From positions 112,696 to 176,695 of the forward strand of contig NCGY01000003.1 in assembly GCA_002281775.1 (NCBI GenBank): a stretch of DNA of 64,000 nucleotides, in the 5' to 3' direction. The position numbers and the translations under genes are program-made. Below, one piece after another: positions 1 through 64,000 of the stretch. The notes below the pieces were generated by a model, which was not told where the DNA came from, ran no database searches, and was given only the letters and a program-made list of their open reading frames with translations. Numbering within the stretch: the stretch's first letter is position 1; the number at the start of each line of letters is the position of its first letter. Origin of the DNA: Hydrogenophilales bacterium 16-64-46. GTDB lineage: Bacteria; Pseudomonadota; Gammaproteobacteria; Burkholderiales; Thiobacillaceae.

Positions 1-98
1 GAATCACGGCGACCGCCTTGGTCCGTGCTGACAACCCGGCCGGCGTGACGCCCGGTGGCTTTCCATTCTGGTCATCCGGGCTAAAGTGAAAGGAGTCC

Positions 99-344
99 AT
101 GCTCATGGAGCGCCGTATGGATAAACCGCATCTCACCCCCGCTGGCGCGAAGCTTGCGCAGTGCGCCGACGAGGACGCCTGCACGGTGACACGCTGCGAG
201 GTGTGCCTGAAGGAAGTCCCTGCGGATGCCATCGGCGTGGCCGACGCGCAGGACTACGTACACCATTTCTGCGGACTGGATTGCCTCGACATCTGGCGTC
301 ACAAGGGCGAAGCACCCGGCAAACGCAGGACGCCGAGTGGCTGA
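99..344 (+). CDS. Small Cys-rich metal-binding protein (DUF3330 / TRASH-YHS-like)
   Basis: CEVCLKE...DYVHHFCGLDC pattern; AAGGAG ribosome-binding site just upstream. Confidence 0.7.
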   Translation: MLMERRMDKPHLTPAGAKLAQCADEDACTVTRCEVCLKEVPADAIGVADAQDYVHHFCGLDCLDIWRHKGEAPGKRRTPSG

Positions 345-390
345 GCGAACCGGGTAAAATAGCGTCTTTGCCCCCACCGCAAAGACGCAT

Positions 391-3300
391 ATGTCTTCCA
401 TCGTTTCGCGCCCCGGCAGCGCCGCGCTGTCGCCCTTCCGCATCGACAAGATCCGCCAGGAGGCCGCCCGCCTGGGGGTGACGCTCGGCACCGTCGAGGC
501 CCGCTTCTGGCATTTTCTGGAAGCGGACGGTGCGCTCGATGCGGTTGCCCTGGGCCAGATCGACGCGACGCTGGCCTACGGCACGCCGATCGACGCGCCC
601 ACTGCGGAAACCGTGCAGATTGTGGTGACGCCCCGGCCGGGCACGATCTCGCCGTGGTCGTCGAAGGCGACGGACATTCTCAGGAACAGCGGCCTGGTTC
701 AGTTGAAACGCATCGAACGCGGCGTGGCATATCGGCTGCTGGATGCCGCTGGTGTGCCGCTGACGGACGCAGCGCGCGCGACGGTACTGCCGCTGCTGCA
801 CGACCGCATGATCGAAGCGGTTCTGCCCGCGCTGGACGATGCGGCAGTGCTGTTCCGTCACGTGCCGCCGCGCGAGATGACGGCGGTCGACGTGCTCGCC
901 GGCGGACCTGCCGCGCTGGTCGCCGCCAACCGTGAACTCGGTCTCGCGCTGTCGGACGACGAGGTCGATTACCTGGTTGAAAACTTCACCCGCATCGGCC
1001 GCAATCCCAGCGACGTCGAACTGATGATGTTTGCGCAGGCCAACTCGGAGCACTGCCGCCACAAGATATTCAACGCCAGCTGGGTGATCGACGGCAAGAG
1101 CGAATCGAAGACGCTCTTCGGCATGATCCGTGACACCCACGCCACGCACCCCGAGGGCACGGTGGTGGCGTATTCCGATAATTCGTCGGTGATCGAGGGC
1201 GCGGCCATCGACCGTTTCTACCCGCGTGCCGACGGCAGCTACGCCTACAGCGAAGAACTCACGCACGTGCTGATGAAGGTGGAGACGCACAACCACCCGA
1301 CGGCGATCTCGCCCTTCCCGGGTGCGGCCACCGGCAGCGGCGGCGAAATCCGCGACGAGGGTGCGACCGGCACTGGCTCCAAACCCAAGGCCGGCCTTGC
1401 CGGGTTTTCGGTATCGAACCTGAATATTCCCGGCTGCGCGCAGCCCTGGGAAACCGACCCCTACGGCAAGCCCGATCGCATCGTTACGCCGCTGGCGATC
1501 ATGCTCGAAGGCCCCATCGGCGCAGCGGCGTTCAACAACGAATTCGGCCGGCCCAACCTGGCCGGCTATTTCCGCACCTTCGAGGAGACTGTGGCCGGCG
1601 AGCGGCGCGGCTACCACAAGCCCATCATGCTGGCCGGCGGCGTCGGCAGCATCCGCGACGACCACGTGCACAAGAAAATGCTGCCGGCTGGCACGCTGCT
1701 CATCCAGCTGGGCGGCCCGGGCATGTTGATCGGCCTGGGTGGCGGCGCGGCCTCGTCGATGGATACCGGTGCCAACGCGGCCGACCTCGATTTCGACTCG
1801 GTGCAGCGCGGCAACCCGGAAATGGAACGGCGCGCGCAGGAGGTCATCGACCGCTGCTGGCAGCTGGGTGAGGACAACCCGATCTTGAGCATTCACGACG
1901 TCGGCGCGGGCGGGCTGTCCAACGCGCTGCCCGAACTGGTACACGGCGGTGGCAAGGGCGGGCGCTTCGAGCTGCGTGCCGCGCCGTCGGAAGAATCCGG
2001 CATGTCGCCACGCGAGATCTGGTGCAACGAGGCGCAGGAGCGCTACGTCCTGGCGATTCCCCCGAACCGCATCGGCGAGTTCCGCGCCATCTGCAACCGC
2101 GAGCGCTGCCCCTTTGCGGTGCTGGGCGAGGCGACTGTGGACAATCACCTGCTGGTGACCGATAGCCACTTCCAGAACGCGCCGGTGGACGTCAGCCTCG
2201 ACGTGATCCTCGGCAAGCCGCCGAAAATGACGCGCGAGGTGGCGCACACCCACGACAAACCGGCCCCGCTCATGCTTGACGGCATTCAGTTGAACGACGC
2301 CATCGAACGTGTGCTGGCGATGCCGGGTGTGGCGTCGAAGATGTTCCTGATTGCCATTGGCGACCGTAGTGTCGGCGGCCTCACCGCGCGCGACCAGTGC
2401 GTGGGACCGTGGCAGATTCCTGTAGCCGATTGCGCGATCACGCTCGCTGGTTACCGCACGCACCTTGGCGAAGTGTTTTGCATCGGCGAGAAAGCCCCGC
2501 TGGCGCTGATCGACGCGCCGGCCTCGGGGCGCATGGCCATCGCCGAGGCGATCACCAACCTCGCCGCCGCGCGCGTGGACAAGCTCTCCGATGTGAAGCT
2601 TTCCGCCAACTGGATGGCCCCGGCCGGTCACCCCGGCGAGGACGCGGCGCTGTTCGACACTGTCGCCGCCGTGTCGGCTTACTGCCAGGCGCTGGGGATC
2701 GCGATTCCGGTCGGCAAGGATTCGATGAGCATGAAGTCTGTGTGGCAGGACGGCAGTGAGAAGAAGCAGGTGACCTCGCCGGTCTCGCTGGTGATTTCCG
2801 CTTTCGCGACCACGCCGGATGCCACGTGCCAGCTCACGCCGCAACTGCGCACTGAGCTGGGCGACACCGACCTCATCCTCATTGACCTCGGGCTGGGCAA
2901 GAACCGCCTTGGCGCGTCGAGCTTTGCCCAGGCCTACAAGCAGGTGGGCGACCGCTGTCCGGATGCGCCGGAGGCGGGCGTGCTGAAGGCGTTCTTCGAT
3001 ACCGTTCAGGCGCTCCATGCCGACGGCAAGCTGCTGGCCTACCACGACCGCTCCGACGGCGGCCTCTTCGTCGCCCTCGCCGAGATGGCGTTTGCCGGTC
3101 ACTGCGGCGTCGACCTGGACGTGGACGAACTCTGCCTCGATCAGATCCGCCACGAGGTCGAAGACGAAGGCCTGCCGGAACCCGAGCTGCTGAGCGAAGG
3201 TGACGTGTCGCACCGTATCTTCAACGTCCTGTTTAACGAGGAAGCGGGCGCGGTACTACAGGTGCGGCGCAGCGACACGCAGGCGGTGATGCAGGCCTTC

Positions 3301-4347
3301 ATGGCGGCCGACCTGCGCGGCGAATTCCACGTCATCGGCCAAGCAAATGGCGACGACCGCATCCGCCTGCTGCGCGAGGGCCATGCCTTCTACGAAGCGA
3401 CGCGTGCCGACCTGCAACGCGCATGGGCGCGCACCAGTTTCGAAATGGCGAAGCTGCGTGACAATCCGGTCTGCGCCGACCAGGAATACGCGACCCACGC
3501 CGACGCAGCCGACCCCGGCCTGCGCTGTGTGCCGCGCTTTGATCCGGCCGAGGACGTCGCCGCGCCGTTCATCGCCCGTGGATCGCGTCCGCGCGTCGCC
3601 ATACTGCGCGAACAGGGCGTCAACGGCCACGTCGAGATGGCGGCGGCCTTCGACGCTGCCGGCTTTGCCGCCTTCGACGTGCACATGAGCGACATCCTCG
3701 AAGGCCGCGTGAGCCTGGGCGATTACACCGGCCTGGCCGCGTGTGGCGGCTTCAGCTACGGCGACGTACTCGGCGCGGGCGGTGGCTGGGCCAAGTCCAT
3801 CCTGTTCAACCCGCGCGCGCGCGACCAGTTCGCCGCCTTCTTCGACCGTGCCGACAGCTTCGCGCTGGGCGTGTGCAACGGTTGCCAGATGATGAGCCAG
3901 CTGCACGAGCTGATTCCCGGTGCGACCGCCTGGCCGCGCTTCGAGCGCAATCTGTCGGAGCAGTTCGAGGCGCGCTTCAGCCTGGTGGAAGTGCTCGATT
4001 CGCCCTCGCTGTTCTTCGCCGGCATGGCGGGCTCGGTGATGCCCATCGTCGTCTCGCACGGCGAGGGCAGGGTGGCGTTCCGCGACCCGGCCCACGCCGC
4101 GCAGGCGGTTTCGACGCTGCGCTACGTCGACCATCGCGGTGTGCCGACCGAAACCTATCCCATGAATCCCAACGGCTCTGCCGGCGGGCTCACCGGCTTC
4201 ACCACCGACGACGGCCGCTTCAGCATCCTGATGCCGCACCCCGAGCGCGTGGTGCGCGCGGTGCAGATGTCGTGGAAGCCCGACGCCCTGACCGGCGACA
4301 GCCCGTGGCTGCGCATGTTCCGCAACGCGCGGCGCGCGGTTGGGTGA
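391..4347 (+). CDS. purL: Phosphoribosylformylglycinamidine synthase (large type)
   Basis: 1318 aa; [51 protein letters not shown]. Confidence 0.98.
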
Positions 4348-4414
4348 TGCGGACGGCTATGCGAAAATACATCCCTCCGTCGAAACACCGCGTGCCGCCA
4401 GCCCGCCGCCTGCC

Positions 4415-7234
4415 ATGAACGCACCGACCCATCTCCTCACCGACGACCATCTGCGCGCGCAGGTCAAGCTTCTGGGCACGCTGCTCGGGCAGGTGTTGCT
4501 CCAGTTCGCGGGCGAGGATGTGTTCGACACCGTCGAAACCCTGCGTCGCGGCTTTGCCGAATTGCACCAGCAGGAAGACCAGGCGCGCCGCACCGAGCTG
4601 ATGGCGCTGATCGACGACCTGCCGCCGGAAAAAATCGAACTCGTGGTGCGGGGCTTCACCAGCTATTTCATGCTGGTGAACGTGGCGGAAGAGAGTTTTG
4701 CGCACCGCAATCGCCGCCGCATGCTGTCGCACGGCATGTCCTTGTGGGAAGGCTCATTCGACCGCACCGTCGGCGAACTGAAGACGCAAGGCCTCACCGC
4801 ATCGGCGTTCCAGGACATGGTGAACCGCCTGCACTTTGCGCCGGTGTTCACCGCGCACCCCACCGAGGCCCGTCGCCGCGCGGTGATGGAAGGCATGCGC
4901 CGTGTGTTCCTCATTTGTGATCAGCTCTACAGCCCGACCCTGGGCGTGAACGATCAGCGCGAACTGGAAACCCAGCTTGCAGCTGAAATCCAGACGATGT
5001 GGCGTACCGACGAGTTGCGCGCCGCCAAGCTGGAGGTGCGCGATGAAGTGCGCAATGGCCTCTACTACGTGCGCGAAAGCCTGTTCGAGGCCGTGCCCAG
5101 GGCCTACCAGTATTTCGAGAAAGCCCTGCGTCGTCACTATGGCGTGAGCGCCAACGGTGCCTCGCCGGTCACCGTGCCCAGCTTCATCCGCTTTGGTTCG
5201 TGGATAGGCGGCGACCGCGACGGCAACCCTTTCGTAACCGCCGATGTGACCGAATGGACGGTCTACACCCAGATGCAGGCCGCGCTCGACGAATATCGCG
5301 TGCGCGTGCTCGACCTGCGGCAGACGCTCACCCACAGCAGCGGCTGGTGCAAGCCGTCCGACGCCTTCCTCGAACGGCTGGCCGAATGCGAAAGCGAATA
5401 CGGCGAGCGGGTGTTCCGGGGCACCGCCGCACAAATTTACGTGCGCGAGCCCTATCGCCGCATGGCCGCGATCATGCTGGCTCGGCTGGACGCCAACCTG
5501 TCGTATGTGCACCAGGCGCTGGCGGATGTGCCGAGCTTCAAGCCGCATCTGGCCTACGACAACGCCAGCGTGTTTCTCGACGACCTGAGGCTGCTGCGCG
5601 ATTCGCTCATCAGCCACGGCGACCGGGTGGTGGCGATGCAGGGACTGCAATCGCTGATCCGTCTGGTGGAAAGCTTCGGTTTCCACCTGCTGCAGCTCGA
5701 CATCCGCCAGGAGTCCACCGTACATACCCGCACCGTGGCGTCGGTGCTGCAACAGATCGACCCGGATTTCGATTACGCCGCCGCCGACGAAGCCAGCCGG
5801 TTGACCCGGCTGGCCGCCTGGATCGGCCACATCGACCCGATCCCCGTCAACGACGCGGTGCTCGACGAAGAGGCACGCGAGGCGCTGGCGGTGTTCCGCC
5901 GCATGGCCAAGCTCTCTGCAGAAGTCGGCGACGAGTTGTTCGGTGCCTACGTGATTTCGATGACGCACAGTGCCAGCCACGTCATGGAAGTGATGCTGCT
6001 GGCGCGCCTGGTCGGGCTGGCGGGCCACACCGGCAGCGAATGGTTCTGCCGCATCCTGGTGGCACCGCTGTTCGAGACGGTGGAAGACCTGCAGCACAGC
6101 GAGGACATCCTCGACGACCTGCTGTCGAACCCGGTCTACCGGGCGCTCATCGCCGCCAACGGCAACCGCCAGGAAGTGATGCTCGGCTATTCCGACTCGT
6201 GCAAGGACGGCGGCATCCTCGCCTCCAACTGGAACCTCTATCAGGCCCAGCTCTCGATCATTGCGCTGACGCAGCATCATGGCGTCGAATGCCGCCTGTT
6301 CCATGGTCGCGGCGGTACGGTCGGGCGGGGCGGCGGCCCCACCCACGAAGCCATCCTGTCGCAGCCGCCCGGCACGGTCAATGGCGAAATCAAGTTCACC
6401 GAGCAGGGCGAGATGCTGTACTACAAGTACAGCAACCCGGAAACCGCCACTTATGAAATCGGTATGGGCGTCACCGGCCTGCTCAAGGCCAGCGCCACCG
6501 CGCTGGCCCACAGCGACGTGCGCTATCCGCAGGAATACCTCGACCGCATGCGCGACATCGCCGCAGCCGGTGAGTCTGCGTACCGTGCGCTGATCGGCAC
6601 CGAAGGCTTCATCGACTACTTCTACGAAAGCACGCCGGTCGCGGAAATCGGCACGCTCAACATCGGCAGCCGGCCGTCGCACCGCAAGAAAGCCGACCGT
6701 TCGCTGGGATCGATCCGTGCGATTCCCTGGGTGTTCGGCTGGTCGCAGTCGCGCCACACGCTGCCAGCGTGGTACGGCATCGGCAGCGCGCTGCGGCATT
6801 ATCAGGACGGCAGCGAACACGGCCTCGATCATCTGCGCGAGATGTACCGTGAGTGGCCGTTCTTCCGCGGGCTGCTCTCCAACGTGCAGATGGCCCTGAC
6901 CAAGGCGGACATCGAAATCGCCGAGGAATACGCGCGGCTGTGCGAGCACCCCAACGCCATGGGCGTGTACCGCGCCATTGCCGACGAATTCGCGCTCACC
7001 GTGGACAACGTCAAGCGCATCGCCGGCATCGAATCGCTACTGGAAGACAACCCGGCGCTGTCTCTGTCGATCTCGCGCCGCCGGCCCTACATCGACCCGA
7101 TCAACCATATCCAGGTGCGCATGCTCAAGCGCTACCGCACCGGTACGGTGTGGGAAGCCGAGCATGACACCTGGCTCACGCCGCTCAAGCGTTCCATCAA
7201 CGCCATCGCAGCCGGGATGCGCAACACCGGATGA
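4415..7234 (+). CDS. ppc: Phosphoenolpyruvate carboxylase
   Basis: VFTAHPTE, GSWIGGDRDGNP, QEVMLGYSDSCKDGG, FHGRGGTVGRGG, RAIPWVFGW; start taken at MNAPTH. Confidence 0.97.
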   Translation: MNAPTHLLTDDHLRAQVKLLGTLLGQVLLQFAGEDVFDTVETLRRGFAELHQQEDQARRTELMALIDDLPPEKIELVVRGFTSYFMLVNVAEESFAHRNRRRMLSHGMSLWEGSFDRTVGELKTQGLTASAFQDMVNRLHFAPVFTAHPTEARRRAVMEGMRRVFLICDQLYSPTLGVNDQRELETQLAAEIQTMWRTDELRAAKLEVRDEVRNGLYYVRESLFEAVPRAYQYFEKALRRHYGVSANGASPVTVPSFIRFGSWIGGDRDGNPFVTADVTEWTVYTQMQAALDEYRVRVLDLRQTLTHSSGWCKPSDAFLERLAECESEYGERVFRGTAAQIYVREPYRRMAAIMLARLDANLSYVHQALADVPSFKPHLAYDNASVFLDDLRLLRDSLISHGDRVVAMQGLQSLIRLVESFGFHLLQLDIRQESTVHTRTVASVLQQIDPDFDYAAADEASRLTRLAAWIGHIDPIPVNDAVLDEEAREALAVFRRMAKLSAEVGDELFGAYVISMTHSASHVMEVMLLARLVGLAGHTGSEWFCRILVAPLFETVEDLQHSEDILDDLLSNPVYRALIAANGNRQEVMLGYSDSCKDGGILASNWNLYQAQLSIIALTQHHGVECRLFHGRGGTVGRGGGPTHEAILSQPPGTVNGEIKFTEQGEMLYYKYSNPETATYEIGMGVTGLLKASATALAHSDVRYPQEYLDRMRDIAAAGESAYRALIGTEGFIDYFYESTPVAEIGTLNIGSRPSHRKKADRSLGSIRAIPWVFGWSQSRHTLPAWYGIGSALRHYQDGSEHGLDHLREMYREWPFFRGLLSNVQMALTKADIEIAEEYARLCEHPNAMGVYRAIADEFALTVDNVKRIAGIESLLEDNPALSLSISRRRPYIDPINHIQVRMLKRYRTGTVWEAEHDTWLTPLKRSINAIAAGMRNTG

Positions 7235-7791
7235 GCGCGCCGGTCGCGTCCGTGCCGCGCCGGCGCGGCCTGGTGGCCGCGCTGCTGGCGGCGGCCCTGC
7301 TGTTCGTGGTGGCCTGCGGCCTGGCGCTGTATGCCTTCATGCTCAATGTCGACCTCGACGAAGTGAAGCGCCGCCTGTCGCGCGAAGTCGAGGCGCGCAC
7401 GCTGTCCGAACGCTATCTCACCGAAACCCGCAACCAGCTCCTTGCCAGCCAGCGTGAGATCGAACAATTGCGCCAGCAAATCGCATTCAAGGAATCCGAT
7501 TACCAGACGGTGATCTCGGCCAAGCCGTCGCTGCCCGTGGTGGTCAATTTCCGTGAGTCCATGCTGGGAAGGGGCCTCGTTGCCGTCATCCGCAACAACA
7601 GCGACCGCTATCTCACCGTGATGCTGTCGGTGCGCAATCCCACGCTGTCCACGGTCAAGCGCTTCAAGCTCGACCTGGAGCCGCAGACCAGCACCGATTT
7701 CGGCCATCTCGAAGGCTGGCAATTTTCCTCCGGTGACGAATTCGCGCTGTTCAACGACGACTTCGCCGCGTTGCGGCTCTCCGTGCCCTGA
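7231..7791 (+). CDS. Hypothetical membrane-anchored protein
   Basis: N-terminal hydrophobic helix, coiled-coil-like middle, beta-rich C-terminus; ATGA overlap with ppc stop. Confidence 0.7.
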   Translation: MSAPVASVPRRRGLVAALLAAALLFVVACGLALYAFMLNVDLDEVKRRLSREVEARTLSERYLTETRNQLLASQREIEQLRQQIAFKESDYQTVISAKPSLPVVVNFRESMLGRGLVAVIRNNSDRYLTVMLSVRNPTLSTVKRFKLDLEPQTSTDFGHLEGWQFSSGDEFALFNDDFAALRLSVP

Positions 7792-7828
7792 CACAGGGCT
7801 GGATTTTTTCCCGTGGCTGTGCTTATAT

Positions 7829-7844
7829 AAGATATAAATATCTT
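7829..7844. promoter_or_regulatory. Palindrome upstream of hemN, possible operator
   Basis: AAGATAT-AA-ATATCTT within an AT-rich patch 14 bp before the hemN ATG. Confidence 0.35.
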
Positions 7845-7857
7845 CATAGTTGGCGAT

Positions 7858-9228
7858 ATGGCGACGACGACACTCGACCTGCTGCGCAAATACAGCGTGC
7901 CCGGCCCACGCTATACCTCGTATCCCACTGCGCCGTATTTCCACTCCGGCTTCGGCGAGGCCGACTGGATCGACGCGCTGGCTCAGCCTGCGCCCGATCG
8001 CGGCCTGTCGCTCTACACCCACATCCCGTTCTGCGATTCGCTCTGCTATTACTGCGGCTGCAACATGGTCGCCACCCGCGACTACGGCAAGACGCGGCCC
8101 TACCTTGCCGCGCTCGAGCGCGAAATGGCGACGGCCGCCGCGCGCGTCGACCCGGCGCGTGCCGCCCATCAACTGCACTGGGGCGGCGGCACGCCCACCT
8201 ACCTGAGCCCGGACGACATCCGCGCGCTCATGGCCATGACGCGGCGGCATTTCCGACTCGCCGACCACGCCGAGATCAGCTGCGAGGTCGACCCGCGCGA
8301 GCTCAGTCGCGCGCACCTCGAAGCCCTGCGCGAATCGGGCTTCAACCGCGTGTCCTTCGGCGTGCAGGACATGGACCCGGCGGTGCAGCAGGCGGTCAAC
8401 CGTATCCAGTCGGCCGACCTCATCCGGCAGGTGCTCGACTGGTCGCGCGAACTCGGCTTTGAAAGCATCAACCTCGACCTCATCGTCGGCTTGCCGAAGC
8501 AGACTCCGGAGAGCTTCCGTCACACCCTCGACCAGGTCGCCGCCTGGGCACCCGACCGCGTGGCCGTGTTCGCCTACGCCCATGTACCGTGGATGAAAAA
8601 ACACCAGCGCCTGATCCGCGAGGCCGACCTGCCTGATCTGAGCGCGAAGCTCGCGCTGCAGGAAGCCGTGGAATCGCGGCTGAGCGAGGCCGGCTACGTG
8701 AACATCGGGCTCGACCATTTCGCCCGCCCCGAAGACGAACTGGTGCGCGCGCAGCGGAACAAGACGCTGTGGCGCAACTTCCAGGGCTACACCACGCACA
8801 AAGACAGCGACATCCTCGCCTTCGGCGCGTCCAGCATCAGCCAGACAGCCGACGCCTACATGCAGAACGAAAAGACCCTCAAGCGTTACCAGGACCGCAT
8901 CGGCGACACCGGGCTGGCCGTCGAGCGCGGCGTGCGCCTGACCCGAGATGACCAGATCCGTCGCGACGCCATCACCCGCGTGATGTGCGACCTGGCACTC
9001 GATTTCAGCGCATTCGAGGCCGCATGGTCGGTCGATTTCGCCCGCTATTTCGAATCGGCACTCGCCGGCCTGCGGCCGCTGGCCGACGACGGCCTGGTCG
9101 AGATCGGCACCGGCAGCCTCAAGGTCACCGAAACCGGCCGGCGCTTCCTGCGCAACATCGGCATGTGTTTCGACGCTTACCTGAAGGACGCGGCAGGCGA
9201 GCAGCCACGTTATTCGAAGACCGCCTGA
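7858..9228 (+). CDS. hemN: Oxygen-independent coproporphyrinogen III oxidase
   Basis: GPRYTSYPTA, radical SAM motif HIPFCDSLCYYCGC, IGLDHFA, RNFQGYTT. Confidence 0.97.
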   Translation: MATTTLDLLRKYSVPGPRYTSYPTAPYFHSGFGEADWIDALAQPAPDRGLSLYTHIPFCDSLCYYCGCNMVATRDYGKTRPYLAALEREMATAAARVDPARAAHQLHWGGGTPTYLSPDDIRALMAMTRRHFRLADHAEISCEVDPRELSRAHLEALRESGFNRVSFGVQDMDPAVQQAVNRIQSADLIRQVLDWSRELGFESINLDLIVGLPKQTPESFRHTLDQVAAWAPDRVAVFAYAHVPWMKKHQRLIREADLPDLSAKLALQEAVESRLSEAGYVNIGLDHFARPEDELVRAQRNKTLWRNFQGYTTHKDSDILAFGASSISQTADAYMQNEKTLKRYQDRIGDTGLAVERGVRLTRDDQIRRDAITRVMCDLALDFSAFEAAWSVDFARYFESALAGLRPLADDGLVEIGTGSLKVTETGRRFLRNIGMCFDAYLKDAAGEQPRYSKTA

Positions 9229-9235
9229 GTCCGGC

Positions 9236-9802
9236 TCAGGCGCGCAGCGCGCGTGTCGTGCGCACCAGCTCGTCGAGCAGGCCGTGCAGGCGCGCGGGCG
9301 ATTTCAGCGCGCCGTTTTCAGGGTCGAAGGCTTCCTCTGCGTTGGCCAGTGAAAACTGGCCGGGCAGGGTGTGCACGCCGAGCGCGTTGAGCACCTGCCG
9401 CAGATGCGGCAGCATCCGCATGCCGCCGAGGCTGCCGGGCGATGCGCCCATGATGGCGGCCACCTTGCCCTGGTAGGGGACCAGCCCAGATTCGCCCTGC
9501 CATTCGCGCGACACCCAGTCGAGGGTGTTCTTCAGCAGCGGCGGAATCGAGCTGTTGTATTCCGGACTGGCGATCACGAGCGCGTCGTGGGCCTTGAACA
9601 GGGCTTTCAGACGCTGGGCGTTGGCGGGCAGGCCCTCGCGCGCTTCCAGGTCTTCATCCATCAGCGGCAGGGGGTAGTCGGCCAGTTCGATGAGCGTGAC
9701 CTCGGCGCCGGCGGCGCGCGTGGCGTCGGCGGCCGTGCGGATCAGCTTGCGGTTCCAGGAATCGGCGCGGGCGCTGCCGGCAAAGGCAAGAATCTTGGGC
9801 AT
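9236..9802 (-). CDS. NADPH-dependent FMN reductase (flavodoxin-like)
   Basis: GSARADSWN, ASPEYNSSIPPLLKNTLDWVSR. Confidence 0.92.
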   Translation of the reverse strand: MPKILAFAGSARADSWNRKLIRTAADATRAAGAEVTLIELADYPLPLMDEDLEAREGLPANAQRLKALFKAHDALVIASPEYNSSIPPLLKNTLDWVSREWQGESGLVPYQGKVAAIMGASPGSLGGMRMLPHLRQVLNALGVHTLPGQFSLANAEEAFDPENGALKSPARLHGLLDELVRTTRALRA

Positions 9803-9840
9803 GAAGTAACACTCCTGTTGTGCGTGGTGGATTGATTGAT

Positions 9841-10539
9841 TCAGGCGAGGTCGAAGCTCACCACTTCGCTGGCTTCGATCGCTTCGATCTCGACTTCGGT
9901 TTCGTGACGGATGGCAACTGCGTCGCCGGCTTCCAGCGGCAAGCCCCGGACTTTAACCCGTCCCGTGGCGATATGCAGCCAGGCGCGCCGCCCTGGGGCG
10001 AGCGTGAGCGTGACTTTTTCACCCGGTTGCAGGCGGCCGGCGCGCATGGCGGCGTCCTGATGGATCGTCACCGAGCCTTCGCGGCCGTCGTTCGAGGCAA
10101 TCAGCCGCAACTGGCCCGCGAGACTCTCCGGCGCGAAGGCAAGCTGTTCATAGCCGGGTTCGAGGCCGTACGCGTCGGGTTCGATCCAGATCTGCAACAG
10201 GTGCACGGGCTCGGTCGCCGAGGCGTTGTATTCGCTGTGCGCGATGCCGTGGCCGGCGCGCATGCGCTGCGCGTCGCCGGGGCGGATCACCCCGCCGTTG
10301 CCGAGCGAATCCTTGTGTTCCAGACTGCCTTCCAGCACCCAGGTGACGATTTCCATGTCGTTGTGGCTGTGGGTGGGAAAACCCGCGCCGGGGGCGATGC
10401 GGTCGTCGTTGATGACGCGCAGCGGGCCAAAGCCCATCCACGCCGGATCGCGATAGCCGGCGAATGAAAAGGTGTGATAACTGTCGAGCCAGCCATGGTT
10501 GGCGTGGCCACGCTCGTGAGATTTGCGGACGGTCAGCAT
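9841..10539 (-). CDS. Pirin family protein (YhhW/YhaK-like)
   Basis: GWLDSYHTFSF, HSHNDMEIVT, HSEYN, LLQIWI; start at MLTVRKS. Confidence 0.93.
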   Translation of the reverse strand: MLTVRKSHERGHANHGWLDSYHTFSFAGYRDPAWMGFGPLRVINDDRIAPGAGFPTHSHNDMEIVTWVLEGSLEHKDSLGNGGVIRPGDAQRMRAGHGIAHSEYNASATEPVHLLQIWIEPDAYGLEPGYEQLAFAPESLAGQLRLIASNDGREGSVTIHQDAAMRAGRLQPGEKVTLTLAPGRRAWLHIATGRVKVRGLPLEAGDAVAIRHETEVEIEAIEASEVVSFDLA

Positions 10540-10663
10540 GAGGTTTCTCCTGGTTTGTTCATGGGGTGATTGCACTATAGGCTTGGCTTCTCGCCGGTAT
10601 AAGCGGCACAATTCGATCAACTCGTTCAGTCTTTTTGAATATGAAATGCACGCCGGGCCGACC

Positions 10664-11569
10664 ATGCCGCTGACGCTGGACACACTGGCCATCCTCGATG
10701 CCATAGACCGCCGGGGTTCCTTTGCCCGTGCGGCCGAGGAACTGGAACGCGCGACCTCGTCGCTGACCTATGCGGTACAGAAAATCGAGGCCGAGCTCGA
10801 CGTGCTGCTGTTCGACCGCTCCGGCCACCGCGCCCGCTTCACCCCGGCGGGCAGGCTCCTGCTCGACGAAGGGCGGGCCCTGCTCGGCGCGGCGCAAGCG
10901 CTGGAAGACCGGGCGCGGCAGGCGGCGGGCGGCTGGGAGCCGCGCTTTGCGCTGGCGCTGGAAGGTGTGCTGCCGGTGGCGTTGCTGCTGCCGGTGCTCG
11001 ATGCGTTCTACGCGCTGGGGCAGGGGGTGGCATTGCGGTTGCGGCAGGAAGTGCTCGCCGGCACCTGGGATGCGCTGGCGTCGGGCTGCGCCGATCTGGC
11101 CATCGCCGGCGGCGAGGCACCGCCGGGCGCGGGCCTGAAAACCCGGCCGCTGGGGTCGCTGGAATTCGTCTTCTGCGTGACGCCGGGTCATGCGCTGGCG
11201 CGCTTGAAACGCCCGCTGAATTCGACCGATCTGGCGACGCATCGCGCGGTTGTCATCGCCGACACGGCGCGCAACCTGCCGCTGCGCAGCGCCGACTGGC
11301 TGCGCCAGCAGCCGCGCCTGACGGTGGACGACCTGCCCACCAAGCTCGCCGCGCAGCAGGCCGGCCTGGGCGTCGGCGCGCTGCCGCGCTGGCTGGCGGA
11401 AGCGGAAATCGCCGCCGGGCGGCTGGTGCCCTGCGCGCTGGTCGACGGCAATCCGCGCCAGACCTTTCACCTGGCCTGGCGCAGTGGCGAATCGGGGCGC
11501 GCGCTCGACTGGTTCGTGCAGGCGCTGTCGCGGCCGGATGTGTTTGCGGGGGTGCTCGATGGCGTCTGA
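10664..11569 (+). CDS. LysR family regulator (YhaJ-like), divergent from pirin
   Basis: N-terminal HTH LDAIDRRGSFARAAEEL...LFDRSGHR; start at MPLTLD. Confidence 0.92.
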   Translation: MPLTLDTLAILDAIDRRGSFARAAEELERATSSLTYAVQKIEAELDVLLFDRSGHRARFTPAGRLLLDEGRALLGAAQALEDRARQAAGGWEPRFALALEGVLPVALLLPVLDAFYALGQGVALRLRQEVLAGTWDALASGCADLAIAGGEAPPGAGLKTRPLGSLEFVFCVTPGHALARLKRPLNSTDLATHRAVVIADTARNLPLRSADWLRQQPRLTVDDLPTKLAAQQAGLGVGALPRWLAEAEIAAGRLVPCALVDGNPRQTFHLAWRSGESGRALDWFVQALSRPDVFAGVLDGV

Positions 11570-11948
11570 GCTGACCACGATGCGCATCGACAAATGGCTG
11601 TGGGCGGCGCGGTTTTTCAAGACGCGCAGCCTGGCGCTCGCCGCCATCGAAAACGGTCGGGTCAAGCTCGACGGCCAGCGGGTAAAACCCGCGCGCGAGG
11701 TCAAACCAGGCGATCGGCTGGCGATCCGCATCGGCGACCACGAATGGACGCTGACCATACGCGGCCTGTCGATGCAGCGCGGCCCGGCCCCCGTGGCGCA
11801 GCAGCTCTACGCAGAAGACGCCGACAGCCATGCCCGGCGTCAGCAGCAGGTGCGCGACCGCACGCTCGATGCCGCGCCCGAGGCCGCCATCCGGGGCCGG
11901 CCCACCAAGCGCGACCGGCGGCTGATCCACCGCTTTACCGGCGAGTAG
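11559..11948 (+). CDS. hslR: Ribosome-associated heat shock protein Hsp15 (S4 domain)
   Basis: RIDKWLWAARFFKTRSLA and GRPTKRDRR. Confidence 0.93.
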   Translation: MASELTTMRIDKWLWAARFFKTRSLALAAIENGRVKLDGQRVKPAREVKPGDRLAIRIGDHEWTLTIRGLSMQRGPAPVAQQLYAEDADSHARRQQQVRDRTLDAAPEAAIRGRPTKRDRRLIHRFTGE

Positions 11949-12029
11949 GCCTTGACGATATTTTTCTGTTTCAGGCAGGGTTTTTCGGGTGACGCCGCAT
12001 AAAATCGGGCATTCCGAGAACGCCCCCTG

Positions 12030-15000
12030 ATGAATTTGTTCCCCGCCCTGAAGACCCTCCCGCGCCGCGTCCTGCGCGTGGCGTTCGGGCTGGCCGCGCT
12101 CGCGGCCACGGTGTTTGCCGTCGCGGCCGCTGTGATGTTCTTCTGGGTGCTGCCCAATGTGTCGGATCATCGCGACACCGTGGAAGACCTGATGTCGCGT
12201 GCGCTCGGCCAGCGCGTCACGCTCGATGCGGTGTCCGGGGTGTGGCAGCAGATGCGCCCGGAGTTTCGTCTGGAAGGCGTGCGCATACACGATGCGCAGA
12301 ATCGCGTCGCGCTCGTGCTGCCGCGTCTCGATGCCGCGTTTGCCTGGCGTTCGCTGCTCTTCCTGGAGCCCCGCTTCAACCGCATCGAGCTGGCGGGACT
12401 GACTCTGGGCGTGCGGCGTGCGCGCGACGGCCGGATCGATGTGGGTGGCATTCCGGTCAACCCGGCTGCTCCCGACAGCCGGCTGGCTGAGTGGCTCCTG
12501 CGTCAGGGGCGCGTCCACATTGCCGGCGCGAGCGTGGTCTGGCGCGACGAGATGCGCGCCGCGCCGCCGCTGGTGTTCACCGGCGTGGACCTGTTGCTGG
12601 AAAACGGTCGCATCGAGCACCGCCTGAGCGGCCGCGCGGTGCCGCCTGCCGCGCTGGCCCGGCCAGTGGTGGTGGAAGCCGATCTGGAGGCGCGCGACAT
12701 CTCGGATGCGCGCACCTGGAATGGCCAGGTGGCGGTCGAGGCGGCGGGCGTGGCGTTTGCGCGGCTGAAGCCCTGGATGAGTCTGCCGGGACAACCGGAA
12801 TCGGGCTGGGGCGCGGTGCGGGCGACGCTGGACATCGAAGCAGGCGTGTTGCGCAGCGCCGGCGCAGGAGTGGACATGCGCGGCGTGTCCCTGCCGCTGG
12901 CGGCCGGTCGTCCGCCCCTGCGGTTGGGGCAGGTACGCGGCCAGGTGCTGTGGCAGCGCGAAGCGAAAGGCCAGCGGCTCGATTTCCAGAACCTGCGCGT
13001 GGCGTTTCCCGGCGGTGCGTCGGGCGCGCCCTTCGACCTGGGCCTGTCGTGGCAGGGCGCGACGCGCGAGCTGCGCGCCCGTGCCGTGAGCCTGGCGGGC
13101 TGGCAGGCCGTGCTACCCAGCCTGCCGCTGGATGACGCCCTGCGCGCGCGCCTGGCGCGGCTCGACCCCGGTGGCCGCGTCGATTTGTTGCGCCTGGGCT
13201 GGCAGGGCGCGCATCCGGCTCTCGACAATTTCAGCCTGGACGCCCGCGTGAGCGGCCTCCAGGTCACGGCCGAAGGACAGCAGCCGGGCGTGAGCGGTCT
13301 CAGCGGCCAGTTCGAGGGCGATGCGCGCGGTGGCCGGTTCACGATCGAGTCGCGCCAGTTTGCACTGGACCTGCCCGATGTGATGCGCGAACCCGCGCTG
13401 CGCTTTGACGAATTCCACGCCACGGGGCAATGGCGGAAAACCGCGCAGGGCCATCGCTTTTCGCTCGACACGGCGAAATTCGCCAACACCGATCTGGCCG
13501 GCGGGCTGCGCGGCCATTACGACTGGGTCCCGGGCACGCCGGGCGCAATCGAACTCGAAGGCGCACTGACCCGTATCGACGGCCGGGCGGTGTGGCGCTA
13601 CTTTCCCTGGAAAGTCGGCCAGCACACGGTCGACTGGGCGAAGCAGGGCGTCGTCGCAGCGCGCTCCGACGACGTGCGCTTCACGCTGCGCGGCGAGCTG
13701 GCGCGCTTCCCGTTCGAACACGGCGAGGGTCAGTTCCGCGTCGAGGCCGTGGTGAAGGACGGCGTGTTGCGCTACGCGCCGGGCTGGCCGGTGATGGAAG
13801 ACGTGAACGTGCGTCTCGTTTTCGCCGGCAAGACGATGGAAATCGTTTCCGAGCGTGCGCGCATCTACGATGTGGAGCTCGCTCCTGTACGGGCGTTCAT
13901 CGCCGACCTGATCCATCGCGAGGAAATCCTGCAGGTGTCGGGCGAGGCGCGGGGATCGACGCGGGATTTCATCCGCTTCGCCAATTTCAGCCCGGTGAGT
14001 GACCGCCTGCGCGGCTTCACCGACGCGCTCGACGGCAGCGGCACGATGAAGCTGGCGATGAACCTGCGGGTGCCGCTGCGCCACAGCCGCGATGCCACGC
14101 TCGCCGGCCGCCTGAGCTTCGAGGGCGGGACGCTGTATCCCGAAGCGCTGCCGCGCCTCGAACAGGTGCGCGGCGAAATCGAATTCACCCAGGACACGCT
14201 GGCGGCGCAGGGTATCAGTGCGCGGTTCCTCGGCGGGCCGCTGCGCCTCGACGCGCAGACGCGCGCGGGTCAGGTGCGGCTGACGCTGCTGGGGCGCGCC
14301 ACGGCGACGGGCCTGACGCCCTGGGTGGGCGCGGCGGTGGGGGCGCGGCTTTCCGGCCAGACGGGCTGGCGCGGCCAGATCGACTTCGAGCCCGGCGGCG
14401 AGCGCGTGCGGGTGGAGTCCGATCTGGTCGGCCTGGCTTCCACCCTGCCGGCACCGTTGGCCAAGTCCGCGCCGCAGGCCCTGCCGCTGCTGGCCAGCGC
14501 CCAGCCACTGGGCGAGGCCACCCTGCACGAAGTGCGGCTGGGCCGGACCGTGGGCGCGCTGTGGCGCAGCGATGCCGGCGCGCGCTTCGATCGCGGTGAA
14601 ATCCGCTTCGGCGGCATGGCCGTGATGCCCGGCGAACCGGGCCTGCGTCTGGCAGGCAATGCTGCCGGCCTCGACATTTCCGGCTGGCTCGGCCTGTTGC
14701 CTCAGGGCGGGGAGGACGCCGCCATCCCGGTATCGGTCATCGACCTGGGATTTGACGCCTTCGACCTGATGGGCCGTCGCTTCCGCGAGGTGCGCGTACA
14801 GGGGCGCACACGCAACGGGCTGTTGCGCACGCAGGTCAGCGCGCAAGGCGTGACGGGCACGCTGACCTATCGCCCGGCGGGCGAGCAGGCCGCACGGCTG
14901 TCCGGACAATTCAGGCTGCTGGTGATTCCCGCACCCGCCCCGGCCGGTGCAGGTGAACCAGTGCAGGCACTGAAACTGCGGGCCGGGGATTTTCCCGTGC

Positions 15001-15815
15001 TCGATCTGACGGTGGACGACTTCCGCTTGCAGGATCGTCCGTTCGGCCGGCTGCAAGTCGTGGCGCGCGGCGTGACCCAGGGGCTGGCGATCGATACCCT
15101 TGAACTGACCCACCCCGATAGCGTGCTCCACATGAGCGGGCTGTGGCGCGATACCGGCGTGGGCGAGACGCGTGCCGACCTGAAACTGTCGGTACTCGAC
15201 GCCGGCAAGTTCCTCGCGCGGTTCGGCTATCCCGACACCCTCAAGCGCGGCCGGGCCGAGGTGGCGGGCAATGCGGCCTGGGAAGGCTCGCCTGCGGATT
15301 TTGCCTTTGCCACCCTGGCGGGCCAGCTCGATTTTCAAGCCAGGAGTGGCCAGTTTCTCAAGGTGGAACCCGGTGCCGGCAAACTGCTGGGCGTGTTGAG
15401 CCTGCAATCCCTGCCGCGCCGGTTGAACTTTGATTTCCGTGATATCTTCAATTCAGGCTTTGCCTTCGACGATATCAACGCCACGCTGCGCATCGCGCGC
15501 GGCGTGGTCTACAGCGACGATTTGCGGATGCGCGGGCCGGCCGCTAAGGTCAACATGTCGGGCCTGGCCGACCTGGGGCGGGAGAGCGTGCAACTGCGCG
15601 TGAAAGTGATTCCCAAGCTGTCCGAAAGCGTCGCCGTGGCCGGTGCCTTGCTGGGCGGCCCGATTGCCGGAGTGGGCGCGCTGGCGGCGCAGAAACTCCT
15701 GCGCGATCCAGTGGAAGAAGCCATCAGCCAGGAATATACGGTGACCGGCCCGTGGCAGGCACCGGACGTGAAGCGTTTGTCGAAGAAAGCGAACAAACAG
15801 GAACCGCAGCCTTGA
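12030..15815 (+). CDS. yhdP: YhdP / AsmA-like (TIGR02099) lipid transport protein
   Basis: 1261 aa, N-terminal TM helix, LSLQSLPRRLNFDFRDIFNSGFAFD; yhdP-nitrilase-tldD context. Confidence 0.88.
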   Translation: MNLFPALKTLPRRVLRVAFGLAALAATVFAVAAAVMFFWVLPNVSDHRDTVEDLMSRALGQRVTLDAVSGVWQQMRPEFRLEGVRIHDAQNRVALVLPRLDAAFAWRSLLFLEPRFNRIELAGLTLGVRRARDGRIDVGGIPVNPAAPDSRLAEWLLRQGRVHIAGASVVWRDEMRAAPPLVFTGVDLLLENGRIEHRLSGRAVPPAALARPVVVEADLEARDISDARTWNGQVAVEAAGVAFARLKPWMSLPGQPESGWGAVRATLDIEAGVLRSAGAGVDMRGVSLPLAAGRPPLRLGQVRGQVLWQREAKGQRLDFQNLRVAFPGGASGAPFDLGLSWQGATRELRARAVSLAGWQAVLPSLPLDDALRARLARLDPGGRVDLLRLGWQGAHPALDNFSLDARVSGLQVTAEGQQPGVSGLSGQFEGDARGGRFTIESRQFALDLPDVMREPALRFDEFHATGQWRKTAQGHRFSLDTAKFANTDLAGGLRGHYDWVPGTPGAIELEGALTRIDGRAVWRYFPWKVGQHTVDWAKQGVVAARSDDVRFTLRGELARFPFEHGEGQFRVEAVVKDGVLRYAPGWPVMEDVNVRLVFAGKTMEIVSERARIYDVELAPVRAFIADLIHREEILQVSGEARGSTRDFIRFANFSPVSDRLRGFTDALDGSGTMKLAMNLRVPLRHSRDATLAGRLSFEGGTLYPEALPRLEQVRGEIEFTQDTLAAQGISARFLGGPLRLDAQTRAGQVRLTLLGRATATGLTPWVGAAVGARLSGQTGWRGQIDFEPGGERVRVESDLVGLASTLPAPLAKSAPQALPLLASAQPLGEATLHEVRLGRTVGALWRSDAGARFDRGEIRFGGMAVMPGEPGLRLAGNAAGLDISGWLGLLPQGGEDAAIPVSVIDLGFDAFDLMGRRFREVRVQGRTRNGLLRTQVSAQGVTGTLTYRPAGEQAARLSGQFRLLVIPAPAPAGAGEPVQALKLRAGDFPVLDLTVDDFRLQDRPFGRLQVVARGVTQGLAIDTLELTHPDSVLHMSGLWRDTGVGETRADLKLSVLDAGKFLARFGYPDTLKRGRAEVAGNAAWEGSPADFAFATLAGQLDFQARSGQFLKVEPGAGKLLGVLSLQSLPRRLNFDFRDIFNSGFAFDDINATLRIARGVVYSDDLRMRGPAAKVNMSGLADLGRESVQLRVKVIPKLSESVAVAGALLGGPIAGVGALAAQKLLRDPVEEAISQEYTVTGPWQAPDVKRLSKKANKQEPQP

Positions 15816-15831
15816 CCGTGAAGCAGACCGC

Positions 15832-16779
15832 ATGACAACCAGAAAACTCGCCCCGTCCTCCCTCGCGCGCTCCAAGGGGGCGCAGGTCAAGAAGCCGGCC
15901 CAGCAGGCCGGTGCCGTCCGTGTCGCCGCCATCCAGATGGCGTCCGGCCCCAGTGTGCCGGCCAACCTGGCCGAGGCCGAGCAGCTCATTGAACTGGCCG
16001 TCGAAGGCGGCGCAAAGCTGGTCGCCCTGCCGGAATTCTTCGCCATCATGGGCATGAAGGACGCCGACGTGCTGAAGGTGCGTGAAGCGGAAGGCAGCGG
16101 CCCGATCCAGGGTTTTCTTTCGCGCATGGCGAAGAAACACAAAATCTGGCTCATCGGCGGCTCGGTGCCGCTGGAAGCCAGCGTCGCCAGCAAGGTGCGT
16201 AACGCCTGCCTGGTCTACGACGAACGCGGCAAACAGGTCGCGCGCTACGACAAGATTCATCTGTTCGGCCTCGATCTCGGCAACGAGCGCTACCAGGAAG
16301 CCAAGCTCATCGAGCCGGGTGATACCATCGTCGTCATCAACAGCCCCTTCGGCCGCATCGGCCTGTCGGTCTGCTACGACCTGCGCTTTCCCGAGCTGTA
16401 TCGCGCCATGCCCGGCGTCGACATCATCGTCGTACCCTCGGCGTTCACCGCCACCACCGGACGCGCGCATTTCGAAACACTGATCCGCGCGCGCGCCATC
16501 GAAAACCTCGCCTACGTCATTGCGCCGGCGCAGGGCGGCTATCACCTGTCGGGCCGCGAAACGCACGGCGACAGCATGATCGTCGACCCCTGGGGCGTGG
16601 TGCTCGACCGCCTGCCGCGCGGTTCGGGCGTGGTCATCGCCAACATCAACCCCGCCTACCAGGCCAGCCTGAGAAAGAGCCTGCCCGCCCTGCAGCACCG
16701 CTACATCGGCACGCCGCAGATCGACGTGTTGGAGGCCGAACGCCGCGCCATCGCCAAACGCGAAGCCCCCAGCAAATAA
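15832..16779 (+). CDS. Carbon-nitrogen hydrolase (Nit1-like)
   Basis: LPEFF, YDKIHLF, SVCYDLRFPEL (E-K-C triad). Confidence 0.92.
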   Translation: MTTRKLAPSSLARSKGAQVKKPAQQAGAVRVAAIQMASGPSVPANLAEAEQLIELAVEGGAKLVALPEFFAIMGMKDADVLKVREAEGSGPIQGFLSRMAKKHKIWLIGGSVPLEASVASKVRNACLVYDERGKQVARYDKIHLFGLDLGNERYQEAKLIEPGDTIVVINSPFGRIGLSVCYDLRFPELYRAMPGVDIIVVPSAFTATTGRAHFETLIRARAIENLAYVIAPAQGGYHLSGRETHGDSMIVDPWGVVLDRLPRGSGVVIANINPAYQASLRKSLPALQHRYIGTPQIDVLEAERRAIAKREAPSK

Positions 16780-16818
16780 ACGGTGCCCGGCACCGCCCAG
16801 CCAGAGAGAGAGTCCGCC

Positions 16819-18291
16819 ATGAATCCGACCGACGCCTTCACCCCCATCCAGTCCGCCGAAGCCCTGTTCCGCTCGGCCGAATCGACCCTGCTCGCCCCCA
16901 ACGGGCTCGACGCCGACAGGCTCGCCCCGGTGTTTTCGCGCCTGATGGCGCACGACGTCGACTACGCCGACCTCTACTTCCAGTACAGCCGCTCCGAGGG
17001 CTGGAGCCTCGAGGAAGGCCAGGTCAAGTCCGGCAGCTTCAATATCGACCAGGGCGTCGGCGTGCGCGCGATCTCGGGCGAGAAAACCGCGTTCGCGTAT
17101 TCCGACGACATCAGCCTCGACGCGCTCGGCGCCGCCGCCGACGCCACCCGGGCGATCGCGCGCGCCGGCCAGCAGCGCGAGGTGGCCATCGCCAGACGCG
17201 GCGAAGGCCGCCTGCTGTACAACCCGGTCGACCCGCTCGCGAGCCTCGACGACGCGGCCAAGGTCGCGCTGCTCGAACGCCTGGAGAAAAAGGCGCGCGC
17301 CATGGACCCGCGCGTCATCCAGGTGATGGCGAGCCTCGCGTCCGAGTATGAAGTGATCTTCGTCGCGCGCTCCGACGGCCATCTGGCCGCCGACGTGCGC
17401 CCGCTGGTGCGCTTGTCCTTGCAGGTCATCTCCGAGCAGGACGGCCGCCGCGAGCAGGGATCGGGCGGCGGCGGCGGCCGTTTCGACTACAGCTACTTCA
17501 CCGACGACATCCTGGAGAAATATGCGCGCCAGGCCGTGCACCAGGCCAGCGTCAACCTCGACGCCCGCCCCGCGCCTGCCGGCACCATGACCGTCGTCCT
17601 CGGTTCCGGCTGGCCCGGCATCCTGCTGCACGAAGCCATCGGCCACGGCCTCGAAGGCGACTTCAACCGCAAGGGCAGCTCGGCGTTTTCGGGCCGCATG
17701 GGCGAGCGCGTCGCCGCCCCCGGCGTTACCGTCATCGACGACGGCACCATCCCGCTGCGCCGCGGGTCGCTCAACGTCGACGACGAAGGCAACCCCACCC
17801 AGCGCACCGTGCTCATCGAGGACGGCATCCTCACCGGCTACATGCAGGACATGATGAACGCGCGGCTGATGGGGATGAAACCCACCGGCAACGCCCGCCG
17901 CGAATCGTATTCGCATCTGACCATGCCGCGCATGACCAACACCCTCATGCTCGGCGGCGACAAGGACCCGCAGGAAATCCTCGCCTCGGTGAAGAACGGT
18001 CTCTACGCCGTCAACTTCGGCGGCGGCCAGGTCGACATCACCAGCGGCAAATTCGTCTTCTCCGCCGCCGAGGCCTACATGATCGAGGACGGAAAGATCA
18101 CCTATCCGGTGAAAGGCGCCACCCTCATCGGCAACGGCCCCGACGCGCTCACCCGCGTGTCGATGATCGGCAACGACATGGAAATGGATAGCGGTGTGGG
18201 CACCTGCGGCAAGGAAGGCCAGAGCGTGCCGGTCGGGGTGGGGCAGCCGACGTTGCGGATCGATGGGTTGACGGTGGGCGGGACGGCCTGA
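16819..18291 (+). CDS. tldD: Metalloprotease TldD
   Basis: [36 protein letters not shown]. Confidence 0.96.
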
Positions 18292-18311
18292 CGTTCAGTG
18301 GCGCGTGGACC

Positions 18312-18572
18312 ATGCCCACGATCAGTCAGTTCTTCGGCATCGTCATTCAAATGTTCTGGAGAGAACATGCACCCCCGCATTTTCATGCGATGTATGCTGA
18401 GCACGAAGCCTTGATCGATATCCGTACCCTTGAGGTGATCGGCGGTAGCCTGCCCAGACGGGCGCTGAACCTGACGATAGAATGGGCCATCGAACATCGT
18501 GAAGAATTGATGGAGGACTGGAAGCTATGTCAATCCAGACAACACCCGAAGCGGATCAAACCGCTGGAGTAA
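18312..18572 (+). CDS. DUF4160 protein (putative TA component)
   Basis: MPTISQFFGIVIQMFWREHAPPHFHAMY pattern. Confidence 0.85.
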   Translation: MPTISQFFGIVIQMFWREHAPPHFHAMYAEHEALIDIRTLEVIGGSLPRRALNLTIEWAIEHREELMEDWKLCQSRQHPKRIKPLE

Positions 18573-18847
18573 TCCCCGCGGCACCCTGGCGGGTAAAAGC
18601 ATTGTCCGTGCTACCTGATTATCGTCTGGCGGTCACGTTCATGGACGGCACAAACGGCATCGCGGATTTCTCGGCGATCCTGACGGCCAAGGAATGCGGG
18701 ATCTTCGAAGCGCTCAAGGACAAGGCTTGTTTCGATCGGGCGTGCCTCGAATTGGGCGTTGTGACCTGGCCCAATGGGCTGGATATCGATCCCGCATGGA
18801 TGTATGAAGAGGTCAGGGCGAATAAATCGTGGTCTGTCCCCTTTTAA
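18527..18847 (+). CDS. DUF2442 protein (putative TA partner)
   Basis: LAVTFMDG...F...GVVTWPNGLDIDP; overlaps DUF4160 gene. Confidence 0.8.
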   Translation: MSIQTTPEADQTAGVIPAAPWRVKALSVLPDYRLAVTFMDGTNGIADFSAILTAKECGIFEALKDKACFDRACLELGVVTWPNGLDIDPAWMYEEVRANKSWSVPF

Positions 18848-18901
18848 CGCCCCCCTTTTAACGGCCTTTTAACGGTTCCCTTTTAACGCCTGCTTTTAAC
18901 G
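18825..18901 (+). repeat. AAATCGTGGTCTGTCCC element followed by five CTTTTAACG copies
   Basis: CTTTTAACG at 18841, 18855, 18866, 18880, 18893. Confidence 0.85.
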
Positions 18902-19017
18902 CAAATCGAACGATCCGCACGTGGGATACAACCAAACTCCGCTTTTTGTTAAACAAGAAAAAATAGGACAGGTTTCCAATGAGTTTTCCGCAATAAACAG
19001 GGTCAGGCTCAATCCCA

Positions 19018-19303
19018 ATGAGTGAATTCGACATCCGCTGGCAGCAACGCCTCGCCAATTACAGCAAAGCGCTGGAGCAACTCGGCAGCGCCGTGTCGAC
19101 GAGCCGGCAGCGCTCGCTTTTCGATCTCGAAAAACAGGGCCTGATCCAGGCGTTCTAGTTCACGCACGAACTGGCGTGGAACGTGATGAAGGATTACTTG
19201 GCGCATAATCGCGGACGAAATTTTCGGCCACGTTGTGGCGCGGTATTTCCCGCTGTTCGAGCAGTTCCAGCGCAGGATGAACGCGCTCAAAGCGCAGTCC
19301 TGA
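19018..19303 (+). pseudogene. HI0074-family HEPN protein, disrupted
   Basis: MSEFDIRWQQRLANY...GLIQAF, in-frame TAG at 19156-19158, then an apparent internal deletion or frameshift; C-terminus IADEIFGH...RYFPLFEQF continues in another frame. Confidence 0.85.
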
Positions 19304-19309
19304 CCCGCC

Positions 19310-19642
19310 ATGCCGTACGGTCTTTCGGATGAAACCCATGCGCGCATCTGCGCCGTGCTGGCGGCGCACCCGGCGGTCGAGAAAGCCGTGTTGTACGGTT
19401 CGCGCGCGAAGGGCAGTTTTCGCGCGGGCTCCGATATCGATCTGTGCCTGATTGGATCGGTCTTGTCGCTCACGCAGCAGTTGCAAATCGAATCCGAGCT
19501 GGACAATCTGTTGTTGCCGTACAGGATCGACCTTGCGCGTTTCCTCGCGCTGGACAATCCGGCGCTGCTCGATCACATCCAGCGGGTGGGCGTGACGTTG
19601 TACGCGGCCGGACTGCCGCCCGATCAGCGGCCTCCAGGATGA
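19310..19642 (+). CDS. Minimal nucleotidyltransferase (MNT antitoxin-like)
   Basis: LYGSRAKGSFRAGSDIDL. Confidence 0.9.
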   Translation: MPYGLSDETHARICAVLAAHPAVEKAVLYGSRAKGSFRAGSDIDLCLIGSVLSLTQQLQIESELDNLLLPYRIDLARFLALDNPALLDHIQRVGVTLYAAGLPPDQRPPG

Positions 19643-19799
19643 TTATCCTGAAAGCCGGACAAATCCGTTAAAATTCACCGGCTTCGTGGGCGGGTCCGTG
19701 CGCCGTGCCCGCTTTCCCGGTGGATATTGACCAGCGCCCGCGCCGGACGCTGCTCAATCTCTCATCCCTGACCGGGCACGGTAACGTGCCCGTTTTGCT

Positions 19800-21599
19800 G
19801 TGTCGCAGAACCTGATCCGCAATTTTTCCATCATCGCCCACATCGACCATGGCAAGTCCACGCTGGCCGACCGGCTGATCCAGTTTTGCGGCGGCCTGTC
19901 CGAACGCGAAATGGAAGCGCAGGTGCTCGATTCGATGGATCTGGAAAAGGAGCGCGGCATCACCATCAAGGCGCAGACCGCCGCGCTGACTTACAAGGCG
20001 CAGGATGGCCAGGTGTACCGGCTGAACCTGATCGACACCCCCGGACACGTCGACTTTTCCTACGAAGTCTCGCGCTCGCTGTCTGCCTGCGAAGGCGCGC
20101 TGCTCGTGGTGGATGCATCGCAAGGCGTGGAAGCGCAGACCGTGGCGAACTGCTACACCGCCATCGACCTCGGCGTCGAAGTGATTCCCGTATTGAACAA
20201 GATCGACCTGCCCGCCGCTGACCCGGACCGGGTGGCAGAGGAAATCGAGGATATCGTCGGACTCGACGCCAGTGAGGCAGTGCGCGCCTCGGCCAAGTCC
20301 GGCATCGGCATTCCCGAAATTCTCGAAGTGGTGGTGAAGCAGGTGCCCGCACCGCGCGGCAACCCGGATGCGCCGCTGAAGGCGCTGATCATCGATTCCT
20401 GGTTCGACAACTACGTCGGCGTGGTGATGCTGGTGCGCGTCGTCGACGGCGCACTGAAACCCAAGGACAAAATCCGTTTCATGGCCACCGGCGCGCAGCA
20501 CCTGACCGAGCACGTCGGCGTGTTCACGCCAAAGTCCGTGGACAAGCCGCAGTTGTCGGCGGGTGAGGTCGGCTTCGTCATCGCCGGCATCAAGGAGCTC
20601 AAATCGGCGCAGGTCGGCGATACGATTACCCTGATCGACCAGCCCGCGAGCGAGCCGCTGCCGGGTTTCAAGAAAGTCCAGTCGCAGGTCTTCGCCGGCC
20701 TGTATCCGGTCGAGTCGCACGACTTTGAAAACCTGCGCGACGCGCTGACCAAGCTGCAACTGAACGACGCCGCGCTACAGTTCGAGCCCGAAGTGTCGCA
20801 GGCGCTGGGTTTCGGCTTCCGTTGCGGCTTTCTTGGCCTCTTGCACATGGACATCGTGCAGGAGCGGCTGGAACGAGAGTACGACATGGACCTCATCACC
20901 ACCGCCCCAACGGTGGTGTACGAGGTGCTGATGAAGGACGGCACGCTGCTCAACGTCGAAAACCCGTTCAAGCTGCCCGAACTGTCGAAGATCGAGGAAA
21001 TCCGCGAGCCGATCATCACCGCGACAATCTTCGTGCCGGAGGAGTTCGTCGGCAACGTCATCACCCTGTGCAACCAGAAGCGCGGCATGCAGATCGACAT
21101 GCAGTACCACGGCCGCCAGGTCATGCTGCGCTACGACCTGCCGATGAACGAGGTGGTGATGGATTTCTTCGACAAGCTGAAATCGACCAGCCGCGGCTAC
21201 GCCTCGCTCGACTATGAATTCAAGGAATACCGCGCCGGCGACCTGGTCAAGCTCGACATCCTGGTCAACAACGAGAAGGTCGACGCGCTATCGCTGATCG
21301 TCCACCGCGCCAGCAGCGTGTACCGTGGCCGAGAACTGGCGTCGAAGATGCGCGAACTGATCCCGCGGCAGATGTTCGACGTCGCGGTGCAGGCGGCGAT
21401 CGGTGCCAACATCATCGCGCGCGAGAACGTCAAGGCGCTGCGCAAGAACGTGCTCGCCAAGTGCTACGGTGGCGACATCACGCGCAAGAAAAAACTGCTG
21501 GAAAAACAGAAAGCCGGCAAGCGCCGCATGAAACAGGTCGGCAACGTCGAAATCCCGCAGGAAGCCTTCCTCGCGATCCTCCAGGTATCGGATAAATAA
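19800..21599 (+). CDS. lepA: Translation elongation factor 4
   Basis: [39 protein letters not shown]. Confidence 0.98.
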
Positions 21600-21601
21600 C
21601 C

Positions 21602-22411
21602 ATGAACTTCGCCCTCATCCTGTTTCTTGCACTCGCCATCACCGGGGGGATATGGCTGCTGGATGTGCTGTTGCTCAAACGCTATCGGGACAAGGATGCC
21701 AAGGAGCCGATGCTGGTCGAATACGCCAAGAGCTTTTTCCCTGTGATCCTCATCGTCTTCGGGCTGCGCTCGTTTCTGGTCGAACCGTTCAAGATTCCAT
21801 CCGGCTCGATGATGCCGACCCTGCTGATCGGCGACTTCATCCTGGTCAACAAATTCACTTACGGTATCCGCCTGCCGGTCATCAACCAGAAGATCGTGCA
21901 GTTGAACGACCCGCAGCGCGGCGACATCATGGTGTTCCGCTATCCCGAAGACCCCGGCCTCGATTACATCAAACGTGTGGTGGGCACACCGGGCGACGTG
22001 GTCGAATACCGCGACAAGAAGCTGACGGTGAACGGCCAGCCGGTGCCCACCCGCCAGACCAGTACCTACAGCTACGTCGGCAGCGGCCTTAACTACGTCA
22101 CCGCCCTGGTCTACGACGAGCGGCTCAACGGCGAAGGCCACGCGATGATGACCGAACCGGGCAAGCCGGATTTCTTCCCGCCCCAGGTGACGGATTTTCC
22201 CGGCCGTGAAAACTGCTCCTACAATGCCGATGGCGTGGGCTTCAAGTGCACGGTGCCGGCGGGCCACTATTTCATGATGGGCGACAACCGCGACGCCAGC
22301 AACGACAGCCGTTACTGGGGCTTTGTGCCCGACGGGAACATCGTTGGCAAGGCCTTCTTCATCTGGATGAATTTCGACGATTTCGGTCGCATCGGCACCA
22401 CCCTTCGCTAA
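21602..22411 (+). CDS. lepB: Signal peptidase I
   Basis: IPSGSMMPTL, DYIKRVVG, MGDNRDASNDSRYWG. Confidence 0.97.
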   Translation: MNFALILFLALAITGGIWLLDVLLLKRYRDKDAKEPMLVEYAKSFFPVILIVFGLRSFLVEPFKIPSGSMMPTLLIGDFILVNKFTYGIRLPVINQKIVQLNDPQRGDIMVFRYPEDPGLDYIKRVVGTPGDVVEYRDKKLTVNGQPVPTRQTSTYSYVGSGLNYVTALVYDERLNGEGHAMMTEPGKPDFFPPQVTDFPGRENCSYNADGVGFKCTVPAGHYFMMGDNRDASNDSRYWGFVPDGNIVGKAFFIWMNFDDFGRIGTTLR

Positions 22412-22420
22412 GGAGAGATC

Positions 22421-22822
22421 ATGCAGCACGCACCCGCCCTTCCGTCCCACCAGTGTGGTCTGAGTTTGCTGGGCTTCATCTTTTCGGCCGCCATCCTCGT
22501 CATGCTGGCGGTCGTGGCGATGAAGGTGGTGCCCGCCTACATCGAGTTTTACGCCGTCAAGCGCATCCTCACGACCATGGACAAAGAAAGCGAACTCAGC
22601 AGCATGAGCAACGCGGAAATCCGGAGGGATTTCACGCGGCGGGCGGGGGCTGATTTCATCTCGGCAGTCAAGGCCGAAGACCTGACGATCACCCGCACCG
22701 CCGACAACACGCTAGTCAACGCAACGTACGAATTCCGCACCGCCCTGGTCGGCAACGTGAGCCTGGTGATCGATTTCGATGCCGTCTCCAATCCCGCAAC
22801 CGCCGCCGCCGCCGTTGAGTAA
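22421..22822 (+). CDS. DUF4845 protein
   Basis: Pilin-like N-terminal helix; conserved position between lepB and rnc. Confidence 0.82.
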
Positions 22823-23510
22823 TCCGCTGCTGCTCGAGCGCCTGCAGCAGGCGCTGGGCCACAGGTTTGCCCGGCCCGAACTGTTCGTTCAGGCGCTCAC
22901 CCACCGCAGCTATGCCTCGCTCAACAACGAGCGTCTCGAATTCCTCGGCGATTCGGTGCTCAACTGTTCGGTGGCGCGCGCGCTCTACGATGCTTTTCCC
23001 GACCTGCCCGAAGGCAGCCTCTCCCGCCTGCGCGCCAACCTCGTGCGGCAGGAAACCCTGGCCGAGATTGCCGTCGCGCTGAAGCTCGGCGACGTGTTGC
23101 GGCTGGGCGAAGGCGAATTGAAAAGCGGCGGTTTCCGTCGCCCCTCCATCCTGGCCGATGCGCTTGAATCGCTGTTCGGCGCGGTTTTTCTCGACGCCGG
23201 CTTCGACGCCGCCCAGCGCGTGGTGCGCGGCCTGTTCGATCCGCTGGTGGCAAAAATCGATCCCAGCGCCTCGGGCAAGGACGCCAAGACCCAGCTCCAG
23301 GAAATCCTGCAATCGCGCCGCCTGCCGCTGCCCGAATACCGTCTCGTCGATACCCGGGGCGAGGCGCACGACCAGAGTTTCATCGTCGAGTGTGTGCTGG
23401 CGCGCCCGCCGCGTATCACGCGCGGCGTCGGCAAAAGCCGGCGCTCGGCGGAACAGGAAGCCGCGCGTGAAGCCTGCGCGCTGCTGGCAACGAGCGGGAA
23501 CAAATCATGA
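22815..23510 (+). CDS. rnc: Ribonuclease III
   Basis: [12 protein letters not shown] plus C-terminal dsRBD; probable TTG start. Confidence 0.96.
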
Positions 23511-24400
23511 ACGATACCTCACACTTCAAATGCGGCCTGGTGGCCATCGTCGGTCGTCCCAACGTCGGCAAGTCCACGCTGCTCAACAAGCTGGTGGGAC
23601 AGAAGATCAGCATCACCTCCAAGAAGGCGCAGACCACGCGGCACCGCGTCATGGGCATACGCACCAACGAGGCCGCGCAGTTCGTGTTTGTCGACACCCC
23701 CGGCTTCCAGACGCGCCACGCCAGCACCATGAACCGCGCGATGAACAAGCGCGTGCGCGAGACACTCTCGGACACCGACGTGGTGATGATGCTGGTCGAG
23801 GCCGGCCGGCTCTCGCCCGAGGATAGGCAGGTGATCGATCTGCTGCCGGAAGATCGCCCGGTGATCCTGGTCGTCAACAAGATCGACTACGCAAAAGACA
23901 AAGCTGCCTTCATGGCGTGGTTGCAGGAAGTGGCCGCCGTGCGGGCCTTCACCGAGATCGTGCCAGTATCGGCCAAGAATGCGCAGAATCTTGATGAACT
24001 CCTGAAGGTTTTGCAGGCCCTCCTGCCGGAGAACGCGCCGCTCTTCGACGAGGACGACGTCACCGACCAGACCGAGCGCCAGCTCGCCGCCGAACTCATC
24101 CGCGAAAAGGTGTTCCGCCTGTGCGGCGAGGAAATCCCCTACGCCGTCGCGGTGCAGATCGACAAGTTCGAGGAGGAAGGCAATCTGCGCCGCATCTTCG
24201 CCACCATCCTCGTCGACCGCGACGGCCACAAGGCCATCGTCATCGGCCATGGCGGCGAAAAGCTCAAGACCATCTCCACCCAGGCGCGGCTTGACATGGA
24301 GCGCGCCTTCGACAGCAAGGTGTATCTGGAAGTGTGGGTGAAGGTGAAGGGCGGCTGGGCAGACGACGTGCGCATGCTGAAATCGCTGGGGCTGGATTGA
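23507..24400 (+). CDS. era: GTPase Era
   Basis: [19 protein letters not shown] domain. Confidence 0.97.
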
Positions 24401-24428
24401 GGCGTTCGAAGTGTCAGGCGTGGTTTGA

Positions 24429-24532
24429 ACGAGGAGGGCACGGCGGTTGCAGCGGATAATCCAGACAGGGAGGCAAAGGAGGAAACCCTGATGCCCTCCC
24501 TTAAGCCCTCCGTGCCCGCTGCGTCCTCCTTG
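24429..24532. repeat. Imperfect inverted repeat built from ~9-mer units (era-recO gap)
   Basis: ACGAGGAGGGCACGG ... CCCTCCGTGCCCGCTGCGTCCTCCTTGT. Confidence 0.55.
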
Positions 24533-25275
24533 TGAATCAGGATCATCCCGTGTCCGACGCCCGCATCAACAACACACCTGGCTTCATCCTCCACACCTAT
24601 CCTTTCAAGGAAACCAGCGTGGTCGCCGAAGTCTTCACCCGCGAACACGGCCGCGTCGCGCTGATCGCGCGTGGCGCGCGGCGGCCGGCGTCGGCCCTGC
24701 GCGGGCTGATGCAGCCCTTTACGCCGCTCCTGCTGTCGTGGTTCGGCAAGTCCGAGCTGAAAACCCTGCACGCCGCCGAATGGCAGGGTGGGCTCGCGGC
24801 CCCGCAGGGACGCGGCCTGATGTGCGGTTTCTACCTCAACGAACTGCTGCTGCGCGTGCTGGCGCGGGGCGACGCGCACGAGGCGCTGTACGACCGCTAC
24901 ACCGAAACCCTCGCGCTGCTGGCGGGCGACGGGGGTGGCGACGAAGAAAGAATCCTGCGCCGTTTCGAGAAGAACCTGCTCGCCGACATCGGTTACGGGG
25001 CCACTTTCGATACCGACGCCGATACCCATGCGCCCATCGAGCCTGCCGTTCGCTATGTCTTTCAGCCCGAACGGGGTGCCTTGCGTGCCCAAGGCCAGCC
25101 AGGCTGCTTGGTCAGCGGCCAGACCCTGCTCGATCTGGCCGCCGACCGCTTCGACGACCCCGCCACCCTCGTCGAAGCCAAGGCCCTGATGCGCAGCCTC
25201 ATCAACCATACCCTCGGTGCCAAGCCGCTTTATACTCGCCAGCTGCTGCGCGAACTCACCGACCTTTCGCCCTGA
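24532..25275 (+). CDS. recO: DNA repair protein RecO
   Basis: FILHTYPFKETS, GRVALIARGARR, FYLNELL; true start may be 24550. Confidence 0.95.
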   Translation: MNQDHPVSDARINNTPGFILHTYPFKETSVVAEVFTREHGRVALIARGARRPASALRGLMQPFTPLLLSWFGKSELKTLHAAEWQGGLAAPQGRGLMCGFYLNELLLRVLARGDAHEALYDRYTETLALLAGDGGGDEERILRRFEKNLLADIGYGATFDTDADTHAPIEPAVRYVFQPERGALRAQGQPGCLVSGQTLLDLAADRFDDPATLVEAKALMRSLINHTLGAKPLYTRQLLRELTDLSP

Positions 25276-25297
25276 TTTCCTCTGGAAAATCCTTTTA

Positions 25298-25356
25298 CAC
25301 AGAGGGCGCAGAGGGCACGGAGGGAAGAACCAGGGGGGTCCTCAGCGTCCTCTGTG
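25298..25356. repeat. 9-mer-unit inverted repeat (recO-pdxJ gap)
   Basis: CACAGAGGG CGCAGAGGG CACGGAGGG ... CCTCAGCGT CCTCTGTG. Confidence 0.7.
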
Positions 25357-25380
25357 AGTATGGCTAACTGGACAAAAAAC

Positions 25381-26112
25381 ATGAGCATCTACCTCGGCGT
25401 CAACATCGACCACATCGCCACCCTGCGCCAGGCGCGCAAGACCCGCTACCCCAGCCCGGTCGAAGCCGCGCTCATGGCCGAAACCGCCGGTGCCGATTCC
25501 ATCACCCTGCACCTGCGTGAAGACCGCCGACACATCCAGGATGCCGACGTTGCCATCCTGCGCCAGTGCCTCAAAACCAAGATGAACCTGGAAATGGCCG
25601 TCACCGCAGAAATGCTTGCCATCGCCATCGCCACTAAACCGCAGGACGTTTGCCTCGTCCCGGAAAAGCGCGAAGAACTCACCACCGAAGGCGGCCTCGA
25701 CGTGAAAGGCCAACTACCGAAGATCGGCGATGCCTGCACGCGCCTGGCGGATGCCGGCATCCGCGTCTCACTCTTCATCGACCCCGACTTCGCCCAGCTC
25801 GACGCCGCCCTGACCTGCGGCGCACCCGTTGTCGAAATCCACACGGGTGCCTACGCCGACGCCGAAACGGACGCAGCGCATCACGCCGAGTTCGAACGCA
25901 TCCGCATGGCCGTCGCCTATGGCCGCAGCCTCGGCCTCACCGTCAACGCCGGCCACGGCCTCACCTACCACAACGTCCAGCCCATCGCCGCGCTGCCCGG
26001 CATCCATGAACTCAACATCGGCCACGCCATCGTCGCGCAGGCGCTCTTCGTGGGCTGGCAGGAAGCGGTGGCGGAGATGAAGCGGCTGATGGTCGAGGCC
26101 GCGCGTCTCTGA
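25381..26112 (+). CDS. pdxJ: Pyridoxine 5'-phosphate synthase
   Basis: [40 protein letters not shown]. Confidence 0.97.
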
Positions 26113-26119
26113 GCCGCGC

Positions 26120-26134
26120 TGACAATTTGCGTCA
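26120..26134. promoter_or_regulatory. Candidate enhancer-binding-protein (PilR-like) site
   Basis: TGAC-N7-GTCA about 120 bp upstream of the sigma54 promoter. Confidence 0.35.
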
Positions 26135-26254
26135 CCGGTTTGCCCCCACCGGGCAGCCTGGCTGACCCGCCCGCCCGCCCGCGTTCAGGCCGACCGCCCG
26201 CACAAGCCTTGAACTACGCGGCTCCGCGATAATTTTTGGCGTTTTCCCTAAAGT

Positions 26255-26270
26255 TGGCACGGCCGATGCT
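26255..26270 (+). promoter_or_regulatory. Sigma54 (-24/-12) promoter of pilin
   Basis: TGGCAC-GGCCG-ATGCT with GG-N10-GC spacing. Confidence 0.8.
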
Positions 26271-26331
26271 CGTTATCGGGCAAGACAGGGACATCCTGTT
26301 GGACCCCATCAACCATGTAAGGAGAGGTTAA

Positions 26332-26790
26332 ATGATCAAACGCGTACAACAGGGCTTTACCCTGATCGAACTGATGATCGTCGTCGCGATCATCGGTATT
26401 CTGGCTGCCATCGCGATTCCGCAATATACCAAGTACGTGGCGCGCGCGGAGTCGAACACTGGTTTGCAGGCGATTGCGGCGCTTAAGACGGGGGTGGAAG
26501 ATGGTTTTGCCCGTGGCGTGGCGGGCACTACCATGAACGCAACAACCCTGGGAGCTACGACCAGCCCGCTTGGCACGATTGGCATTAACATGACGGATGC
26601 GGGTTCTGGTAGCTTGACATTCAAATTTGGTACGACGTCCAGCCCCAAGGTTACGGGCAAGACTCATACCTTGACCCGTGATGTGGACGGCAACTGGAAT
26701 TGCACATCTGACGTTGATACAGAATTTCTGCCGAAAGGTTGTACTGGTGCTGGCGGTGGCTCTGGCTCAGGTAGCGGCTCTGCTCCTTAA
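26332..26790 (+). CDS. pilA: Type IVa major pilin
   Basis: QQG|FTLIELMIVVAIIGILAAIAIPQY prepilin motif; C-terminal Cys pair; Gly/Ser tail. Confidence 0.95.
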   Translation: MIKRVQQGFTLIELMIVVAIIGILAAIAIPQYTKYVARAESNTGLQAIAALKTGVEDGFARGVAGTTMNATTLGATTSPLGTIGINMTDAGSGSLTFKFGTTSSPKVTGKTHTLTRDVDGNWNCTSDVDTEFLPKGCTGAGGGSGSGSGSAP

Positions 26791-26803
26791 TCTGCTTGAC
26801 CCG

Positions 26804-26838
26804 AAACCCCCCACTGCACCGCGTGGGGGTGTTTTTTT
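26804..26838 (+). terminator. Rho-independent terminator after pilin
   Basis: CCCCCAC/GTGGGGG stem followed by a T7 run. Confidence 0.75.
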
Positions 26839-26923
26839 ACTGCGGAGCACTTGTTTGACCGGTTTTACGTTTCGCGCTAAGCAGCGAAACGCAAGCCCGG
26901 TAATCCAGACTGAAGCCCATGCC

Positions 26924-28690
26924 ATGCAGGCGCGCGCCGTGTCTCGTACAATTCTGTGGGTACTGTTCGGACTCTATGTCCTGATCGTGTTCCTGCCCAA
27001 TCTGGCCTGGTGGAAACTGGCACCGGTGGATGCGCCATTTGCCACGCCGATGGCGGCTAATCTCGTCTTTCTGCTCCTCGCCTTCGCGCTGACACGGCCG
27101 GTGTGGCCGGGCGTGTGGTTGTTGCTGCCGCTTGCCGTCCTGGCACCGGCCGAGGTGTTCTACACCCTGACCTACGGCCATCCCAGCGATGTTCACCTGC
27201 TGGGCATACTGCGCGAGACGAACCTGTCCGAGGCCGGTAGCTATGCCCGGGGCCTGGGTGGGCTGGTTCTGCTGACCATGCTGGGTACATTGGGTCTGGG
27301 GATGTGGCTGGCGCGCGGATTGCGCGCCAGCGGCCTCGCCTGGCCCGGCCGAATACGCCTGCTGGTCCTGGTGAGCGGCGGGCTGGCAGGGGTGTTGATC
27401 GCGGCCCAGGATTTGCCGCTCGGCGAGGCAGAGGCGGCGGGCCCGGAGCCCGGCCGCCAGGCGGAGATGGAGGCGCGGTTGACCGGGGGTGAAACCAGCG
27501 GGTCGGGCCGCGAACTGATGAATTCCTATCCCCTGGGCCTGCCTTTCCGCGTGGCGAGCTATCTGGAGCAGCGTGCCGGCTTGGCGGAAGCACAGGCCCG
27601 GCTGCAGGATTTCAGTTTTGGTGCGCACCAGCCCGCAGCACCAGCCGCGCGCCAGGTTCACGTTCTGGTGATTGGTGAAACCGGGCGTGCCGACCACTGG
27701 CAGCTGAACGGCTACGCGCGTGCCACCACGCCCCGCCTTGCACGCACGCCAGGCGTGGTGAATTTCGGCGACGTGGTGTCGAACTGGGCGTGGACGCGGA
27801 TGTCGGTGCCCGTGATGTTGACGCGCAAGCCGGGCAGGGACCGCAATGTTTTTTTCGCCGAGAGGTCGCTCATCAGCGCCTTTCGCGAGGCGGGTTTCCG
27901 TACCTACTGGCTGTCGACCCAGAGCCCGCTAGGCAAGCACGATAGTTCCATTGCCCTGTACGCAGATGAGGCAGACGAGACGCGCTATCTCAACCCTGCC
28001 CGCTATTCCGGCCCGGGGGTATACGACGGTGCGTTGCTGGAGGCGCTGGACGCAGTGCTGGCACGCCGCGAGCCCAGGCAGCTGATTGTTTTGCATACCC
28101 TGGGCAGCCACTTCAACTATGCCGACCGCTACCCGGAATCCTTCGACGTTTTCCGGCCGTCGTTCAAGGGACGCTCTGACGCCAGCTTGCACGACCCGTC
28201 AAACCGCAGCGAGCTGCGCAACAGCTATGACAACAGCATTCTCTATACCGATCACGTGCTGGCGGAAGCGATAGACCGGCTGAACCGGCTGGATGCGCAT
28301 GCAACCCTGCTCTATATGGCGGATCACGGCGAAAATCTGTTCGATGACGATTGCCCGAAAAGCGGTCATGGTCACATGACCGAACGCGACTTCCGCGTGG
28401 CGTCGATCTGGTGGAATTCGGCCTCCTGGGCGCGCGCCCGGCCGGAGCCGCTGACGCGACTGCACTCACGGCGGAATGCGCCGCTCACAGCTGAACACGT
28501 GTTTCCCACGCTGCTGGATGCGGCCGGTATCAAAATCGACGGGGATGACGAGACGCACAGTCTGCTGGCGCAAGCTTGGCGGCCCAGGCCGCGATGGGTG
28601 CAGGGCGAACTGGATTTCGACGCCGCAGTTCGTGATGTGCAGTGCCTGGCTCTCGTATCGGGGGCGCACGCCAGGCGGGCAATCAAATGA
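26924..28690 (+). CDS. Phosphoethanolamine transferase (EptA/PptA-like)
   Basis: N-terminal TM segments; VLVIGETGRA, catalytic T in AWTRMSVP, LHTLGSH, YDNSILYTD, ADHGE. Confidence 0.88.
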   Translation: MQARAVSRTILWVLFGLYVLIVFLPNLAWWKLAPVDAPFATPMAANLVFLLLAFALTRPVWPGVWLLLPLAVLAPAEVFYTLTYGHPSDVHLLGILRETNLSEAGSYARGLGGLVLLTMLGTLGLGMWLARGLRASGLAWPGRIRLLVLVSGGLAGVLIAAQDLPLGEAEAAGPEPGRQAEMEARLTGGETSGSGRELMNSYPLGLPFRVASYLEQRAGLAEAQARLQDFSFGAHQPAAPAARQVHVLVIGETGRADHWQLNGYARATTPRLARTPGVVNFGDVVSNWAWTRMSVPVMLTRKPGRDRNVFFAERSLISAFREAGFRTYWLSTQSPLGKHDSSIALYADEADETRYLNPARYSGPGVYDGALLEALDAVLARREPRQLIVLHTLGSHFNYADRYPESFDVFRPSFKGRSDASLHDPSNRSELRNSYDNSILYTDHVLAEAIDRLNRLDAHATLLYMADHGENLFDDDCPKSGHGHMTERDFRVASIWWNSASWARARPEPLTRLHSRRNAPLTAEHVFPTLLDAAGIKIDGDDETHSLLAQAWRPRPRWVQGELDFDAAVRDVQCLALVSGAHARRAIK

Positions 28691-29778
28691 ACAAGAGCCT
28701 GGGTTACATAGCGGGGCTGGACGGCCTGCGGGCGATCGCCGTATCCCTGGTCATGGTGTCACACGCCCATACGCCATTCTTCGATAATGGCATGCTGGGC
28801 GTGGATATCTTTTTCGTCTTGAGCGGCTTCCTGATCACCCGAATCCTGCTCAACGAACAGATCGAAACCGGACGCATCGACACGCTGCGCTTCTATGTCA
28901 ACCGTTTCATGCGACTGACGCCACCGCTGTTGTTGCTGCTGCTGCTATACGTCATGCTGGCACCGCTGACATGGCCTCAGGATACCCATACTCTCAGGGA
29001 TGCAGGGATTGCCGGCCTCTATCTCAGTGACTATGCGCTGGCCCTGGAGGGGATACCGGGACGGCTCCGGCATACCTGGTCCTTGGCCGTCGAGGAACAT
29101 TTCTATCTGTTATGGCCGCTCGCGCTCCTGGTCATGCGGTCTTGCCGCCCGGCGACGCGTGTACTCATACTGGCTGCGGTTTATGTGCTCGCGACGCTCT
29201 GGCGGATTGAGTGCGCCTCGGTGCAGAGTTGGGATGCGGTGTATTACCGTTTTGACACCCGCTTCAGCGGGCTGATGCTAGGGGCATTGCTGGCGGCAAT
29301 GATGGACGTCGACTGGCGACGTTATGCCAAACCCGGGGTGATGCCGCTTGTCGCCCTATCCGGGTTGCTGGTGATACTGCTTGGGCTGGGTGACGGCGGC
29401 GGCTGGAAACATACGCCTGTGCTGCAGTATGGTGTGATCGGCACCGAGCTGGTGACGGCAGCCACGATACTTGCCATCTTGCAGTCTGAATCCCAGATAA
29501 AGTGGCTTGCTCACCCCCTGCTGACCTATATCGGCCGACTGTCGTATGGCATGTACCTGTTTCATTATCCAGTGATGCTGTATTTCCGCGAGACGTCCGG
29601 TTGGGCGGATGCCCTGCTGTATGGGGGCATCGGCGGTACGCTGCTGGCAGCCCTTTCCTATCACACCCTCGAAGCCCGGGTTAGACGCTGGCGCAAGACC
29701 CGGCAGGCTGAGCATGTGCCGTTGCCAGTAGCACTTTCGCCGGCTGAGGCGACGGCCGGCCGTTCTGGTTCGCTCTAG
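28687..29778 (+). CDS. Acyltransferase-3 (OafA-like O-acyltransferase)
   Basis: LDGLRAIAV, GVDIFFVLSGFLIT, HTWSLAVEEHFY, SYGMYLFHYP. Confidence 0.92.
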   Translation: MNKSLGYIAGLDGLRAIAVSLVMVSHAHTPFFDNGMLGVDIFFVLSGFLITRILLNEQIETGRIDTLRFYVNRFMRLTPPLLLLLLLYVMLAPLTWPQDTHTLRDAGIAGLYLSDYALALEGIPGRLRHTWSLAVEEHFYLLWPLALLVMRSCRPATRVLILAAVYVLATLWRIECASVQSWDAVYYRFDTRFSGLMLGALLAAMMDVDWRRYAKPGVMPLVALSGLLVILLGLGDGGGWKHTPVLQYGVIGTELVTAATILAILQSESQIKWLAHPLLTYIGRLSYGMYLFHYPVMLYFRETSGWADALLYGGIGGTLLAALSYHTLEARVRRWRKTRQAEHVPLPVALSPAEATAGRSGSL

Positions 29779-29783
29779 GTCGC

Positions 29784-30038
29784 GTGGTGGTCGCAGGCCG
29801 GGTTGGTGCGCATGAGGTGATCGAGCGGATCGCGGAACTGCCTTTGCGTATTGACCAGGACATGCCGGGACCTGCTGCCCTGTTGTCTCTGGCGCTACGC
29901 TATGACCTGACGAGCGACGGCGCGGCCTACCTGGAACTCGCGCTTCGGCTGCAACTACCCATCGCGACTCGCAATGCGGCCTTGATGGAGACGGTCAGGG
30001 CTGCCGGGGTGGGCATGTTCAAAGTATCTGGATCGTGA
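29784..30038 (+). pseudogene. C-terminal remnant of a PIN/VapC toxin
   Basis: LRYDLTSDGAAYLELALRLQLPIATRNAAL; no N-terminal D-x-S/N motif and no antitoxin. Confidence 0.65.
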
Positions 30039-30047
30039 ATCCGGTTT

Positions 30048-30486
30048 TCAGTCGCCGGTCGGGGCATTGAGGGCGTGCCGGATGACGTCGGTGGTAAATC
30101 CCCGGCTTAGCATGAAGCGGATCTGTCGGGCCTTGTCGGCTGCATCGGCGGCCGGGGTGCCGAATTTTTTCTGCCATACGCTGCGGGCGCGTTCGAGTTC
30201 GCTGTCGCGATTCGCGCGCATCACGGCTTCTATCACGTCGTCACTGATGCCGTGCTGGCGCAGATCGTGGGCGAGCTTGACGCTGCCGGCGCGGGCGCGG
30301 TGATCGGCCACCCAGCTTTCGGCAAAGCGCTTGTCCGATAGCCAGTTCTTTTCCTCGAATTCATCCAGGACCGGCCCGATGGCTTCGGGCTCAAAGCCGG
30401 CACGTTCGAGCTTGCGCGTCAGATCATGGCGGCTGTGTTCGCGCCGCGCCAGATAGCCCAGCGCGCGCCGGCGCAGGCTGGCCGGG

Positions 30487-30509
<23 letters not shown>
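30048..30509 (-). CDS. recX: Regulatory protein RecX
   Basis: [32 protein letters not shown]. Confidence 0.93.
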
Positions 30510-31542
<1,033 letters not shown>

Positions 31543-31586
31543 GGGAATCTCCTGGGGGTGGGGCAGGCGTGGCCTGCATGGGGTGA

Positions 31587-31615
31587 ACTGTAGGCAATAC
31601 AATTATACATGTCAA
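31587..31615 (-). promoter_or_regulatory. Sigma70 promoter of recA
   Basis: Minus strand TTGACA-N17-TACAGT; two identical AATAAAAAATA tracts at 31614 and 31632; no CTGT-N8-ACAG box. Confidence 0.75.
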
Positions 31616-31698
31616 TAAAAAATATCACCTAAATAAAAAATAGCTGTTATTCGTTTCTGCCCGCCTATAATCAGCTCACCTGTTCGTTGCGAGACGTG

Positions 31699-32586
31699 AT
31701 GTCATCCCGGGAAAAAATGCTGGCCGACCTGAAATGGGCCACGCGCCAGCGGCTGCAATACATCGAATGCATGGCCTGGTACGCCGGCGTGGTCACGCGC
31801 GGCGACGTGGCGCGCGCGTTCGGGCTGTCGGACCCGGCTGCGACCAAGGATCTGAAACTGTATGGCGACCTGGTGCCGGGCAACCTCGGTTATAACCATG
31901 CGGTGTTCGGCTTTGTCCCCATGCCAGGTTTTGCGCCGGTGTTCGCCGATTTGTCGCCGGCCGTGGCCTTGCCGGCCATTGCGGCCAACCTCGCGGTGGC
32001 CAATGGGCCGTTCGGTGACGCGCGCATTTACGGCCTGCCCACGGCCAGTCTTCCCCTGCCCGTGCGCCTGCCCAGTCGCACAGTCCTGGCGCAGATCACC
32101 CGCGCCATGTTCTGTCGGCGGCAGGTGCGCGTGGTGTATCGCTCGATGAGCGGCAGCGCCACCGAGGCGCGGGTGCTGGAACCGCATACCCTGGTCGATA
32201 CCGGGCTGCGCTGGCATGTGCGCGCCTACAGCGAGGCACACGGCGAATTCCGCGATTACGTGTTGTCTCGCATCGTCGAGGCGAGCCTCTTGGAAACGCC
32301 TGCCGAGTCGGCCGAGGAATACGATGAGGAGTGGGTGGAGTGGGTGCGGCTGGAACTGGTGCCCCATCCGGGCCTGGACGCCGACCGCCGCGCCAGCCTG
32401 CTGTTCGACTACGGTGCTACGGGCGAGGTGATCGAGCTGAACGTGCGCCGCGCGCTGCTGGGCTATGTGCTACAGCGTCTGGGGGTGGACACCACCGCTG
32501 CGCATACGATGAATCCGCAGGCCTGGCAATTGGTGGTGGCCAATCGTGAGGACGTGGAGCCGTTTGCGGCGTGGGCGTTTCGGTGA
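31699..32586 (+). CDS. WYL-domain regulator, CapW/BrxR type (wHTH-WYL-C-terminal domain)
   Basis: RQRLQYIE...VTRGDVARAFGLS.P.A..DL..Y...PGNL.Y N-terminus; LEPHTLVDTGLRWHVRAY...FRDYVLSRI; PHPGL...DYG...VRRALLGY C-terminus; TATAAT at 31666. Confidence 0.88.
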   Translation: MSSREKMLADLKWATRQRLQYIECMAWYAGVVTRGDVARAFGLSDPAATKDLKLYGDLVPGNLGYNHAVFGFVPMPGFAPVFADLSPAVALPAIAANLAVANGPFGDARIYGLPTASLPLPVRLPSRTVLAQITRAMFCRRQVRVVYRSMSGSATEARVLEPHTLVDTGLRWHVRAYSEAHGEFRDYVLSRIVEASLLETPAESAEEYDEEWVEWVRLELVPHPGLDADRRASLLFDYGATGEVIELNVRRALLGYVLQRLGVDTTAAHTMNPQAWQLVVANREDVEPFAAWAFR

Positions 32587-32588
32587 TG

Positions 32589-32637
32589 GGTGAGTGGTGA
32601 GCGGTGAGCGGTTTATTCTGTCCACTCCCCACTCACC
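32589..32637. repeat. Heptamer-unit inverted repeat between WYL gene and cinA
   Basis: GGTGAGT GGTGAGC GGTGAGC ... ACTCCCC ACTCACC. Confidence 0.7.
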
Positions 32638-33130
32638 CAATCAACTCAATCATTCCCCGCAACGCGGCCGCCACGGCGCGCGAGCGGATTTCCTCGCGGT
32701 CGCCGTCGAGCCGGCAGGTGGAGGTGAGGGTCGTGCCGTCGGTCAGGGCCCAGCCGTAACACACCAGTCCCACGGGTTTTTCGCGTGTGCCACCGCCGGG
32801 GCCGGCGATGCCGGTGATCGCCAGCGCGGCCTGCGCGTGGCTGTGTCGCAGGGCACCCTGGGCCATGGCCTGCGCGGTGTCTTCGGCCACCGCGCCCACC
32901 GTGTCGAGCAAGGCTGAGGGTACGCCCAGCAGTTCAACTTTGGACGCGTTGGAATACGTCACATAGCCGCGCTCGAACCAGGCACTGCTGCCGGGCAGCG
33001 AGGTGAGCAGCATGGAGACCCAGCCGCCGGTGCAGGATTCGGCGGTGGCGACCATCCAGCCACGCGCGGCGAGTTTGCCGCCGAGTTCGGCGGCCAGTGC
33101 TATGAGTTCGGAATCGGGCGTGCGAGCCAT
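32633..33130 (-). CDS. cinA: CinA/PncC family NMN deamidase
   Basis: ATAESCTGG, PGSSAWFERGYVTYSN, ITGIAGPGGG. Confidence 0.93.
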   Translation of the reverse strand: MARTPDSELIALAAELGGKLAARGWMVATAESCTGGWVSMLLTSLPGSSAWFERGYVTYSNASKVELLGVPSALLDTVGAVAEDTAQAMAQGALRHSHAQAALAITGIAGPGGGTREKPVGLVCYGWALTDGTTLTSTCRLDGDREEIRSRAVAAALRGMIELIG

Positions 33131-33131
33131 G

Positions 33132-33611
33132 TCAGAGGAAGTGGGCGGCCAGTTGCAGACAGGCGATAGCGTAGCCTGCCGCGAGCAGATCGTCGAACAT
33201 CACGCCGAAACCGTTCTTCAGGCGGGTGTCAAAAAAACGGATTGGCCAGGGCTTGACGATGTCGAACAGGCGGAACAGGCCGAAGGCCGCCAGCATCCAC
33301 ATCCAGCCCGCCGGTGTGAACAGCAGCACCAGGGCAAAGGCGACGATCTCATCCCACACCATGCCGCCATGGTCGGCCACGCCCAGCGCGCGGCCGGTGC
33401 GGGCGCAGGCCCAAATGCCGAGCAGGAAACCCGCCGCGATCAGGATGAGCTGGTTCGGCAGGTCGGGCGCGATGGCGGTGATCGCCCAGAAAAGCGGCAG
33501 GCCGAGCAGGGTGCCGGCGGTGCCGGGGGCCTTGGGTGCGAGCCCGCTGCCGAAGCCCAGGGCGATCAGGTGCGCAGGGTGCGCCAGCAGAAAACGCAGG
33601 TCAGGCCGCAA
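33132..33611 (-). CDS. pgpA: Phosphatidylglycerophosphatase A
   Basis: GFGSGLAPKAPGTAGT, DHGGMVWDE, FRLFDIVKPWPI; start approximate (TTG). Confidence 0.93.
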   Translation of the reverse strand: MRPDLRFLLAHPAHLIALGFGSGLAPKAPGTAGTLLGLPLFWAITAIAPDLPNQLILIAAGFLLGIWACARTGRALGVADHGGMVWDEIVAFALVLLFTPAGWMWMLAAFGLFRLFDIVKPWPIRFFDTRLKNGFGVMFDDLLAAGYAIACLQLAAHFL

Positions 33612-34557
33612 AGTGGTCGTACCCCGTTCTGGCAAGTGGGATCGCTTCGCCGTGGGCGTTGCGCACGACGAGGCCGGGGGTGTCGCGCGTCGCGCCGATG
33701 CGGCTGACGCGCACGCCCAGGGATTGCGCGGCGGCCTCGATGGCAGTGCGCTGCTGCGCCGGCGCGGTGAAGCACAGTTCGTAATCGTCGCCGCCCGCCA
33801 GGATGGCCTCGATGGCTGCCGGTTCGTGCAGGTAGTCGTGGGCGATCTCGTGCACCGGAATCGCGGCGAAATCGAGGTCTGCACCGACACCGGAACGTGT
33901 GAGGATGTGGCCGAGATCGGCGCACAGGCCGTCAGACACATCGATGGCGGCGCTGGCCAGGCCGACGAGCGCCTGTCCCAGTTCGACACGGGGGGTGGGC
34001 AGGTAGAGCGCGGGCAACACCTTCGCCGCGTGGATCTGTTCCATGAACAGCCGCCCCTGGCGGTAGGCGAGCGCCAGCGCGGCCGAGCCGATCAGGCCCG
34101 ACACCCACACGTCGTCGCCGGGCTTGGCCCCGCCGCGCGTGAGCGCACAACCGGGTTCGATCTCGCCGAACACGGTGAGGCCGAAGGTGAGCACATCGGC
34201 GCGCGTGGTGTCACCGCCGACCAGTTCGCAACCGTGCGCGTCGAGCATACGGAACAGGCCGCGCGCGTAGGCCGCGAGCCAGGCGTCGTTGGTGGCGGGC
34301 AGCGCGATCTGCAGGGTGGCCCAGCGCGGTGTCGCCCCCATTGCTGCGAGGTCGGACAGATTCACCGCTGCGGTCTTGTGGCCCAGCCCGGCGGGGCCGT
34401 CCTGCGGCATGAAATGGCGGCCTTCGATCAGCAGGTCGGTGGTGATCGCCAGTTGCTTGCCGGGGGTGGGCGAGACCAGCGCGCAGTCATCGCCCACGCC
34501 CAGCACCGCACCGGGCGTGGCACGGGTGAAGTGGCGGGCGATGAGGTCGAATTCCAT
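33601..34557 (-). CDS. thiL: Thiamine-phosphate kinase
   Basis: GVGDDCA, VNLSDLAAMGATP, GGDTT, IDVSDGL, GGDDYELCFT. Confidence 0.96.
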   Translation of the reverse strand: MEFDLIARHFTRATPGAVLGVGDDCALVSPTPGKQLAITTDLLIEGRHFMPQDGPAGLGHKTAAVNLSDLAAMGATPRWATLQIALPATNDAWLAAYARGLFRMLDAHGCELVGGDTTRADVLTFGLTVFGEIEPGCALTRGGAKPGDDVWVSGLIGSAALALAYRQGRLFMEQIHAAKVLPALYLPTPRVELGQALVGLASAAIDVSDGLCADLGHILTRSGVGADLDFAAIPVHEIAHDYLHEPAAIEAILAGGDDYELCFTAPAQQRTAIEAAAQSLGVRVSRIGATRDTPGLVVRNAHGEAIPLARTGYDHFAA

Positions 34558-34558
34558 G

Positions 34559-34609
34559 GGGGAGTGGCGAGTGGTAAGCGGTGAATCCGCTTACTGCTTA
34601 CCGCTGACC
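34559..34609. repeat. Heptamer-unit inverted repeat between nusB and thiL
   Basis: GGGGAGT GGCGAGT GGTAAGC GGTGAAT ... GCTTACT GCTTACC GCTGACC; overlaps nusB stop. Confidence 0.65.
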
Positions 34610-35032
34610 CTTCCCTGCGGCTTCGAGCTTGCGCACCTCGCGTCCCAGCTTGTCGAGCACGCCGTTGACGAATTTGTGGCCGTCGGTGCCGCCGAATTTC
34701 TTCGCCAGCTCGATGCCTTCGTTGATGACGACCGACAACGGCACGTCGGGACAGTGCACCAGCTCGTAGCTGCCGATGAGGAGGATGCCGCGCTCGATGG
34801 GCGAGAGCTCCTCGATGGGCCGGTCGAGCGCCGGGGCCAGATGCCCGGCGAGCAGGTCTTCTTCCTTCAGCACGCCGTACAGCAGGGTGCGGAAGTAGTC
34901 CTGGTCGACGCGCTTGAAATGTTCGTCCTCGGCGAGATTCGCGACGATGAGGGTGACATCCGCGCCGCCCACGCGCCAGGCGTACAGGCCCTGCAGGGTG
35001 AATTCGCGGGCGAGCTTGCGTGAACCGGCCAT
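34598..35032 (-). CDS. nusB: Transcription antitermination factor NusB
   Basis: RKLAREFTLQGLY, INEGIELAKKFG, FVNGVLDK. Confidence 0.96.
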   Translation of the reverse strand: MAGSRKLAREFTLQGLYAWRVGGADVTLIVANLAEDEHFKRVDQDYFRTLLYGVLKEEDLLAGHLAPALDRPIEELSPIERGILLIGSYELVHCPDVPLSVVINEGIELAKKFGGTDGHKFVNGVLDKLGREVRKLEAAGKGQR

Positions 35033-35033
35033 C

Positions 35034-35501
35034 TCAGACGCGCTTCATCAGGTTGGCCATTTCCACCGCCACGCGTGCACCGTCCGCGCCCTTTTCGGTG
35101 ATGCGGACGTGCGCCTGTTCCTCGCTTTCGACGGTGAGGATGACGTTGGCGATGGGCACGCCGGTTTCGAGCTGCACGTCGAGGATGCCGCGTGCGGATT
35201 CGTTGCAGACGATCTCGAAGTGGTAGGTGTCGCCGCGGATCACGCAGCCGATGGCGACGAGCGCATCGTACTTGCCGCTTTGCGCGAGCTTCTGCAGCGC
35301 GAGCGGCGCTTCCAGCGCACCGGGAATGGAAAATCGCTCTACGGCTGCAACGCCGAGCGCGCTGAATTCACGCGTGCAGGCATCGAACAGGCCTTCGCAG
35401 ATTTCTTCGTTGAAGCGGCAGACGACGATGCCGATGCGCTGGCCGTTGCCGTCGAGTGCGGGGTCGTTGGGGGAGTAGCTGCCGTGTATGCCCATGATCA
35501 C
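35034..35501 (-). CDS. ribH: Lumazine synthase
   Basis: [27 protein letters not shown]. Confidence 0.96.
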
Positions 35502-36583
35502 ATCCTGTCGAGATAACCGGTCACTTCGAGACCGAAGCCGTCCATGGCCGGCATCTTGCGCGGGCTGGCCAGAAGTTTCATTTTGCCGACGCCGAGGTCG
35601 CGCAGGATTTGCGCGCCGATGCCGTAGTCGCGCAGATCAACCTTGCGCTCCGAGACCGGTGCCGGGTTGATGCGGCCCAGCAGTGCGTCGGCGGTTTCCG
35701 GGCGGTGCAACAGAACCAGCACGCCCGACGGCGCGCCGGCGATGCGTGCCATCGCGCCGGGGATGGGCCAGGAGTGGCGACCACCGGTGACGTCGAGGAA
35801 GTCCATCACGGAGAGGGGTTCGTGCACACGCACCAAGGTTTCCTCGTCGGCGTGGATGTCGCCCTTCACCAGCGCGAGGTGGGTTTCGCGGGCGCTGCTG
35901 TCGCGGTAGGCGATCAGGCGGAACGCGCCGTAAGCGGTTTCGATTGGACGCTCGGCCACGCGCTCGACCAGGCTTTCGGTCTGGTTGCGGTAGTGGATGA
36001 GGTCGGCGATGGCACCGATCTTGAGGCCGTGTTCCTGCGCAAAGGGAATCAGGTCCGGCAGGCGCGCCATGCTGCCGTCGTCCTTGAGGATTTCACAGAT
36101 CACCGAGGCGGGTTCGAGGCCCGCCAGCGCGGCGAGGTCGCAGCCGGCTTCGGTGTGGCCGGCGCGCACCAGCACGCCGCCGGGCTGGGCGCGCAGCGGG
36201 AAGATATGGCCGGGCTGGATGATGTCAGTGGGCTGGGCGTCTTTCTTCACCGCCGCCTGGATGGTGACGGCGCGGTCGGCGGCCGAAATGCCGGTGGTGA
36301 CGCCTTCGGCGGCTTCGATCGATACCGTGAACGCGGTACCGTGCGGGGTCTGGTTGTCGCTGACCATCTGCTTCAGGCCGAGCTGGCGACAGCGCGCGTC
36401 AGTGAGAGTCAGGCAGATCAGGCCCCGGCCGTATCTGGCCATGAAGTTGATCGCGTCCGGGGTGGCGAATTCGGCCGCCATCACCAGGTCACCCTCGTTT
36501 TCGCGGTCTTCTTCATCGACCAGCACGACCATGCGGCCGGCCTTGAGTTCTTCGATGATTTCGGGCGTGGAGGCAAGGCTCAT
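35498..36583 (-). CDS. ribB: DHBP synthase fused to a degenerate GTP cyclohydrolase II-like domain (RibBX type)
   Basis: [17 protein letters not shown]; C-terminal domain lacks the GCHII zinc-binding cysteines. Confidence 0.92.
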
Positions 36584-36587
36584 TGCG

Positions 36588-37211
36588 TCAGTCTTTGTTG
36601 GTGGAATGGGGAAATTGCGTCGTGCTGGTGAATTGAGCCAGGCGTTCGACGTAGCGCGCGATCATGTCGACTTCGAGATTGACCGGCGCGCCGGTTTGCA
36701 GGTGCTTCAGCGTGGTCATTTCCAGCGTGTGCGGAATGAGATTGAGCGAGAAGCGCGTATCGTGCACGGCGTTGACGGTGAGCGACACACCGTTCACCGT
36801 GATCGACCCCTTGCGGATGATGTAGCGCGCCAGTGCCACGGGAGCGTCGATTTCGAGCAGGTGCGATTCGCCGGCAGGCTCGAAACGGTGCACGCGACCC
36901 AGGCCGTCCACATGGCCGGAGACGAGGTGCCCGCCGAGGCGGTCGGCCAGCCGTAGCGCCTTTTCCAGATTGACCTCGCTACCGGGCGCGAACCCTGTGG
37001 TGACCCGCAGGGTTTCGGCCGAGACATCGACGGTGAAAGACGTGGGTGTCAACGCGACGGCGGTGAGGCAGACGCCGTTCACCGCGATGCTGTCGCCGAT
37101 GACCACGTCGGACAAGTCCAGCCCGCCTCCGGCGATCACCATGCGCGCATCCGCCCCGCGCGCGTCGTATTCCTGGATGTGGCCGATGGCCTGGATGATG
37201 CCGGTAAACAT
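36588..37211 (-). CDS. ribE: Riboflavin synthase
   Basis: MFTGII, GDSIAVNGVCLT, GGHLVSGHVD, KGSITVNGVSLT (named ribC in some nomenclatures). Confidence 0.96.
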   Translation of the reverse strand: MFTGIIQAIGHIQEYDARGADARMVIAGGGLDLSDVVIGDSIAVNGVCLTAVALTPTSFTVDVSAETLRVTTGFAPGSEVNLEKALRLADRLGGHLVSGHVDGLGRVHRFEPAGESHLLEIDAPVALARYIIRKGSITVNGVSLTVNAVHDTRFSLNLIPHTLEMTTLKHLQTGAPVNLEVDMIARYVERLAQFTSTTQFPHSTNKD

Positions 37212-37308
37212 GCGTAAAGAACGAGGTGCGCTGCAAGACCCGGCATTGTAGGCGTTTGGACGCGCGGGGTGAACCCCGCTGCACCGGAACGCGCAGCATC
37301 AGGCGAAT

Positions 37309-37340
37309 ATAACAAGATAACAAGGTCTATATATTGTTAT
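37309..37340. promoter_or_regulatory. Candidate operator upstream of nitronate monooxygenase gene
   Basis: Tandem ATAACAAG x2 (37309, 37317) and palindrome ATAACAA-N10-TTGTTAT (37317-37340). Confidence 0.45.
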
Positions 37341-37371
37341 TATAAGTCCTTTGGACGACCGGGAGCCGACT

Positions 37372-38565
37372 ATGCAGCCTGCAAACTTTGCCCTGCGCGG
37401 GCGATCACTGTTGCCGATTGTGCAGGGGGGTATGGGCGTGGGCGTCTCCGCGCACCGCTTGGCCGGCGCAGTGGCGCGTGCCGGTGCCGTCGGCACCATC
37501 GCCAGCATCGACCTGCGGCACCACCATCCCGACCTGATGGCGCAGTCGCAGCACAGCCGCGAGCGCGCGGTGCTGGACAGGCTGAATCTCCAGGCACTGG
37601 ATCGTGAAATCCGCGCTGCATTGGCACTGGCCGAAGGGCACGGACTGGTCGCGGTGAATGTGATGAAGGCGGTCGATGCGCACGCCGACTATGTGCGGCA
37701 GGCCTGCGCCTCGGGTGCCGAGGCCATCGTCATGGGGGCGGGGCTGCCGCTCGATCTGCCCGAGCTGACCGAAGGCTATCCCGACGTCGCGCTGATTCCC
37801 ATCCTCTCAGATGCGCGTGGTGTCGCCATTGTGCTGAAAAAATGGGCACGCAAGGGCCGCCTGCCCGACGCCATCGTCATCGAGCATCCGCGTTACGCCG
37901 GCGGCCATCTGGGGGCACCCAATCCGGCGGAGCTTGAACACGCCAAATTCGATTTCGCCGAAGTCCTGCCCGGCATTTTCAAGCTCTTCGACGACCTGGG
38001 CATTGCCCGCAGCCAGATCCCGCTCATCGTCGGCGGCGGCATCCACAGCCACGAAAAAATGCTCGATGCCCTTGCGCTGGGCGCGTCTGCCGTGCAGATC
38101 GGCACCGCCTTTGCTGTCACCGAGGAGGGCGATGCGCATCCCGAGTTCAAGCGCGTGTTGCTTGATGCCCGGCCGCAAGACATCGTCACCTTCATGAGCG
38201 TGGCGGGATTGCCCGCACGCGCGGTGAAAACGCCCTGGCTGGAAAACTACCTGCGGCGCGAGGCCCGTTTGCAGTCATGCGCCCAGGCCGATCCTGAACG
38301 CTGTGCGGCCGGGCTGCATTGCCTCACGCAATGCGGGCTGCGCGATGGCCTCGCGCGGGCGGGGCAGTTCTGCATCGACCAGCAACTGGTCGCCGCGCTC
38401 AAGGGCGACATCAAAAAAGGCCTGTTCTTTCGCGGGGCCGAACCATTACCGTTCGGCCGCGAGATCCGTCCGGTACACGATCTGATCGACTATTACCTTA
38501 CCGGCCGGCGTGCGGCCCGCCACGAGGATGCGCTGCCGGATCGATCGCGTCGGCACGTCGCCTGA
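37372..38565 (+). CDS. Nitronate monooxygenase / FabK-like flavoprotein
   Basis: PIVQGGMGVGVS, MGAGLP, GGHLG, VQIGTAF; start at MQPANF. Confidence 0.88.
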   Translation: MQPANFALRGRSLLPIVQGGMGVGVSAHRLAGAVARAGAVGTIASIDLRHHHPDLMAQSQHSRERAVLDRLNLQALDREIRAALALAEGHGLVAVNVMKAVDAHADYVRQACASGAEAIVMGAGLPLDLPELTEGYPDVALIPILSDARGVAIVLKKWARKGRLPDAIVIEHPRYAGGHLGAPNPAELEHAKFDFAEVLPGIFKLFDDLGIARSQIPLIVGGGIHSHEKMLDALALGASAVQIGTAFAVTEEGDAHPEFKRVLLDARPQDIVTFMSVAGLPARAVKTPWLENYLRREARLQSCAQADPERCAAGLHCLTQCGLRDGLARAGQFCIDQQLVAALKGDIKKGLFFRGAEPLPFGREIRPVHDLIDYYLTGRRAARHEDALPDRSRRHVA

Positions 38566-38568
38566 GGA

Positions 38569-39648
38569 TCAGGCGGGCAGCAGCGTCAGGCGCAGGTCGG
38601 GCCCGAGTTGCCGCAGGTCAGCGAGGCGAAAACGCGAAGCGTCGCCCAGCGTGGTCAGCGGTGATGTCGCGAAGAGGCCGCGAGCGGCGTCGCCCACCGC
38701 CATCGGCGCAAGGTAGGCGATCCATTCGTCGATCAGGCCCGATTCGAACAGCGCGCCGTTCAGTCCCGCACCCGCCTCGACGTGCAGTTCGTTGACGCCG
38801 CGCCGGGCGAGCAGGGCGAGCAGGGCGGCGAGATCGACACGGCCGTTGGCCCCGGGGAGTTCGACGATTTCCGCCCCTGCCGCCTCGAGCGCGGCGCGGC
38901 GAGCCGGGTCGGGCGTGTGGCAGGCGACGAGAGCGGGCAGGATCGCAGCAGACGCGGGGGTCGCCAGGGTGGAATCGACGACCACGCGCAGCGGTTGCCG
39001 GCCGATGTCGAGGTCGCGCACGGTCATTTTAGGATTGTCGGCAAGCACGGTTCCGCTACCGGTGAGGATGGCGCAAGTACGCGCGCGCAGCCGCTGCACG
39101 TCAGCGCGCGCGGCCTCGCCGGTGAGCCATTGTGAGCTGCCGTTTTCCAGCGCAGTCTTGCCGTCGAGGGTGGAGGCGGTCTTCAGGCGCAGCCAGGGGC
39201 GGCCACGGGTCATGCGCGAGACGAAGCCGGGATTGAGCGCGCGCGCCTCGGCTGCCAGCAGCCCGACGTCGGCGCGGACGCCGGCCAGCGTCAGGAGGTC
39301 GATGCCGGCACCGGACACCAGCGGGTTGGGGTCATGCATCGCTGCGACCACGCGCGCCGCGCCGGCGTTCACCAGCGCCTCGGCGCAGGGCGGCGTGCGG
39401 CCGTGGTGCGAGCAGGGTTCGAGCGTGACATACACCGTGGCCCCGCGCGCCGCCTCGCCGGCTTGCTGCAAGGCGTGGATCTCTGCGTGCGGCGTGCCGG
39501 CGCGGGCGTGCCAGCCTTCGCCGACCACGCGGCCGTCCTTCACGATCACGCAGCCGACGCGCGGGTTGGGCGTGGTCGTGTAGAGCCCGCGCCCGGCAAG
39601 CTGGAGCGCGCGCGCCATGTGGCGATGATCGTCGGCGGAGAAGTTCAT
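38569..39648 (-). CDS. ribD: Bifunctional riboflavin deaminase/reductase
   Basis: TPNPRVGC, PHAE, TLEPCSHHGRTPPC, STLDGK. Confidence 0.97.
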   Translation of the reverse strand: MNFSADDHRHMARALQLAGRGLYTTTPNPRVGCVIVKDGRVVGEGWHARAGTPHAEIHALQQAGEAARGATVYVTLEPCSHHGRTPPCAEALVNAGAARVVAAMHDPNPLVSGAGIDLLTLAGVRADVGLLAAEARALNPGFVSRMTRGRPWLRLKTASTLDGKTALENGSSQWLTGEAARADVQRLRARTCAILTGSGTVLADNPKMTVRDLDIGRQPLRVVVDSTLATPASAAILPALVACHTPDPARRAALEAAGAEIVELPGANGRVDLAALLALLARRGVNELHVEAGAGLNGALFESGLIDEWIAYLAPMAVGDAARGLFATSPLTTLGDASRFRLADLRQLGPDLRLTLLPA

Positions 39649-39706
39649 GCGGGAGCGGGTGAAAACGTCCCGCATTATCGCCGCCCTGCGGCGCGCGCGT
39701 CGAGCC

Positions 39707-40444
39707 TCAGGGGTGCTCGATCACGCTGCGGCCGTTCAGGGCTTGCACCGGCCGGTTGTTATGGTTGTAGAGCTTGTGCAATTGCGCGAGCTGCGCGGCG
39801 GAGACGGTCACCGGGTCTTTCAGCACGTACCAGGCGACGCCTTCGGAACAGGGTGGCGTGGTGAGCGAGCCGGCAAAGTGGTAGTAGCCGTGCTTCGCGG
39901 GCAGCAGGCTCGCCGCGTCGAAGTTCACCGCGTCGACGCGGTGTTCCGGGCCTTCGCCCAGCGGCATGTTGGCGAGGAGGGGGTCGAGCGCGGGGTTGGC
40001 TGCGCCGCGCCTGAACAGCACTGCGACGACGGCAAGCTTGCCGGCGTCGTCCTTGTGCACCAGATGCGCGACCATGTCGTAGGCGCGGCCGTGGATGCGC
40101 TCCTCGCTCGGCGTGTGGAAGTGGAATTGTGCCAGCCTGTAAGGGTGGCCGCCGATGTCGAGCATGCCGCCGTCCTCGTTGACCTGTACGGTGTGGCCGT
40201 TGTTGACGATACGCAGCGCCTGGGCGGTGTAATGGAAGCCAAGCTCGGGGGCGCGGGCGTCGGTGCGCGCGGCGCGGATGTCGATGGGCGACTGCGCATG
40301 GCCGAGCGCGCATTCCTTGAATTCCGGCGCGATCTGGCTCCAGTGTGCGGGGCCGTGCGCGCCTTCATACGTCCAGTGAGGCGCGGCGGCGAATGCGCTG
40401 CAGCTGAACAGGGCAAGGGCAAACAGGGAAAGACGGTTCTGCAT
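39707..40444 (-). CDS. Secreted alpha-class carbonic anhydrase
   Basis: Signal peptide, WTYEG, QSPIDI, QFHFH, AHLVH, GSLTTPPCSEGV. Confidence 0.93.
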   Translation of the reverse strand: MQNRLSLFALALFSCSAFAAAPHWTYEGAHGPAHWSQIAPEFKECALGHAQSPIDIRAARTDARAPELGFHYTAQALRIVNNGHTVQVNEDGGMLDIGGHPYRLAQFHFHTPSEERIHGRAYDMVAHLVHKDDAGKLAVVAVLFRRGAANPALDPLLANMPLGEGPEHRVDAVNFDAASLLPAKHGYYHFAGSLTTPPCSEGVAWYVLKDPVTVSAAQLAQLHKLYNHNNRPVQALNGRSVIEHP

Positions 40445-40613
40445 GATGGCTCCTGAAATGACGGGGCCACAGTATGGAACCGCAAAACTTAAGATTTGCT
40501 TAAGCTTGGGGGCAATCCATCAGGCGGCCGCTTTGCGGCACCTCGTGCCCCTGAGCCGGTCCAGGGGCTTGTCGCCCGGGCCCCATCCTCGCGCGTCCCG
40601 ATGGAATACCGGG

Positions 40614-41105
40614 TCAAGCCGGCTTGTCGAACAGGTCGTCCACGCCCGCCTGGGGCGCGCGCTCCAGGTCCTGGAGCATTTCACGGAAATCGTCCGGTTC
40701 CTGGAAGCTCTTGTATACCGAGGCGAAACGGATGTAGGCGATCTTGTCGAGCCGCTTCAGTTCGTGCATCACCAGTTCGCCGATCTCGCGCGACGGCACC
40801 TCTCGGGCACCGCGCGTCAGCAGCTTTTGCCGGATGCGCTCCACCGCCGCGTCGACCTGCTCGGTGGGCACCGGCCGCTTGTGCAGCGCACGACGAAAGC
40901 CCTCATGCAACTTGGTCGACGAAAAATCCTCGCGCATCCCGTTGCTCTTCACGATCTGCGGCGGCCGCAGTTCGGCGGTTTCCCAGGTGGTGAAGCGCTT
41001 CTCGCAGGCCGCGCAGCGGCGACGGCGACGGATCGCGTCCCCCGCTTCATTGACGCGGGAGTCAATGACCTGGGTGTCGAGGGAGCCGCAGAAGGGGCAT
41101 TTCAT
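40614..41105 (-). CDS. nrdR: Transcriptional repressor NrdR
   Basis: MKCPFC...[18 protein letters not shown] cone, YIRFASVY. Confidence 0.97.
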
Positions 41106-41110
41106 ATTTT

Positions 41111-41232
41111 AGGGGTCAGGATTCAGGGGGCAGGGGTCAGCGGGTTTTGTGCGGCGAAGCCGCGCTTGAATAAATGAAGGACCGCGTAGCGACAAGCATC
41201 CCTGACCCCTGAATCCCGACCCCTAGCCCCTG
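41111..41232. repeat. Heptamer-unit inverted repeat between glyA and nrdR
   Basis: AGGGGTC AGGATTC AGGGGGC AGGGGTC ... CTGACCC CTGAATC CCGACCC CTAGCCC. Confidence 0.75.
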
Positions 41233-41237
41233 CGGCG

Positions 41238-42482
41238 TCAGCCGTAAACCGGAAACTTCGCCGTCAGCTTTGCCACTTCACCCTTCACCCGCTCGATCAC
41301 GGCGTCGTCGGTCGGCGCGTCGAGCACGTCGGCGATCAGGTTGGCGAGCTGTTCGGCTTCGAGTTCCTTGAAGCCACGCGTGGTCATCGCCGGGGTGCCG
41401 ATGCGGATGCCGCTGGTGACGAAGGGCTTCTGCGGATCGTTGGGGATGGCGTTCTTGTTGACGGTGATGTGGGCGCGGCCCAGGAGCGCCTCGGCTTCCT
41501 TGCCGGTGAGGTTCTTGGCGCGCAGGTCGACCAGGAACACGTGGCTTTCGGTACGGCCGGAGACGATGGCGAGCCCACGCTCGACCAGCACCTTGCACAT
41601 CACCAGCGCATTGGCGACAACCTGCTCCTGGTAGTGCTTGAATTCGGGCGTGGCGGCTTCCTTGAACGCGGTGGCCTTGCCGGCGATGACGTGTATCAGC
41701 GGGCCGCCCTGCAGGCCGGGGAAGATGGCGCTGTTGATCGCCTTTTCGTGTTCGGCCTTCATCAAAATAATGCCGCCGCGCGGGCCGCGCAGGGTCTTGT
41801 GCGTGGTCGAGGTCACCACGTCGGCATGCGGCACCGGGTTCGGATACACCCCGGCGGCGATGAGGCCGGCGTAGTGCGCCATATCAACCATAAATACCGC
41901 GCCGATCTCTTTCGCCACCTTGGCGAAGCGCGCGAAGTCGATGCGCAGCGCGTAAGCCGATGCGCCGGCGATGATCAGCTTGGGCTTGTGCTCGCGGGCG
42001 AGCGCTTCCATCTTGTCGTAGTCGATTTCCTGCTTGTCGTTCAGACCGTAGGCCACGACGTTGAACCACTTGCCGCTCATGTTGAGCGCCATGCCGTGGG
42101 TGAGGTGGCCGCCTTCGGCGAGGCTCATGCCCATGATGGTGTCGCCGGGCTTCAAGAAGGCCAGGAACACCGCCTGGTTGGCCTGCGAACCGGAGTTGGG
42201 CTGCACGTTGGCGGCTTCGGCACCGAACAGCGCCTTCACCCGGTCGATTGCGAGCTGTTCGACGATGTCGACGTATTCGCAGCCGCCGTAGTAACGCTTG
42301 CCGGGATAGCCCTCGGCGTACTTGTTGGTGAGCTGCGACCCCTGTGCCTGCATCACTGCCGGGCTGGTGTAGTTTTCCGACGCGATCAGCTCGATGTGGT
42401 CCTGCTGGCGGCGGTCTTCCTGCTGGATGGCGGCCCACAGGTCGGGGTCGGTCTGGGCGAGGGTCTGGGTTCGGTTGAACAT
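41238..42482 (-). CDS. glyA: Serine hydroxymethyltransferase
   Basis: [29 protein letters not shown]. Confidence 0.98.
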
Positions 42483-42581
42483 GGCGCGGGCTGGGGCAAG
42501 AAAGCTGGAAAGACGCAAATTTTATCATGCAGCCCCGGGCGCGACTGCGCACTTATAATCGAGCCAAACCCAAGGATGACC

Positions 42582-43670
42582 ATGCAAAGACGAGATTTTC
42601 TGACTGCCGGTGCAGGCGTCGCCGCAATGCTGCCGCTGGCCGCCCAGGGCGCGCCAGAATCATTGATGCAACTGCCGGCCATTCGCTGGCGGCTGGCATC
42701 CAGCTTTCCCAAGAGTCTCGACACCATCTACGGTGCGGCCGAGACGCTGTCCAGACGCGTGGCCGCGCTCACGGGCGGCAAGTTCCAGATTCGCGTCTTC
42801 GCCGGCGGTGAGCTCGTGCCCGGCCTGCAGGTGCTCGATGCAGTCGGCAACGGCACGGCCGAATGCGGTCACTCGGCTGGCTACTACTACGTCGGCAAGA
42901 ACCTCGCGCTGGCCTTCGACACCGCCGTGCCGTTTGGCCTGACGGCGCGCCAGCAGAACGCCTGGATGTATGCTGGCGGCGGCATCGAAGCGCTACGCAC
43001 ACTCTACGCAAAGTACAAGGTCGTGCAATTCCCCGGCGGCAACACCGGCACCCAGATGGGCGGCTGGTTCAGGAAGCCCATCAAGTCGCTGGCCGACCTG
43101 CGCGGCCTGAAAATGCGCATTCCCGGCATCGGCGGCAAGATCATGGCCAAACTCGGTGCCGTGCCGCAGACCCTGCCCGGCGGCGACATCTACCCCGCGC
43201 TCGAACGCGGCGCGCTCGACGCCGCCGAATGGGTGGGGCCCTACGACGACGAGAAACTGGGCTTCCACAAGATCGCCAAGCACTATTACTACCCCGGCTG
43301 GTGGGAAGGCGGGCCGCAGCTCTCCTTCTACGTCAACCAGGCGGCCTGGAAAGGCCTGCCGGAGCTGTATCGTCAGGCCTTCGAAGTGGCCACCGCCGAA
43401 GCCAACCAGCTGATGCTTGCGCAGTACGACGCCAAGAACCCGCCCGCGCTCCTGCGCCTGGTGGGGCAGGGCGTGCAGCTGCACCCATACCCCAAGGACG
43501 TGATGCTCGCCGCGCGCCGCGCCACCTTCATGCTTTACGAAGAAGAGGCGAAAATAAACCCCGACTTCGCCGCCATCTACCGGCCGTGGAAAGCCTTCCG
43601 CGACACTGAATTCCAGTGGTTCAAGGTCAACGAAGCGGCCTATGCCAATTTCAACTATTACGTCAAATAA
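42582..43670 (+). CDS. TRAP transporter solute-binding protein (DctP/TakP-like), Tat-exported
   Basis: MQRRDFL twin-arginine signal; GNTGTQMGGWFRK, LKMRIPG, DAAEWVGPYDD. Confidence 0.92.
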   Translation: MQRRDFLTAGAGVAAMLPLAAQGAPESLMQLPAIRWRLASSFPKSLDTIYGAAETLSRRVAALTGGKFQIRVFAGGELVPGLQVLDAVGNGTAECGHSAGYYYVGKNLALAFDTAVPFGLTARQQNAWMYAGGGIEALRTLYAKYKVVQFPGGNTGTQMGGWFRKPIKSLADLRGLKMRIPGIGGKIMAKLGAVPQTLPGGDIYPALERGALDAAEWVGPYDDEKLGFHKIAKHYYYPGWWEGGPQLSFYVNQAAWKGLPELYRQAFEVATAEANQLMLAQYDAKNPPALLRLVGQGVQLHPYPKDVMLAARRATFMLYEEEAKINPDFAAIYRPWKAFRDTEFQWFKVNEAAYANFNYYVK

Positions 43671-43685
43671 GCGAGGCGATCAGAC

Positions 43686-44312
43686 ATGAACCCACTCGAC
43701 CAGCTCATCACCACCTTCGACCTGGGCCTGCGCACCGTCTTCGCCACGCCGCACGCCAGCCGACCCTATCCCGCGGCCGCCGCGCCTGAAGCCGAGATGA
43801 GCGAAGCCGACAAGGCTCGTGCCGCCGCCCTCATGCGCGTCAACCACGTCGGCGAAGTCTGTGCCCAGGCGCTCTACGCCGGCCAGGCGCTCACCACCCG
43901 GAATGAAAAAGTGCGTGCCGCACTCGAACACGCTGCGCGCGAGGAAACCGACCACCTTGCCTGGTGCGAGACGCGCATCAACGAACTGGGCGGTCGCAAG
44001 AGTCTGCTGAATCCCTTGTGGTTCGGCGGCGCATTCGGCATGGGCGCAGTCGCCGGCCTATTCGGCGACAAATGGAACCTCGGCTTCCTCGCTGAAACCG
44101 AACGCCAGGTCGAAGCCCACCTCGACGGCCACCTGCAGTCGCTCCCCGAAGCCGACGTCAGGAGCCGTGCTATCGTCGAGCAGATGAAAACCGACGAAGC
44201 TCAGCACGCCCAGACCGCCGTCGACCACGGCGGTGCGCCGCTGCCTGCGCCCGTGAAGTTGGCGATGCGCTTTGCGGCGGATGTGATGCGGCAGACGGCG
44301 AGCCGGGTCTGA
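43686..44312 (+). CDS. coq7: Demethoxyubiquinone hydroxylase
   Basis: [40 protein letters not shown]. Confidence 0.95.
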
Positions 44313-44452
44313 CTCCGCGCTTGAGTCAGGCTGCATTATTCATGCAGGCAGATTAATCCCCCATTCCCGCGCATCGGCCTATGATCAGGCCGTGCTGCCC
44401 GGGGAAGGTATCCGGATCCGGCACTTCCACAGCCATTGCAAGGAGAATCCCC

Positions 44453-44581
44453 ATGGCAAAAGGCCAGGTACGCGGCAACAAGGAAGCGAAGAAACCCAAG
44501 AAGCCGAAACAAGTGGTCGTTCCGGTGGGCGCATTCATCACGCCGGTGAAGGCCGGCAATCCGGTAAAAGTCCGGCATTGA
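44453..44581 (+). CDS. Small basic protein, 42 aa
   Basis: AAGGAG site then MAKGQVRGNKEAKKPKKPK... Confidence 0.6.
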   Translation: MAKGQVRGNKEAKKPKKPKQVVVPVGAFITPVKAGNPVKVRH

Positions 44582-44661
44582 TCGCTCCAAACCAAAGCAG
44601 ACTCGATCTTCGGAGAATCAAAGGTTCCAGGCTCGAAATTAAATTCACGCAAGTACCGCGT

Positions 44662-44938
44662 TCAGGCCGCAGCCCGTTCCGACCAGGGCATGATCTTGTC
44701 CAGCGCCTTGCTGGTTTCGAGCTGTGCTTTTTCCATGTCGTAATGCGACTGGAGGTTGAGCCAGGACTGCGCATCGGTCCCGAAAAACCGGGCTAGGCGC
44801 AGTGCGGTATCGGCGCTGATGCCGCGCTTGCCGTGAACGATTTCGTTGATGCGGCGGGGTGGCACGCCAATTTCGATGGCTAGCCGGTACTGGCTCAGGC
44901 CCATCGGTTTGAGCCAATCTTCCAGCAGGATTTCGCCT
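44662..44938 (-). pseudogene. higA: HigA antitoxin, 5'-truncated
   Basis: GEILLEDWLKPMGLSQYRLA...GKRGISADTALRLARFFG; native start missing, only an internal Met at 44904. Confidence 0.8.
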
Positions 44939-45175
44939 GTGCCATTCGAAGCACAAGCGCCATTGATCGTTGATGCGTATGCTCCATTGCCCCTTGCGGT
45001 CGCCTTTCAGGGCTTCAAGCTGGTTTTGCGGCGGAATCCTCAGAAACGCGAGATCGGTTGCCGCGTGCAATTGCTTGAGCTTGCGCCGCGCGGCCTGTTC
45101 GAAATTGACAAAGCGTGTCACGTGCCGGTTCTCGAACAAGGCCTGGGTGTCCTTGCACTTGAAGGATTCGATCAT
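44939..45175 (-). pseudogene. higB: HigB toxin, 3'-truncated and reading on through higA out of frame
   Basis: MIESFKCK...LEALKGDRKGQWSIRINDQWRLCFEW, then the usual ...EIVDYH end is absent. Confidence 0.8.
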
Positions 45176-45184
45176 GCCGAATGT

Positions 45185-45199
45185 TAACGCTGTGCGTTA
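45185..45199. promoter_or_regulatory. Candidate HigA operator
   Basis: TAACGC-N3-GCGTTA just upstream of higB. Confidence 0.55.
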
Positions 45200-45280
45200 T
45201 GGGCGGCAACTATGCAAATCACGACGCAAGAACAGGCCGACAGGAGATGGCGCTGAGATGCCCGGCAAGACCGTGTGAGT

Positions 45281-46978
45281 TTACTGGGATGCTTTCACCC
45301 ACGAATCCTTCAATGTCACCGTCCGGTTGAACACCGGCGCACCCGGCTTGGTATCGACGCGATCCGCAACAAAATAGCCATGCCTTTCGAACTGGAACGA
45401 CTGCTCGGGCGCGGCGTCCTTCAGCCCCGGCTCCAACTGCGCGCGGATCACTTTCACCGAATCGGCGTTGAGGTCCAGCAGAAAATCGCTGCTTTCTCCA
45501 CCCGGCTGCGCGGTACTGAACAGGCGGTCGTACAGCCGCACTTCGGCTTCATACGCGTGCGCGGCGCTCACCCAGTGGATGTTGCCCTTGACCTTGACCG
45601 AGTCGGCCCCGGGGGTGCCGGACTTGGTGTCGGGCAGATAGTCGCAGTGCACGGCGGTGAGGGTGCCGTCGGCATCCTTGTCGCAGCCGGTGCACTTCAC
45701 CACATAGCCGTAGCGCAACCGCACCGAGTTGCCGGGGAATAGCCGGAAGTAACCTTTTGAAGGGGTTTCCATGAAGTCTTCGCGCTCGATCCACAGTTCT
45801 TTCGAAAACGGCACGGCGCGCTTGCCGAGGTCGGGCTGCTGCGGGTGGTTGGGGGCGAAGCACTCTTCGCTCTGGCCTTCGGGATAGTTGTCGATGATCA
45901 GTTTCACCGGGTCGAGCACGGCGATGCGGCGCAGGGCGGCGTCGTTCAACACATCGCGCTGGCAGGCTTCGAACACGCTGTAGTCGATCCAGCCATCGGA
46001 TTTCGACACGCCGATCTGGTCGGTGAAACGCTTGAAGCCTTCGGCCGTGTAGCCGCGGCGGCGCGCGCCGACCAGCGTCGGCAGACGCGGGTCATCCCAG
46101 CCGCTGACGTGCTTTTCGTCGACGAGCTGGATCAGCTTGCGCTTGGAGAGCACGACGTAGGTGAGGTTGAGCCGGGCGAACTCGATCTGCTGCGGCACCG
46201 GACGCGGAAAGAAGCCGCCGTCGGCGAGGGTGTCGAGCAGCCAGTCGTAGAACGGGCGCTGGTCTTCGAATTCCAGGGTGCAGATCGAGTGGGTGATGTG
46301 CTCGATCGCGTCTTCGATCGGGTGGGCGTAGGTGTACATCGGGTAGATGCACCATTTGTCGCCGGTGTTGTGGTGGTGCGCTCTTTTAATTCGATAAATC
46401 GCCGGGTCGCGCAGGTTGATGTTGGGCGAGGCCATGTCGATCTTGGCGCGCAGCACGTGCGCGCCGTCGGGGAATTCACCGGCGCGCATCCTGCGGAAGA
46501 GGTCGAGGTTTTCCTCGACGCTGCGGCTGCGGTACGGGCTGTCCTTGCCGGGTTCCGTCAGCGTGCCGCGATACGCGCGCATCTCGTCGGCCGACAGCGA
46601 ATCGACGTAGGCGTTGCCCGAGTTGATCAGGTACTCGGCGCAGGCGTACATGGTGTCGAAATAGTTCGACGCGAAGGAGAGGTGCGGTCCCCAGTCGAAC
46701 CCCAGCCACTTCACCGAATCAGTGATCGAATCGACGTATTCCTGCGATTCCTTTTCGGGGTTGGTGTCGTCAAAGCGCATGTGGCAGACGCCGCCGTAGT
46801 CGCGCGCCAGGCCGAAGTTGAGGAAGATCGACTTGGCGTGGCCCAGATGCAGGTAGCCGTTGGGTTCGGGGGGAAAGCGCGTTTCCACGCGGCCGCCCCA
46901 CTTACCGGCAGCGTTCTGCTCGTCGATGAGGTTGCGGATGAAGTTGGCGGCGGGGACGGGGGCTTCGGAGTGGGACAT
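45281..46978 (-). CDS. glnS: Glutamine--tRNA ligase
   Basis: RFPPEPNGYLHLGHAK, CTLEFED, LSKRKL, FQFERHGYF. Confidence 0.98.
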   Translation of the reverse strand: MSHSEAPVPAANFIRNLIDEQNAAGKWGGRVETRFPPEPNGYLHLGHAKSIFLNFGLARDYGGVCHMRFDDTNPEKESQEYVDSITDSVKWLGFDWGPHLSFASNYFDTMYACAEYLINSGNAYVDSLSADEMRAYRGTLTEPGKDSPYRSRSVEENLDLFRRMRAGEFPDGAHVLRAKIDMASPNINLRDPAIYRIKRAHHHNTGDKWCIYPMYTYAHPIEDAIEHITHSICTLEFEDQRPFYDWLLDTLADGGFFPRPVPQQIEFARLNLTYVVLSKRKLIQLVDEKHVSGWDDPRLPTLVGARRRGYTAEGFKRFTDQIGVSKSDGWIDYSVFEACQRDVLNDAALRRIAVLDPVKLIIDNYPEGQSEECFAPNHPQQPDLGKRAVPFSKELWIEREDFMETPSKGYFRLFPGNSVRLRYGYVVKCTGCDKDADGTLTAVHCDYLPDTKSGTPGADSVKVKGNIHWVSAAHAYEAEVRLYDRLFSTAQPGGESSDFLLDLNADSVKVIRAQLEPGLKDAAPEQSFQFERHGYFVADRVDTKPGAPVFNRTVTLKDSWVKASQ

Positions 46979-47012
46979 GAGGCGATGAAGTCGATGGGGA
47001 ATAAAAACAGGA

Positions 47013-47345
47013 TCAGCGTGGGTCGCCAAGCAGGCGATGCGCCAGCAGGGTCTGCATGTCGCGGCGGCCGTCGGCAATCACGAAAATCACGACGCGCTTG
47101 TCGATTATCCGGTAAATGAGACGGTACGGCTTGAAAAAGACCTGCCGGAACTCCCGGATGCCGAGTGCCAGGAGTTCGCGTGGAGGTGCGCCGCGTTCGG
47201 GAAACGTAGCCAGATCGTCGGCTACCTTGAGTAGCCGTTCCAGTACATGGTCGGCCTGCGCGGGCGAGTCGTGGTTGGCGATGTAGGCGTGCAGGGCTTC
47301 CAGATCGCGCTCGGCACCTGCGGTGAGCAGAACCTTCCAGCGCAT
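47013..47345 (-). CDS. RelE/ParE family toxin
   Basis: AERDLEAL...FPERG...GIREFRQVFFKPYRLIYRI. Confidence 0.88.
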   Translation of the reverse strand: MRWKVLLTAGAERDLEALHAYIANHDSPAQADHVLERLLKVADDLATFPERGAPPRELLALGIREFRQVFFKPYRLIYRIIDKRVVIFVIADGRRDMQTLLAHRLLGDPR

Positions 47346-47349
47346 GGCC

Positions 47350-47613
47350 CTATTTCTTGCGCAGACGTTCGACGACCTCGGAGAGCGGACGGGTTCTGCC
47401 GCCTTCAACGTCCTGATTGCCCAGCGCCAGCAGTTTCAGCAGGGCGAGCGTCTCCTGGGTTTCTTCGTAGCTGGCCACATCCTGGATGACTGCCCTGGCC
47501 TCGCCGTTCTGGGTGATGACCATGGGTTCGCGCAGTTCCGTGAGCTGGCTCAGGACCTCGGCGGCGTTGGCCTTGAGGTAGCTGATGGGTTTGACCTGGG
47601 TCGAGTAGCGCAT
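47350..47613 (-). CDS. Phd/YefM family antitoxin
   Basis: VKPISYLKANAAEVL...PMVITQNGEARAV; AGACT-N6-AGTCT palindrome at 47634-47649. Confidence 0.9.
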   Translation of the reverse strand: MRYSTQVKPISYLKANAAEVLSQLTELREPMVITQNGEARAVIQDVASYEETQETLALLKLLALGNQDVEGGRTRPLSEVVERLRKK

Positions 47614-47674
47614 GCGGGCCTCCTGAACAGATGAGACTGAATATAGTCTTTTATCAGTTATTCGACAACGGCGT

Positions 47675-48760
47675 TCAGGTGATGATGCCGCCGCCCAGGC
47701 ACACCGCGCCGTCGTACAGCACCACGGATTGCCCGGGCGTGACGGCCCACTGCGGGCTGTCGAAGAGGAGTTCCAGCGTGTCGTCGTAGAGCGTGCTGAT
47801 GTGGCAGGCGGCGTCATGCTGGCGGTAGCGCGTCTTGGCGGTGTAGGCGCGCTCGGGATCGGGCGCAACGCCGGCAATCCACGAGAGCTGGGCGGCACCG
47901 AGGCTCGTGCGCTGCAGCAGCGGATGGTCGTGGCCCTGCACGACGACGAGGGTGTTGCTGGCCATGTCTTTCGCCGCAACGAACCAGGGTTCGCCGTCGC
48001 CGTCCTTCTGTCCGCCGATGCCCAGGCCCTGCCGTTGCCCCAGCGTGTAGTACATCAGCCCCTGGTGCTGGCCGACGACGCGGCCTTCGGGGGTGGTCAT
48101 CTCGCCGGGGTCGCGCGGCAGGTAGCGTTCGAGAAATTCGCGGAAGTTGCGCTCGCCGATGAAGCAGATGCCGGTACTGTCCTTTTTCTTCGCGTTGGGC
48201 AGGCCGATTTTTTCCGCCAGCGCGCGCACCTCGGGTTTGGGCAGCGCGGCAAGCGGAAAGAGGGCAGGCGCGAGCTGCTGCTGGCTCAGGCGATAGAGGA
48301 AATAGCTCTGGTCCTTGTTGGCGTCGTCGGCTTTAAGCAGCGTGGCGCGGCCGGCGGCGTCCTGGCCCTTGCCGACGTAGTGGCCGGTGGCGATGAAATC
48401 CGCGCCGCGCGCCACCGCGTCTTCGAGGAAGGCCTTGAACTTGATCTCGCTGTTGCACAGCACGTCCGGATTCGGTGTGCGGCCGGCCTGGTATTCGGCG
48501 AGGAAGTAGCTGAACACGCGTTCCTTGTATTCCTTGGCGAAGTTCACCGCCTCGACTTCGATGCCGAGCACGTCCGCCACCGCGAGCACGTCGAGAAAAT
48601 CCTGGCGTGCGGTGCAGGCGTCGGTGCCGTCGTCGTCGTCCCAGTTCTTCATGAACACGCCGAGCACGTCGTAACCCTGCTGCTTGAGCAAGTAGGCGGC
48701 CACGGCGGAATCGACACCACCCGAGAGGCCGACGACGACTTTGGAGGCAAGGTGGGTCAT
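47675..48760 (-). CDS. mnmA: tRNA 2-thiouridylase MnmA
   Basis: [44 protein letters not shown]. Confidence 0.98.
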
Positions 48761-48819
48761 GCGTGTGGTGGTGTCAGGGGGTGCACTATGCAGGGGGTCT
48801 GGTCAAACGGTGTTGTGTT

Positions 48820-49215
48820 TCACAGCAGCCGGGCAGGCTGGCCCAGCCCATCCAGCAGCGCAACGGCCTTGCGGTCAAAAGACACGAAGGTTTCGCCGCC
48901 CAGCCAGTTGCCCTCGTAGGCAATCACACCGTCGGCGAAATCTCCGCCCGCATCGAGTGTCGCCAATCCGGCTTCCACGGCGGGCCGGTTCATCTCCACG
49001 TTACCCGCCGCCAGCAGCGCGCGGATTGCGCTCGCCGCGTCGCTTGCAGTCAAACCATACACCGAGCGCAGCACCCACACGAATTCGCACAGACAGGGCG
49101 TGGCCACCGCGATCAGTTCGGCTTCGGTCAGCGTATGTGCGGCCTGGGCGCCTTGAGCCGGATCGTCGTTGACCACCGCACGCACCAGCACATTGGTGTC
49201 GACGGTTACCCTCAT
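48820..49215 (-). CDS. PIN/VapC family toxin
   Basis: VDTNVLVR, LCEFVW, DFADGV, SFD. Confidence 0.9.
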   Translation of the reverse strand: MRVTVDTNVLVRAVVNDDPAQGAQAAHTLTEAELIAVATPCLCEFVWVLRSVYGLTASDAASAIRALLAAGNVEMNRPAVEAGLATLDAGGDFADGVIAYEGNWLGGETFVSFDRKAVALLDGLGQPARLL

Positions 49216-49481
49216 TCAGCGCCTTCGTTTTTGTCCAGCCCGGCCCAGCCCCGGGCGGCGGCGGCGTTCAGCTCCTCGATCGTGGCCACTTTATCCGAGC
49301 GGTCTGCCAGCAGGCCGATAAAACTGTTGATTGCGCCAGCAGGCCGCGCTGCCTTGAGTAGCCCCCTGCCATCGGGCAACAAATCCAGTTCGATTTTTTC
49401 GCCCGGCTTGATCCCCAGGTGTTGCAACACTTCTTTTCGAAAGGTCACTTGCCCCCGTGCCGTCACGGTCAATGTCGTCAT
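49212..49481 (-). CDS. AbrB/MazE/SpoVT-type antitoxin
   Basis: LTVTARGQVTFRKEVLQHLGIKPG; upstream TTGAAA-N17-TACATT with GTAAtGC-N6-GCcTTAC operator. Confidence 0.88.
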   Translation of the reverse strand: MTTLTVTARGQVTFRKEVLQHLGIKPGEKIELDLLPDGRGLLKAARPAGAINSFIGLLADRSDKVATIEELNAAAARGWAGLDKNEGAE

Positions 49482-49588
49482 GGTGAAATCCTTTTCTTCG
49501 ACCCGAATGACCCGAATGTAATGCAGATACGCCTTACTTTCAATGCCGGCGGTGATGGGGCGGTGAGGGCGGCGCGGAGGTTGCCGCG

Positions 49589-49927
49589 TCAAACGCCGAG
49601 CACGTGCTTCATCGCCGCGCGCACGGCGCGCGCGTCGGTCGGGGCAAGCTGGCCGAGCGTATTGCGGATGAGGCGGTTGTCGAGCGTGAAGAGCTTGAAG
49701 CGCAGCCGCGAGGGCGCAGGCAACCCGGCGGCGGCAAGATCGGCGAGCAGATGATCGTGCGGCCAGGGGGGATTGTCCGCCGAGGTGATCATCGCCAGCA
49801 CGCTGTGCCCGGCGGGGGTGTTGAACACCGTGGCGTCCGAGAGCACCAGCGCGGGGCGGTTTTTCGTCGCCGCGCGGTCGGTGAACGGAAACGGCACACG
49901 CACCACGGCAAAGCGCTCAAAGCTCAC
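49589..49927 (-). CDS. PemK/MazF family toxin
   Basis: VRVPFPFTDRAATKNRPALVLS, AMITS; GTG start overlaps antitoxin stop. Confidence 0.88.
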   Translation of the reverse strand: MSFERFAVVRVPFPFTDRAATKNRPALVLSDATVFNTPAGHSVLAMITSADNPPWPHDHLLADLAAAGLPAPSRLRFKLFTLDNRLIRNTLGQLAPTDARAVRAAMKHVLGV

Positions 49928-50147
49928 GGTAAGCCGCCTCGTCCGCGTCGCTCGACCATTCGGCCAGCGTGCCTTCCAGCGCGCGCAGGTATTCCAGGTC
50001 GAGCGGCGCGGCACGGCGCACGCGCGCCACGCCGTCATCGCCTACTTCCCACACAATGCTGTCGCCCGGCGACAGCCCGAGTGCTGCGCGCACCGACTGC
50101 GGAATCGTGGTTTGTCCCTTGCTGGTGATTTTGGCGAGCGCGTTCAT
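49917..50147 (-). CDS. AbrB/MazE/PrlF-type antitoxin
   Basis: KITSKGQTTIPQSVRAALGL; CCTTAC-T-GTAAGG palindrome at 50176-50188. Confidence 0.88.
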   Translation of the reverse strand: MNALAKITSKGQTTIPQSVRAALGLSPGDSIVWEVGDDGVARVRRAAPLDLEYLRALEGTLAEWSSDADEAAYREL

Positions 50148-50226
50148 GATGGCGTCCGGTAAGTTGTCATTGCTTCCTTACTGTAAGGCGATCTGGGCGG
50201 ACACGCAAGCCGCGCCCGTGGCTCCA

Positions 50227-53200
50227 TCACCCCGCCCGGTAGCGCCCGTCGGCCAAGCGCTGTGCCCGTCCAAAGTCCACCAGCGCATCGAGCAGCCCGG
50301 GCAGGGCTTTTTGCAGACCACGCGCCTTGTCGAAACCGGCAGCGAGTTCTGCAGGGGTTTGCGGCGCATCGCTGAGCAGGCGGGCGAGCGCGCCGAGCTG
50401 GTCGGGCAGTGCGGCGGGCCAGACAGGTTTGCGCGTGGCAACGGGCGCAATGGCGGGCGCGTCGGTGGCGGGCAGATCGAGTACGACGGTGGTATGAGCG
50501 GGTGCTTGGTACGCTGGGCGCAAAAAACGTACCTGGCCAGCGGCTTCTTCGGTGGCGCGCTCGGCGTTGAGGGCGACAAGACGTTCGAGCAGCGCGCTGT
50601 CGTCGGGCGCGTCGTCCCAGCCGTAGGCGGCCAGCACGGCGGCGTCGAGTTCGTCGTGCAGGGTGTTCAGCACGCCGACCAGGCCCTGCGTGTACACGGT
50701 TTTGTCTTTGGCGGTGAGCGGCTCGCCGGTTCGGAGTTTTTCCCGCACGTTGTACACGCCGGTGAGCGTCAGCTCCGGGTGCATGGCCTGCTGGCGCTTG
50801 CGGTGGGCGTCGAGGCGTTCGGCCAGGTCGCGGATCGTCGCCTGCTGGTCTGGGGTGGCGGCGGGGAAGGGGAATTTTTCGAAACACACGCCCTTGTTGT
50901 AGCGCGGGTCGTTACCAACTCCCAGCCGCCCACCCGCCGCCAGCGCCCAGGCAACATGCACGCGCGAGGACAGCACGCCCAGCATCCAGGCGTCGTCGTG
51001 GGCGATACAGACGAGCATGTTGTCGGGCGCGATGGCGGCGTCGAGAAACTGGAAGACGCGGTGTTTCGCGGTTTCGACGGTGGCGATGTAGCGCGGCAGG
51101 CCGGTGAACATTTTGCGGAGTTCGCGACGCGGCTCGCCAAACAGCCACCAGTTGTCGCGGTAGGTCGCGCGCTGGTTGTGATCGCGTTCGGGTTTCACGC
51201 GGTCTAAAAGCCATTGCCAGACGGTGGGGTACTGCGCGCGCAACGTGGCTTCATCGTAACCCCAGGCGTCGATGACGAGCACGCCGCGCGGTTTGTCGGT
51301 GATGTCGCGGCCGTTGCGGTAGGGGCGGATGAGTGCGGGCGCGGCCAGTTCAGCAGCCTCGTCGGGGGTGACGATGAAGCCCGCGCCGTGGAGTTTAAAA
51401 CCGGGCGAGCTGATGTTCCCGTTCGCCCGCAACGCCACCGCTGCCGCGACGTTGGCACCGACGCGCAAGTTCGCATGGATCGCGCCGCTGCGTTCGGCGA
51501 GTTCGACATCGATCTCGCCGTCCGTCCCCGGGGTTTCGCGGCTGACGGCGAGGAGCCGCCCGTCGCCCGCGCCGGGCGCGGCGACGGTCATCGCCACGCG
51601 CACGGCCGCGCCGTTGGCTTCGTCCACCCAGGGGTGGTCGGCAATGGCCCAGGCCAGGTGCAGCGCATCCAGATGCTGTTCCAGCACCCGTCGGTTGAAG
51701 GTTTGCGTGAGGCTGTTGGTGGTGATGAAGCCGAAGCGGCGAATTTTGTTTTCGCGCAGCAACCGCGCGGCGTGATCCCACCAGAACATGACGAGGTCGG
51801 CGGACTCGGGCACGCCCGGGTGCGTCTGCCGCAGGGCATCGACGTAACCGTCGCCGAGCGCCTGCCGCAGGGTGGACGCGCCGATGAAGGGCGGGTTGCC
51901 GACGACGAAGTCGGCAGCCGGCCAGACGGCGGCGTGCGGGTCGAGATAGCGCACGACGGCGGCGCGGGCGGATTCGTCGGGCACGGGCTTGCCGGTGACG
52001 GGGTGCGGTTTGAAGCTGACGCCGTCCCAGCGGGTGAGCGGCTGGCCGGCTTCATCCTGCACGGCTTCGATGCGGCGCCAGTCGAGCACGGCGTCGCGGC
52101 ATTCGATGTTTTTGAAATCGCGCAGCACCGGCGTGGGCGGCAGGGCGTGGCCACGGTTTCTGAAGTGCCATTGCAGATGGCCGATCCATAACACCAGCTC
52201 GGCCACCGCTGCGGCGCGCGGGTTGCGTTCCAGCCCCAGGAATTGATGCGGATCGACGGTGAGGCCTTCGGTGTCGAGTTCCTGTTGTTGCATGGTGCCG
52301 TCTTTGCTGGCCGCGCTTTGCAGCGCACCCAGCAGTTCGAGCACTTCGGCTTCGAGCCGTTTCAGGTGTTCCAGCGCCACGTAGAGAAAGTTGCCGGAAC
52401 CGCAGGCGGGGTCGAGCACGCGGGTGGCGCACAGGGTCTGGTGAAAGCCGCGCGCGAGTTTGAGCGCAGCGGCGGCGTCGCCCCGATCCATGAGCGCGAG
52501 CGCGGCGGTCTGCACGTTGAGCCAGTCGGCGCGCAGCGGTTCGACCAGCGTGGGCAGCACCAGGCGTTCGACATAGGCGCGCGGGGTGAAGTGCGCGCCC
52601 AGCGCGTGGCGCTCGGCGGGGTCGAGTGCGCGCTCGATGAGCGTGCCGAAAATGGCGGGTTCGACGTGCTTCCAGTCGGCGCGGGCGGCGGCGAGCAGGG
52701 TTTCGAGCTGGGGGCGGGTAAGTTCCAGCGCGACGGGAATCTTGAACAGCTTGCCGTTGAAGTGGGGAATGGTTTTGCGCAGCGCGACGGAATAGCCGCC
52801 GCTGTCCATTTTTTGCCAGAGTTCTTCGATGCTGGGCTTGAACGAGGCGGGCTCGACACAGGCGGCGACGACGATGTCGGTGAAGCCGCCGGCGGGCAAG
52901 AGGCCGACGTCTTCGGCAAACATGGTGAAGAGGCAGCGGGTGAGGAAACCGGCGACGGCGTGCGGTTCGTGATCGGCTTCGAGGCCGCGCGCGAGCTGGC
53001 CGAGATGCGCGGCGACTTCGCGGGTGACGCGGGCGGCGATGCGCGCGGGGTCGAGCGCGGCAGGCTCGGTGAAAACCCGTTTGAGTCGGTCGCGCACGGC
53101 GTCGTGCGCGAGGTCGGTGATGGCGATGCGATAGCTCGCCCGATCCGGAAAATATTCGTAGCTGCGGTCGTTGTCGCGGAATTGGGCGTAGAGCGCAATG

Positions 53201-53586
53201 AAGCGCCCGACGTTGGCGACCATGAGAAATACCGGACGCGGCTCGGACGCGGGAAGGTTGCGCGCGTAGCTTTCGGCCTGCGCCTTGGCCTTGATGAGCT
53301 TGTTGGCGGCGGCGTCCAGATCGCGACCGAGGTGAAAGCTCTTGGATTCGCAGATGAAATGGCCGCGCTTGTAGGTGTCGATGAAGCGCGCCGCGCCCGC
53401 GCCGGATTCGTCGAGCGCGTCGATGTGGCGCTCAAAGACGTAGGCGTTGTCTGCGTCGTTCGCCTGCGCGGGCAGGGGTTTGTCCACCCCGAGCAGTTCG
53501 CACAGGTCGTTGAAAAAAAGCTGGTAGTTGGCGCGCTCGCTGCCGGATGCGCCGTTCCATTTGGCGATGAAGGACTGCGGGGTCAT
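50227..53586 (-). CDS. Single-chain restriction-methylase, MmeI / Type IIL-IIG like
   Basis: N-terminal D...ExK (FIDTYKRGHFICESK), HFTPRAYV, VLDPACGSGNFL, GNPPFIG, TRD-like C-terminal half; start at MTPQSF. Confidence 0.88.
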   Translation of the reverse strand: MTPQSFIAKWNGASGSERANYQLFFNDLCELLGVDKPLPAQANDADNAYVFERHIDALDESGAGAARFIDTYKRGHFICESKSFHLGRDLDAAANKLIKAKAQAESYARNLPASEPRPVFLMVANVGRFIALYAQFRDNDRSYEYFPDRASYRIAITDLAHDAVRDRLKRVFTEPAALDPARIAARVTREVAAHLGQLARGLEADHEPHAVAGFLTRCLFTMFAEDVGLLPAGGFTDIVVAACVEPASFKPSIEELWQKMDSGGYSVALRKTIPHFNGKLFKIPVALELTRPQLETLLAAARADWKHVEPAIFGTLIERALDPAERHALGAHFTPRAYVERLVLPTLVEPLRADWLNVQTAALALMDRGDAAAALKLARGFHQTLCATRVLDPACGSGNFLYVALEHLKRLEAEVLELLGALQSAASKDGTMQQQELDTEGLTVDPHQFLGLERNPRAAAVAELVLWIGHLQWHFRNRGHALPPTPVLRDFKNIECRDAVLDWRRIEAVQDEAGQPLTRWDGVSFKPHPVTGKPVPDESARAAVVRYLDPHAAVWPAADFVVGNPPFIGASTLRQALGDGYVDALRQTHPGVPESADLVMFWWDHAARLLRENKIRRFGFITTNSLTQTFNRRVLEQHLDALHLAWAIADHPWVDEANGAAVRVAMTVAAPGAGDGRLLAVSRETPGTDGEIDVELAERSGAIHANLRVGANVAAAVALRANGNISSPGFKLHGAGFIVTPDEAAELAAPALIRPYRNGRDITDKPRGVLVIDAWGYDEATLRAQYPTVWQWLLDRVKPERDHNQRATYRDNWWLFGEPRRELRKMFTGLPRYIATVETAKHRVFQFLDAAIAPDNMLVCIAHDDAWMLGVLSSRVHVAWALAAGGRLGVGNDPRYNKGVCFEKFPFPAATPDQQATIRDLAERLDAHRKRQQAMHPELTLTGVYNVREKLRTGEPLTAKDKTVYTQGLVGVLNTLHDELDAAVLAAYGWDDAPDDSALLERLVALNAERATEEAAGQVRFLRPAYQAPAHTTVVLDLPATDAPAIAPVATRKPVWPAALPDQLGALARLLSDAPQTPAELAAGFDKARGLQKALPGLLDALVDFGRAQRLADGRYRAG

Positions 53587-53915
53587 GGGGCGGGAGGGTC
53601 TTCGCACAGCCAGGCTGGCAGATCGCGCTGCGCGTGAAGAATGCGCCAGACGTCGATGTGGTCTGGCCGCTCGACATAAAAAACCATGTAGGGGAAGCGT
53701 TTGAGCGGCCATACACGCAAGCCCGGCAAACCCAATTCGTGGTCGAAGCGCGACGATCCTGCCGCGGGGTGGCGGGCAAGCTGAGCGATGGCGCGTTCGA
53801 GCGCGTCGAGAAAAAGCCGGGCAGCATCGGGCGCATTCTGCGACCGATACCAGTCGATCACGGTTTCGGTATCGCGTGTGGCGATCCGTCGCGGTACGAC
53901 GGGTTTGACGCTCAC
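53583..53915 (-). CDS. ParE/RelE family toxin
   Basis: ATRDTET..DWY...HPAAGS...RVWPLKRFPYMVFY...RILHAQRD. Confidence 0.9.
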   Translation of the reverse strand: MSVKPVVPRRIATRDTETVIDWYRSQNAPDAARLFLDALERAIAQLARHPAAGSSRFDHELGLPGLRVWPLKRFPYMVFYVERPDHIDVWRILHAQRDLPAWLCEDPPAP

Positions 53916-54148
53916 CCGCGCGGCGCGTCAATGCGCTGGCGCAAGACTTCGAAATAGGCCGCGTCGGCGGGGCGATCCGGCGCGGAAGCCGCACCTTCGA
54001 GCAGCAAGGCCCGCAGGTTCTGGCGCTCCTGATCTTTGCGGATCAGCTCGCGCATGTATTCGCTGCTGGTGCCGTAGCCGCGTTCAGTGACCTGATTATC
54101 GACAAAAGCCTTGAGTGAATCCGGCAGGGAAATATTCATTGTGCTCAT
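53912..54148 (-). CDS. ParD/CopG RHH antitoxin
   Basis: MSTMNISLPDSLKAFVD...YGTSSEYMRELIR. Confidence 0.9.
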   Translation of the reverse strand: MSTMNISLPDSLKAFVDNQVTERGYGTSSEYMRELIRKDQERQNLRALLLEGAASAPDRPADAAYFEVLRQRIDAPRG

Positions 54149-54155
54149 GGGCGGG

Positions 54156-54184
54156 ATACTAGGCATGTTGGCAAAATTTGGCAA
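54156..54184 (-). promoter_or_regulatory. Sigma70 promoter of parDE-RM operon, probably leaderless
   Basis: TTGCCA-N17-TAGTAT, 7 nt before the ATG; TTGCCAA occurs twice (possible RHH operator). Confidence 0.6.
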
Positions 54185-54202
54185 TAGCAGGTCAGAGGCA
54201 GG

Positions 54203-54325
54203 TCAGGTAAATAGCGCGGTGATCAGCCAGAGCACGCCGAATCCGATCAGCAGGATTGCGATTCCCAGCGCGAGACCTTCAAACGCGCCTTTGGCGATTG
54301 CTACATAAAAATTGTCTTTATCCAC
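54203..54325 (-). CDS. 40-aa single-pass membrane protein, not in ORF track
   Basis: GTG start with AAGGA upstream; MDKDNFYVAIAKGAFEGLALGIAILLIGFGVLWLITALFT. Confidence 0.55.
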   Translation of the reverse strand: MDKDNFYVAIAKGAFEGLALGIAILLIGFGVLWLITALFT

Positions 54326-54393
54326 AGAAAATCCTTGATTGCGGGTTATGGGGGAGTTACCTCAGGCTACAAGGGCGCGTTCGCGCTGCGGTG

Positions 54394-56268
54394 TCAAACC
54401 GCCTCCCCGCTGACCACGCATTCCAGCCGATCCCACGGCAGTCGCTCGGGCTGGGCGCGGGCGAAGCGGCAGACCAGCGCCTCGCCCGCATCCAGCCGCC
54501 GCGCGATATTGATGTTGAACGGACGCGGCAGGTAGCCGAGTTTGCGGCCTTGCCAGGCGACGAGCACGGCAAGCGGGTCGTGGGGGTTGTCGGGCTCGCG
54601 CACGAGTTCGAGCAGCTGGCCGGGCGTGAGGCGGGTTTCCAGCGCTGGATCACGGTTGTAGGCATAACCGGTGATGTGGGAGAACAGCAGCGCGCCCGCA
54701 GGCAGAGGCGGGTTGCGCCGCGCGGCGATCCAGGCCAGCGCGCGGCTTAGGCGGCGCTCGCTTTCGGCGTCGAGGCGCAGGGCGGGCGGACGACAAGGGG
54801 TGTCGCTGACGGTGTCCCGCCAGTGCCCGAGACGCACGCGCTGCGGGCGCAGCTCGGGGGCGTTGAGATGGATTTCCACTTGCTGCGCGAACAGCTCCAT
54901 GAGATAGCCCGCGTCGGCATTGCACGGGCCGCGCAGTTGCACGAGTTTGAAATGCAGGTCGTCGCCCCGCTGCTGGATGTCGTACTGCGCGGTGGCGCGC
55001 CCGCCTTTGGGCAGGGTGAGCGAGACGATGCGCGTGTCACCTTCGGCGATGTCGTCCCAGTAACTGGCGACGCAGTGGTGCAGGGCATCGCCTTCGTCGG
55101 CGAGTGTGTCGTAGTCGAGTAGCTCGCGCGCGATGCTCAGATTGCGGTCGAGCACGCCGAAAAGTGCGGGGACGGGGATATCCCGCGTCGGCACGATAGC
55201 AGTCTGGCGCGGGTGTCGGTGCCAGCGCACCGAGGCGTCGAGCAGTGACGTCAGGCCGTGACGCGCGAGCCAGGCGTGGCCGAGCGTTGCGTCGTCGCCG
55301 TCCAGGTTGGCGTCGAGTTCGAGCGCACGGGCCATGGCGACGCGCAGAAAATCGCGGCAGTCGTCGATGGCATTGCCGAGGGGATTGAAGCGCGCTTCGA
55401 GCGCGGTCCACAGCGCAGCCCAACCTGGCTTGAACAACGTGGCGGCCAGTTCGAGCAGGGCGGGTTCGCCGACCAGGCGTTCGAGCGCGGCGACATAGGG
55501 CGCGCCACGTTCGAGTTCGGCCCGGCTCGCCGGGCGCGCGTGGGCGGGAATGCGGTCGAGCAGCTGCACCATGCGCGTGTGCGCGATGCCGAGATCGCCC
55601 CACATTTCGCTGCACACCGGCGCGCGCACCAGGCTGCGCGAAACACCGTAATGCGCGGCGAGCACGCCGGCGAGATCGCGCCCCTGCAACGCGGCATCGA
55701 CCACCTCGTCGTCGTGATCGCGCCAGGCGAAACGCTTGCCGCCGCAGGTGTCGGTCGCGTGGTGCGCGGTGAGCAGGATCGGTGCGGCGAGCACGGGAAA
55801 CCGCTCGACCGCCTGTTGCCGCCGGCGGCCTTCTTCGCCTGATACGAGCCGGTTGTAATTGCGGCACGAACTCCAGAAGCGGTGCGCGTCGAGCCGGGCA
55901 AGGCATTCGAGTATGCCCTGGTCGAGCCCGGCGGCGAAACGCCGTGCCTCGGCGTGTCTGGCATGGCCCCAGGCGAGCGCGGGCATCGGCGCGGCAGGCG
56001 CGGCGTAGAGCACGATGGGGAGGAGGAGAGCGCGAGGCACGTCCACTTCGAGCACCTCGCCGCGCGCATCATCGGCAATGCCTTCGACGATGGCGGGGAT
56101 CAGCGCGTCGTCGCCGAGCAAATGCGCTGCGAGACGAAAGGCAAGCACCCGCCCGTCGGCCAGATGCAGCCACAGCAGCGCCGCTTCGGTGGCTTCGCCG
56201 TATTCGCGCGTGGTGAGCCACAGGCGTGCGCGGACGGCGTTACAGGTCGCAGTCATCGTCGCCGCCAA
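54394..56268 (-). CDS. PcfJ-like domain protein with C-terminal HIRAN domain
   Basis: LADEGDALHHCVASY...VQLRGPCN (PcfJ-like); LVREPDNPHDPLAV...KLGYLPR (HIRAN); start may be 56256. Confidence 0.78.
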   Translation of the reverse strand: MAATMTATCNAVRARLWLTTREYGEATEAALLWLHLADGRVLAFRLAAHLLGDDALIPAIVEGIADDARGEVLEVDVPRALLLPIVLYAAPAAPMPALAWGHARHAEARRFAAGLDQGILECLARLDAHRFWSSCRNYNRLVSGEEGRRRQQAVERFPVLAAPILLTAHHATDTCGGKRFAWRDHDDEVVDAALQGRDLAGVLAAHYGVSRSLVRAPVCSEMWGDLGIAHTRMVQLLDRIPAHARPASRAELERGAPYVAALERLVGEPALLELAATLFKPGWAALWTALEARFNPLGNAIDDCRDFLRVAMARALELDANLDGDDATLGHAWLARHGLTSLLDASVRWHRHPRQTAIVPTRDIPVPALFGVLDRNLSIARELLDYDTLADEGDALHHCVASYWDDIAEGDTRIVSLTLPKGGRATAQYDIQQRGDDLHFKLVQLRGPCNADAGYLMELFAQQVEIHLNAPELRPQRVRLGHWRDTVSDTPCRPPALRLDAESERRLSRALAWIAARRNPPLPAGALLFSHITGYAYNRDPALETRLTPGQLLELVREPDNPHDPLAVLVAWQGRKLGYLPRPFNINIARRLDAGEALVCRFARAQPERLPWDRLECVVSGEAV

Positions 56269-56476
56269 ACAGGCTGAACAGTCCGCCGATACCCAGAAGC
56301 AGCAGGGGGAAAGCCAGGATCAGCCAGAGCGCCGCGAGAAGAAAAATGATGAAGATCCCCCAGAACACCAACTTGGCAGTGAACAGGGGGGCGACCTGAA
56401 ACATGCTGAAGCCGATAACGCCGATGATGGCCGCCCAAAGCCACTCGGCGTCCGAATATTGTCTGGGTGTTTTAAT
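56240..56476 (-). CDS. ~78-aa hydrophobic membrane protein without canonical start, not in ORF track
   Basis: KTPRQYSDAEWLWAAIIGVIGFSMFQVAPLFTAKLVFWGIFIIFLLAALWLILAFPLLLLGIGGLFSLFGGDDDCDL*; ATT 7 nt after AGGAG, or ATG shifted by one extra A. Confidence 0.5.
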   Translation of the reverse strand: MKTPRQYSDAEWLWAAIIGVIGFSMFQVAPLFTAKLVFWGIFIIFLLAALWLILAFPLLLLGIGGLFSLFGGDDDCDL

Positions 56477-56519
56477 TTTTCATCTCCTGATGCAAGAGGT
56501 TTGATCATCGTGCGGCAGG

Positions 56520-56538
56520 CGATCAAAAACTGATCGGG
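56520..56538. promoter_or_regulatory. Palindromic site copy 1, candidate WYL-regulator site
   Basis: CGATCA-AAAAC-TGATCG-GG; 18/19 identical to 58964-58982. Confidence 0.65.
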
Positions 56539-56591
56539 AGCCGGCAGGTTGGGCAAAATATCAAGTTGCTGGAGACGCAATAGGCTAGGCC

Positions 56592-57665
56592 TTGAGCGGC
56601 GAATCCACCCTGGCCGACTTCCGCCGCGACTTTCTCGCCACGGTGGAAAAACAGGGCTGGAAGGACTTCACCGGCGACGACCGTGCCACGCAGGGCCGCA
56701 CCGGCGGGCGCGGGCTGGCTTGGCGCACCCGCACCATCTACCAGACCAACATCGCCGCCAGCTACGCCGCCGGGCGCTGGCAGCAACTCAACGCCCCCGA
56801 CCTGTTGGCCGCCCGCCCCTACTGGCGCTACGTGCATTCGGATTTTGTCGGCAACCCGCGCCCGCGCCACAAGGCATGGGGCGACAGCGGGCTGACCCTG
56901 CGCCACGACCATCCCTTCTGGAAAACCCATTTTCCGCCCAACGGATGGGGTTGCCGGTGCAGCGTCAAGGCCGTGCCCGCGCCGAAGGACGGCGACGCCA
57001 CCGCGCCGCCGGTCGGCTGGGATGCGCGAGACGGCAAGGGGCGTCTGCCGGGGATCGACAGGGGTTGGGATTACGCGCCGGGAGCGACATGGAACCCTTG
57101 GGACAGGCTGGCAGGGCTGCCCGATTGCGATGGACTGGCAGCGTTGGCGGCGGGCGGGCCGTGTATCCCTAAGGCAGGCAGGCAGCCTGCTGACTGGCGT
57201 TCGGAGCAGCGTCCCGATCTGCGCGATGTTCCGCCAGTATTGCGCTTGCCGTCGCCGCCCTTGTTACCGAAGGCAAAAGACCGCAGCGAGGCGGTCGAGA
57301 TGCTGGCGCAGGCGTTGGGGATTTCCTCCGCCAACCCCTACCGGGTGGTCGATACTCCATGGTATGGCATGGTTCCGCTCGCCTACGAGAGGCTGCCGCA
57401 TATGGTGGGCAAGGAAAGGGATGCGCGGGAGCGTTACGCGAATTTCATTTTGCCGACGCTGATGCAGCCGTATGAAATATGGGAAACCGCCTACGCGGAC
57501 GGGACAACGCGACCGCGCTTCATTGGTCTATTTGACGGCCCCGCGCAAGTGATGGTGGTCGTTAGAATCGACCGTGACGGCCGGGTATTCTGGAATTACA
57601 TGCAGGCGAAAAACAAGGACATGAATGCCCACCGCGAGGGGGTCAGCCTGGTCTATCGTAAATGA
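56592..57665 (+). CDS. Phage Mu gpF-like (MuF) protein, N-truncated, with C-terminal BECR/PBECR2-like nuclease domain
   Basis: IYQTNIAASYAAGRW, RPYWRY, HPFWKTHFPPNGWGCRC (MuF); HMVGKERDARERYANFILPTLMQPYEIW...FIGLF...FWNY C-terminal domain. Confidence 0.75.
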   Translation: MSGESTLADFRRDFLATVEKQGWKDFTGDDRATQGRTGGRGLAWRTRTIYQTNIAASYAAGRWQQLNAPDLLAARPYWRYVHSDFVGNPRPRHKAWGDSGLTLRHDHPFWKTHFPPNGWGCRCSVKAVPAPKDGDATAPPVGWDARDGKGRLPGIDRGWDYAPGATWNPWDRLAGLPDCDGLAALAAGGPCIPKAGRQPADWRSEQRPDLRDVPPVLRLPSPPLLPKAKDRSEAVEMLAQALGISSANPYRVVDTPWYGMVPLAYERLPHMVGKERDARERYANFILPTLMQPYEIWETAYADGTTRPRFIGLFDGPAQVMVVVRIDRDGRVFWNYMQAKNKDMNAHREGVSLVYRK

Positions 57666-57668
57666 TGG

Positions 57669-57767
57669 AAACGCTCCGGGGTCCCGTTCCGCGCGCCTGT
57701 CGGTGCGCCGGAGCCCTTCCGCCGGGTATTGAGCCGACACTCACCCGGGTTCGCGCCCGGAGCGTTT
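57669..57767 (+). ncRNA. Candidate structured RNA directly after the MuF-nuclease gene
   Basis: Perfect 12-bp closing stem AAACGCTCCGGG/CCCGGAGCGTTT, two internal hairpins, TGTCGG/CCGACA complementarity between them. Confidence 0.55.
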
Positions 57768-57786
57768 GAGCAAAGGATAGCAAACA

Positions 57787-58272
57787 ATGGCACTGCTGCA
57801 AATTGACATAGACGACCGAGCCGTGCTCGACGTGCTGGCCAAACTGGCGAAGCGCGCGGGCAACCTCGCACCGGCGCTGACCCAGATCGGCGAAGAATTG
57901 CGCGATTCGACCCAGCGCCGCTTCGCCACCGGCACCGGCCCGGACGGCCAGCGCTGGGCACCCAACAGCCAGACCACGCTGCTGCGTTACCTGGGCAGCA
58001 AGGATCGCCCCGGCGGGCTGTTCGGCAAGCGCGACGGCAAATTGACGAAAAAAGGCGTGGGCGCGGCGCTGGGCAAAAAGCCGCTGGTGGACAGCGGCAC
58101 GCTGGCGAGCACGATCAATTACCAGTTGGCCGATGGTGGGCGCACGCTGCTGGTGGGTAGCAAGGCTCAGGAAAAGCTGATAACGATGCCAAGCAGAACA
58201 AGTACCACAAAAGCCAGCAATCCAAGCTGGACGACAAACCATAGGGTATTGAAGACGGCGTCCAAGAGCTGA
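57787..58272 (+). pseudogene. Phage virion morphogenesis protein (Mu gpG-like), 3'-truncated near 58161
   Basis: IGEELRDSTQRRF...PDGQRW...PLVDSGTLASTI...LLVGS, after which similarity stops where the convergent gene ends. Confidence 0.75.
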
Positions 58273-58940
58273 GCGGCTGGCGTAGGTGAATTGCAGAAGC
58301 GGGGTACGCCGTCGAAAACTGGGCGGTGCCGGGTGTGCACACTGTCCAGTTTGTCGAGTGCCTCCAGCATGTCGTCTTGGCTGAGCGTTTTGATCCGTGC
58401 AAGGAATAGGTGTAGCTCGGGCGATGCCGTCAGGGTAAGGCAAGTTTCAATTTCCAATACGGGATGCCTATCGTTCCACAGCCCGCGCGCTTCGAGCACA
58501 GCGCGTGGCGCAGCAAGAACGGCAAGGAGTTCGTCGAGCCAGGTGAGGATTTCGCGCAGGGTGTGGGTATAGGCGGCGGGCAGCAGGTGACGGGCGTCGT
58601 GCGTGAGCGGGGGTGAGACGATGTGCGCTGCGGCGGCACGGCCTTCGATCAGGCGGTCGATTTCAGCTTCGAGGAGGGCGACGGCACGATGGGCGTCGGC
58701 CTCGCTGGCGTTCGGGTTGGCCAGCACGTCGCCATTCGTGTCGTTCAGCCGCTGTGTGATGCGGGCGGCAATGTTTTCGAACGTATCAAGGTGTTGTTGC
58801 AGCGTGACGGAGGCATCCACTGGATTCGTGCGCTTAGTCCGAGCGGAAGAGCTAGTGAGTTCGGCCCGCAGCCGTTCGGCAAGGCGGGTGAGCGCGTTGC
58901 CGAAGGCGATGAGTCGAGGCGGCAGGGTGAAGTCGGTCAT
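58167..58940 (-). CDS. Hypothetical helical protein with C-terminal TM anchor
   Basis: 257-aa ORF ending LWFVVQLGLLAFVVLVLLGIVISFS. Confidence 0.7.
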   Translation of the reverse strand: MTDFTLPPRLIAFGNALTRLAERLRAELTSSSARTKRTNPVDASVTLQQHLDTFENIAARITQRLNDTNGDVLANPNASEADAHRAVALLEAEIDRLIEGRAAAAHIVSPPLTHDARHLLPAAYTHTLREILTWLDELLAVLAAPRAVLEARGLWNDRHPVLEIETCLTLTASPELHLFLARIKTLSQDDMLEALDKLDSVHTRHRPVFDGVPRFCNSPTPAAQLLDAVFNTLWFVVQLGLLAFVVLVLLGIVISFS

Positions 58941-58960
58941 GCTGCCAGTTTGTACCGATT

Positions 58961-58983
58961 ACCCGATCAAAACCTGATCGGGT
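58961..58983. promoter_or_regulatory. Palindromic site copy 2, candidate WYL-regulator site
   Basis: Perfect ACCCGATCA-AAACC-TGATCGGGT between the WYL stop and the next ATG. Confidence 0.7.
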
Positions 58984-58991
58984 GACGGCAA

Positions 58992-59960
58992 TCAGTTGTA
59001 GCGCGCGAGGCTTTCCGACAAACGGCGTTTGACCCATTCGCGCAGGTCGGCGGGCGCGACGACTTCGACTTCCGGCCCGTATTTGAGGATGTCCATGACG
59101 AGTTCGGTGGGGTTGCCGTAGGGCACGGCCAGCTCGTAGCTGCCGTCGATGAGGAAGTGGCCGCTTTGTTCGCGGTGCCAGCGTTCATCGGCGACCCAGC
59201 GCGCGGCATTGGCAGAAAACCGCAGCACAGCGGTGTGGCGGGCGCTACCCGAGAAGATGCCGTAGGCGCTGGCGTAATGCGCATTTTGAGTGGCTTCGTC
59301 TACTGCAATGGCGGCCTCGGGGCGGCGCTCGGGGGCTTCGATGCGGTCGAGCGAAAAGCTGCGCAGACCGTTGCGCAAATGACACCAGGCGTCGAGATAC
59401 CAGTTGCTCTTGTACCAGGCCAGCCGCAGAGGCGAAACGGTACGGCGTGCGTGGTCGTTGCGGATGCGACCGCGATAGGTGAAGGCCAGTTGTTGACCGT
59501 CGGCGAGCGCGCCTGCGACGGCGCGGAATACGCTGTCATCGACTTTGCGCGCGGCGAGTGCGATGAGTTTGACGCGCTGGCGAAGCTGGCCACCGCCGGG
59601 CTGGCGCTGTTCGAGCAGGGCTTCGAGGCGTTTGACCAGCGGTGCGATTTCCTCGCCGAGCAGGCCGGGCTCGACTTCGGATAACCATTGGTGCGCCGCC
59701 AGCAGGGCGTGGAGTTCGGACGCGGAAAACCACAGGCCGGGGAGTTCGTAAGTTGTTTCTTCGTTCTGTTCGTAGACCCAGCCGCCGCGCGCGCGATCAA
59801 AACGCACCGGCGCGCCGAGCTCGTCGCGCAGTTTGGCGATGAGACGCCGGACGGTGGGTTCGGAACATTCGAGCTTCTGTATCAGTTCGTGGGTGGTGAC
59901 GGGCGTGCGCCGCCCGGCGAGGAAACCATGCAGATCGTAGAGGCGGTCGAATTTGTTCAT
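58992..59960 (-). CDS. HTH-WYL regulator, YafY/DriD/PafBC type
   Basis: ELIQKLECSEPTVRRLIAKLRDELGAP; VSPLRLAWYKSNWYLDAWCHLRNGLRSFSLDRI; start at MNKFDR. Confidence 0.92.
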   Translation of the reverse strand: MNKFDRLYDLHGFLAGRRTPVTTHELIQKLECSEPTVRRLIAKLRDELGAPVRFDRARGGWVYEQNEETTYELPGLWFSASELHALLAAHQWLSEVEPGLLGEEIAPLVKRLEALLEQRQPGGGQLRQRVKLIALAARKVDDSVFRAVAGALADGQQLAFTYRGRIRNDHARRTVSPLRLAWYKSNWYLDAWCHLRNGLRSFSLDRIEAPERRPEAAIAVDEATQNAHYASAYGIFSGSARHTAVLRFSANAARWVADERWHREQSGHFLIDGSYELAVPYGNPTELVMDILKYGPEVEVVAPADLREWVKRRLSESLARYN

Positions 59961-59973
59961 GCGCCGGATGCGT

Positions 59974-60429
59974 TCATGCGTGGCAGACGAAATCCAGTGG
60001 GTAGCACCGTCCGGCGAGCGCGTCCTGTACGCAGCGCAGGACCAGCGGGCTGCGATGCGGCACGGAGTGGGTGGCGAGTTCTTCCGGCGTGAGCCAGAGC
60101 GCACGCACGATACCGGTGTCCAGCGTGCGGTCCGGCTCGAAACCGGCAAGGTCGCAAAGGTAGGCGAAGCGCAGGTAGGTGATGTCACGGCGCGCGGAAC
60201 GCGTGGAGTAGCAGCCGAGCAGCGCCGTAGGTTCGACGCGGTGCGCGGTTTCTTCCAGCGCTTCGCGGCGCACGGCTTCGATGAGCGTTTCGCCGCGCTC
60301 CCAGTGGCCGGCGGGCTGGTTCAGGCGCAGGCCGTCGGCGGTTTCTTCTTCAACAAAGAGAAACCGGCCGTCACGCTGAACGAGTGCAGCAACGACGACA
60401 TGCGGCAGCCAGGTTTGCGCATCAGACAT
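59974..60429 (-). CDS. nudJ: NUDIX hydrolase NudJ
   Basis: LFVEEE...NQPAGHWERGETLIEAVRREALEET; rluE-nudJ order. Confidence 0.88.
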   Translation of the reverse strand: MSDAQTWLPHVVVAALVQRDGRFLFVEEETADGLRLNQPAGHWERGETLIEAVRREALEETAHRVEPTALLGCYSTRSARRDITYLRFAYLCDLAGFEPDRTLDTGIVRALWLTPEELATHSVPHRSPLVLRCVQDALAGRCYPLDFVCHA

Positions 60430-60964
60430 GCAGTTCCTTCCATTCGCCGGGGGCGAGTGTGCCCAGTTCCCAGTCGCCGACAGCAGCGCGGATCAGGCGC
60501 AGGGTGGGGAAGCCGATCTTCGCGGTCATGCGGCGCACCTGGCGGTTCTTGCCTTCGGTAATCACCAGTTCGATCCAGTGGGTGGGAATGGCCGCGCGAA
60601 AACGGATCGGCGGATTGCGCGGCCACAGCTTGGCTGGCTCCGCGATGCAGCGGACCTGCGCGGGCCGGGTGACGAAATCGCCGAGGTTGACGCCTCGGCG
60701 CAGGGGGTCGAGGTCGGCGTCGGTGGGTGCACCTTCGACCTGCGCCCAGTAGGTTTTGGGCAGCTTGTGGCGCGGGTCGGCGATGCGGCTCTGGAGTGTT
60801 CCGTCATCGGTTAGAATCAGCAAACCTTCGCTGTCCGCATCCAGGCGTCCGGCTGCGTACACACCCGGCAGCGAGAGGTGATCCTGCAAACCCTGCCAGC
60901 GGCCCTCCGGGGTGAACTGGGAGAGCACGCCGTAGGGTTTGTTGAAGAGAACAAGACGCGACAT
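60422..60964 (-). CDS. rluE: 23S rRNA pseudouridine synthase E
   Basis: [35 protein letters not shown]; divergent from icd. Confidence 0.92.
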
Positions 60965-61009
60965 TCGGTGGGGGGCAAAACCCGCATTTTATTCGTTTCG
61001 AGACCCAAC

Positions 61010-62248
<1,239 letters not shown>

Positions 62249-62285
62249 ATCTTGCGTAGCCGGTCTTGCGCCGGGTGCCACAAAC

Positions 62286-62313
62286 AAAAAGCCCCGCTCG
62301 CGCGGGGCTTTTT
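62286..62313. terminator. Bidirectional terminator between icd and csp
   Basis: AAAAAGCCCCGC-TCGC-GCGGGGCTTTTT. Confidence 0.9.
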
Positions 62314-62329
62314 ACTGGTGCGGCCGGAC

Positions 62330-62536
62330 TCAGCCTTGCGGCTGGATGTTGGAAGCCTGCTTGCCCTTGGGGCCCTGGCTGACTTCAAACGTCACTTTCT
62401 GGCCTTCCTTCAGGCTCTTGAAGCCATTGCTCTGTATGGCGGAAAAATGTGCGAACACATCCTCCCCGCCATCATCGGGGGTGATGAAACCAAACCCCTT
62501 GGCATCGCTGAACCATTTGACAGTACCTGTTGCCAT
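62330..62536 (-). CDS. Cold-shock protein (CspA family)
   Basis: [23 protein letters not shown]. Confidence 0.95.
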
Positions 62537-62815
62537 CGAAACTCCCTCCTTTGGCATGTGAACAAAAACCCCGGTCAGCGCGAACGCTGCGATGGGCGAC
62601 GGGACGGCTTGATTTGTTATGTGCCGTCGGTCTGATTCAAGCGCGCTACCCGGTCTTGCTCCTGCGGTATTGCCAAACCTTGCGGTTCTTGAAACCAAAC
62701 TTGGGGCTTTTTACATCCGCATTTGCGTTTTTACAAGCATATTGCGATACAAAACAAGGGTTTCTGAAAAAATCGTGGCGCTGAATCGACGCGCCACTGA
62801 GGTAGGATGCGCGCC

Positions 62816-63973
62816 ATGCGGCCTGACTGGGACATCTTCTGCAACGTCGTCGACAACTACGGCGACATCGGTGTGGCCTGGCGGCTGGCACGCGTGCTGG
62901 CGCGCGAGCACCACGCCAGCGTGCGGCTCTGGGTCGATGATCTGGAGGCGTTCAACCGGCTCTGGCCGGCCGTGGACGCGCACGTCGCCCAGCAGCAATG
63001 CGAGGGCGTGACGATCCAACTCTGGTGTGCGCCGTTCGCGCCCGTCGAGCCGGCGCGCGGGGTGATCGAGGCCTTTGGCTGCGCGCTGCCTGAAACTTAC
63101 CTTGCCGCCATGGCCGGGCAGACGCCCGCGCCGGTCTGGCTCAATCTCGAATATCTCAGCGCCGAGCCCTGGGTCGTCACGCACCATGGTCTGCCTTCCC
63201 CGCATCCCGCGTTGCCGCTGACCAAGTATTTCTTCTTCCCCGGCTTTATGCCGGAAACGGGCGGGGTGCTGATCGAAGCCGATCACGCCCAGCGTCGGGC
63301 GGCTTTCGATGTCGAGACTTACTGGCGTGGACTGGGCCTTGCGGCGCGGTCTAGGGATGAACTTCGGGTGTCGCTCTTCAGCTACGAGAATCCCGCGCTG
63401 CCCGCGCTGCTCGATGCGTGGTTGTCGGTCGGGCAGCCCGTGACCTGCCTGGTCCCCGAGGGACGCGTGCTGCCGCAGCTTGCCGACTGGCTGGGCACGC
63501 CGGCACTGGTTGCGGGCGATTGCCATGTGCGTCAGGCATTGCGGGTGCGGGTGCTGCCGTTTACCGACCAGGACAGCTACGACCATTTGCTGTGGGCGTG
63601 CGACCTGAATTTCGTGCGAGGGGAGGATTCCTGTGTCCGTGCGCAATGGGCGGCCCATCCCATGGTGTGGCAGGCTTACCCGCAAAACGAGGGCGCGCAC
63701 TGGGACAAACTGGAGGCGCTGCTGGCCCTGTACCTGGAGACAGTGCCAAAAGCCGTGGCGGACGCGGTGAGTGGCTTGTGGCATGGCTGGAACGGCGTAC
63801 CCGGCGCACCTGACATGGCAACAGCCTGGGCAGCCTGGCTGGCCGCGCAAGCCGCCATCGACCGTCATGCGGAAGCCTGGCCTGCACGTCTGGCCCGCGC
63901 CGGCCGGCTCAGCCAGAAGCTGGTGGATTTTGTGGAAAACGGGTTAAAATCGCGAGCTTTCTCAAACTCTTAG
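62816..63973 (+). CDS. earP: EF-P arginine rhamnosyltransferase EarP
   Basis: DIFCNVVDNYGDIGV, WLNLEYLSAE, FFFPGF, NFVRGEDS. Confidence 0.95.
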   Translation: MRPDWDIFCNVVDNYGDIGVAWRLARVLAREHHASVRLWVDDLEAFNRLWPAVDAHVAQQQCEGVTIQLWCAPFAPVEPARGVIEAFGCALPETYLAAMAGQTPAPVWLNLEYLSAEPWVVTHHGLPSPHPALPLTKYFFFPGFMPETGGVLIEADHAQRRAAFDVETYWRGLGLAARSRDELRVSLFSYENPALPALLDAWLSVGQPVTCLVPEGRVLPQLADWLGTPALVAGDCHVRQALRVRVLPFTDQDSYDHLLWACDLNFVRGEDSCVRAQWAAHPMVWQAYPQNEGAHWDKLEALLALYLETVPKAVADAVSGLWHGWNGVPGAPDMATAWAAWLAAQAAIDRHAEAWPARLARAGRLSQKLVDFVENGLKSRAFSNS

Positions 63974-63997
63974 AGCGCTCTAGCAGGACATACACCC

Positions 63998-64000
63998 ATG
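63998..64000 (+). CDS. Probable start codon of elongation factor P (rest outside window)
   Basis: AGGA site plus ATG after earP; identity inferred from the usual earP-efp pairing only. Confidence 0.45.

Follow-up and report, generated by a model that had tools for sequence, protein, structure and literature searches.

The gene at the centre of the locus lies on the minus strand of the window, i.e., the whole 64,000 nt stretch of DNA that was analysed, and encodes PcfJ-HIRAN, a protein of 620 aa if translation begins at the ATG at nt 56256, or of 624 aa from a TTG (frame 54394..56268). It is preceded by the ORF of a membrane microprotein and a 17 bp palindrome (operator 1), and followed by a 40-aa hydrophobic ORF and, further on, by toxin-antitoxin and restriction genes. 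In the other direction are an inverted cassette, the gene of a 257-aa protein, an exact second copy of the palindrome (operator 2) and a WYL-type regulator gene, WYL1. All positions are given in Table 1.

Table 1. Features of the PcfJ-HIRAN locus, with positions in the window.
Feature	Position (nt)	Strand	Basis or remark
PcfJ-HIRAN, 620 aa	54394..56256	-	Pfam, homologue clusters, AF2 model
N-terminal region of PcfJ-HIRAN, aa 1-365	55162-56256	-	
PcfJ core of PcfJ-HIRAN, aa 366-466	54859-55161	-	followed by a helical linker
HIRAN domain of PcfJ-HIRAN, aa 528-620	54397-54675	-	
Membrane microprotein, 78 aa from ATT, 2-3 hydrophobic segments, C-terminal tail LFSLFGGDDDCDL	56240..56476	-	homologue alignment
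Putative -10-like hexamer GATGAT	56504..56509	-	10 nt past operator 1
Operator 1, CGATCA-N5-TGATCG, CGATCAGTTTTTGATCG (minus strand reading)	56520-56536	.	5′ of the microprotein/PcfJ-HIRAN operon
Inverted cassette: MuF+PBECR2 (56592-57665), Phage_tail_S (57787-58272)	56592..58272	+	Pfam, PHROG
257-aa helical protein, C-terminal transmembrane anchor (257-aa family)	58167..58940	-	
Putative -10-like hexamer TACAAA	58949..58954	-	9 nt past operator 2, 8 nt before ATG
Operator 2, CGATCAGGTTTTGATCG, arms extending to CCCGATCA/TGATCGGG	58964-58980	.	exact second copy
WYL1 regulator, 322 aa, HTH_11-WYL-WCX, PafBC/DriD type	58992..59960	-	Pfam WYL, WCX, HTH_11
40-aa hydrophobic ORF, GTG start	54203..54325	-	
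ParD	53912-54148	-	Pfam, PADLOC; context
ParE	53583-53915	-	Pfam, PADLOC; context
MmeI-type type IIG restriction-modification enzyme	50227-53586	-	Pfam, PADLOC; context

The first-pass annotation had described the protein as a fusion of an uncharted N-terminal region, a PcfJ-like domain carrying an HHCVASY motif and a C-terminal HIRAN domain, and this was confirmed. Pfam placed PcfJ (PF14284) at aa 385–452 (36.8 bits, cut-off 25) and HIRAN (PF08797) at aa 528–620 (44.5 bits, cut-off 24.7), and found no domain in aa 1–380; the motif is present as LHHCVASYW. Homologues fall into 63 clusters, mostly of 600–720 aa and with identical architecture, and by these comparisons PcfJ-HIRAN is a real protein family. 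To our knowledge, PcfJ fused to HIRAN is not among the architectures described in the literature.

The AF2 model of PcfJ-HIRAN has a pLDDT of 91.6 (about 90 over the HIRAN region) and a pTM of 0.80. Searching the PDB with the whole model (Foldseek) returned matches to the HIRAN part alone, and a profile search of PDB sequences agreed. These matches include lp_0118 (TM for target 0.75–0.78) and HLTF HIRAN-DNA complexes (prob 1.0, E 3e-4 to 2e-3). The 3′-end pocket motif E-P-x-N-P-x-D is retained (REPxNPxD), and comparisons of 23 and of 62 family members show little or no variation at residues E554, N557, P558 and D560. In HLTF structures, the residues of this motif bind the 3′-OH. The C-terminal 93 residues are thus a bona fide HIRAN domain with the NPxD motif, as in HLTF, bacterial lp_0118 and PDC-M03B, but unlike other HIRAN proteins PcfJ-HIRAN has no SNF2, RING or nuclease partner domain.

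The domain-by-domain structure comparison was less informative for the PcfJ core, which gave no significant PDB match. Its best matches are mostly GNAT-type enzymes, all below threshold (E 0.04–1, prob at most 0.90, TM 0.38–0.44), and its topology (beta-alpha-alpha-beta-beta-beta-alpha with a QxxGxxN loop) resembles the first two thirds of the GNAT fold only, the second half being absent. Assignment to the GNAT superfamily was not made on these grounds, and the description of this part of the protein as an enzymatic domain is unproven. The core is nevertheless well conserved: E388, G389, H394, C395, Y399, T422, Q440, G443 and N446, which make up the motifs E-x5-HC-x3-Y, RxT and QxxGxxN, are kept in at least 91% of 80 distant members. 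We know of no activity assigned to PF14284.

PcfJ-like proteins are characteristically encoded by phages and conjugative elements. Those of phages, conjugative plasmids and polyvalent proteins have the same core motif and fold as PcfJ-HIRAN, and phage PcfJ-like proteins match it in BFVD (E 1e-6 to 1e-3). An exhaustive profile search gave 5700 representative clusters for the PcfJ core family, among them giant multi-domain proteins; in seven of these, the sole extra Pfam domain was InPase, in one protein. The size of the family, its giant members and the BFVD matches are what would be expected if PcfJ-HIRAN were cargo or a relic of a mobile element, with a role in anti-defence or DNA entry for a prophage or ICE since decayed, and the MuF+PBECR2 and Phage_tail_S genes inside the module, both in the window and in L085, point the same way. 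PcfJ-like proteins of mobile elements lack HIRAN, whereas the PcfJ-HIRAN family is chromosomal and has an N-terminal region of its own. The family occupies chromosomal islands of beta- and gammaproteobacteria, often beside type IIG restriction genes; among isolates, its carriers include Tepidimonas aquatica, Thermomonas flagellata and Fontimonas. However, tblastn found no match in 72,556 plasmids or 50,697 phages. No integrase, capsid or transfer genes are found at the module, and its chromosomal position (NUDIX ... mnmA) is unchanged in L086 and L169, two related genomes. The phage-like cassette also appears to be a late arrival: in the sister strain L169 its exact slot is filled by a gene for a 512-aa Cys_rich_CPCC protein, and by this comparison the cassette is a replacement of the CPCC gene and lies outside the conserved core. 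A mobile-element origin of this kind is very improbable.

The microprotein had been annotated as a membrane ORF of about 78 aa, and alignment of homologues gave a length of 78 aa from an ATT codon. The frame is open across 56240..56479 on the minus strand, of which the ORF list gave just 54 aa from an internal ATG. Relatives are 82–84 aa long and their ATG aligns with the ATT at 56476, which lies 6 nt after AGGAGA, the same Shine-Dalgarno spacing as that of the homologues' ATG. The ATT is kept in L169, and the 25 codons 5′ of the internal ATG show three synonymous changes vs one non-synonymous change between the two strains. A programmed +1 frameshift from a mini-ORF (ATG-AAA-AAT-TAA) into the microprotein frame was rejected in favour of the ATT start, given the exact match of the ATT to the homologues' ATG both in alignment and in Shine-Dalgarno spacing. 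As the start is ATT, output of the microprotein in this strain may be low. The ORF overlaps the PcfJ-HIRAN ATG by 17 nt, and the stop/start overlap is also found in L085, L086 and L169. The family numbers 19 proteins with a near-invariant tail, SLFGGDDCDCDL, and the GC3-GC2 value of the gene is 0.46. From these sequence features, the microprotein is a conserved partner of PcfJ-HIRAN, predicted to be translationally coupled to it and to be under purifying selection. It stands alongside PcfJ-HIRAN in only about 7 of 41 loci.

Outside the window, the 40-aa ORF is intact only in L169, where it begins with ATG; pN/pS between the two copies is 0.34, and the possibility that it is spurious was dropped on this evidence. 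In L085 and L086, homology to the window stops at 54409/54413, short of the ORF. It is probably a real but lineage-specific gene, and its tie to the module is doubtful. PcfJ-HIRAN and the two flanking membrane ORFs are therefore not the unit that is conserved: the three occur together in L169, but the 40-aa ORF is limited to the window and L169 and the microprotein to its small share of the loci.

The palindrome CGATCA-N5-TGATCG, reported upstream of the three genes in the earlier annotation, was found there and once more at operator 2, which lies 11 nt past the WYL1 stop codon and 23 nt ahead of the ATG of the 257-aa gene. Two exact copies in 64 kb compare with about 0.004 expected. The site has two flavours: CGATCA-N5-TGATCG in the lineage of the window, and GGCTCA-N5-TGAGCC where the WYL orthologue of the locus is more distant. 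Across the counted related loci and the whole window (644 kb), 33 copies of the two flavours were observed vs about 0.08 expected. Operator 1 is kept in L085, L086 and L169, and the homology blocks between loci start exactly there; an identical site occupies the position of operator 2 in L085, L086, L088 and L169. The palindrome is a predicted regulatory site on the strength of these comparisons.

Putative -10-like hexamers follow both operators. The position of the one downstream of operator 2 implies that the mRNA of the 257-aa gene would be leaderless, and this spacing of operator, -10 and ATG recurs at about 12 sites in other loci. Downstream of operator 1, the GATGAT hexamer is part of a block, CGATGAT(C/G)AAAC, common to the window, L085, L086 and L169; about 25 nt of leader, containing the Shine-Dalgarno sequence AGGAGA (56483–56488), come after the hexamer. 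The same design, a 17 bp palindrome, 9–11 nt and a -10-like hexamer, often with a leaderless ATG, is seen in related loci, the spacing being read by eye at most of 29 sites with putative -10 assignments; no -35 element was recognised by eye in promoters with the operator. Distances from operator to ATG, tabulated for all 33 exact sites, are 21–24 nt (leaderless class) or 41–48 nt (Shine-Dalgarno class). The mere presence of an ATG-ORF near an operator does not discriminate from random positions in such GC-rich DNA (control 63%), and for ORF proximity only the tight clustering of distances is informative. Comparison of the loci shows the palindrome at the predicted -35 position of promoters whose one remaining element is a -10-like hexamer, and shows operators heading two putative units in the window, one formed by the 257-aa gene and the other by the microprotein and PcfJ-HIRAN genes.

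The flavour of the operator and the recognition helix of the WYL regulator next to it vary together. Orthologues 76–83% identical to WYL1 accompany the CGATCA operator and have the helix SEPTVRRL, while those 43–48% identical accompany GGCTCA and have SRATFKRD. The closest solved relatives of WYL1 are PafBC (6sj9, 1e-19), then PafC and DriD (about 1e-7); its matches to BrxR/CapW are weak (E 5e-3 to 0.3) and do not amount to a close relationship. A second WYL gene in the window (31687–32586) does match BrxR/CapW, at 1e-36 to 1e-30, and is paired with the window's only recA, which has no such operator. WYL1 is therefore unlikely to be the general damage regulator here. A WYL regulator is found nearby in only about 14 of the 41 loci and the operator in 14–18, and many Xanthomonadales members have neither.

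PafBC of mycobacteria and DriD of Caulobacter crescentus, the best sequence matches of WYL1, share its wHTH-WYL-WCX architecture. They are ssDNA-activated activators whose sites lie in place of the -35 element, and their regulons are SOS-independent DNA-damage responses. No -35 element is present in DriD promoters; its place is overlapped by the DriD site, which keeps a constant distance to the -10 (PMC13004042), and the palindrome is placed likewise in the predicted WYL1 regulon. The DriD regulon includes didA, a small membrane division inhibitor, and bapE, an endonuclease (PMC13004042, PMC9186387), to which the pairing here of a small membrane protein with a DNA-directed protein is comparable; in Acinetobacter, the related WYL activator DdaA controls a division inhibitor (PMC13010146). 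Differences are also evident. The operator is 6-5-6 (CGATCA/TGATCG) vs CGAC-N7-GTCG in DriD-type sites (PMC13010146). As far as it was seen, the regulon here does not extend beyond a variable island, and the recA of the window lacks a site. None of its target genes (PcfJ-HIRAN, DCDCDL microprotein, 257-aa family, CPCC protein) is related to those of DriD or PafBC. The microprotein resembles the damage-induced division inhibitors DidA, SidA and AciT as a small membrane protein, such an inhibitor being expressed from a WYL-dependent, damage-type promoter (PMC9186387, PMC13010146), but has no sequence similarity to them, and its acidic Cys-rich tail is without counterpart in these proteins. A role for it in division would be pure analogy.

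Genes bearing the operator recur in shuffled cassette order across related loci. The set comprises the WYL regulator, a tail-anchored family of about 250 aa, a CPCC protein of about 510 aa, the microprotein, and PcfJ-HIRAN or stand-alone HIRAN; in many genomes the operator precedes PcfJ-HIRAN, microprotein, 257-aa family and stand-alone HIRAN genes. The 257-aa protein has no match in Pfam, NCBIfam, PADLOC or PHROG, but its homologues adjoin PcfJ-HIRAN or HIRAN genes in L004, L008, L017, L022, L033 and L034, as well as in L085, L088, L090, L167 and L169, and pN/pS vs L169 is 0.39. Several of the co-regulated membrane proteins have in common a C-terminal acidic Cys-rich tail motif that may mark a new mechanism of partner recognition or anchoring. 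By hhalign, no relationship was found between the 512-aa CPCC protein and the PcfJ-HIRAN profile. Judged by comparison of the loci, the conserved entity is modular and larger than three genes, consisting of the regulator, the operators, and the 257-aa, CPCC, microprotein and PcfJ-HIRAN/HIRAN genes, and this cassette-like gene set is undescribed.

This organisation bears on whether PcfJ-HIRAN could be a stand-alone DNA repair or replication-fork factor, with the small and membrane ORFs being unrelated or non-functional island clutter. HIRAN is classically a fork-remodelling module, about 27 of the 41 loci have neither WYL gene nor microprotein nearby, and PcfJ-HIRAN often lies between housekeeping genes (mutY/yggX in L089, valS in L090). 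Such a role is, however, quite improbable given that a single operator stands ahead of four kinds of gene in many genomes, that the microprotein is coupled to PcfJ-HIRAN and under purifying selection, and that a tail motif common to co-regulated proteins is hard to explain by chance.

The reading we prefer, at a probability of about 0.45, is that the PcfJ-HIRAN operon is the effector operon of a small, WYL1-controlled island regulon that is induced by ssDNA and aimed at 3′ ends. By analogy, WYL1 would act like DriD/PafBC. Single-stranded DNA arising from damage, stalled replication, DNA uptake or phage replication would bind its WYL domain, and the ssDNA-bound dimer would recruit RNA polymerase to the -35-less promoters. 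PcfJ-HIRAN would then be made, its HIRAN domain would dock on free 3′-OH DNA ends, and the PcfJ core, which may be GNAT-like, would thereby reach the end or an end-bound protein and modify or block it. The co-induced membrane proteins with acidic Cys-rich tails might tether the complex, or might arrest division and the envelope in the manner of DidA of the DriD regulon. The first-pass annotation had proposed a damage- or phage-induced operon, and this is plausible, as the operator co-varies with a PafBC/DriD-like WYL protein and sits where ssDNA-activated activators bind (PMC13004042); its further suggestion of membrane effectors was not supported. The chromosomal islands in which the module resides are variable and also contain restriction and toxin-antitoxin genes, which suggests that foreign DNA is at least part of what the response targets. 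A more specific version is decidedly unlikely: that a HIRAN-guided, GNAT-like PcfJ enzyme caps or modifies free 3′-OH ends or an end-bound protein, with SLFGGDDCDCDL-tagged membrane proteins as co-effectors or anchors, and that the WYL-dependent, -35-less, often leaderless promoters of this ssDNA-triggered conflict or damage system double as points of cassette recombination.

Sequence alone cannot decide between activator and repressor for WYL1. If it were a BrxR/CapW-like repressor silencing a toxic module, the locus could be a dedicated anti-phage system of the abortive-infection type: infection would relieve repression, PcfJ-HIRAN would attack or cap the ends formed in phage replication, and the microprotein and tail-anchored proteins would damage the membrane. 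BrxR and CapW are ssDNA-sensing relatives that are repressors. In BREX and CBASS, as here, the WYL regulator stands beside island-borne, variable and possibly toxic genes; these repressors bind palindromes and respond to ssDNA or damage (PMC11662680; discussion in PMC9186387), and a palindrome over the -35 region is an equally classic repressor position. No BREX or CBASS genes are present here. MmeI-type genes flank PcfJ-HIRAN in about 12 of the 41 loci (adjacent or overlapping in L033), and island neighbours include type III-like methylases, a DUF499/DUF1156/SLFN cluster, AbiE and many toxin-antitoxin pairs. The distribution is patchy, with cassettes swapped at operators. The HIRAN part matches the PADLOC candidate family PDC-M03B, although its models align to aa 531–622 only (14–35 bits), with no full-length match and no other PDC-M03 component among the neighbours tested. 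WYL1 is, however, far closer to PafBC/DriD than to BrxR/CapW, the promoters have no recognisable -35, a geometry that suggests dependence on an activator, and the partner proteins match no PADLOC model. A dedicated anti-phage system is thus rather unlikely.

Under the preferred reading of an ssDNA-induced island regulon, PcfJ, a domain without known activity, is joined to one whose ligand is defined (the 3′ DNA end) and is linked to a regulatory input that is likewise defined, a WYL regulator of DriD/PafBC type; its biochemistry is therefore directly testable. The promoter design would carry the activation logic of DriD/PafBC to island genes of beta- and gammaproteobacteria, and provides a sequence signature for locating more members of the regulon. 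In L085, the PBECR2/tail_S pair is also beside an operator. A scan of metagenome contigs for CCGATCAGGTTTTGATCG gave 75 single matches, varied in GC content and without related genes around them; they were set aside as chance or coding matches that carry no information on the regulon. Only DNA metagenomes, from mine drainage and sediment, contain the locus.

The first-pass annotation had described a PcfJ-HIRAN fusion gene, flanking small hydrophobic ORFs and a palindrome, and ORF listing, Pfam and a motif search found the region to be so arranged (see table). In the 620 aa protein, PcfJ (PF14284, aa 385–452) and HIRAN (PF08797, aa 528–620) both score above the curated cut-offs, and the first ~380 residues have no Pfam match. 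No NCBIfam model matches the protein, its sole PADLOC match is the HIRAN part (candidate family PDC-M03B), and PHROGs places both parts in unnamed phage families. The AlphaFold2 model of the whole protein (62 sequences) is confident (pLDDT 91.6, pTM 0.80). A PDB search with it matched only the HIRAN domain, to lp_0118 and HLTF HIRAN-DNA complexes; the best matches among viral predicted structures were uncharacterised phage 'PcfJ-like' proteins, a term that one paper of the literature searched uses.

Features of the window in and around the PcfJ-HIRAN module
Feature	Position	Strand	Remarks
DUF4160/DUF2442 pair	18312-18847
Polbeta nucleotidyltransferase	19310-19642
recX	30048-30509	-
recA	30487-31602	-
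Second WYL regulator	31687-32586	+	BrxR/CapW-like
Phd/ParE	near 47000
MazE/PemK	about 49589-50147
MmeI-type type IIG enzyme	50227-53586
ParDE	53583-54148
PcfJ-HIRAN ORF	54394-56268	-	624 aa from TTG; 620 aa from ATG at 56256
Mini-ORF	56472-56483		ATG AAA AAT TAA
CGATCA-N5-TGATCG, copy 1	56520-56536		exact
MuF+PBECR2/Phage_tail_S cassette	56592-58272		inverted
CGATCA-N5-TGATCG, copy 2	58964-58980		exact
WYL1	58992-59960	-	HTH_11-WYL-WCX (Pfam)

The PcfJ-HIRAN fusion is a genuine protein family: 63 homologue clusters, mostly of 600–720 aa with both domains, were recovered from metagenomes and from genomes of Rhodocyclaceae, Thiobacillaceae, Chromatiaceae, Burkholderiales and Xanthomonadales. In variants of the scaffold, HIRAN is absent or gives way to a Cys_rich_CPCC domain (aa 569–621 in homologue P0009). 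Searched exhaustively as a profile, the PcfJ core gave 5700 representative clusters, and E388, G389, H394, C395, Y399, T422, Q440, G443 and N446 are each at least 91% conserved among 80 distant members. Modelled by itself (pLDDT 92.8), the core has mostly GNAT-type acyltransferases as top PDB hits, all sub-significant (E 0.04–1, TM 0.38–0.44), and a possible GNAT-like fold is a lead only.

The palindrome CGATCA-N5-TGATCG occurs in 2–4 copies per locus in the clade of the window (window, sister strain L169, and related loci L085, L086 and L088). A second flavour, GGCTCA-N5-TGAGCC, lies in other loci upstream of several gene types: PcfJ-HIRAN (L001, L002, L005, L008, L009, L010, L012, L025), membrane-protein genes (L004, L008, L009) and stand-alone HIRAN genes (L048, L055, L070). 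Exact sites number 33, against ~0.08 expected, in 644 kb comprising the related loci and the whole window. The geometry is constant, with a -10-like hexamer (CATCAT, GACAAT, GATAAT or TACAAA) 9–11 nt downstream and no recognisable -35. The ATG follows the palindrome edge by 21–24 nt (leaderless class) or by 41–48 nt with a Shine-Dalgarno sequence. Judged by this sequence pattern, the palindrome is the predicted operator of a recurrent promoter design. Among 44 loci with stand-alone HIRAN genes from Thiobacillus and Burkholderiales (L037–L080), 41 lack both an operator and a WYL gene in the vicinity, L048, L055 and L070 being the only exceptions, and WYL-box regulation is therefore limited to a subset of HIRAN genes.

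Orthologues of WYL1, the regulator beside the module, that are 76–83% identical accompany the CGATCA flavour, and those 43–48% identical accompany GGCTCA or its close variants; the recognition helix differs systematically between them (SEPTVRRL versus SRATFKRD). The nearest solved relatives are PafBC (1e-19) and DriD (about 1e-7), with BrxR and CapW at about 5e-3 only. Cryo-EM of DriD-regulated promoters shows that they lack a -35, and the DriD site, set at a constant spacing from the -10, overlaps where the -35 would lie; ssDNA-bound DriD turns on didA and bapE, which encode a small membrane protein that inhibits division and an endonuclease, respectively (PMC13004042; PMC9186387). DdaA, a related activator in Acinetobacter, acts likewise on a division inhibitor (PMC13010146). 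The promoter design of the module fits this activation logic, and by analogy we infer that WYL1 activates and that ssDNA is the signal. Within 30048–33130, the second, unrelated WYL regulator of the window (E 1e-36 to 1e-30 to BrxR/CapW) is divergent from recA and recX, with cinA adjoining; the recA-WYL intergenic region has no copy of the island operator.

The proposal that PcfJ-HIRAN and two small ORFs form a conserved triad gave way, on neighbourhood comparison of 41 loci in which the PcfJ-HIRAN gene is full-length, to a modular gene set. Its partners are a WYL1-type regulator (about 14/41), an exact or near-exact operator (14–18), the 257-aa tail-anchored family (11), an MmeI-type type IIG restriction enzyme (about 12), the microprotein (about 7) and the ~510-aa CPCC protein (three, plus related locus L167). 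In L167 exact GGCTCA-N5-TGAGCC sites precede three units, and a one-mismatch site precedes a fourth, the HIRAN-235-aa unit. Units served by these operators there include one that pairs a stand-alone HIRAN and a 257-family protein, one that pairs a microprotein and an Ank-cpYpsA (SLOG) protein, and one with a 254-aa protein. Homology blocks among the window, L085, L086, L088 and L169 break exactly at operators.

The microprotein is encoded by the upstream hydrophobic ORF, which overlaps the start of the PcfJ-HIRAN gene; L085 and L086 (PcfJ-HIRAN 84% and 72% identical to the window) have an 82–84-aa protein at the equivalent overlapping position. Its proposed length of ~78 aa is borne out, with an unusual ATT start at 56476, because this codon aligns with the relatives' ATG (6 nt past an identical AGGAGA), recurs in L169, and is followed by 25 codons to an internal ATG that differ from L169 by three synonymous changes and one non-synonymous. 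The three-codon mini-ORF, directly after the Shine-Dalgarno sequence, overlaps the ATT, is identical in L169, and could modulate initiation there. The 19 family members (54–85 aa) share a near-invariant C-terminal tail, SLFGGDDCDCDL. Upstream of its intact operon, L085 carries a tandem duplication (3127–3709) made up of the operator, a second microprotein of 78 aa that ends in LFGGDDDCEL, and an N-terminal PcfJ-HIRAN fragment of 99 aa. The downstream 40-aa hydrophobic ORF is kept only in L169 (ATG start, pN/pS 0.34); the stretch that L085 and L086 share with the window ends before it.

Tails of like kind end several co-regulated proteins (GDDDCGCDGDV, GDDCDVDCGD, DIFDDD). Acidic, often Cys-rich tails, GGDDCDCDL and AWGDDQ among them, recur across several families of co-regulated membrane or tail-anchored proteins (L167 439–7593, L034, L004, L008, L009), and none could be tied to a known motif or function. 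That these genes lie together purely by accident is unlikely, given the common operator, the translational coupling and the recurring tail motif. The best-supported reading is that the module would be an ssDNA-responsive island regulon under a WYL regulator, its main cytosolic product being sent to DNA 3′ ends by HIRAN. A serious rival, to which the defence-island context lends weight, is that the module would be dedicated to anti-phage defence and WYL1 would repress it. Descent from a mobile element, as a relic, is unlikely because the chromosomal slot is stable (NUDIX ... mnmA, the same in L086, which lacks the restriction and ParDE genes), and tblastn found no match to the PcfJ-HIRAN protein in plasmid and phage collections. 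The domains and regulator class are already known; a PcfJ-HIRAN family as target of such a WYL regulator, the two operator flavours, the cassette organisation and the DCDCDL-tail proteins appear undescribed in the literature searched.

The inverted cassette precisely replaces the 512-aa Cys_rich_CPCC gene of L169 (L169 3174–4730). The 3′ ends of its Phage_tail_S ORF and of the 257-aa gene overlap by about 105 nt, L085 likewise has a PBECR2/tail_S pair next to an operator, and L088 has a weak MuF-like protein downstream. Toxin-antitoxin genes are abundant around the module (44000–54200 and 18300–19650).

Follow-up and report, generated by a model that had tools for sequence, protein, structure and literature searches.

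CRISPR-associated WYL proteins were reportedly described by Makarova et al. in 2014, and are said to be covered by the 'WYL' profiles of PADLOC and to include Sll7009 of Synechocystis. Our literature searches turned up no operator or promoter model published for these proteins. In Caulobacter crescentus, the WYL activator DriD is activated by single-stranded DNA (ssDNA) and mediates an SOS-independent damage response (PMC10853764, PMC9186387). In mycobacteria, the WYL activators PafBC and SiwR make use of a -26 element in a mode termed 'sigma adaptation' (PMC8635444, PMC10693628). CapW and BrxR, two WYL regulators linked to defence systems, have been described as repressors of transcription (PMC12887000, PMC10853764).

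We examined a WYL regulator gene, two nearby palindromes and the genes that follow them in a 64-kb stretch of DNA (the window) from a Thiobacillus-like genome. The whole module belongs to an inserted accessory island (features in Table 1) that separates a NUDIX gene, whose stop is at 59974, from mnmA, which starts at 48751. In the related contigs L215-L218, picked by membership of a cluster whose NUDIX proteins are at least 90% identical to that of the window, mnmA lies directly 3' of the NUDIX gene, and blastn homology of L215 ends at window position 59974 and picks up again at 48739. Pfam bore out the protein assignments made in a preliminary description of this DNA (HTH_11-WYL-WCX, PcfJ with HIRAN, Phage_Mu_F with PBECR2, and Phage_tail_S). 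The MmeI-family gene comes after the PcfJ-HIRAN gene in the relatives L081, L083 and L086 as well.

Table 1. Features of the accessory island, with coordinates in the window
Feature	Position	Strand	Basis or remark
Accessory island, ~11 kb	48752..59973	.	Thiobacillus-like genome; cargo includes the whole module
WYL-domain transcription factor, 322 aa (wHTH-WYL-WCX)	58992..59960	-	Pfam
Operator A (predicted; site 2 of the preliminary description), CCCGATCAGGTTTTGATCGGG	58962..58982	-	Perfect 8+8 bp palindrome, 5-nt spacer
-10 of promoter A, predicted (TACAAA / CAAACT)	58947..58954	-	7-9 nt 3' of operator A
p257, 257-aa tail-anchored membrane protein, predicted first target	58167..58940	-	ORF
Mu-like cassette, antisense to the operon	56540..58166	+	Pfam, PHROG, comparison with phage H71 genes
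F' (Phage_Mu_F + PBECR2 nuclease domain)	56592-57665	+	Without ~60 N-terminal residues
G' (Phage_tail_S)	57787 to ~58165	+	3'-truncated
Operator B (predicted; site 1 of the preliminary description), CCCGATCAGTTTTTGATCGCC	56518..56538	-	6+6 bp arms
-10 of promoter B, predicted (GATGAT)	56504..56509	-	8 nt 3' of operator B; family -10 register
Small membrane protein	56240..56476	-	78 aa from ATT 56476, 54 aa from ATG 56404
PcfJ + HIRAN protein, 620 aa, predicted main conserved target	54394..56256	-	Pfam HIRAN 1.3e-11, PcfJ 4.3e-9
40-aa membrane peptide, 3' of PcfJ-HIRAN	54203..54325	-	ORF; 77.5% conserved in L081
Remaining island cargo (ParD, ParE, MmeI-family)	50227..54148	-	Operator control a candidate at most
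ParD	53912-54148	-	Pfam
ParE	53583-53915	-	Pfam
MmeI-family restriction-modification enzyme	50227-53577	-	Pfam

The WYL gene begins 14 nt past the NUDIX stop, and its product has the YafY-type wHTH-WYL-WCX architecture, with HTH_11 (1.4e-6, residues 6-59), WYL (1.1e-19, residues 144-210) and WCX (1.6e-16, residues 241-316) all exceeding their Pfam cut-offs. The earlier label of a DriD-type regulator did not hold. DriD is matched at only ~1e-7, over WYL-WCX alone, and is not an orthologue; PafBC (1.3e-19) is the nearest relative of solved structure, and at family level the strongest match is with PADLOC profiles for CRISPR-associated WYL proteins (PDLC01457 at 6.7e-40, followed by PDLC01652 at 2.1e-35). 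Features in common with DriD are the single-gene organization and homodimeric state (here predicted), a palindromic operator of ~21 bp with a T/A-rich centre that is common to several promoters, and a small membrane protein as a target (DidA for DriD; in the window, as predicted, p257 and the small membrane proteins). Part of the ssDNA contacts is kept too, as six of nine positions are retained or conservatively replaced in a weak pairwise alignment of 35 bits (Y168, R178, Y192 and R204 kept, W206 and Y240 each replaced by F, three not kept). By analogy, activation of this regulator by single-stranded DNA is plausible. The operators differ, since DriD recognizes ATACGAC-N7-GTCGTAT (core CGxC-N7-GxCG; PMC10853764), with half-sites CGAC-N7-GTCG unlike those of the window, where TCA-N5-TGA is flanked by lineage-specific arms. 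The DriD box lies upstream of the -35 and ends at -36 (didA) or further up (PMC9186387), whereas here the box would end at ~-21 from predicted starts. The promoter of the DriD gene itself also carries a box (so in 68 of 69 alpha-proteobacterial homologues), whereas no operator copy lies upstream of the WYL start in the window.

PafBC and SiwR act at promoters that have a -10 but lack a -35 and carry an element specific to the regulator at ~-23 to -28; the predicted promoters of the window would fit this geometry, with the half-site at ~-28 to -21, if the conserved downstream hexamer is the -10. PafBC is a heterodimer or a fusion of two WYL proteins in an actinobacterium, and its motif is non-palindromic and bound only with RNA polymerase, whereas here one gene of a proteobacterium (the annotated genes of the island include no other WYL ORF) accompanies a full palindrome extending to ~-41. 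Like the CRISPR-associated clade, whose cas3- and cas1-linked members have the same operator, the protein matches the PADLOC profiles; unlike that clade, the module has no cas neighbours (the annotated genes of the island contain no cas gene, and neither do the gene tables for L081-L087, L212 and L214), and its predicted targets are membrane proteins and PcfJ-HIRAN. As with BrxR and CapW, which occur beside BREX, CBASS and other defence islands, the WYL gene heads a variable defence-type island with a palindromic operator, cargo that varies between relatives, toxin-antitoxin pairs and an MmeI-family enzyme. However, neither a BrxR nor a CapW chain was found among PDB sequence matches at E <= 1e-3, no BrxR or CapW model matched in PADLOC, and the promoter architecture here argues for activation. 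That the module belongs to the known class of nucleic-acid-sensing switches, rather than being a new kind of system, appears well supported.

The two 19-mers singled out in the preliminary description are present where it had placed them and, as it had claimed, are the sole matches in the window, even at up to 3 mismatches (expected 0.01); none of 100 window shuffles reached two matches to the 19-mer, so that within the window chance can be dismissed as the origin of the pair. The scan for GATCA-N5-TGATC that it had proposed gave exact matches at these two sites alone in the 64-kb window, and a whole-window search with the 21-mer at up to 5 mismatches revealed no third copy. Read on the minus strand, both sites are 21-bp units that form direct repeats in the same orientation, with the T-run on the gene-proximal side. 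Operator A starts 9 nt past the WYL stop, agrees with the family consensus defined below (0 core mismatches, 5/5 arm pairs) and ends 21 nt from the ATG of the p257 gene (58940). Operator B lies 113 nt upstream of the ATG that comes first in the small membrane-protein ORF and only 41 nt upstream of an ATT codon, which is preceded by AGGAG 7 nt upstream as a Shine-Dalgarno sequence and opens a conserved N-terminus. The distance of 20-45 bp to the downstream gene given earlier for both sites is therefore correct for site 2, and for site 1 it requires the non-canonical ATT start.

As previously stated, neither site has a clear -35, and a search gave no sigma-70 consensus promoter. The -10 hexamers of the window are weak (CAAACT/TACAAA and GATGAT); relatives have CACACT or AATACT at the promoter A position and, for promoter B, GATGAT or CATGAT in L081, L083 and L212 and GAGAAT in L214. 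The mRNA of p257 is probably leaderless, because its ATG is only 6 nt past CAAACT, and the same exact 6-nt distance from the predicted -10 to an ATG, seen here and at four distant loci, fits leaderless starts. On these predicted starts, the box would span ~-41 to -21, with the palindrome centre at ~-31 and the promoter-proximal half-site at ~-28 to -21.

Every closer relative (82-97%) contains one to four CGATCA...TGATCG copies, each 5' of a gene cassette (L086/87 one; L081/82 and L083-85 two; L214 three; L212 four). Operator B is identical in sequence in L081/L082, and homologous operator B, promoter and leader regions occur in L083-85, L214 and, twice, in L212, while p257 remains with operator A in L081, L212 and L214. 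In L086, a BrnTA insertion parts the site from the WYL gene and the site remains with its target. Two more distant loci present a similar arrangement: in Fontimonas (L089), CGGGCTCGGTTTTTGAGCCCG followed by 8 nt and AACAAT precedes a PcfJ-HIRAN gene, and in L090 a similar palindrome precedes a p257-like/PcfJ-HIRAN pair. No WYL gene was found within the 7 kb flanking the L089 gene on each side, which points to action in trans. The regulon had been described as self-contained, a property that 64 kb of sequence cannot show.

To define the family operator we used 80 loci with WYL orthologues at 45-53% identity, which often have the palindrome nnnnnTCA(C/G)GTTTTGAnnnnn directly 3' of the stop and in the same orientation, followed by 8 nt and a -10-like hexamer with no -35. 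Sites were scored by core matches plus arm pairs (maximum 15), and each locus was represented by its highest-scoring site between -40 and +250 nt relative to the stop. A score of at least 12 was reached in 24/80 loci against 0.5% of control windows, and at least 11 in 34/80 against 2.8%; about half of the 80 loci had no clear site 3' of the WYL gene. The stringent matches concentrate 5-15 nt past the WYL stop on the gene strand. Conservation of the motif beside orthologous WYL genes, which had been proposed as a check, is seen in position and orientation for 24-34 of the 80. Across aligned sites, C7 and G15 are invariant, the T-run lies downstream in every case, A or T occupies position 31 in 33/33, and a conserved G-TA..A. 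at positions 29-35 resembles (G)TAnAAT, 8 nt past the palindrome. The family core is TCA-sGTTT-TGA, as compared with CCCGATCA-N5-TGATCGGG in the window. The same operator stands between the WYL gene and the cas genes that 22/80 orthologues directly precede (19 cas3, 3 cas1). This family-wide constancy of position, orientation and spacing upholds the view of the palindromes as parts of -35-less promoters.

The arms vary in sequence by lineage, remain palindromic and follow the recognition helix: VRR-L occurs with GATCG, ARR with GACCAGG, (V/I)(F/Y)R with GATAG, LTR with GAGCA and (V/I)ER with GAGGG. Residue 38 and arm position 2 have a mutual information of 0.79 bit (permutation p <= 0.0005), and the partial Mantel correlation with the rest of the protein controlled is 0.38 (p = 0.0002), both corrected only in part for shared ancestry. 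As the L089 site has no WYL gene near it, the regulator of such a site does not have to be encoded next to it, and the palindromes are assigned to this particular WYL protein on the strength of the helix-arm correlation. Positional conservation, helix-arm covariation and the sites in every closer relative together agree with the original proposal, and both palindromes are very probably binding sites of the neighbouring WYL regulator.

Searches of Pfam, PADLOC, NCBIfam and PHROG assigned p257 to no family (a single TraY match in Pfam was sub-threshold), and only 6 clusters of relatives were found; the L086 homologue (296 aa) is fused to the tail of the small membrane protein directly 5' of PcfJ-HIRAN. 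The small membrane protein shares its N-terminus (PRQYSDAEWLWAAIIG) with a 34-aa peptide of L083, and its C-terminus (...FGGDDDCDL) overlaps the PcfJ-HIRAN start by 17 nt. The PcfJ-HIRAN family is rare (63 clusters); an AlphaFold2 model of the protein has a mean pLDDT of 89.9, and PDB relatives cover the HIRAN part only, e.g. HLTF HIRAN.

We propose, with moderate confidence in the operator-promoter model overall, that a WYL homodimer would bind both palindromes, each built into a promoter with a -10-like hexamer and no -35, and would activate two units in a ligand-dependent manner. Read-through from the rluE-NUDIX genes probably supplies the regulator constitutively. A nucleic-acid ligand (ssDNA by analogy) would enter the WYL/WCX pocket and cause the regulator to bind or reorient on its operators, where it may recruit RNA polymerase and so replace the missing -35 contact. 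Of the two units thereby switched on, one would be p257, and the other would comprise PcfJ-HIRAN with the small membrane protein before it and the 40-aa peptide after it. Ligand-dependent activation is favoured because the promoter-proximal half-site resembles the -26 element of PafBC/SiwR, and control by activation rather than repression is judged fairly likely.

The main rival accepts the same operators and regulator and has the WYL protein block RNA polymerase until a ligand frees the promoter. The palindrome, at a predicted -41 to -21, would also be well placed for a repressor and covers the stretch to which sigma region 4 would bind, the island carries defence-type cargo (MmeI-family enzyme, ParDE) with orthologues preceding cas3 and cas1, and the repressor function of CapW and BrxR counts in the same direction. 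Nevertheless, the lack of a recognisable -35 and the weak -10 hexamers would leave little basal promoter to repress, the constant 8-9 nt spacing to the -10 and the asymmetric T-run, locked in orientation, speak for a site that functions within the promoter, and the activators PafBC and DriD are among the PDB matches while CapW and BrxR are not. Repression seems to us rather unlikely.

Activation of two units also has to be set against the reading that the repeats are mainly recombination joints of a cassette array, either sites of a dedicated recombinase (integron attC-like or similar) or palindromes prone to breakage and unequal crossing-over, whose likeness comes from shuffling. Cassette number and order between the repeats differ among relatives with 1 to 4 sites, the homology between the window and L081 breaks 1 nt outside operator B, in the window as in L212 the truncated F' end directly adjoins a site at its 5' edge, and a 595-bp tandem duplication in L212 begins at a site. 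The Mu piece stands in place of L081 3174-4730, which holds a 512-aa gene; a second relative leaves this variable slot empty, and a third, L212, carries a diverged version of the truncated cassette in a different slot. However, no recombinase gene occurs among the annotated genes from NUDIX to MmeI, and the other window/L081 breakpoint is the p257 stop codon, where there is no repeat, so the 2.4 kb between the repeats is not a unit and the replaced segment is bounded by a site at one end only, not at both as expected of recombinase cassettes. Shuffling would also leave unexplained both the core and -10 spacing kept across 45-53% orthologues with unrelated cargo and the helix-arm covariation. 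As the primary explanation it is highly improbable, and it is compatible with the operator-promoter model if shuffling is a by-product of the promoter modules being repeated. The suggestion that a Mu fragment later interrupted the module is not supported, as L081, L083 and L214 lack the piece and already have one operator-promoter per cassette; to judge from these relatives, the two-promoter layout is older than the Mu piece.

That the palindromes act as hairpins in RNA or single-stranded DNA (e.g. as a WYL terminator or processing site) rather than as duplex protein sites is extremely doubtful: the predicted stems reach -20.4 and -14.8 kcal/mol (z-scores -5.3 and -3.2), the arms change sequence yet stay complementary in a stem-like manner and site A is in the 3' region of the WYL gene, but no U-tract follows the stem, the T-run sits in the loop, site B and the L086 and L089 sites are not 3' of a WYL gene, the fixed spacing to the -10 and the leaderless ATGs puts the element upstream of transcripts, and an Rfam search gave no family match.

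With respect to cellular role, no SOS-box-like motif was found and LexA independence of the module is plausible, as is a function in the response to damage or phage. More speculatively, the module may represent a proteobacterial WYL clade in which a common 21-bp switch on -35-less promoters activates interchangeable cassettes and the repeats serve as exchange joints, a reading that we advance only tentatively. If true, this clade would be large and homodimeric, with a palindrome over the -35/-26 region, promoters that are often leaderless and a nucleic-acid signal. Its defence and repair cassettes would include cas3, cas1, RmuC, HIRAN proteins and the orphan p257/PcfJ-HIRAN pair, possibly together with a domesticated Mu F'(PBECR2)-G' piece, and the operator-promoters would double as joints for the duplication, loss and exchange of cassettes.

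The WYL, PcfJ-HIRAN, ParDE and MmeI genes occupy an 11.2-kb accessory island (48752-59973) placed exactly between a NUDIX hydrolase gene and mnmA, two genes that on related Thiobacillus-like contigs (L215-L218) follow each other directly with a 4-nt overlap. The proteins of the flanking genes cluster with those of Thiobacillus MAGs. The WYL gene begins 14 nt past the NUDIX stop codon without an operator of its own, and the regulator is probably expressed together with the upstream housekeeping genes.

Features of the WYL segment in minus-strand order, the minus strand being that of the flanking genes
Feature	Coordinates	Strand	Content and placement
RluE-type pseudouridine synthase, then NUDIX hydrolase		minus	head of gene order
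WYL regulator	58992-59960	minus	HTH_11, WYL, WCX
Operator A	58982->58962	minus	CCCGATCAGGTTTTGATCGGG; after WYL regulator, before p257
p257, tail-anchored, 257 aa	58167-58940	minus	
Mu-like piece	56540-58166	plus	F' (Phage_Mu_F + PBECR2 nuclease domain) and truncated G'
Operator B	56538->56518	minus	CCCGATCAGTTTTTGATCGCC; after Mu-like piece, before small membrane protein
Small membrane protein	56240-56404/56476	minus	17-nt overlap with start of PcfJ+HIRAN gene
PcfJ+HIRAN protein, 620 aa	54394-56256	minus	
40-aa membrane peptide, ParD/ParE, MmeI-family restriction-modification enzyme		minus	last in gene order

Beyond the two repeats, CGATCAAAAACTGATCGGG at 56520-56538 and CGATCAAAACCTGATCGGG at 58964-58982, a search allowing up to three mismatches matched nothing else in the 64-kb window (0.01 matches expected). 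The pattern GATCA-N5-TGATC occurs exactly only at these two sites and the window holds no further copy of the 21-mer within five mismatches, which confirms the preliminary description of two repeats without another copy. Both units are palindromes with an asymmetric 5-nt spacer and are arranged as direct repeats of one another. A scan for consensus sigma-70 promoters returned no match. The proposed location of both sites 20-45 bp upstream of a gene is right if the small membrane protein starts at ATT 56476; counted to its first ATG, the distance from operator B is 113 nt. The ATT is probably the true start, since AGGAG lies 7 nt upstream of it (window 56474-56488) and the residues that this start adds ahead of the first ATG show conservation with a relative's 34-aa peptide. 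A 3-codon ATG mini-ORF overlaps this start. Most operators of the close lineage (L081, L212, L214; e.g. L214 7014-7017) are preceded by (A)CTT, in place of which the two window operators have TCA and CTC; this flank may provide one more contact upstream or be left over from module copying.

To place these elements in a wider set of genomes, a scan of one genome per species identified 435 loci encoding relatives of the regulator, the best 80 of which (45-53% identity, beta- and gamma-proteobacteria) were kept. The exact GATCA-N5-TGATC form is absent beside these 80 distant orthologues; the arms are lineage-specific, and the comparison therefore had to use the core and the palindrome. At that level the anticipated conservation beside orthologous WYL genes is found, as many of the 80 loci carry a palindrome nnnnnTCA(C/G)GTTTTGAnnnnn directly past the WYL stop codon on the same strand. 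Sites located between -40 and +250 nt relative to the stop were scored as core matches plus arm complementarity (maximum 15). The best site per locus scored 12 or more in 24 of the 80 loci and 11 or more in 34, whereas control windows drawn from these loci did so at rates of 0.5% and 2.8%, respectively. Stringent matches lie 5-15 nt past the stop and nearly always in gene orientation.

Alignment of 33 sites revealed an invariant C7 and G15, a T-run on the downstream side of every site, and a second conserved block, G-TA..A., which follows the palindrome at 8 nt and resembles a -10 hexamer; at position 31 all 33 sequences have A or T. No TTGACA-like hexamer could be placed 16-18 nt upstream of this predicted -10 in the alignment, because the palindrome centre occupies that position. 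In four distant loci exactly 6 nt separate the predicted -10 hexamer from the ATG of the gene that follows, and the same spacing precedes p257 in the window (CAAACT-GGCAGC-ATG), suggesting the picture expected of leaderless mRNAs. The genes downstream of the operator and -10 module include cas3 in 19 loci (e.g. L012 8981, L026 7208, L043 8991, L047 7293), and other cargo of the 80 loci, likewise preceded by the module, comprises cas1, RmuC, YhcG-type nuclease, SEC-C, SWIM/DUF6880 and PIN proteins. A HIRAN protein is encoded nearby in 10 of the 80, directly after the operator in both loci checked (L001, L002). Across this regulator clade the cargo shares a theme of nucleic-acid processing and defence. 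Another palindrome, AAGAAGTTCGCGA...TCGCGAACTTCTT, stands immediately before the WYL start codon in L048, L050, L053, L055 and L065 and could be the upstream gene's terminator or a separate control element.

The operator arms vary by lineage, remain palindromic, and track the recognition helix of the neighbouring WYL protein (in the window CSEPTVRRLI, residues 32-41). Helices with TARR are paired with arm GACCAGG, T(V/I)(F/Y)R with GATAG, TLTR with GAGCA, T(V/I)ER with GAGGG, TV(R/K)R-II with GAGCC and TVRRL(I/V)AK with GATCG. With common descent corrected only in part, residue 38 and arm position 2 share 0.79 bit of mutual information (permutation p <= 0.0005), and a partial Mantel test of arm against helix distance, rest-of-protein distance removed, gave r 0.38 (p = 0.0002). 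Together with the positional data, this covariation makes the adjacent WYL protein the natural candidate for binder of the palindromes. The core of the preliminary description, a WYL regulator with matching operators in promoters lacking a -35, thus appears right from position, spacing and helix-arm covariation.

Closer relatives were taken from metagenome assemblies, and their contigs (L081-L087, L212 and L214) were compared, all of which carry the CGATCA...GATCG version of the operator. L081 and L082 encode a regulator 97% identical to that of the window and have two sites; their operator B and leader are near-identical to those in the window. In L083-85 (regulator 83% identical) one site precedes a gene for a 377-aa protein and one precedes the 34-aa peptide and PcfJ-HIRAN genes, L086/87 have one site before a 380-aa / p296 / PcfJ-HIRAN operon, and L214 and L212 have three and four sites, respectively. 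As the sites stand before cassettes, each cassette has its own operator-promoter. A BrnT/BrnA toxin-antitoxin pair is inserted past the regulator gene in L086 (2400-3430); ~50 bp from the 3' end of the WYL gene are duplicated and flank the pair, and the operator remained with the downstream target operon despite this insertion. Among distant PcfJ-HIRAN loci, L089 (Fontimonas sp.) has a perfect family-type operator, CGGGCTCGGTTTTTGAGCCCG, at 6878-6898, followed by 8 nt and AACAAT, upstream of PcfJ-HIRAN, and in L090 a similar palindrome stands ahead of a p257-like gene and then PcfJ-HIRAN. Neither locus has a WYL gene within 7 kb of flank on each side; the element therefore travels with its targets, and a regulator can presumably act on the operator in trans. 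Downstream in L089 is a DUF499/DUF1156-type gene cluster. The PcfJ-HIRAN relative P0138, without contig placement, stood outside this comparison. A metagenome-wide scan for CCGATCAGNTTTTGATCG gave at least 120 matches, with no WYL, p257 or PcfJ-HIRAN homologue among the matches listed; at such a pattern length these matches are noise and thus uninformative on further regulon members.

The Mu-like piece had been taken as a later interruption of the module. Homology between the window and L081 is lost at two points, the final base of the p257 stop codon and a position 1 nt outside operator B, and the 1627 bp between them stand in place of the 512-aa Cys_rich_CPCC gene of L081; the corresponding slot of L214 is empty. 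The two-promoter layout therefore predates the Mu piece and no operon was split, contrary to that reading. A diverged copy occupies a different slot in L212 (580-2111), with the regulator-proximal operator on one side and the p253 operator on the other. This copy also runs antisense, and its F' is truncated at the same N-terminal point; in both contigs the truncated end of F' directly adjoins the 5' edge of an operator. Identity to the window copy is 55% for G' and 31% for F', the latter with a 71-residue internal deletion. Since the G' copies resemble each other more closely than any sequenced phage (at most 36%), independent capture is disfavoured and a common origin is favoured. Copying from a prophage elsewhere in the window was rejected, as the window holds no second copy. 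The piece may have been domesticated as a cassette, or it may be a by-product formed when the repeated palindromic promoters underwent breakage and unequal crossing-over. L212 also carries a 595-bp tandem duplication (3128-4039) that starts at a site and comprises an operator-promoter, a small membrane-protein gene and the first 69 PcfJ-HIRAN codons.

If the conserved hexamer is taken as the -10, the palindrome would span approximately -41 to -21 and its proximal half-site -28 to -21. This predicted position is that of the '-26 element' at -35-less promoters, the route of activation for PafBC and apparently also SiwR (PMC8635444, PMC10693628). The DriD site is a 21-bp palindrome, ATACGAC-N7-GTCGTAT, that reaches no closer than -36 (PMC10853764, PMC9186387). 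In sequence, too, PafBC is the closest of the solved structures (E 1.3e-19), whereas DriD is a weaker match (~1e-7) and BrxR and CapW gave none. The earlier assignment of the regulator to the DriD type was wrong. The system looks like a hybrid, with a DriD-like homodimer on a palindrome at a PafBC-like promoter position. Six of the nine DriD ssDNA-contact residues are kept or conservatively replaced in the window regulator (35-bit alignment), which makes a nucleic-acid ligand plausible. Neither promoter has an SOS box (CTGT-N8-ACAG-like) nearby, and the number of such boxes in the whole window is that expected by chance.

We favour activation over repression, with reasonable confidence, because the promoters lack a -35, the -10 hexamers in the window are weak, the spacing is fixed and the asymmetric spacer is locked in orientation. 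A WYL repressor acting at the same sites is a serious alternative, though the less probable one. That the repeats are purely recombination sites is a weak proposal: one breakpoint of the window/L081 replacement does fall at a site, but only one, no recombinase was identified among the annotated island genes, and the conserved core, spacing and helix covariation would be left unexplained. A hairpin or terminator function fails, as the palindromes have no proper U-tract, some are not behind a WYL gene, they lie upstream of the transcripts they precede, and the stem listed next to operator A by a terminator scan is not the palindrome; an Rfam search found nothing relevant.

The putative targets of an activating regulator are rare proteins. 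Relatives of p257 form only six clusters, and p257 has no known domain and no NCBIfam, PHROG, Pfam or PADLOC family. The 377-aa protein of L083 and the 512-aa CPCC protein of L081 have no NCBIfam or PHROG family; the former has no precomputed Pfam match and the latter only Cys_rich_CPCC. The PcfJ-HIRAN family comprises 63 clusters. Its structural model (mean pLDDT 89.9) has PDB fold relatives for the HIRAN domain only, and the N-terminal ~520 residues form a confident fold without a PDB relative. Its invariant residues E378, E388, G389, H394, C395 and Y399 (motif MHHC) suggest a catalytic or metal site. The HIRAN domain of HLTF binds DNA 3' ends. The region encoding the C-terminal GGDD(D)CD(L) of the small membrane protein (window 56240-56256) is conserved and overlaps the PcfJ-HIRAN start in all relatives, and in L086 this tail is fused to a p257 homologue. 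By analogy with DidA of the DriD regulon, we infer that the membrane proteins might be damage-induced division inhibitors, or alternatively abortive-infection effectors. The damage or phage response proposed for the module as a whole is plausible.

The presence of WYL regulators next to CRISPR-Cas and other defence genes has been on record since 2014, but to our knowledge operator and mode of action are established for only a few (DriD, PafBC, SiwR, CapW, BrxR). Our literature searches gave no published operator model for this WYL clade. Judged from its sequence, the regulator-operator system described here is a new, well-delineated member of this transcription-factor class. The locus and its relatives provide a concrete operator-promoter model for a widespread, apparently uncharacterised proteobacterial clade; it sets a sequence, a spacing and an orientation, and predicts a specificity code for the recognition helix. 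The model predicts WYL-dependent switch-on of cas3 in many beta- and gamma-proteobacteria, and nominates the rare orphan membrane-protein/PcfJ-HIRAN pair as a candidate inducible damage or phage response.

Follow-up and report, generated by a model that had tools for sequence, protein, structure and literature searches.

In type III toxin-antitoxin systems (ToxIN, CptIN, and TenpIN), the RNA antitoxin is encoded in tandem repeats that lie upstream of the toxin gene, in the same orientation, and are co-transcribed with it; the toxin, an endoribonuclease of the ToxN/AbiQ fold, processes the RNA and is inhibited by it. With type I systems, the toxins are small hydrophobic peptides and the RNAs act through base pairing. 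We know of no immunity partner or target of the PBECR domains, the subject of this report.

MuF toxin genes normally have small putative immunity ORFs next downstream (Jamet et al., 2017; PMC5576092). For the PBECR domains, Iyer et al. (2017; PMC5512222) predicted delivery by the virion and an RNA target, with host mRNA or CRISPR RNA proposed as candidates; the RNase activity of PBECR2 is likewise a prediction of that study. Active domains possess a His within the N-terminal helix as well as a polar residue that is conserved on a late strand, and the F protein of phage Mu bears an inactive domain of the PBECR type (PMC5512222). The locus described here lies within a 64-kb stretch of DNA that was analyzed as a whole (the window), and it bears on how phages packing an RNase-tipped MuF protein spare the producer cell and on how lysogens resist related phages.

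The MuF-PBECR2 gene and its prophage remnant

The preliminary description of this DNA had proposed a MuF protein fused to a BECR-fold domain, and profile searches bore this out (Table 1). PBECR2 (Pfam PF18810) matches residues 259-353 of the ORF with 56.7 bits (E 3.6e-15; profile positions 23-117 of 120) against a gathering cut-off of 27.1 bits, the homologue at locus L002 scoring 55.9 bits, and Phage_Mu_F (PF04233, the family of MuF and SPP1 gp7 head morphogenesis proteins) matches residues 45-125 (E 7.8e-10). The ORF, which ends with a TGA codon at 57663-57665, also matches PHROG 220, 'minor head protein and DNA pilot'. Given that the PF04233 match is confined to profile positions 35-111 of 112, that homology to other loci starts at 56597, that full-length relatives comprise 440-480 aa, and that no portal gene was found upstream, the window copy is regarded as the truncated remnant of a MuF gene; at the homologous loci, unlike here, the MuF protein is complete.

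Table 1. Positions of the features of the MuF-PBECR2 locus, numbered along the window
Feature	Position	Strand	Basis or remark
Mu-like prophage-homologous DNA	56597-58162	+	1.57-kb remnant: 3' part of F, RNA element, 5' part of G
MuF-PBECR2 ORF, N-terminally truncated, 357 codons from TTG	56592-57665	+	Pfam
Possible internal start (ATG after GAGG), solo PBECR2 protein of ~113 aa	57324-57665	+	First in-frame Met
Structured RNA element, three-way junction, 99 nt	57669-57767	- (probable functional strand)	Folds, covariance model, covariation
P1 closing stem, perfect 12 bp	57669-57680 (AAACGCTCCGGG) / 57756-57767 (CCCGGAGCGTTT)		Sequence and fold
Hairpin P2 (hairpin A)	about 57686-57714		Fold
Hairpin P3 (hairpin B)	57722-57748		Fold
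P2-loop half of kissing/pseudoknot contact, TGTCGG on plus strand	57698-57703		Complementary to 57734-57739
P3-loop half of kissing contact, CCGACA on plus strand	57734-57739		Complementary to 57698-57703
Predicted -10 hexamer, TATCCT	57774-57779	-	6 nt upstream of minus-strand P1 start
Predicted -35 hexamer, TTTGCA, 17-nt spacer	57797-57802	-	Within first codons of G
Mu G-type virion morphogenesis gene, 5' part of ~125 codons	57787-58162	+	Pfam Phage_tail_S, homology border

In the alignment, the first Met in the frame of the ORF falls at the start of the solo homologue P0003, and initiation at this codon, which is possible, would yield a solo PBECR2 of the size of such homologues. Among 18 aligned PBECR2 sequences, the RERYAN motif, E95, W97, N135, and R148 are invariant and His70 (in LPHMV) nearly so. 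A sequence search of the PDB with the domain found no relative, and an AlphaFold model built from four sequences reached a pLDDT of 48, too poor for a fold search.

The borders of the remnant, 56597 and 58162, are the points at which blastn homology to L001, L002, and other loci ends. Its neighbors are unrelated: genes for PcfJ and HIRAN proteins lie upstream, and a 257-aa ORF of no known family and a WYL regulator lie downstream. The RNA element is followed at 57787 by a virion morphogenesis gene of the Mu G type, in agreement with the earlier statement that no immunity ORF follows; Phage_tail_S covers it with profile positions 1-79 of 148 only, and past 58162 the frame continues through unrelated sequence up to 58272. 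The layout thereby differs from that of an intact locus, with F deprived of its N-terminus and G truncated. What appears to survive within these 1.57 kb is a module of the PBECR2 ORF, the RNA, and its predicted promoter.

Structure and conservation of the RNA element

The preliminary description had also reported a 99-nt element with a 12-bp stem, two hairpins (A and B), and a TGTCGG/CCGACA match, and all of these were found where it had placed them. A minimum-free-energy fold of the element recovers the three-way junction, and the window has just eight inverted repeats that reach 12 nt or more inside a span of 120 nt, P1 among them. On its own, the window sequence is only marginally unusual in its fold, with z-scores against shuffles of -1.94 for the plus strand and -2.28 for the minus strand. 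That the element is beyond chance follows from its homologues, where the same architecture recurs after PBECR2 in dozens of loci and covaries strongly; the covariance model scores the window element at 108-121 bits.

Covariation in the 3' flanks of homologues, a test suggested at the outset, shows that the predicted RNA fold is conserved. In alignments fitted to the model, 27 of the 28 pairs have changed on both sides and 85.3% of pair cells are paired, compared with 34-40% when the partners are slid; none of 500 shuffles matched the observed values. The sequence of P1 is unrelated from subgroup to subgroup, its complementarity is retained, and its length ranges from 9 to 15 bp. The kissing or pseudoknot contact, previously only a possibility, covaries as well, with at least nine different sequence pairs: TGTCGG/CCGACA, TGCTGG/CCAGCA, TGTTGCG/CGCAACA, CATGGGC/GCCCATG, GCCTACG/CGTAGGC, CAGGA/TCCTG, CAAGA/TCTTG, CCAGA/TCTGG, and CTGGG/CCCAG. 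In one subgroup (L037, L039, L043, L045, and L051), loop-loop complementarity is absent. A test made free of the model, which counted perfect inverted repeats, 8 bp or longer, that begin at the stop codon and span about 92-110 nt, found them in 41 of 61 distinct PBECR2 3' flanks vs. 39 of 305 control positions.

None of the covariance models of Rfam 15, those of ribozymes, riboswitches, Mu-gpT-DE, and YrlA included, matched the element in a search of the window with E up to 10, nor did any match 10 homologous loci with E up to 1, and ARAGORN called no tRNA or tmRNA gene in the window and 13 loci. The idea of a tRNA-like decoy thus found no match by either route, and the element is, judged from sequence, a new conserved RNA family outside Rfam and the tRNA models. 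It had further been considered that the element might be only a terminator. What follows P1 on the plus strand is GAGCAAAGG, which lacks the U-run that stands directly behind the GC-rich stem of an intrinsic (Rho-independent) terminator, and a terminator scan calls nothing at the element; on the minus strand, at least five U occur within 8 nt after P1 in only ~15 of 45 homologues.

It is highly improbable that the element represents a small protein (a 35-codon ORF from ATG 57662 to TGA 57767-57769) or a DNA-level site, such as a recombination site or cassette junction. The ATG overlaps the stop codon of F as ATGA, an arrangement resembling translational coupling, and open frames span the element in many GC-rich homologues; yet neither the frame, the start codon, nor the peptide is conserved, the frames differ or are interrupted among homologues (in L002, the same frame ends elsewhere), and the substitutions are those of pairwise covariation and not codon-like. 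The position of the element at the edge of an exchanged cassette would suit a DNA site, but a predicted promoter precedes it, which speaks against either reading. An integron attC-like site was rejected because R'/R'' core sites are absent and the fold is a three-way junction, and a readthrough or frameshift signal because the G frame is unreachable from F and frame 0 closes after 43 codons.

Linkage to PBECR2 and exchange as a cassette

In about 60 prophage and phage loci, the element directly follows the stop codon of PBECR2, and it was found only there. Covariance model R2 gave 33 matches in the 267 kb of the first locus set, each immediately following a PBECR2 stop codon, and it gave none behind those MuF genes whose C-terminal domain is a different one (L001, L003-L011). 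When viral contigs were searched from the side of the RNA, PBECR2 lay upstream in all eight true matches. Among 40 PBECR2 loci of reference genomes, half score with the model and the other 20 bear divergent, stem-closed elements of ~100 nt in the same place; the divergent variants of low GC include the groups of L087, L103, and L109. Cultured candidate lysogens with an intact copy are Desulfovibrio falkowii 13CB8C (L092), Thauera sp. 2A1 (L096), and Desulfovibrio sp. SGI.169 (L089). Solo PBECR2 genes retain the RNA, as do loci in which a different gene lies downstream (L018, L034, L046, and L053). These observations support a linkage of the RNA to PBECR2 specifically, and neither to MuF generally nor to gene G. 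In the remnants L057-L059, the RNA is kept and the toxin ORF destroyed; L057 and L059 are 97% identical in the RNA and 90-94% in the flanks, a comparison uninformative on purifying selection. Hosts of the linked pair include Beta-, Gamma-, Delta-, and Epsilonproteobacteria, Nitrospirota, and a cyanobacterium.

Most loci have no protein immunity ORF between F and G. In L018 and L034, an extra small ORF follows the RNA and could be one for protein immunity. Viral contigs searched with the protein and DNA sequence of the window itself yielded nothing, and tblastn against 50,697 GenBank phages found no PBECR2 of the window kind. Several candidates were discarded: a weak model match at 30947-31060 of the window, within recA, was due to chance and not a second copy; an exact outer-stem pattern matched only unrelated Leptolyngbya repeats in the reference genomes; and a loose loop-motif pattern gave 11 chance matches in coding regions of unrelated phyla.

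Comparison of the loci further shows that the PBECR2 domain and the predicted RNA are inherited together as one cassette. The F-G intergenic region differs according to the C-terminal domain of MuF. Locus L002 carries two cassettes, the first with an F of another C-terminal domain together with that domain's own intergenic region, and the second with a PBECR2 domain that has been displaced and is joined to the initial ~15 codons of G, followed by the PBECR2 RNA and then an intact G. Hence, as with polymorphic toxins, the domain and its downstream determinant are exchanged together and may be left as a displaced orphan module. In phage Mu, F and G overlap without an intergenic RNA; small plus-strand ORFs take the place of the RNA where MuF has ART or peptidase-like toxin domains (L004 and L009), and tRNA-like minus-strand RNAs occupy the intergenic regions of L007 and L010. 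Candidate RNAs beside other C-terminal domains of MuF comprise those of L001, L005-L007, and L010.

These tRNA-like RNAs in neighboring MuF cassettes, together with the predicted promoter of the element and with its three-way junction, loop-loop contacts, and conserved junction nucleotides, which are typical of ribozymes and decoys, would accord with an independent sRNA 'moron' that hitch-hikes beside PBECR2 and acts on a target in trans, be it as a decoy for an RNA-targeting defense of the host, as a mimic of a PBECR2 substrate (tRNA), or as a new self-cleaving ribozyme. The strict one-to-one linkage to PBECR2 across all of the host groups named above argues instead for a functional tie, and no ribozyme or tRNA match was obtained with Rfam; such a passenger is decidedly improbable.

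Strand and predicted promoter

Within the helices, mismatches read on the plus strand comprise 43 A·C, 11 G·U, and 14 others, counts that are not phylogenetically independent; the number of independent events is estimated at about 20 A·C vs. 7 G·U. The minus strand has the more stable fold in 24 of 29 sequences, and RNAalifold gives it -33.2 compared with -29.1 for the plus strand. Of 44 distinct homologues, 36 have a predicted sigma70-type promoter on the minus strand at a distance of 3-13 nt ahead of P1 (threshold, at least 8 of 12; shuffles, 5%; other strand, 2 of 46), with -10 boxes reading TATACT, TATAAT, TACAAT, or TATCCT and, in relatives of the window copy, -35 boxes reading TTGACT or TTGACA. 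The promoter of the window copy scores a weak 8 of 12 and escapes a stricter standard scan, which at the homologous place in L040 does call TTGACT-17-TATTAT. Given the excess of A·C over G·U, the fold energies, and this promoter, the functional strand of the RNA is probably the minus strand, and its transcription by way of a separate sigma70-type promoter, on the strand that faces the MuF-PBECR2 gene, appears likely. The element had at first been read on the plus strand, as a 3' flank of the toxin gene; it is probably not a 3' UTR of the toxin mRNA, and the same three lines of evidence point to a separate sRNA gene on the opposite strand.

Plus-strand signals were also considered and rejected. 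In several loci the TATAG box before G stands apart from the Shine-Dalgarno sequence, and, with TTGAC(A/T) 16-18 nt away, it reads TATACT, TATAAT, or TATCCT only on the minus strand; it was thus taken neither for a Shine-Dalgarno sequence nor for a plus-strand promoter. The J3/1 motif TTTCGCG was excluded as a plus-strand -35 box by its inconsistent spacing of 12-27 nt.

The plus strand is certainly transcribed within the late mRNA, and nearly the same fold is open to it. The element might accordingly serve this mRNA in cis, as a stabilizer of the 3' end, a site of processing, a structure akin to an attenuator or terminator, or a specific substrate that the PBECR2 RNase cuts to autoregulate its own mRNA. 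Consistent with such a role, the start of P1 lies, at most loci, -3 to +14 nt from the stop codon, which P1 often takes in, so that terminating ribosomes must melt the stem, and the phage BECR RNase RegB is known to cut phage mRNAs (PMC5512222). It is nevertheless quite unlikely: the plus strand has no U-run after P1, A·C mismatches, for which RNA helices have no tolerance, predominate on that strand, and both the fold energies and the conserved predicted promoter favor the minus strand.

Proposed function

Taken as a whole, the locus is best explained, though tentatively and at somewhat less than an even chance, as a structured sRNA gene of ~100 nt tied to PBECR2 and encoding a candidate immunity RNA. 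A minus-strand transcript would begin a few nt before P1, end around the last codons of F, and fold as a three-way junction with two kissing hairpin loops and a closing stem of 9-15 bp. It would then bind and neutralize the PBECR2 RNase, either in the cell producing it or in a lysogen that a related phage attacks; in a less likely variant, it would silence the toxin mRNA through antisense pairing. A role in immunity or as an antitoxin would be plausible. With rather more reserve, the RNA may be placed where other MuF polymorphic-toxin cassettes have their protein immunity gene. It is more doubtful still, if conceivable, that phage-delivered MuF RNase toxins in general are neutralized, instead of by immunity proteins, by domain-matched, constitutively transcribed structured RNAs that are swapped with the domain, the PBECR2 RNA being one and the tRNA-like RNAs elsewhere others.

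An immunity RNA that acts by its shape has to be weighed against a cis-antisense regulator of the type I kind, in which the minus-strand RNA would pair with the stretch of late mRNA between F and G, leading to RNase III cleavage or to a block of F or G expression, the conserved hairpins initiating the pairing loop to loop as in CopA/CopT or RatA/txpA. By its position, the RNA is complementary over its full length to the 3' UTR of F, the predicted promoter is convergent, and convergent RNA antitoxins with 3' overlaps do occur in prophages (txpA/RatA and bsrG/SR4); structures conserved on both strands would also suit the mixed picture of G·U and A·C. For pure antisense, however, the conserved junction sequences, the intramolecular kissing contact, and the closing stem would be superfluous, the tRNA-like minus-strand RNAs of L007 and L010 suggest recognition by shape, remnants L057-L059 keep the RNA despite a destroyed toxin ORF, and the candidate toxin is not a small membrane peptide. 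An antisense regulator is therefore considered unlikely.

If the RNA is an inhibitor of PBECR2, an RNA-based mode of immunity would be added to the biology of polymorphic toxins, the architectures of RNA antitoxins would be widened past ToxIN-like repeats, and a natural RNA-protein pair of defined fold would be at hand for structural work. Were the reading of domain-matched RNAs true, these would form a new class of RNA immunity genes of polymorphic toxins and a new RNA-antitoxin architecture. Whatever its function, a new and widespread RNA family is present in the Mu-like prophages of Proteobacteria, Nitrospirota, and others, and its three-way junction and kissing-loop structure is well supported.

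Comparison with known systems

The window domain is a bona fide member of the PBECR2 family among the PBECR domains of polyvalent and MuF proteins, for which no linked RNA gene or immunity factor was described (Iyer et al., 2017; PMC5512222). The Mu-gpT-DE motif of Rfam and YrlA, a bacterial Y-RNA-like RNA, resemble the element in being conserved structured ncRNAs, located in the head-gene regions of Mu-like prophages or tRNA-like, with an end-closing stem; they differ from it in position, fold, and gene association, and the element has no match in Rfam. The tRNA-like phage RNAs find their likeness in the sister cassettes of L007 and L010.

With the type I systems txpA/RatA and bsrG/SR4 of Bacillus prophages, the locus shares carriage by a prophage and would share a convergent sRNA gene with a promoter of its own (here predicted) and complementarity to the 3' end of the toxin transcript. 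It departs from them in that the PBECR2 RNA has a conserved three-way junction and an internal kissing contact, and in that the candidate toxin is a soluble RNase-type domain of ~110 aa on a protein of 357-480 aa.

The preliminary description had likened the locus to type III systems. What stands of this is a conserved structured RNA linked to PBECR2: as in type III systems, a predicted endoribonuclease toxin is accompanied by a compact, pseudoknot-like non-coding RNA on mobile elements, and direct neutralization of protein by RNA would be a further likeness, one that is only proposed for the PBECR2 RNA. The layout does not stand, and as a canonical type III system the element fails. No tandem repeats were found at the window element, and in place of upstream repeats on the strand of the toxin gene there is a single RNA of ~100 nt, downstream and, in all probability, read from the opposite strand by a promoter that belongs to it; on the protein side, a domain of the BECR fold is joined to a virion protein.

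The cassettes of MuF polymorphic toxins (PMC5576092) and the orphan CT-immunity arrays of CDI and Rhs systems likewise combine a variable C-terminal domain with a determinant immediately downstream, the two being exchanged together, and the displaced 'orphan' cassette of L002 resembles the orphan modules of CDI and Rhs loci. Unlike in those cassettes, the determinant beside PBECR2 is an RNA gene and not a small immunity ORF.

An RNA Element in a Prophage Remnant

Directly past the stop codon of F, a gene encoding a MuF protein with a PBECR2 domain (a predicted RNase), the window carries a structured element of ~100 nt. Pfam matched Phage_Mu_F (aa 45-125) and PBECR2 (aa 259-353; E 3.6e-15) in this ORF, bearing out the domain assignment and the HMM check proposed in the preliminary description, and the ORF end, the 12-bp closing stem (P1), the two hairpins (P2 and P3), and the loop match were all present as reported there. 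The minimum-free-energy fold is a three-way junction whose stability, taken alone, exceeds that of shuffles only slightly (z = -1.94 for the plus and -2.28 for the minus strand); just eight inverted repeats of P1 quality within 120 nt occur in the window. Neither ARAGORN nor Rfam gave a match at the element. Pfam assigns the next ORF (from 57787) to the Mu G-type virion morphogenesis genes (G).

Mu-like prophage DNA homology in the window is limited to 56597-58162, F lacks ~90-100 N-terminal residues compared with full-length relatives (440-480 aa), G is cut off after ~125 codons, and the neighboring genes are unrelated; the locus is therefore a prophage remnant of 1.57 kb. Still intact within it are the PBECR2 reading frame and the RNA element together with the sequence just past this element. 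The remnant is located in an island of defense and mobile-element-type genes (50227-60188). A 27-nt direct repeat, 89% identical (CGATCAAAAMCTGATCGGG...; 56520-56546 and 58964-58990), flanks the remnant plus the adjoining 257-aa ORF, each copy immediately preceding a group of minus-strand genes beside the WYL regulator, and may represent an operator or duplicated promoter region. Among nearby inverted repeats in the window, the longest (41110-41225; 26-nt arms, 92% complementary, 64 nt apart, TAGGGGTCAGGATTCAGGGGGCAGGG) bears no relation to the element.

Table. Features of the prophage remnant and its neighbors (window coordinates).
Feature	Position	Strand	Remark
MmeI-like type IIG restriction-modification enzyme	50227-53994	minus	unrelated neighbor of remnant
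PcfJ-like+HIRAN protein	54394-56268	minus	unrelated neighbor of remnant
MuF-PBECR2 ORF (F)	56592-57665	plus	TGA stop at 57663-57665
Closing stem P1	57669-57680 / 57756-57767		perfect, 12 bp, encloses two hairpins
Two hairpins inside P1	~57686-57714 and 57722-57748
Loop sequences	57698-57703; 57734-57739		TGTCGG; CCGACA
257-aa ORF without assigned identity	58167-58940	minus	unrelated neighbor of remnant
WYL/WCX HTH regulator	58992-60188	minus	unrelated neighbor of remnant

Covariation and Linkage to PBECR2

The element belongs to a new, widespread, and strongly covarying RNA structure that shows strict linkage to the PBECR2 domain and is exchanged together with it. In a model-fitted alignment of 29 distinct sequences, standard pairs occupied 85.3% of pair cells, compared to 34-40% with partners slid, and both-sided changes were found at 27 of 28 pairs; none of 500 shuffles reached the observed values. 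The sequences of P1 differ wholly across subgroups, yet remain complementary. The loop-loop complementarity of the preliminary description covaries in at least nine versions; it is absent from one subgroup (loci L037, L039, L043, L045, and L051). The single-stranded junctions are conserved as GTCYCG, CCYTWMNG, and WWTCKCK (plus-strand reading), and no conserved reading frame across the element was found among the homologs.

Two close relatives (L002 and L017) carry the same element 3' of PBECR2, and MuF genes with other C-terminal domains (L001, L003-L010) are followed by different intergenic regions. A metagenome scan with a PBECR2 alignment yielded 31 loci, almost all with a homologous element at the stop codon. 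A first-round covariance model (R1) was built from five close sequences; the second-round model (R2) located 33 elements in 45 loci (267 kb), each directly past the stop codon of a PBECR2 gene; MuF loci lacking PBECR2 gave no match. A junction-pattern search from the RNA side returned 22 viral contigs, eight of which scored 67-99 bits with R2, all eight with PBECR2 immediately upstream; the 14 pattern-only contigs had neither. Among reference genomes, a strong adjacent match was present at 20 of 40 PBECR2 loci, ranging over Beta-, Gamma-, Delta-, and Epsilonproteobacteria, Nitrospirota, Magnetococcales, and one cyanobacterium, and the other 20, mostly of low-GC lineages, have a divergent element of the same size with a long closing stem at the stop codon. 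Independently of any model, 41 of 61 distinct flanks showed perfect inverted repeats (8 bp or longer) starting at the stop codon and spanning ~92-110 nt, vs. 39 of 305 control positions. Solo PBECR2 genes, and loci whose next gene is not G, retain the element.

Some loci show further peculiarities. In L117 (2809-4466), the element's 5' half is found at the PBECR2 stop, with the model match ~1.5 kb beyond; the RNA gene seems to have been split by insertion. A CAGGA/TCCTG subgroup (L018:685-891, L034) has a small plus-strand ORF between the RNA and the next gene (68 aa in L018, beginning GAAAGGAAACGCCATGCAAGCC), without a Pfam match, which could encode protein immunity or a moron. L017 is a 1051-nt Logan contig with a PBECR2-RNA-G fragment, the ends of which (1-29 and 1023-1051) are parts of a 37-nt CRISPR repeat (Rfam CRISPR-DR9, terminating ...ATTGAAAC); the contig is probably an assembly chimera running through two spacers that target this phage or, less likely, a very long insert between repeats.

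The Probable Coding Strand

Four observations drawn from the sequences point to the minus strand as the RNA. At helix positions flanked by Watson-Crick pairs, the plus strand has 43 A·C or C·A, 11 G·U, and 14 other mismatches (cells that are not independent events); since a plus-strand A·C is a minus-strand G·U, this excess is a minus-strand signal. Single-sequence folds are more stable on the minus strand in 24 of 29 cases (mean difference, 2.6 kcal/mol), as is the RNAalifold consensus (-33.2 vs. -29.1). Finally, the stretch from the element to G contains an (A)GTATAG box, whose minus-strand reading is a -10 hexamer (TATACT, TATAAT, TACAAT, or TATCCT), with a TTGAC(A/T)-like hexamer 16-18 nt upstream. 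In 36 of 44 distinct sequences, this predicted promoter is placed 3-13 nt ahead of the minus-strand P1 start (minimum score, 8 of 12; A2 and T6 required); the same criterion selects 5% of shuffles and 2 of 46 on the opposite strand. The hexamers occur in non-coding DNA at several loci and hence do not stem from the coding sequence of G. A standard promoter scan calls TTGACT-17-TATTAT at the homologous place in locus L040; the window copy (TTTGCA-17-TATCCT, 57802-57774, minus) scores 8 of 12, under that scan's threshold.

On the minus strand, only about one-third of sequences have a U-tract past P1. In the window, a terminator-like hairpin with UUGUUUUUCG (57607-57630, minus strand) lies ~40 nt past the element within conserved PBECR2 codons (KNKDMN). 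It could be where a minus-strand RNA ends in this lineage, but the count of such hairpins is no higher than in shuffles.

The element is a probable separate small-RNA gene on the opposite strand with its own sigma70-type promoter, which could permit expression in lysogens independently of the late operon. An RNA from this strand may instead regulate the late mRNA by cis-antisense action (type I-like). Transcription of the late mRNA covers the plus strand in any case, and there the element may serve as a cis-acting structure or cleavage site, but the mismatches, folds, and predicted promoter argue against that reading.

Cassette Exchange and Other MuF Loci

In L002 (2522-5357), the MuF gene bears an L001-type C-terminal domain and intergenic region. 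Behind these comes a displaced PBECR2 domain, joined in frame to the ~15 initial codons of G; the PBECR2 RNA is next, and after it an intact G. This is the orphan-module arrangement known for polymorphic toxin loci, and it shows joint movement of three parts: the PBECR2 domain, its RNA, and the beginning of G, where the -35 box is located. A ~940-nt insertion also splits the L002 MuF ORF at GWGC|...|CRC; it leaves the frame open, has an HTH-protein ORF on the other strand, and may be an intein or mobile insertion. A second, independent chromosomal remnant adjoins glyQ (L057:1652-2300, L058, L059:2423-3136); ~94% identical between metagenomes, it comprises the 43 final codons of PBECR2, an intact RNA that scores highly and has its -10 box, and a G with an internal deletion.

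The F and G genes of phage Mu, whose PBECR-type domain is inactive (Iyer et al., PMC5512222), overlap with no intergenic RNA. MuF loci with an ART or peptidase-like domain have small plus-strand ORFs past F instead of the RNA, in keeping with how MuF toxins are usually paired with immunity genes (PMC5576092). A minus-strand -10 box and structured intergenic regions are found in L001, L003, L005, L006, and L008. After MuF genes with other, unassigned C-terminal domains, L007 (5048-5145) and L010 (5024-5100) have minus-strand cloverleaf-like RNAs with an acceptor-like stem and a GGTTCGAATCC-type arm, preceded by a TATACT -10 box and folding at -47 and -46 kcal/mol (minus) vs. -31 and -32 (plus), respectively; neither was called by ARAGORN or Rfam.

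Relationship to Known Systems

We infer that the RNA would neutralize the predicted PBECR2 RNase as the RNA counterpart of an immunity protein; it may otherwise be an independent decoy or ribozyme. No match was found in Rfam, tRNA models, solved structures, or GenBank phages, and the one paper found to mention PBECR2 describes no associated RNA. There is a real chance that the family constitutes a new class of RNA immunity genes. The type III-like reading of the preliminary description survives in the proposed mode of action, neutralization of an RNase by RNA, but the element lacks the defining layout of type III antitoxins. The system has kin among known kinds, namely RNase toxins partnered by an RNA or cassettes of toxin and immunity.
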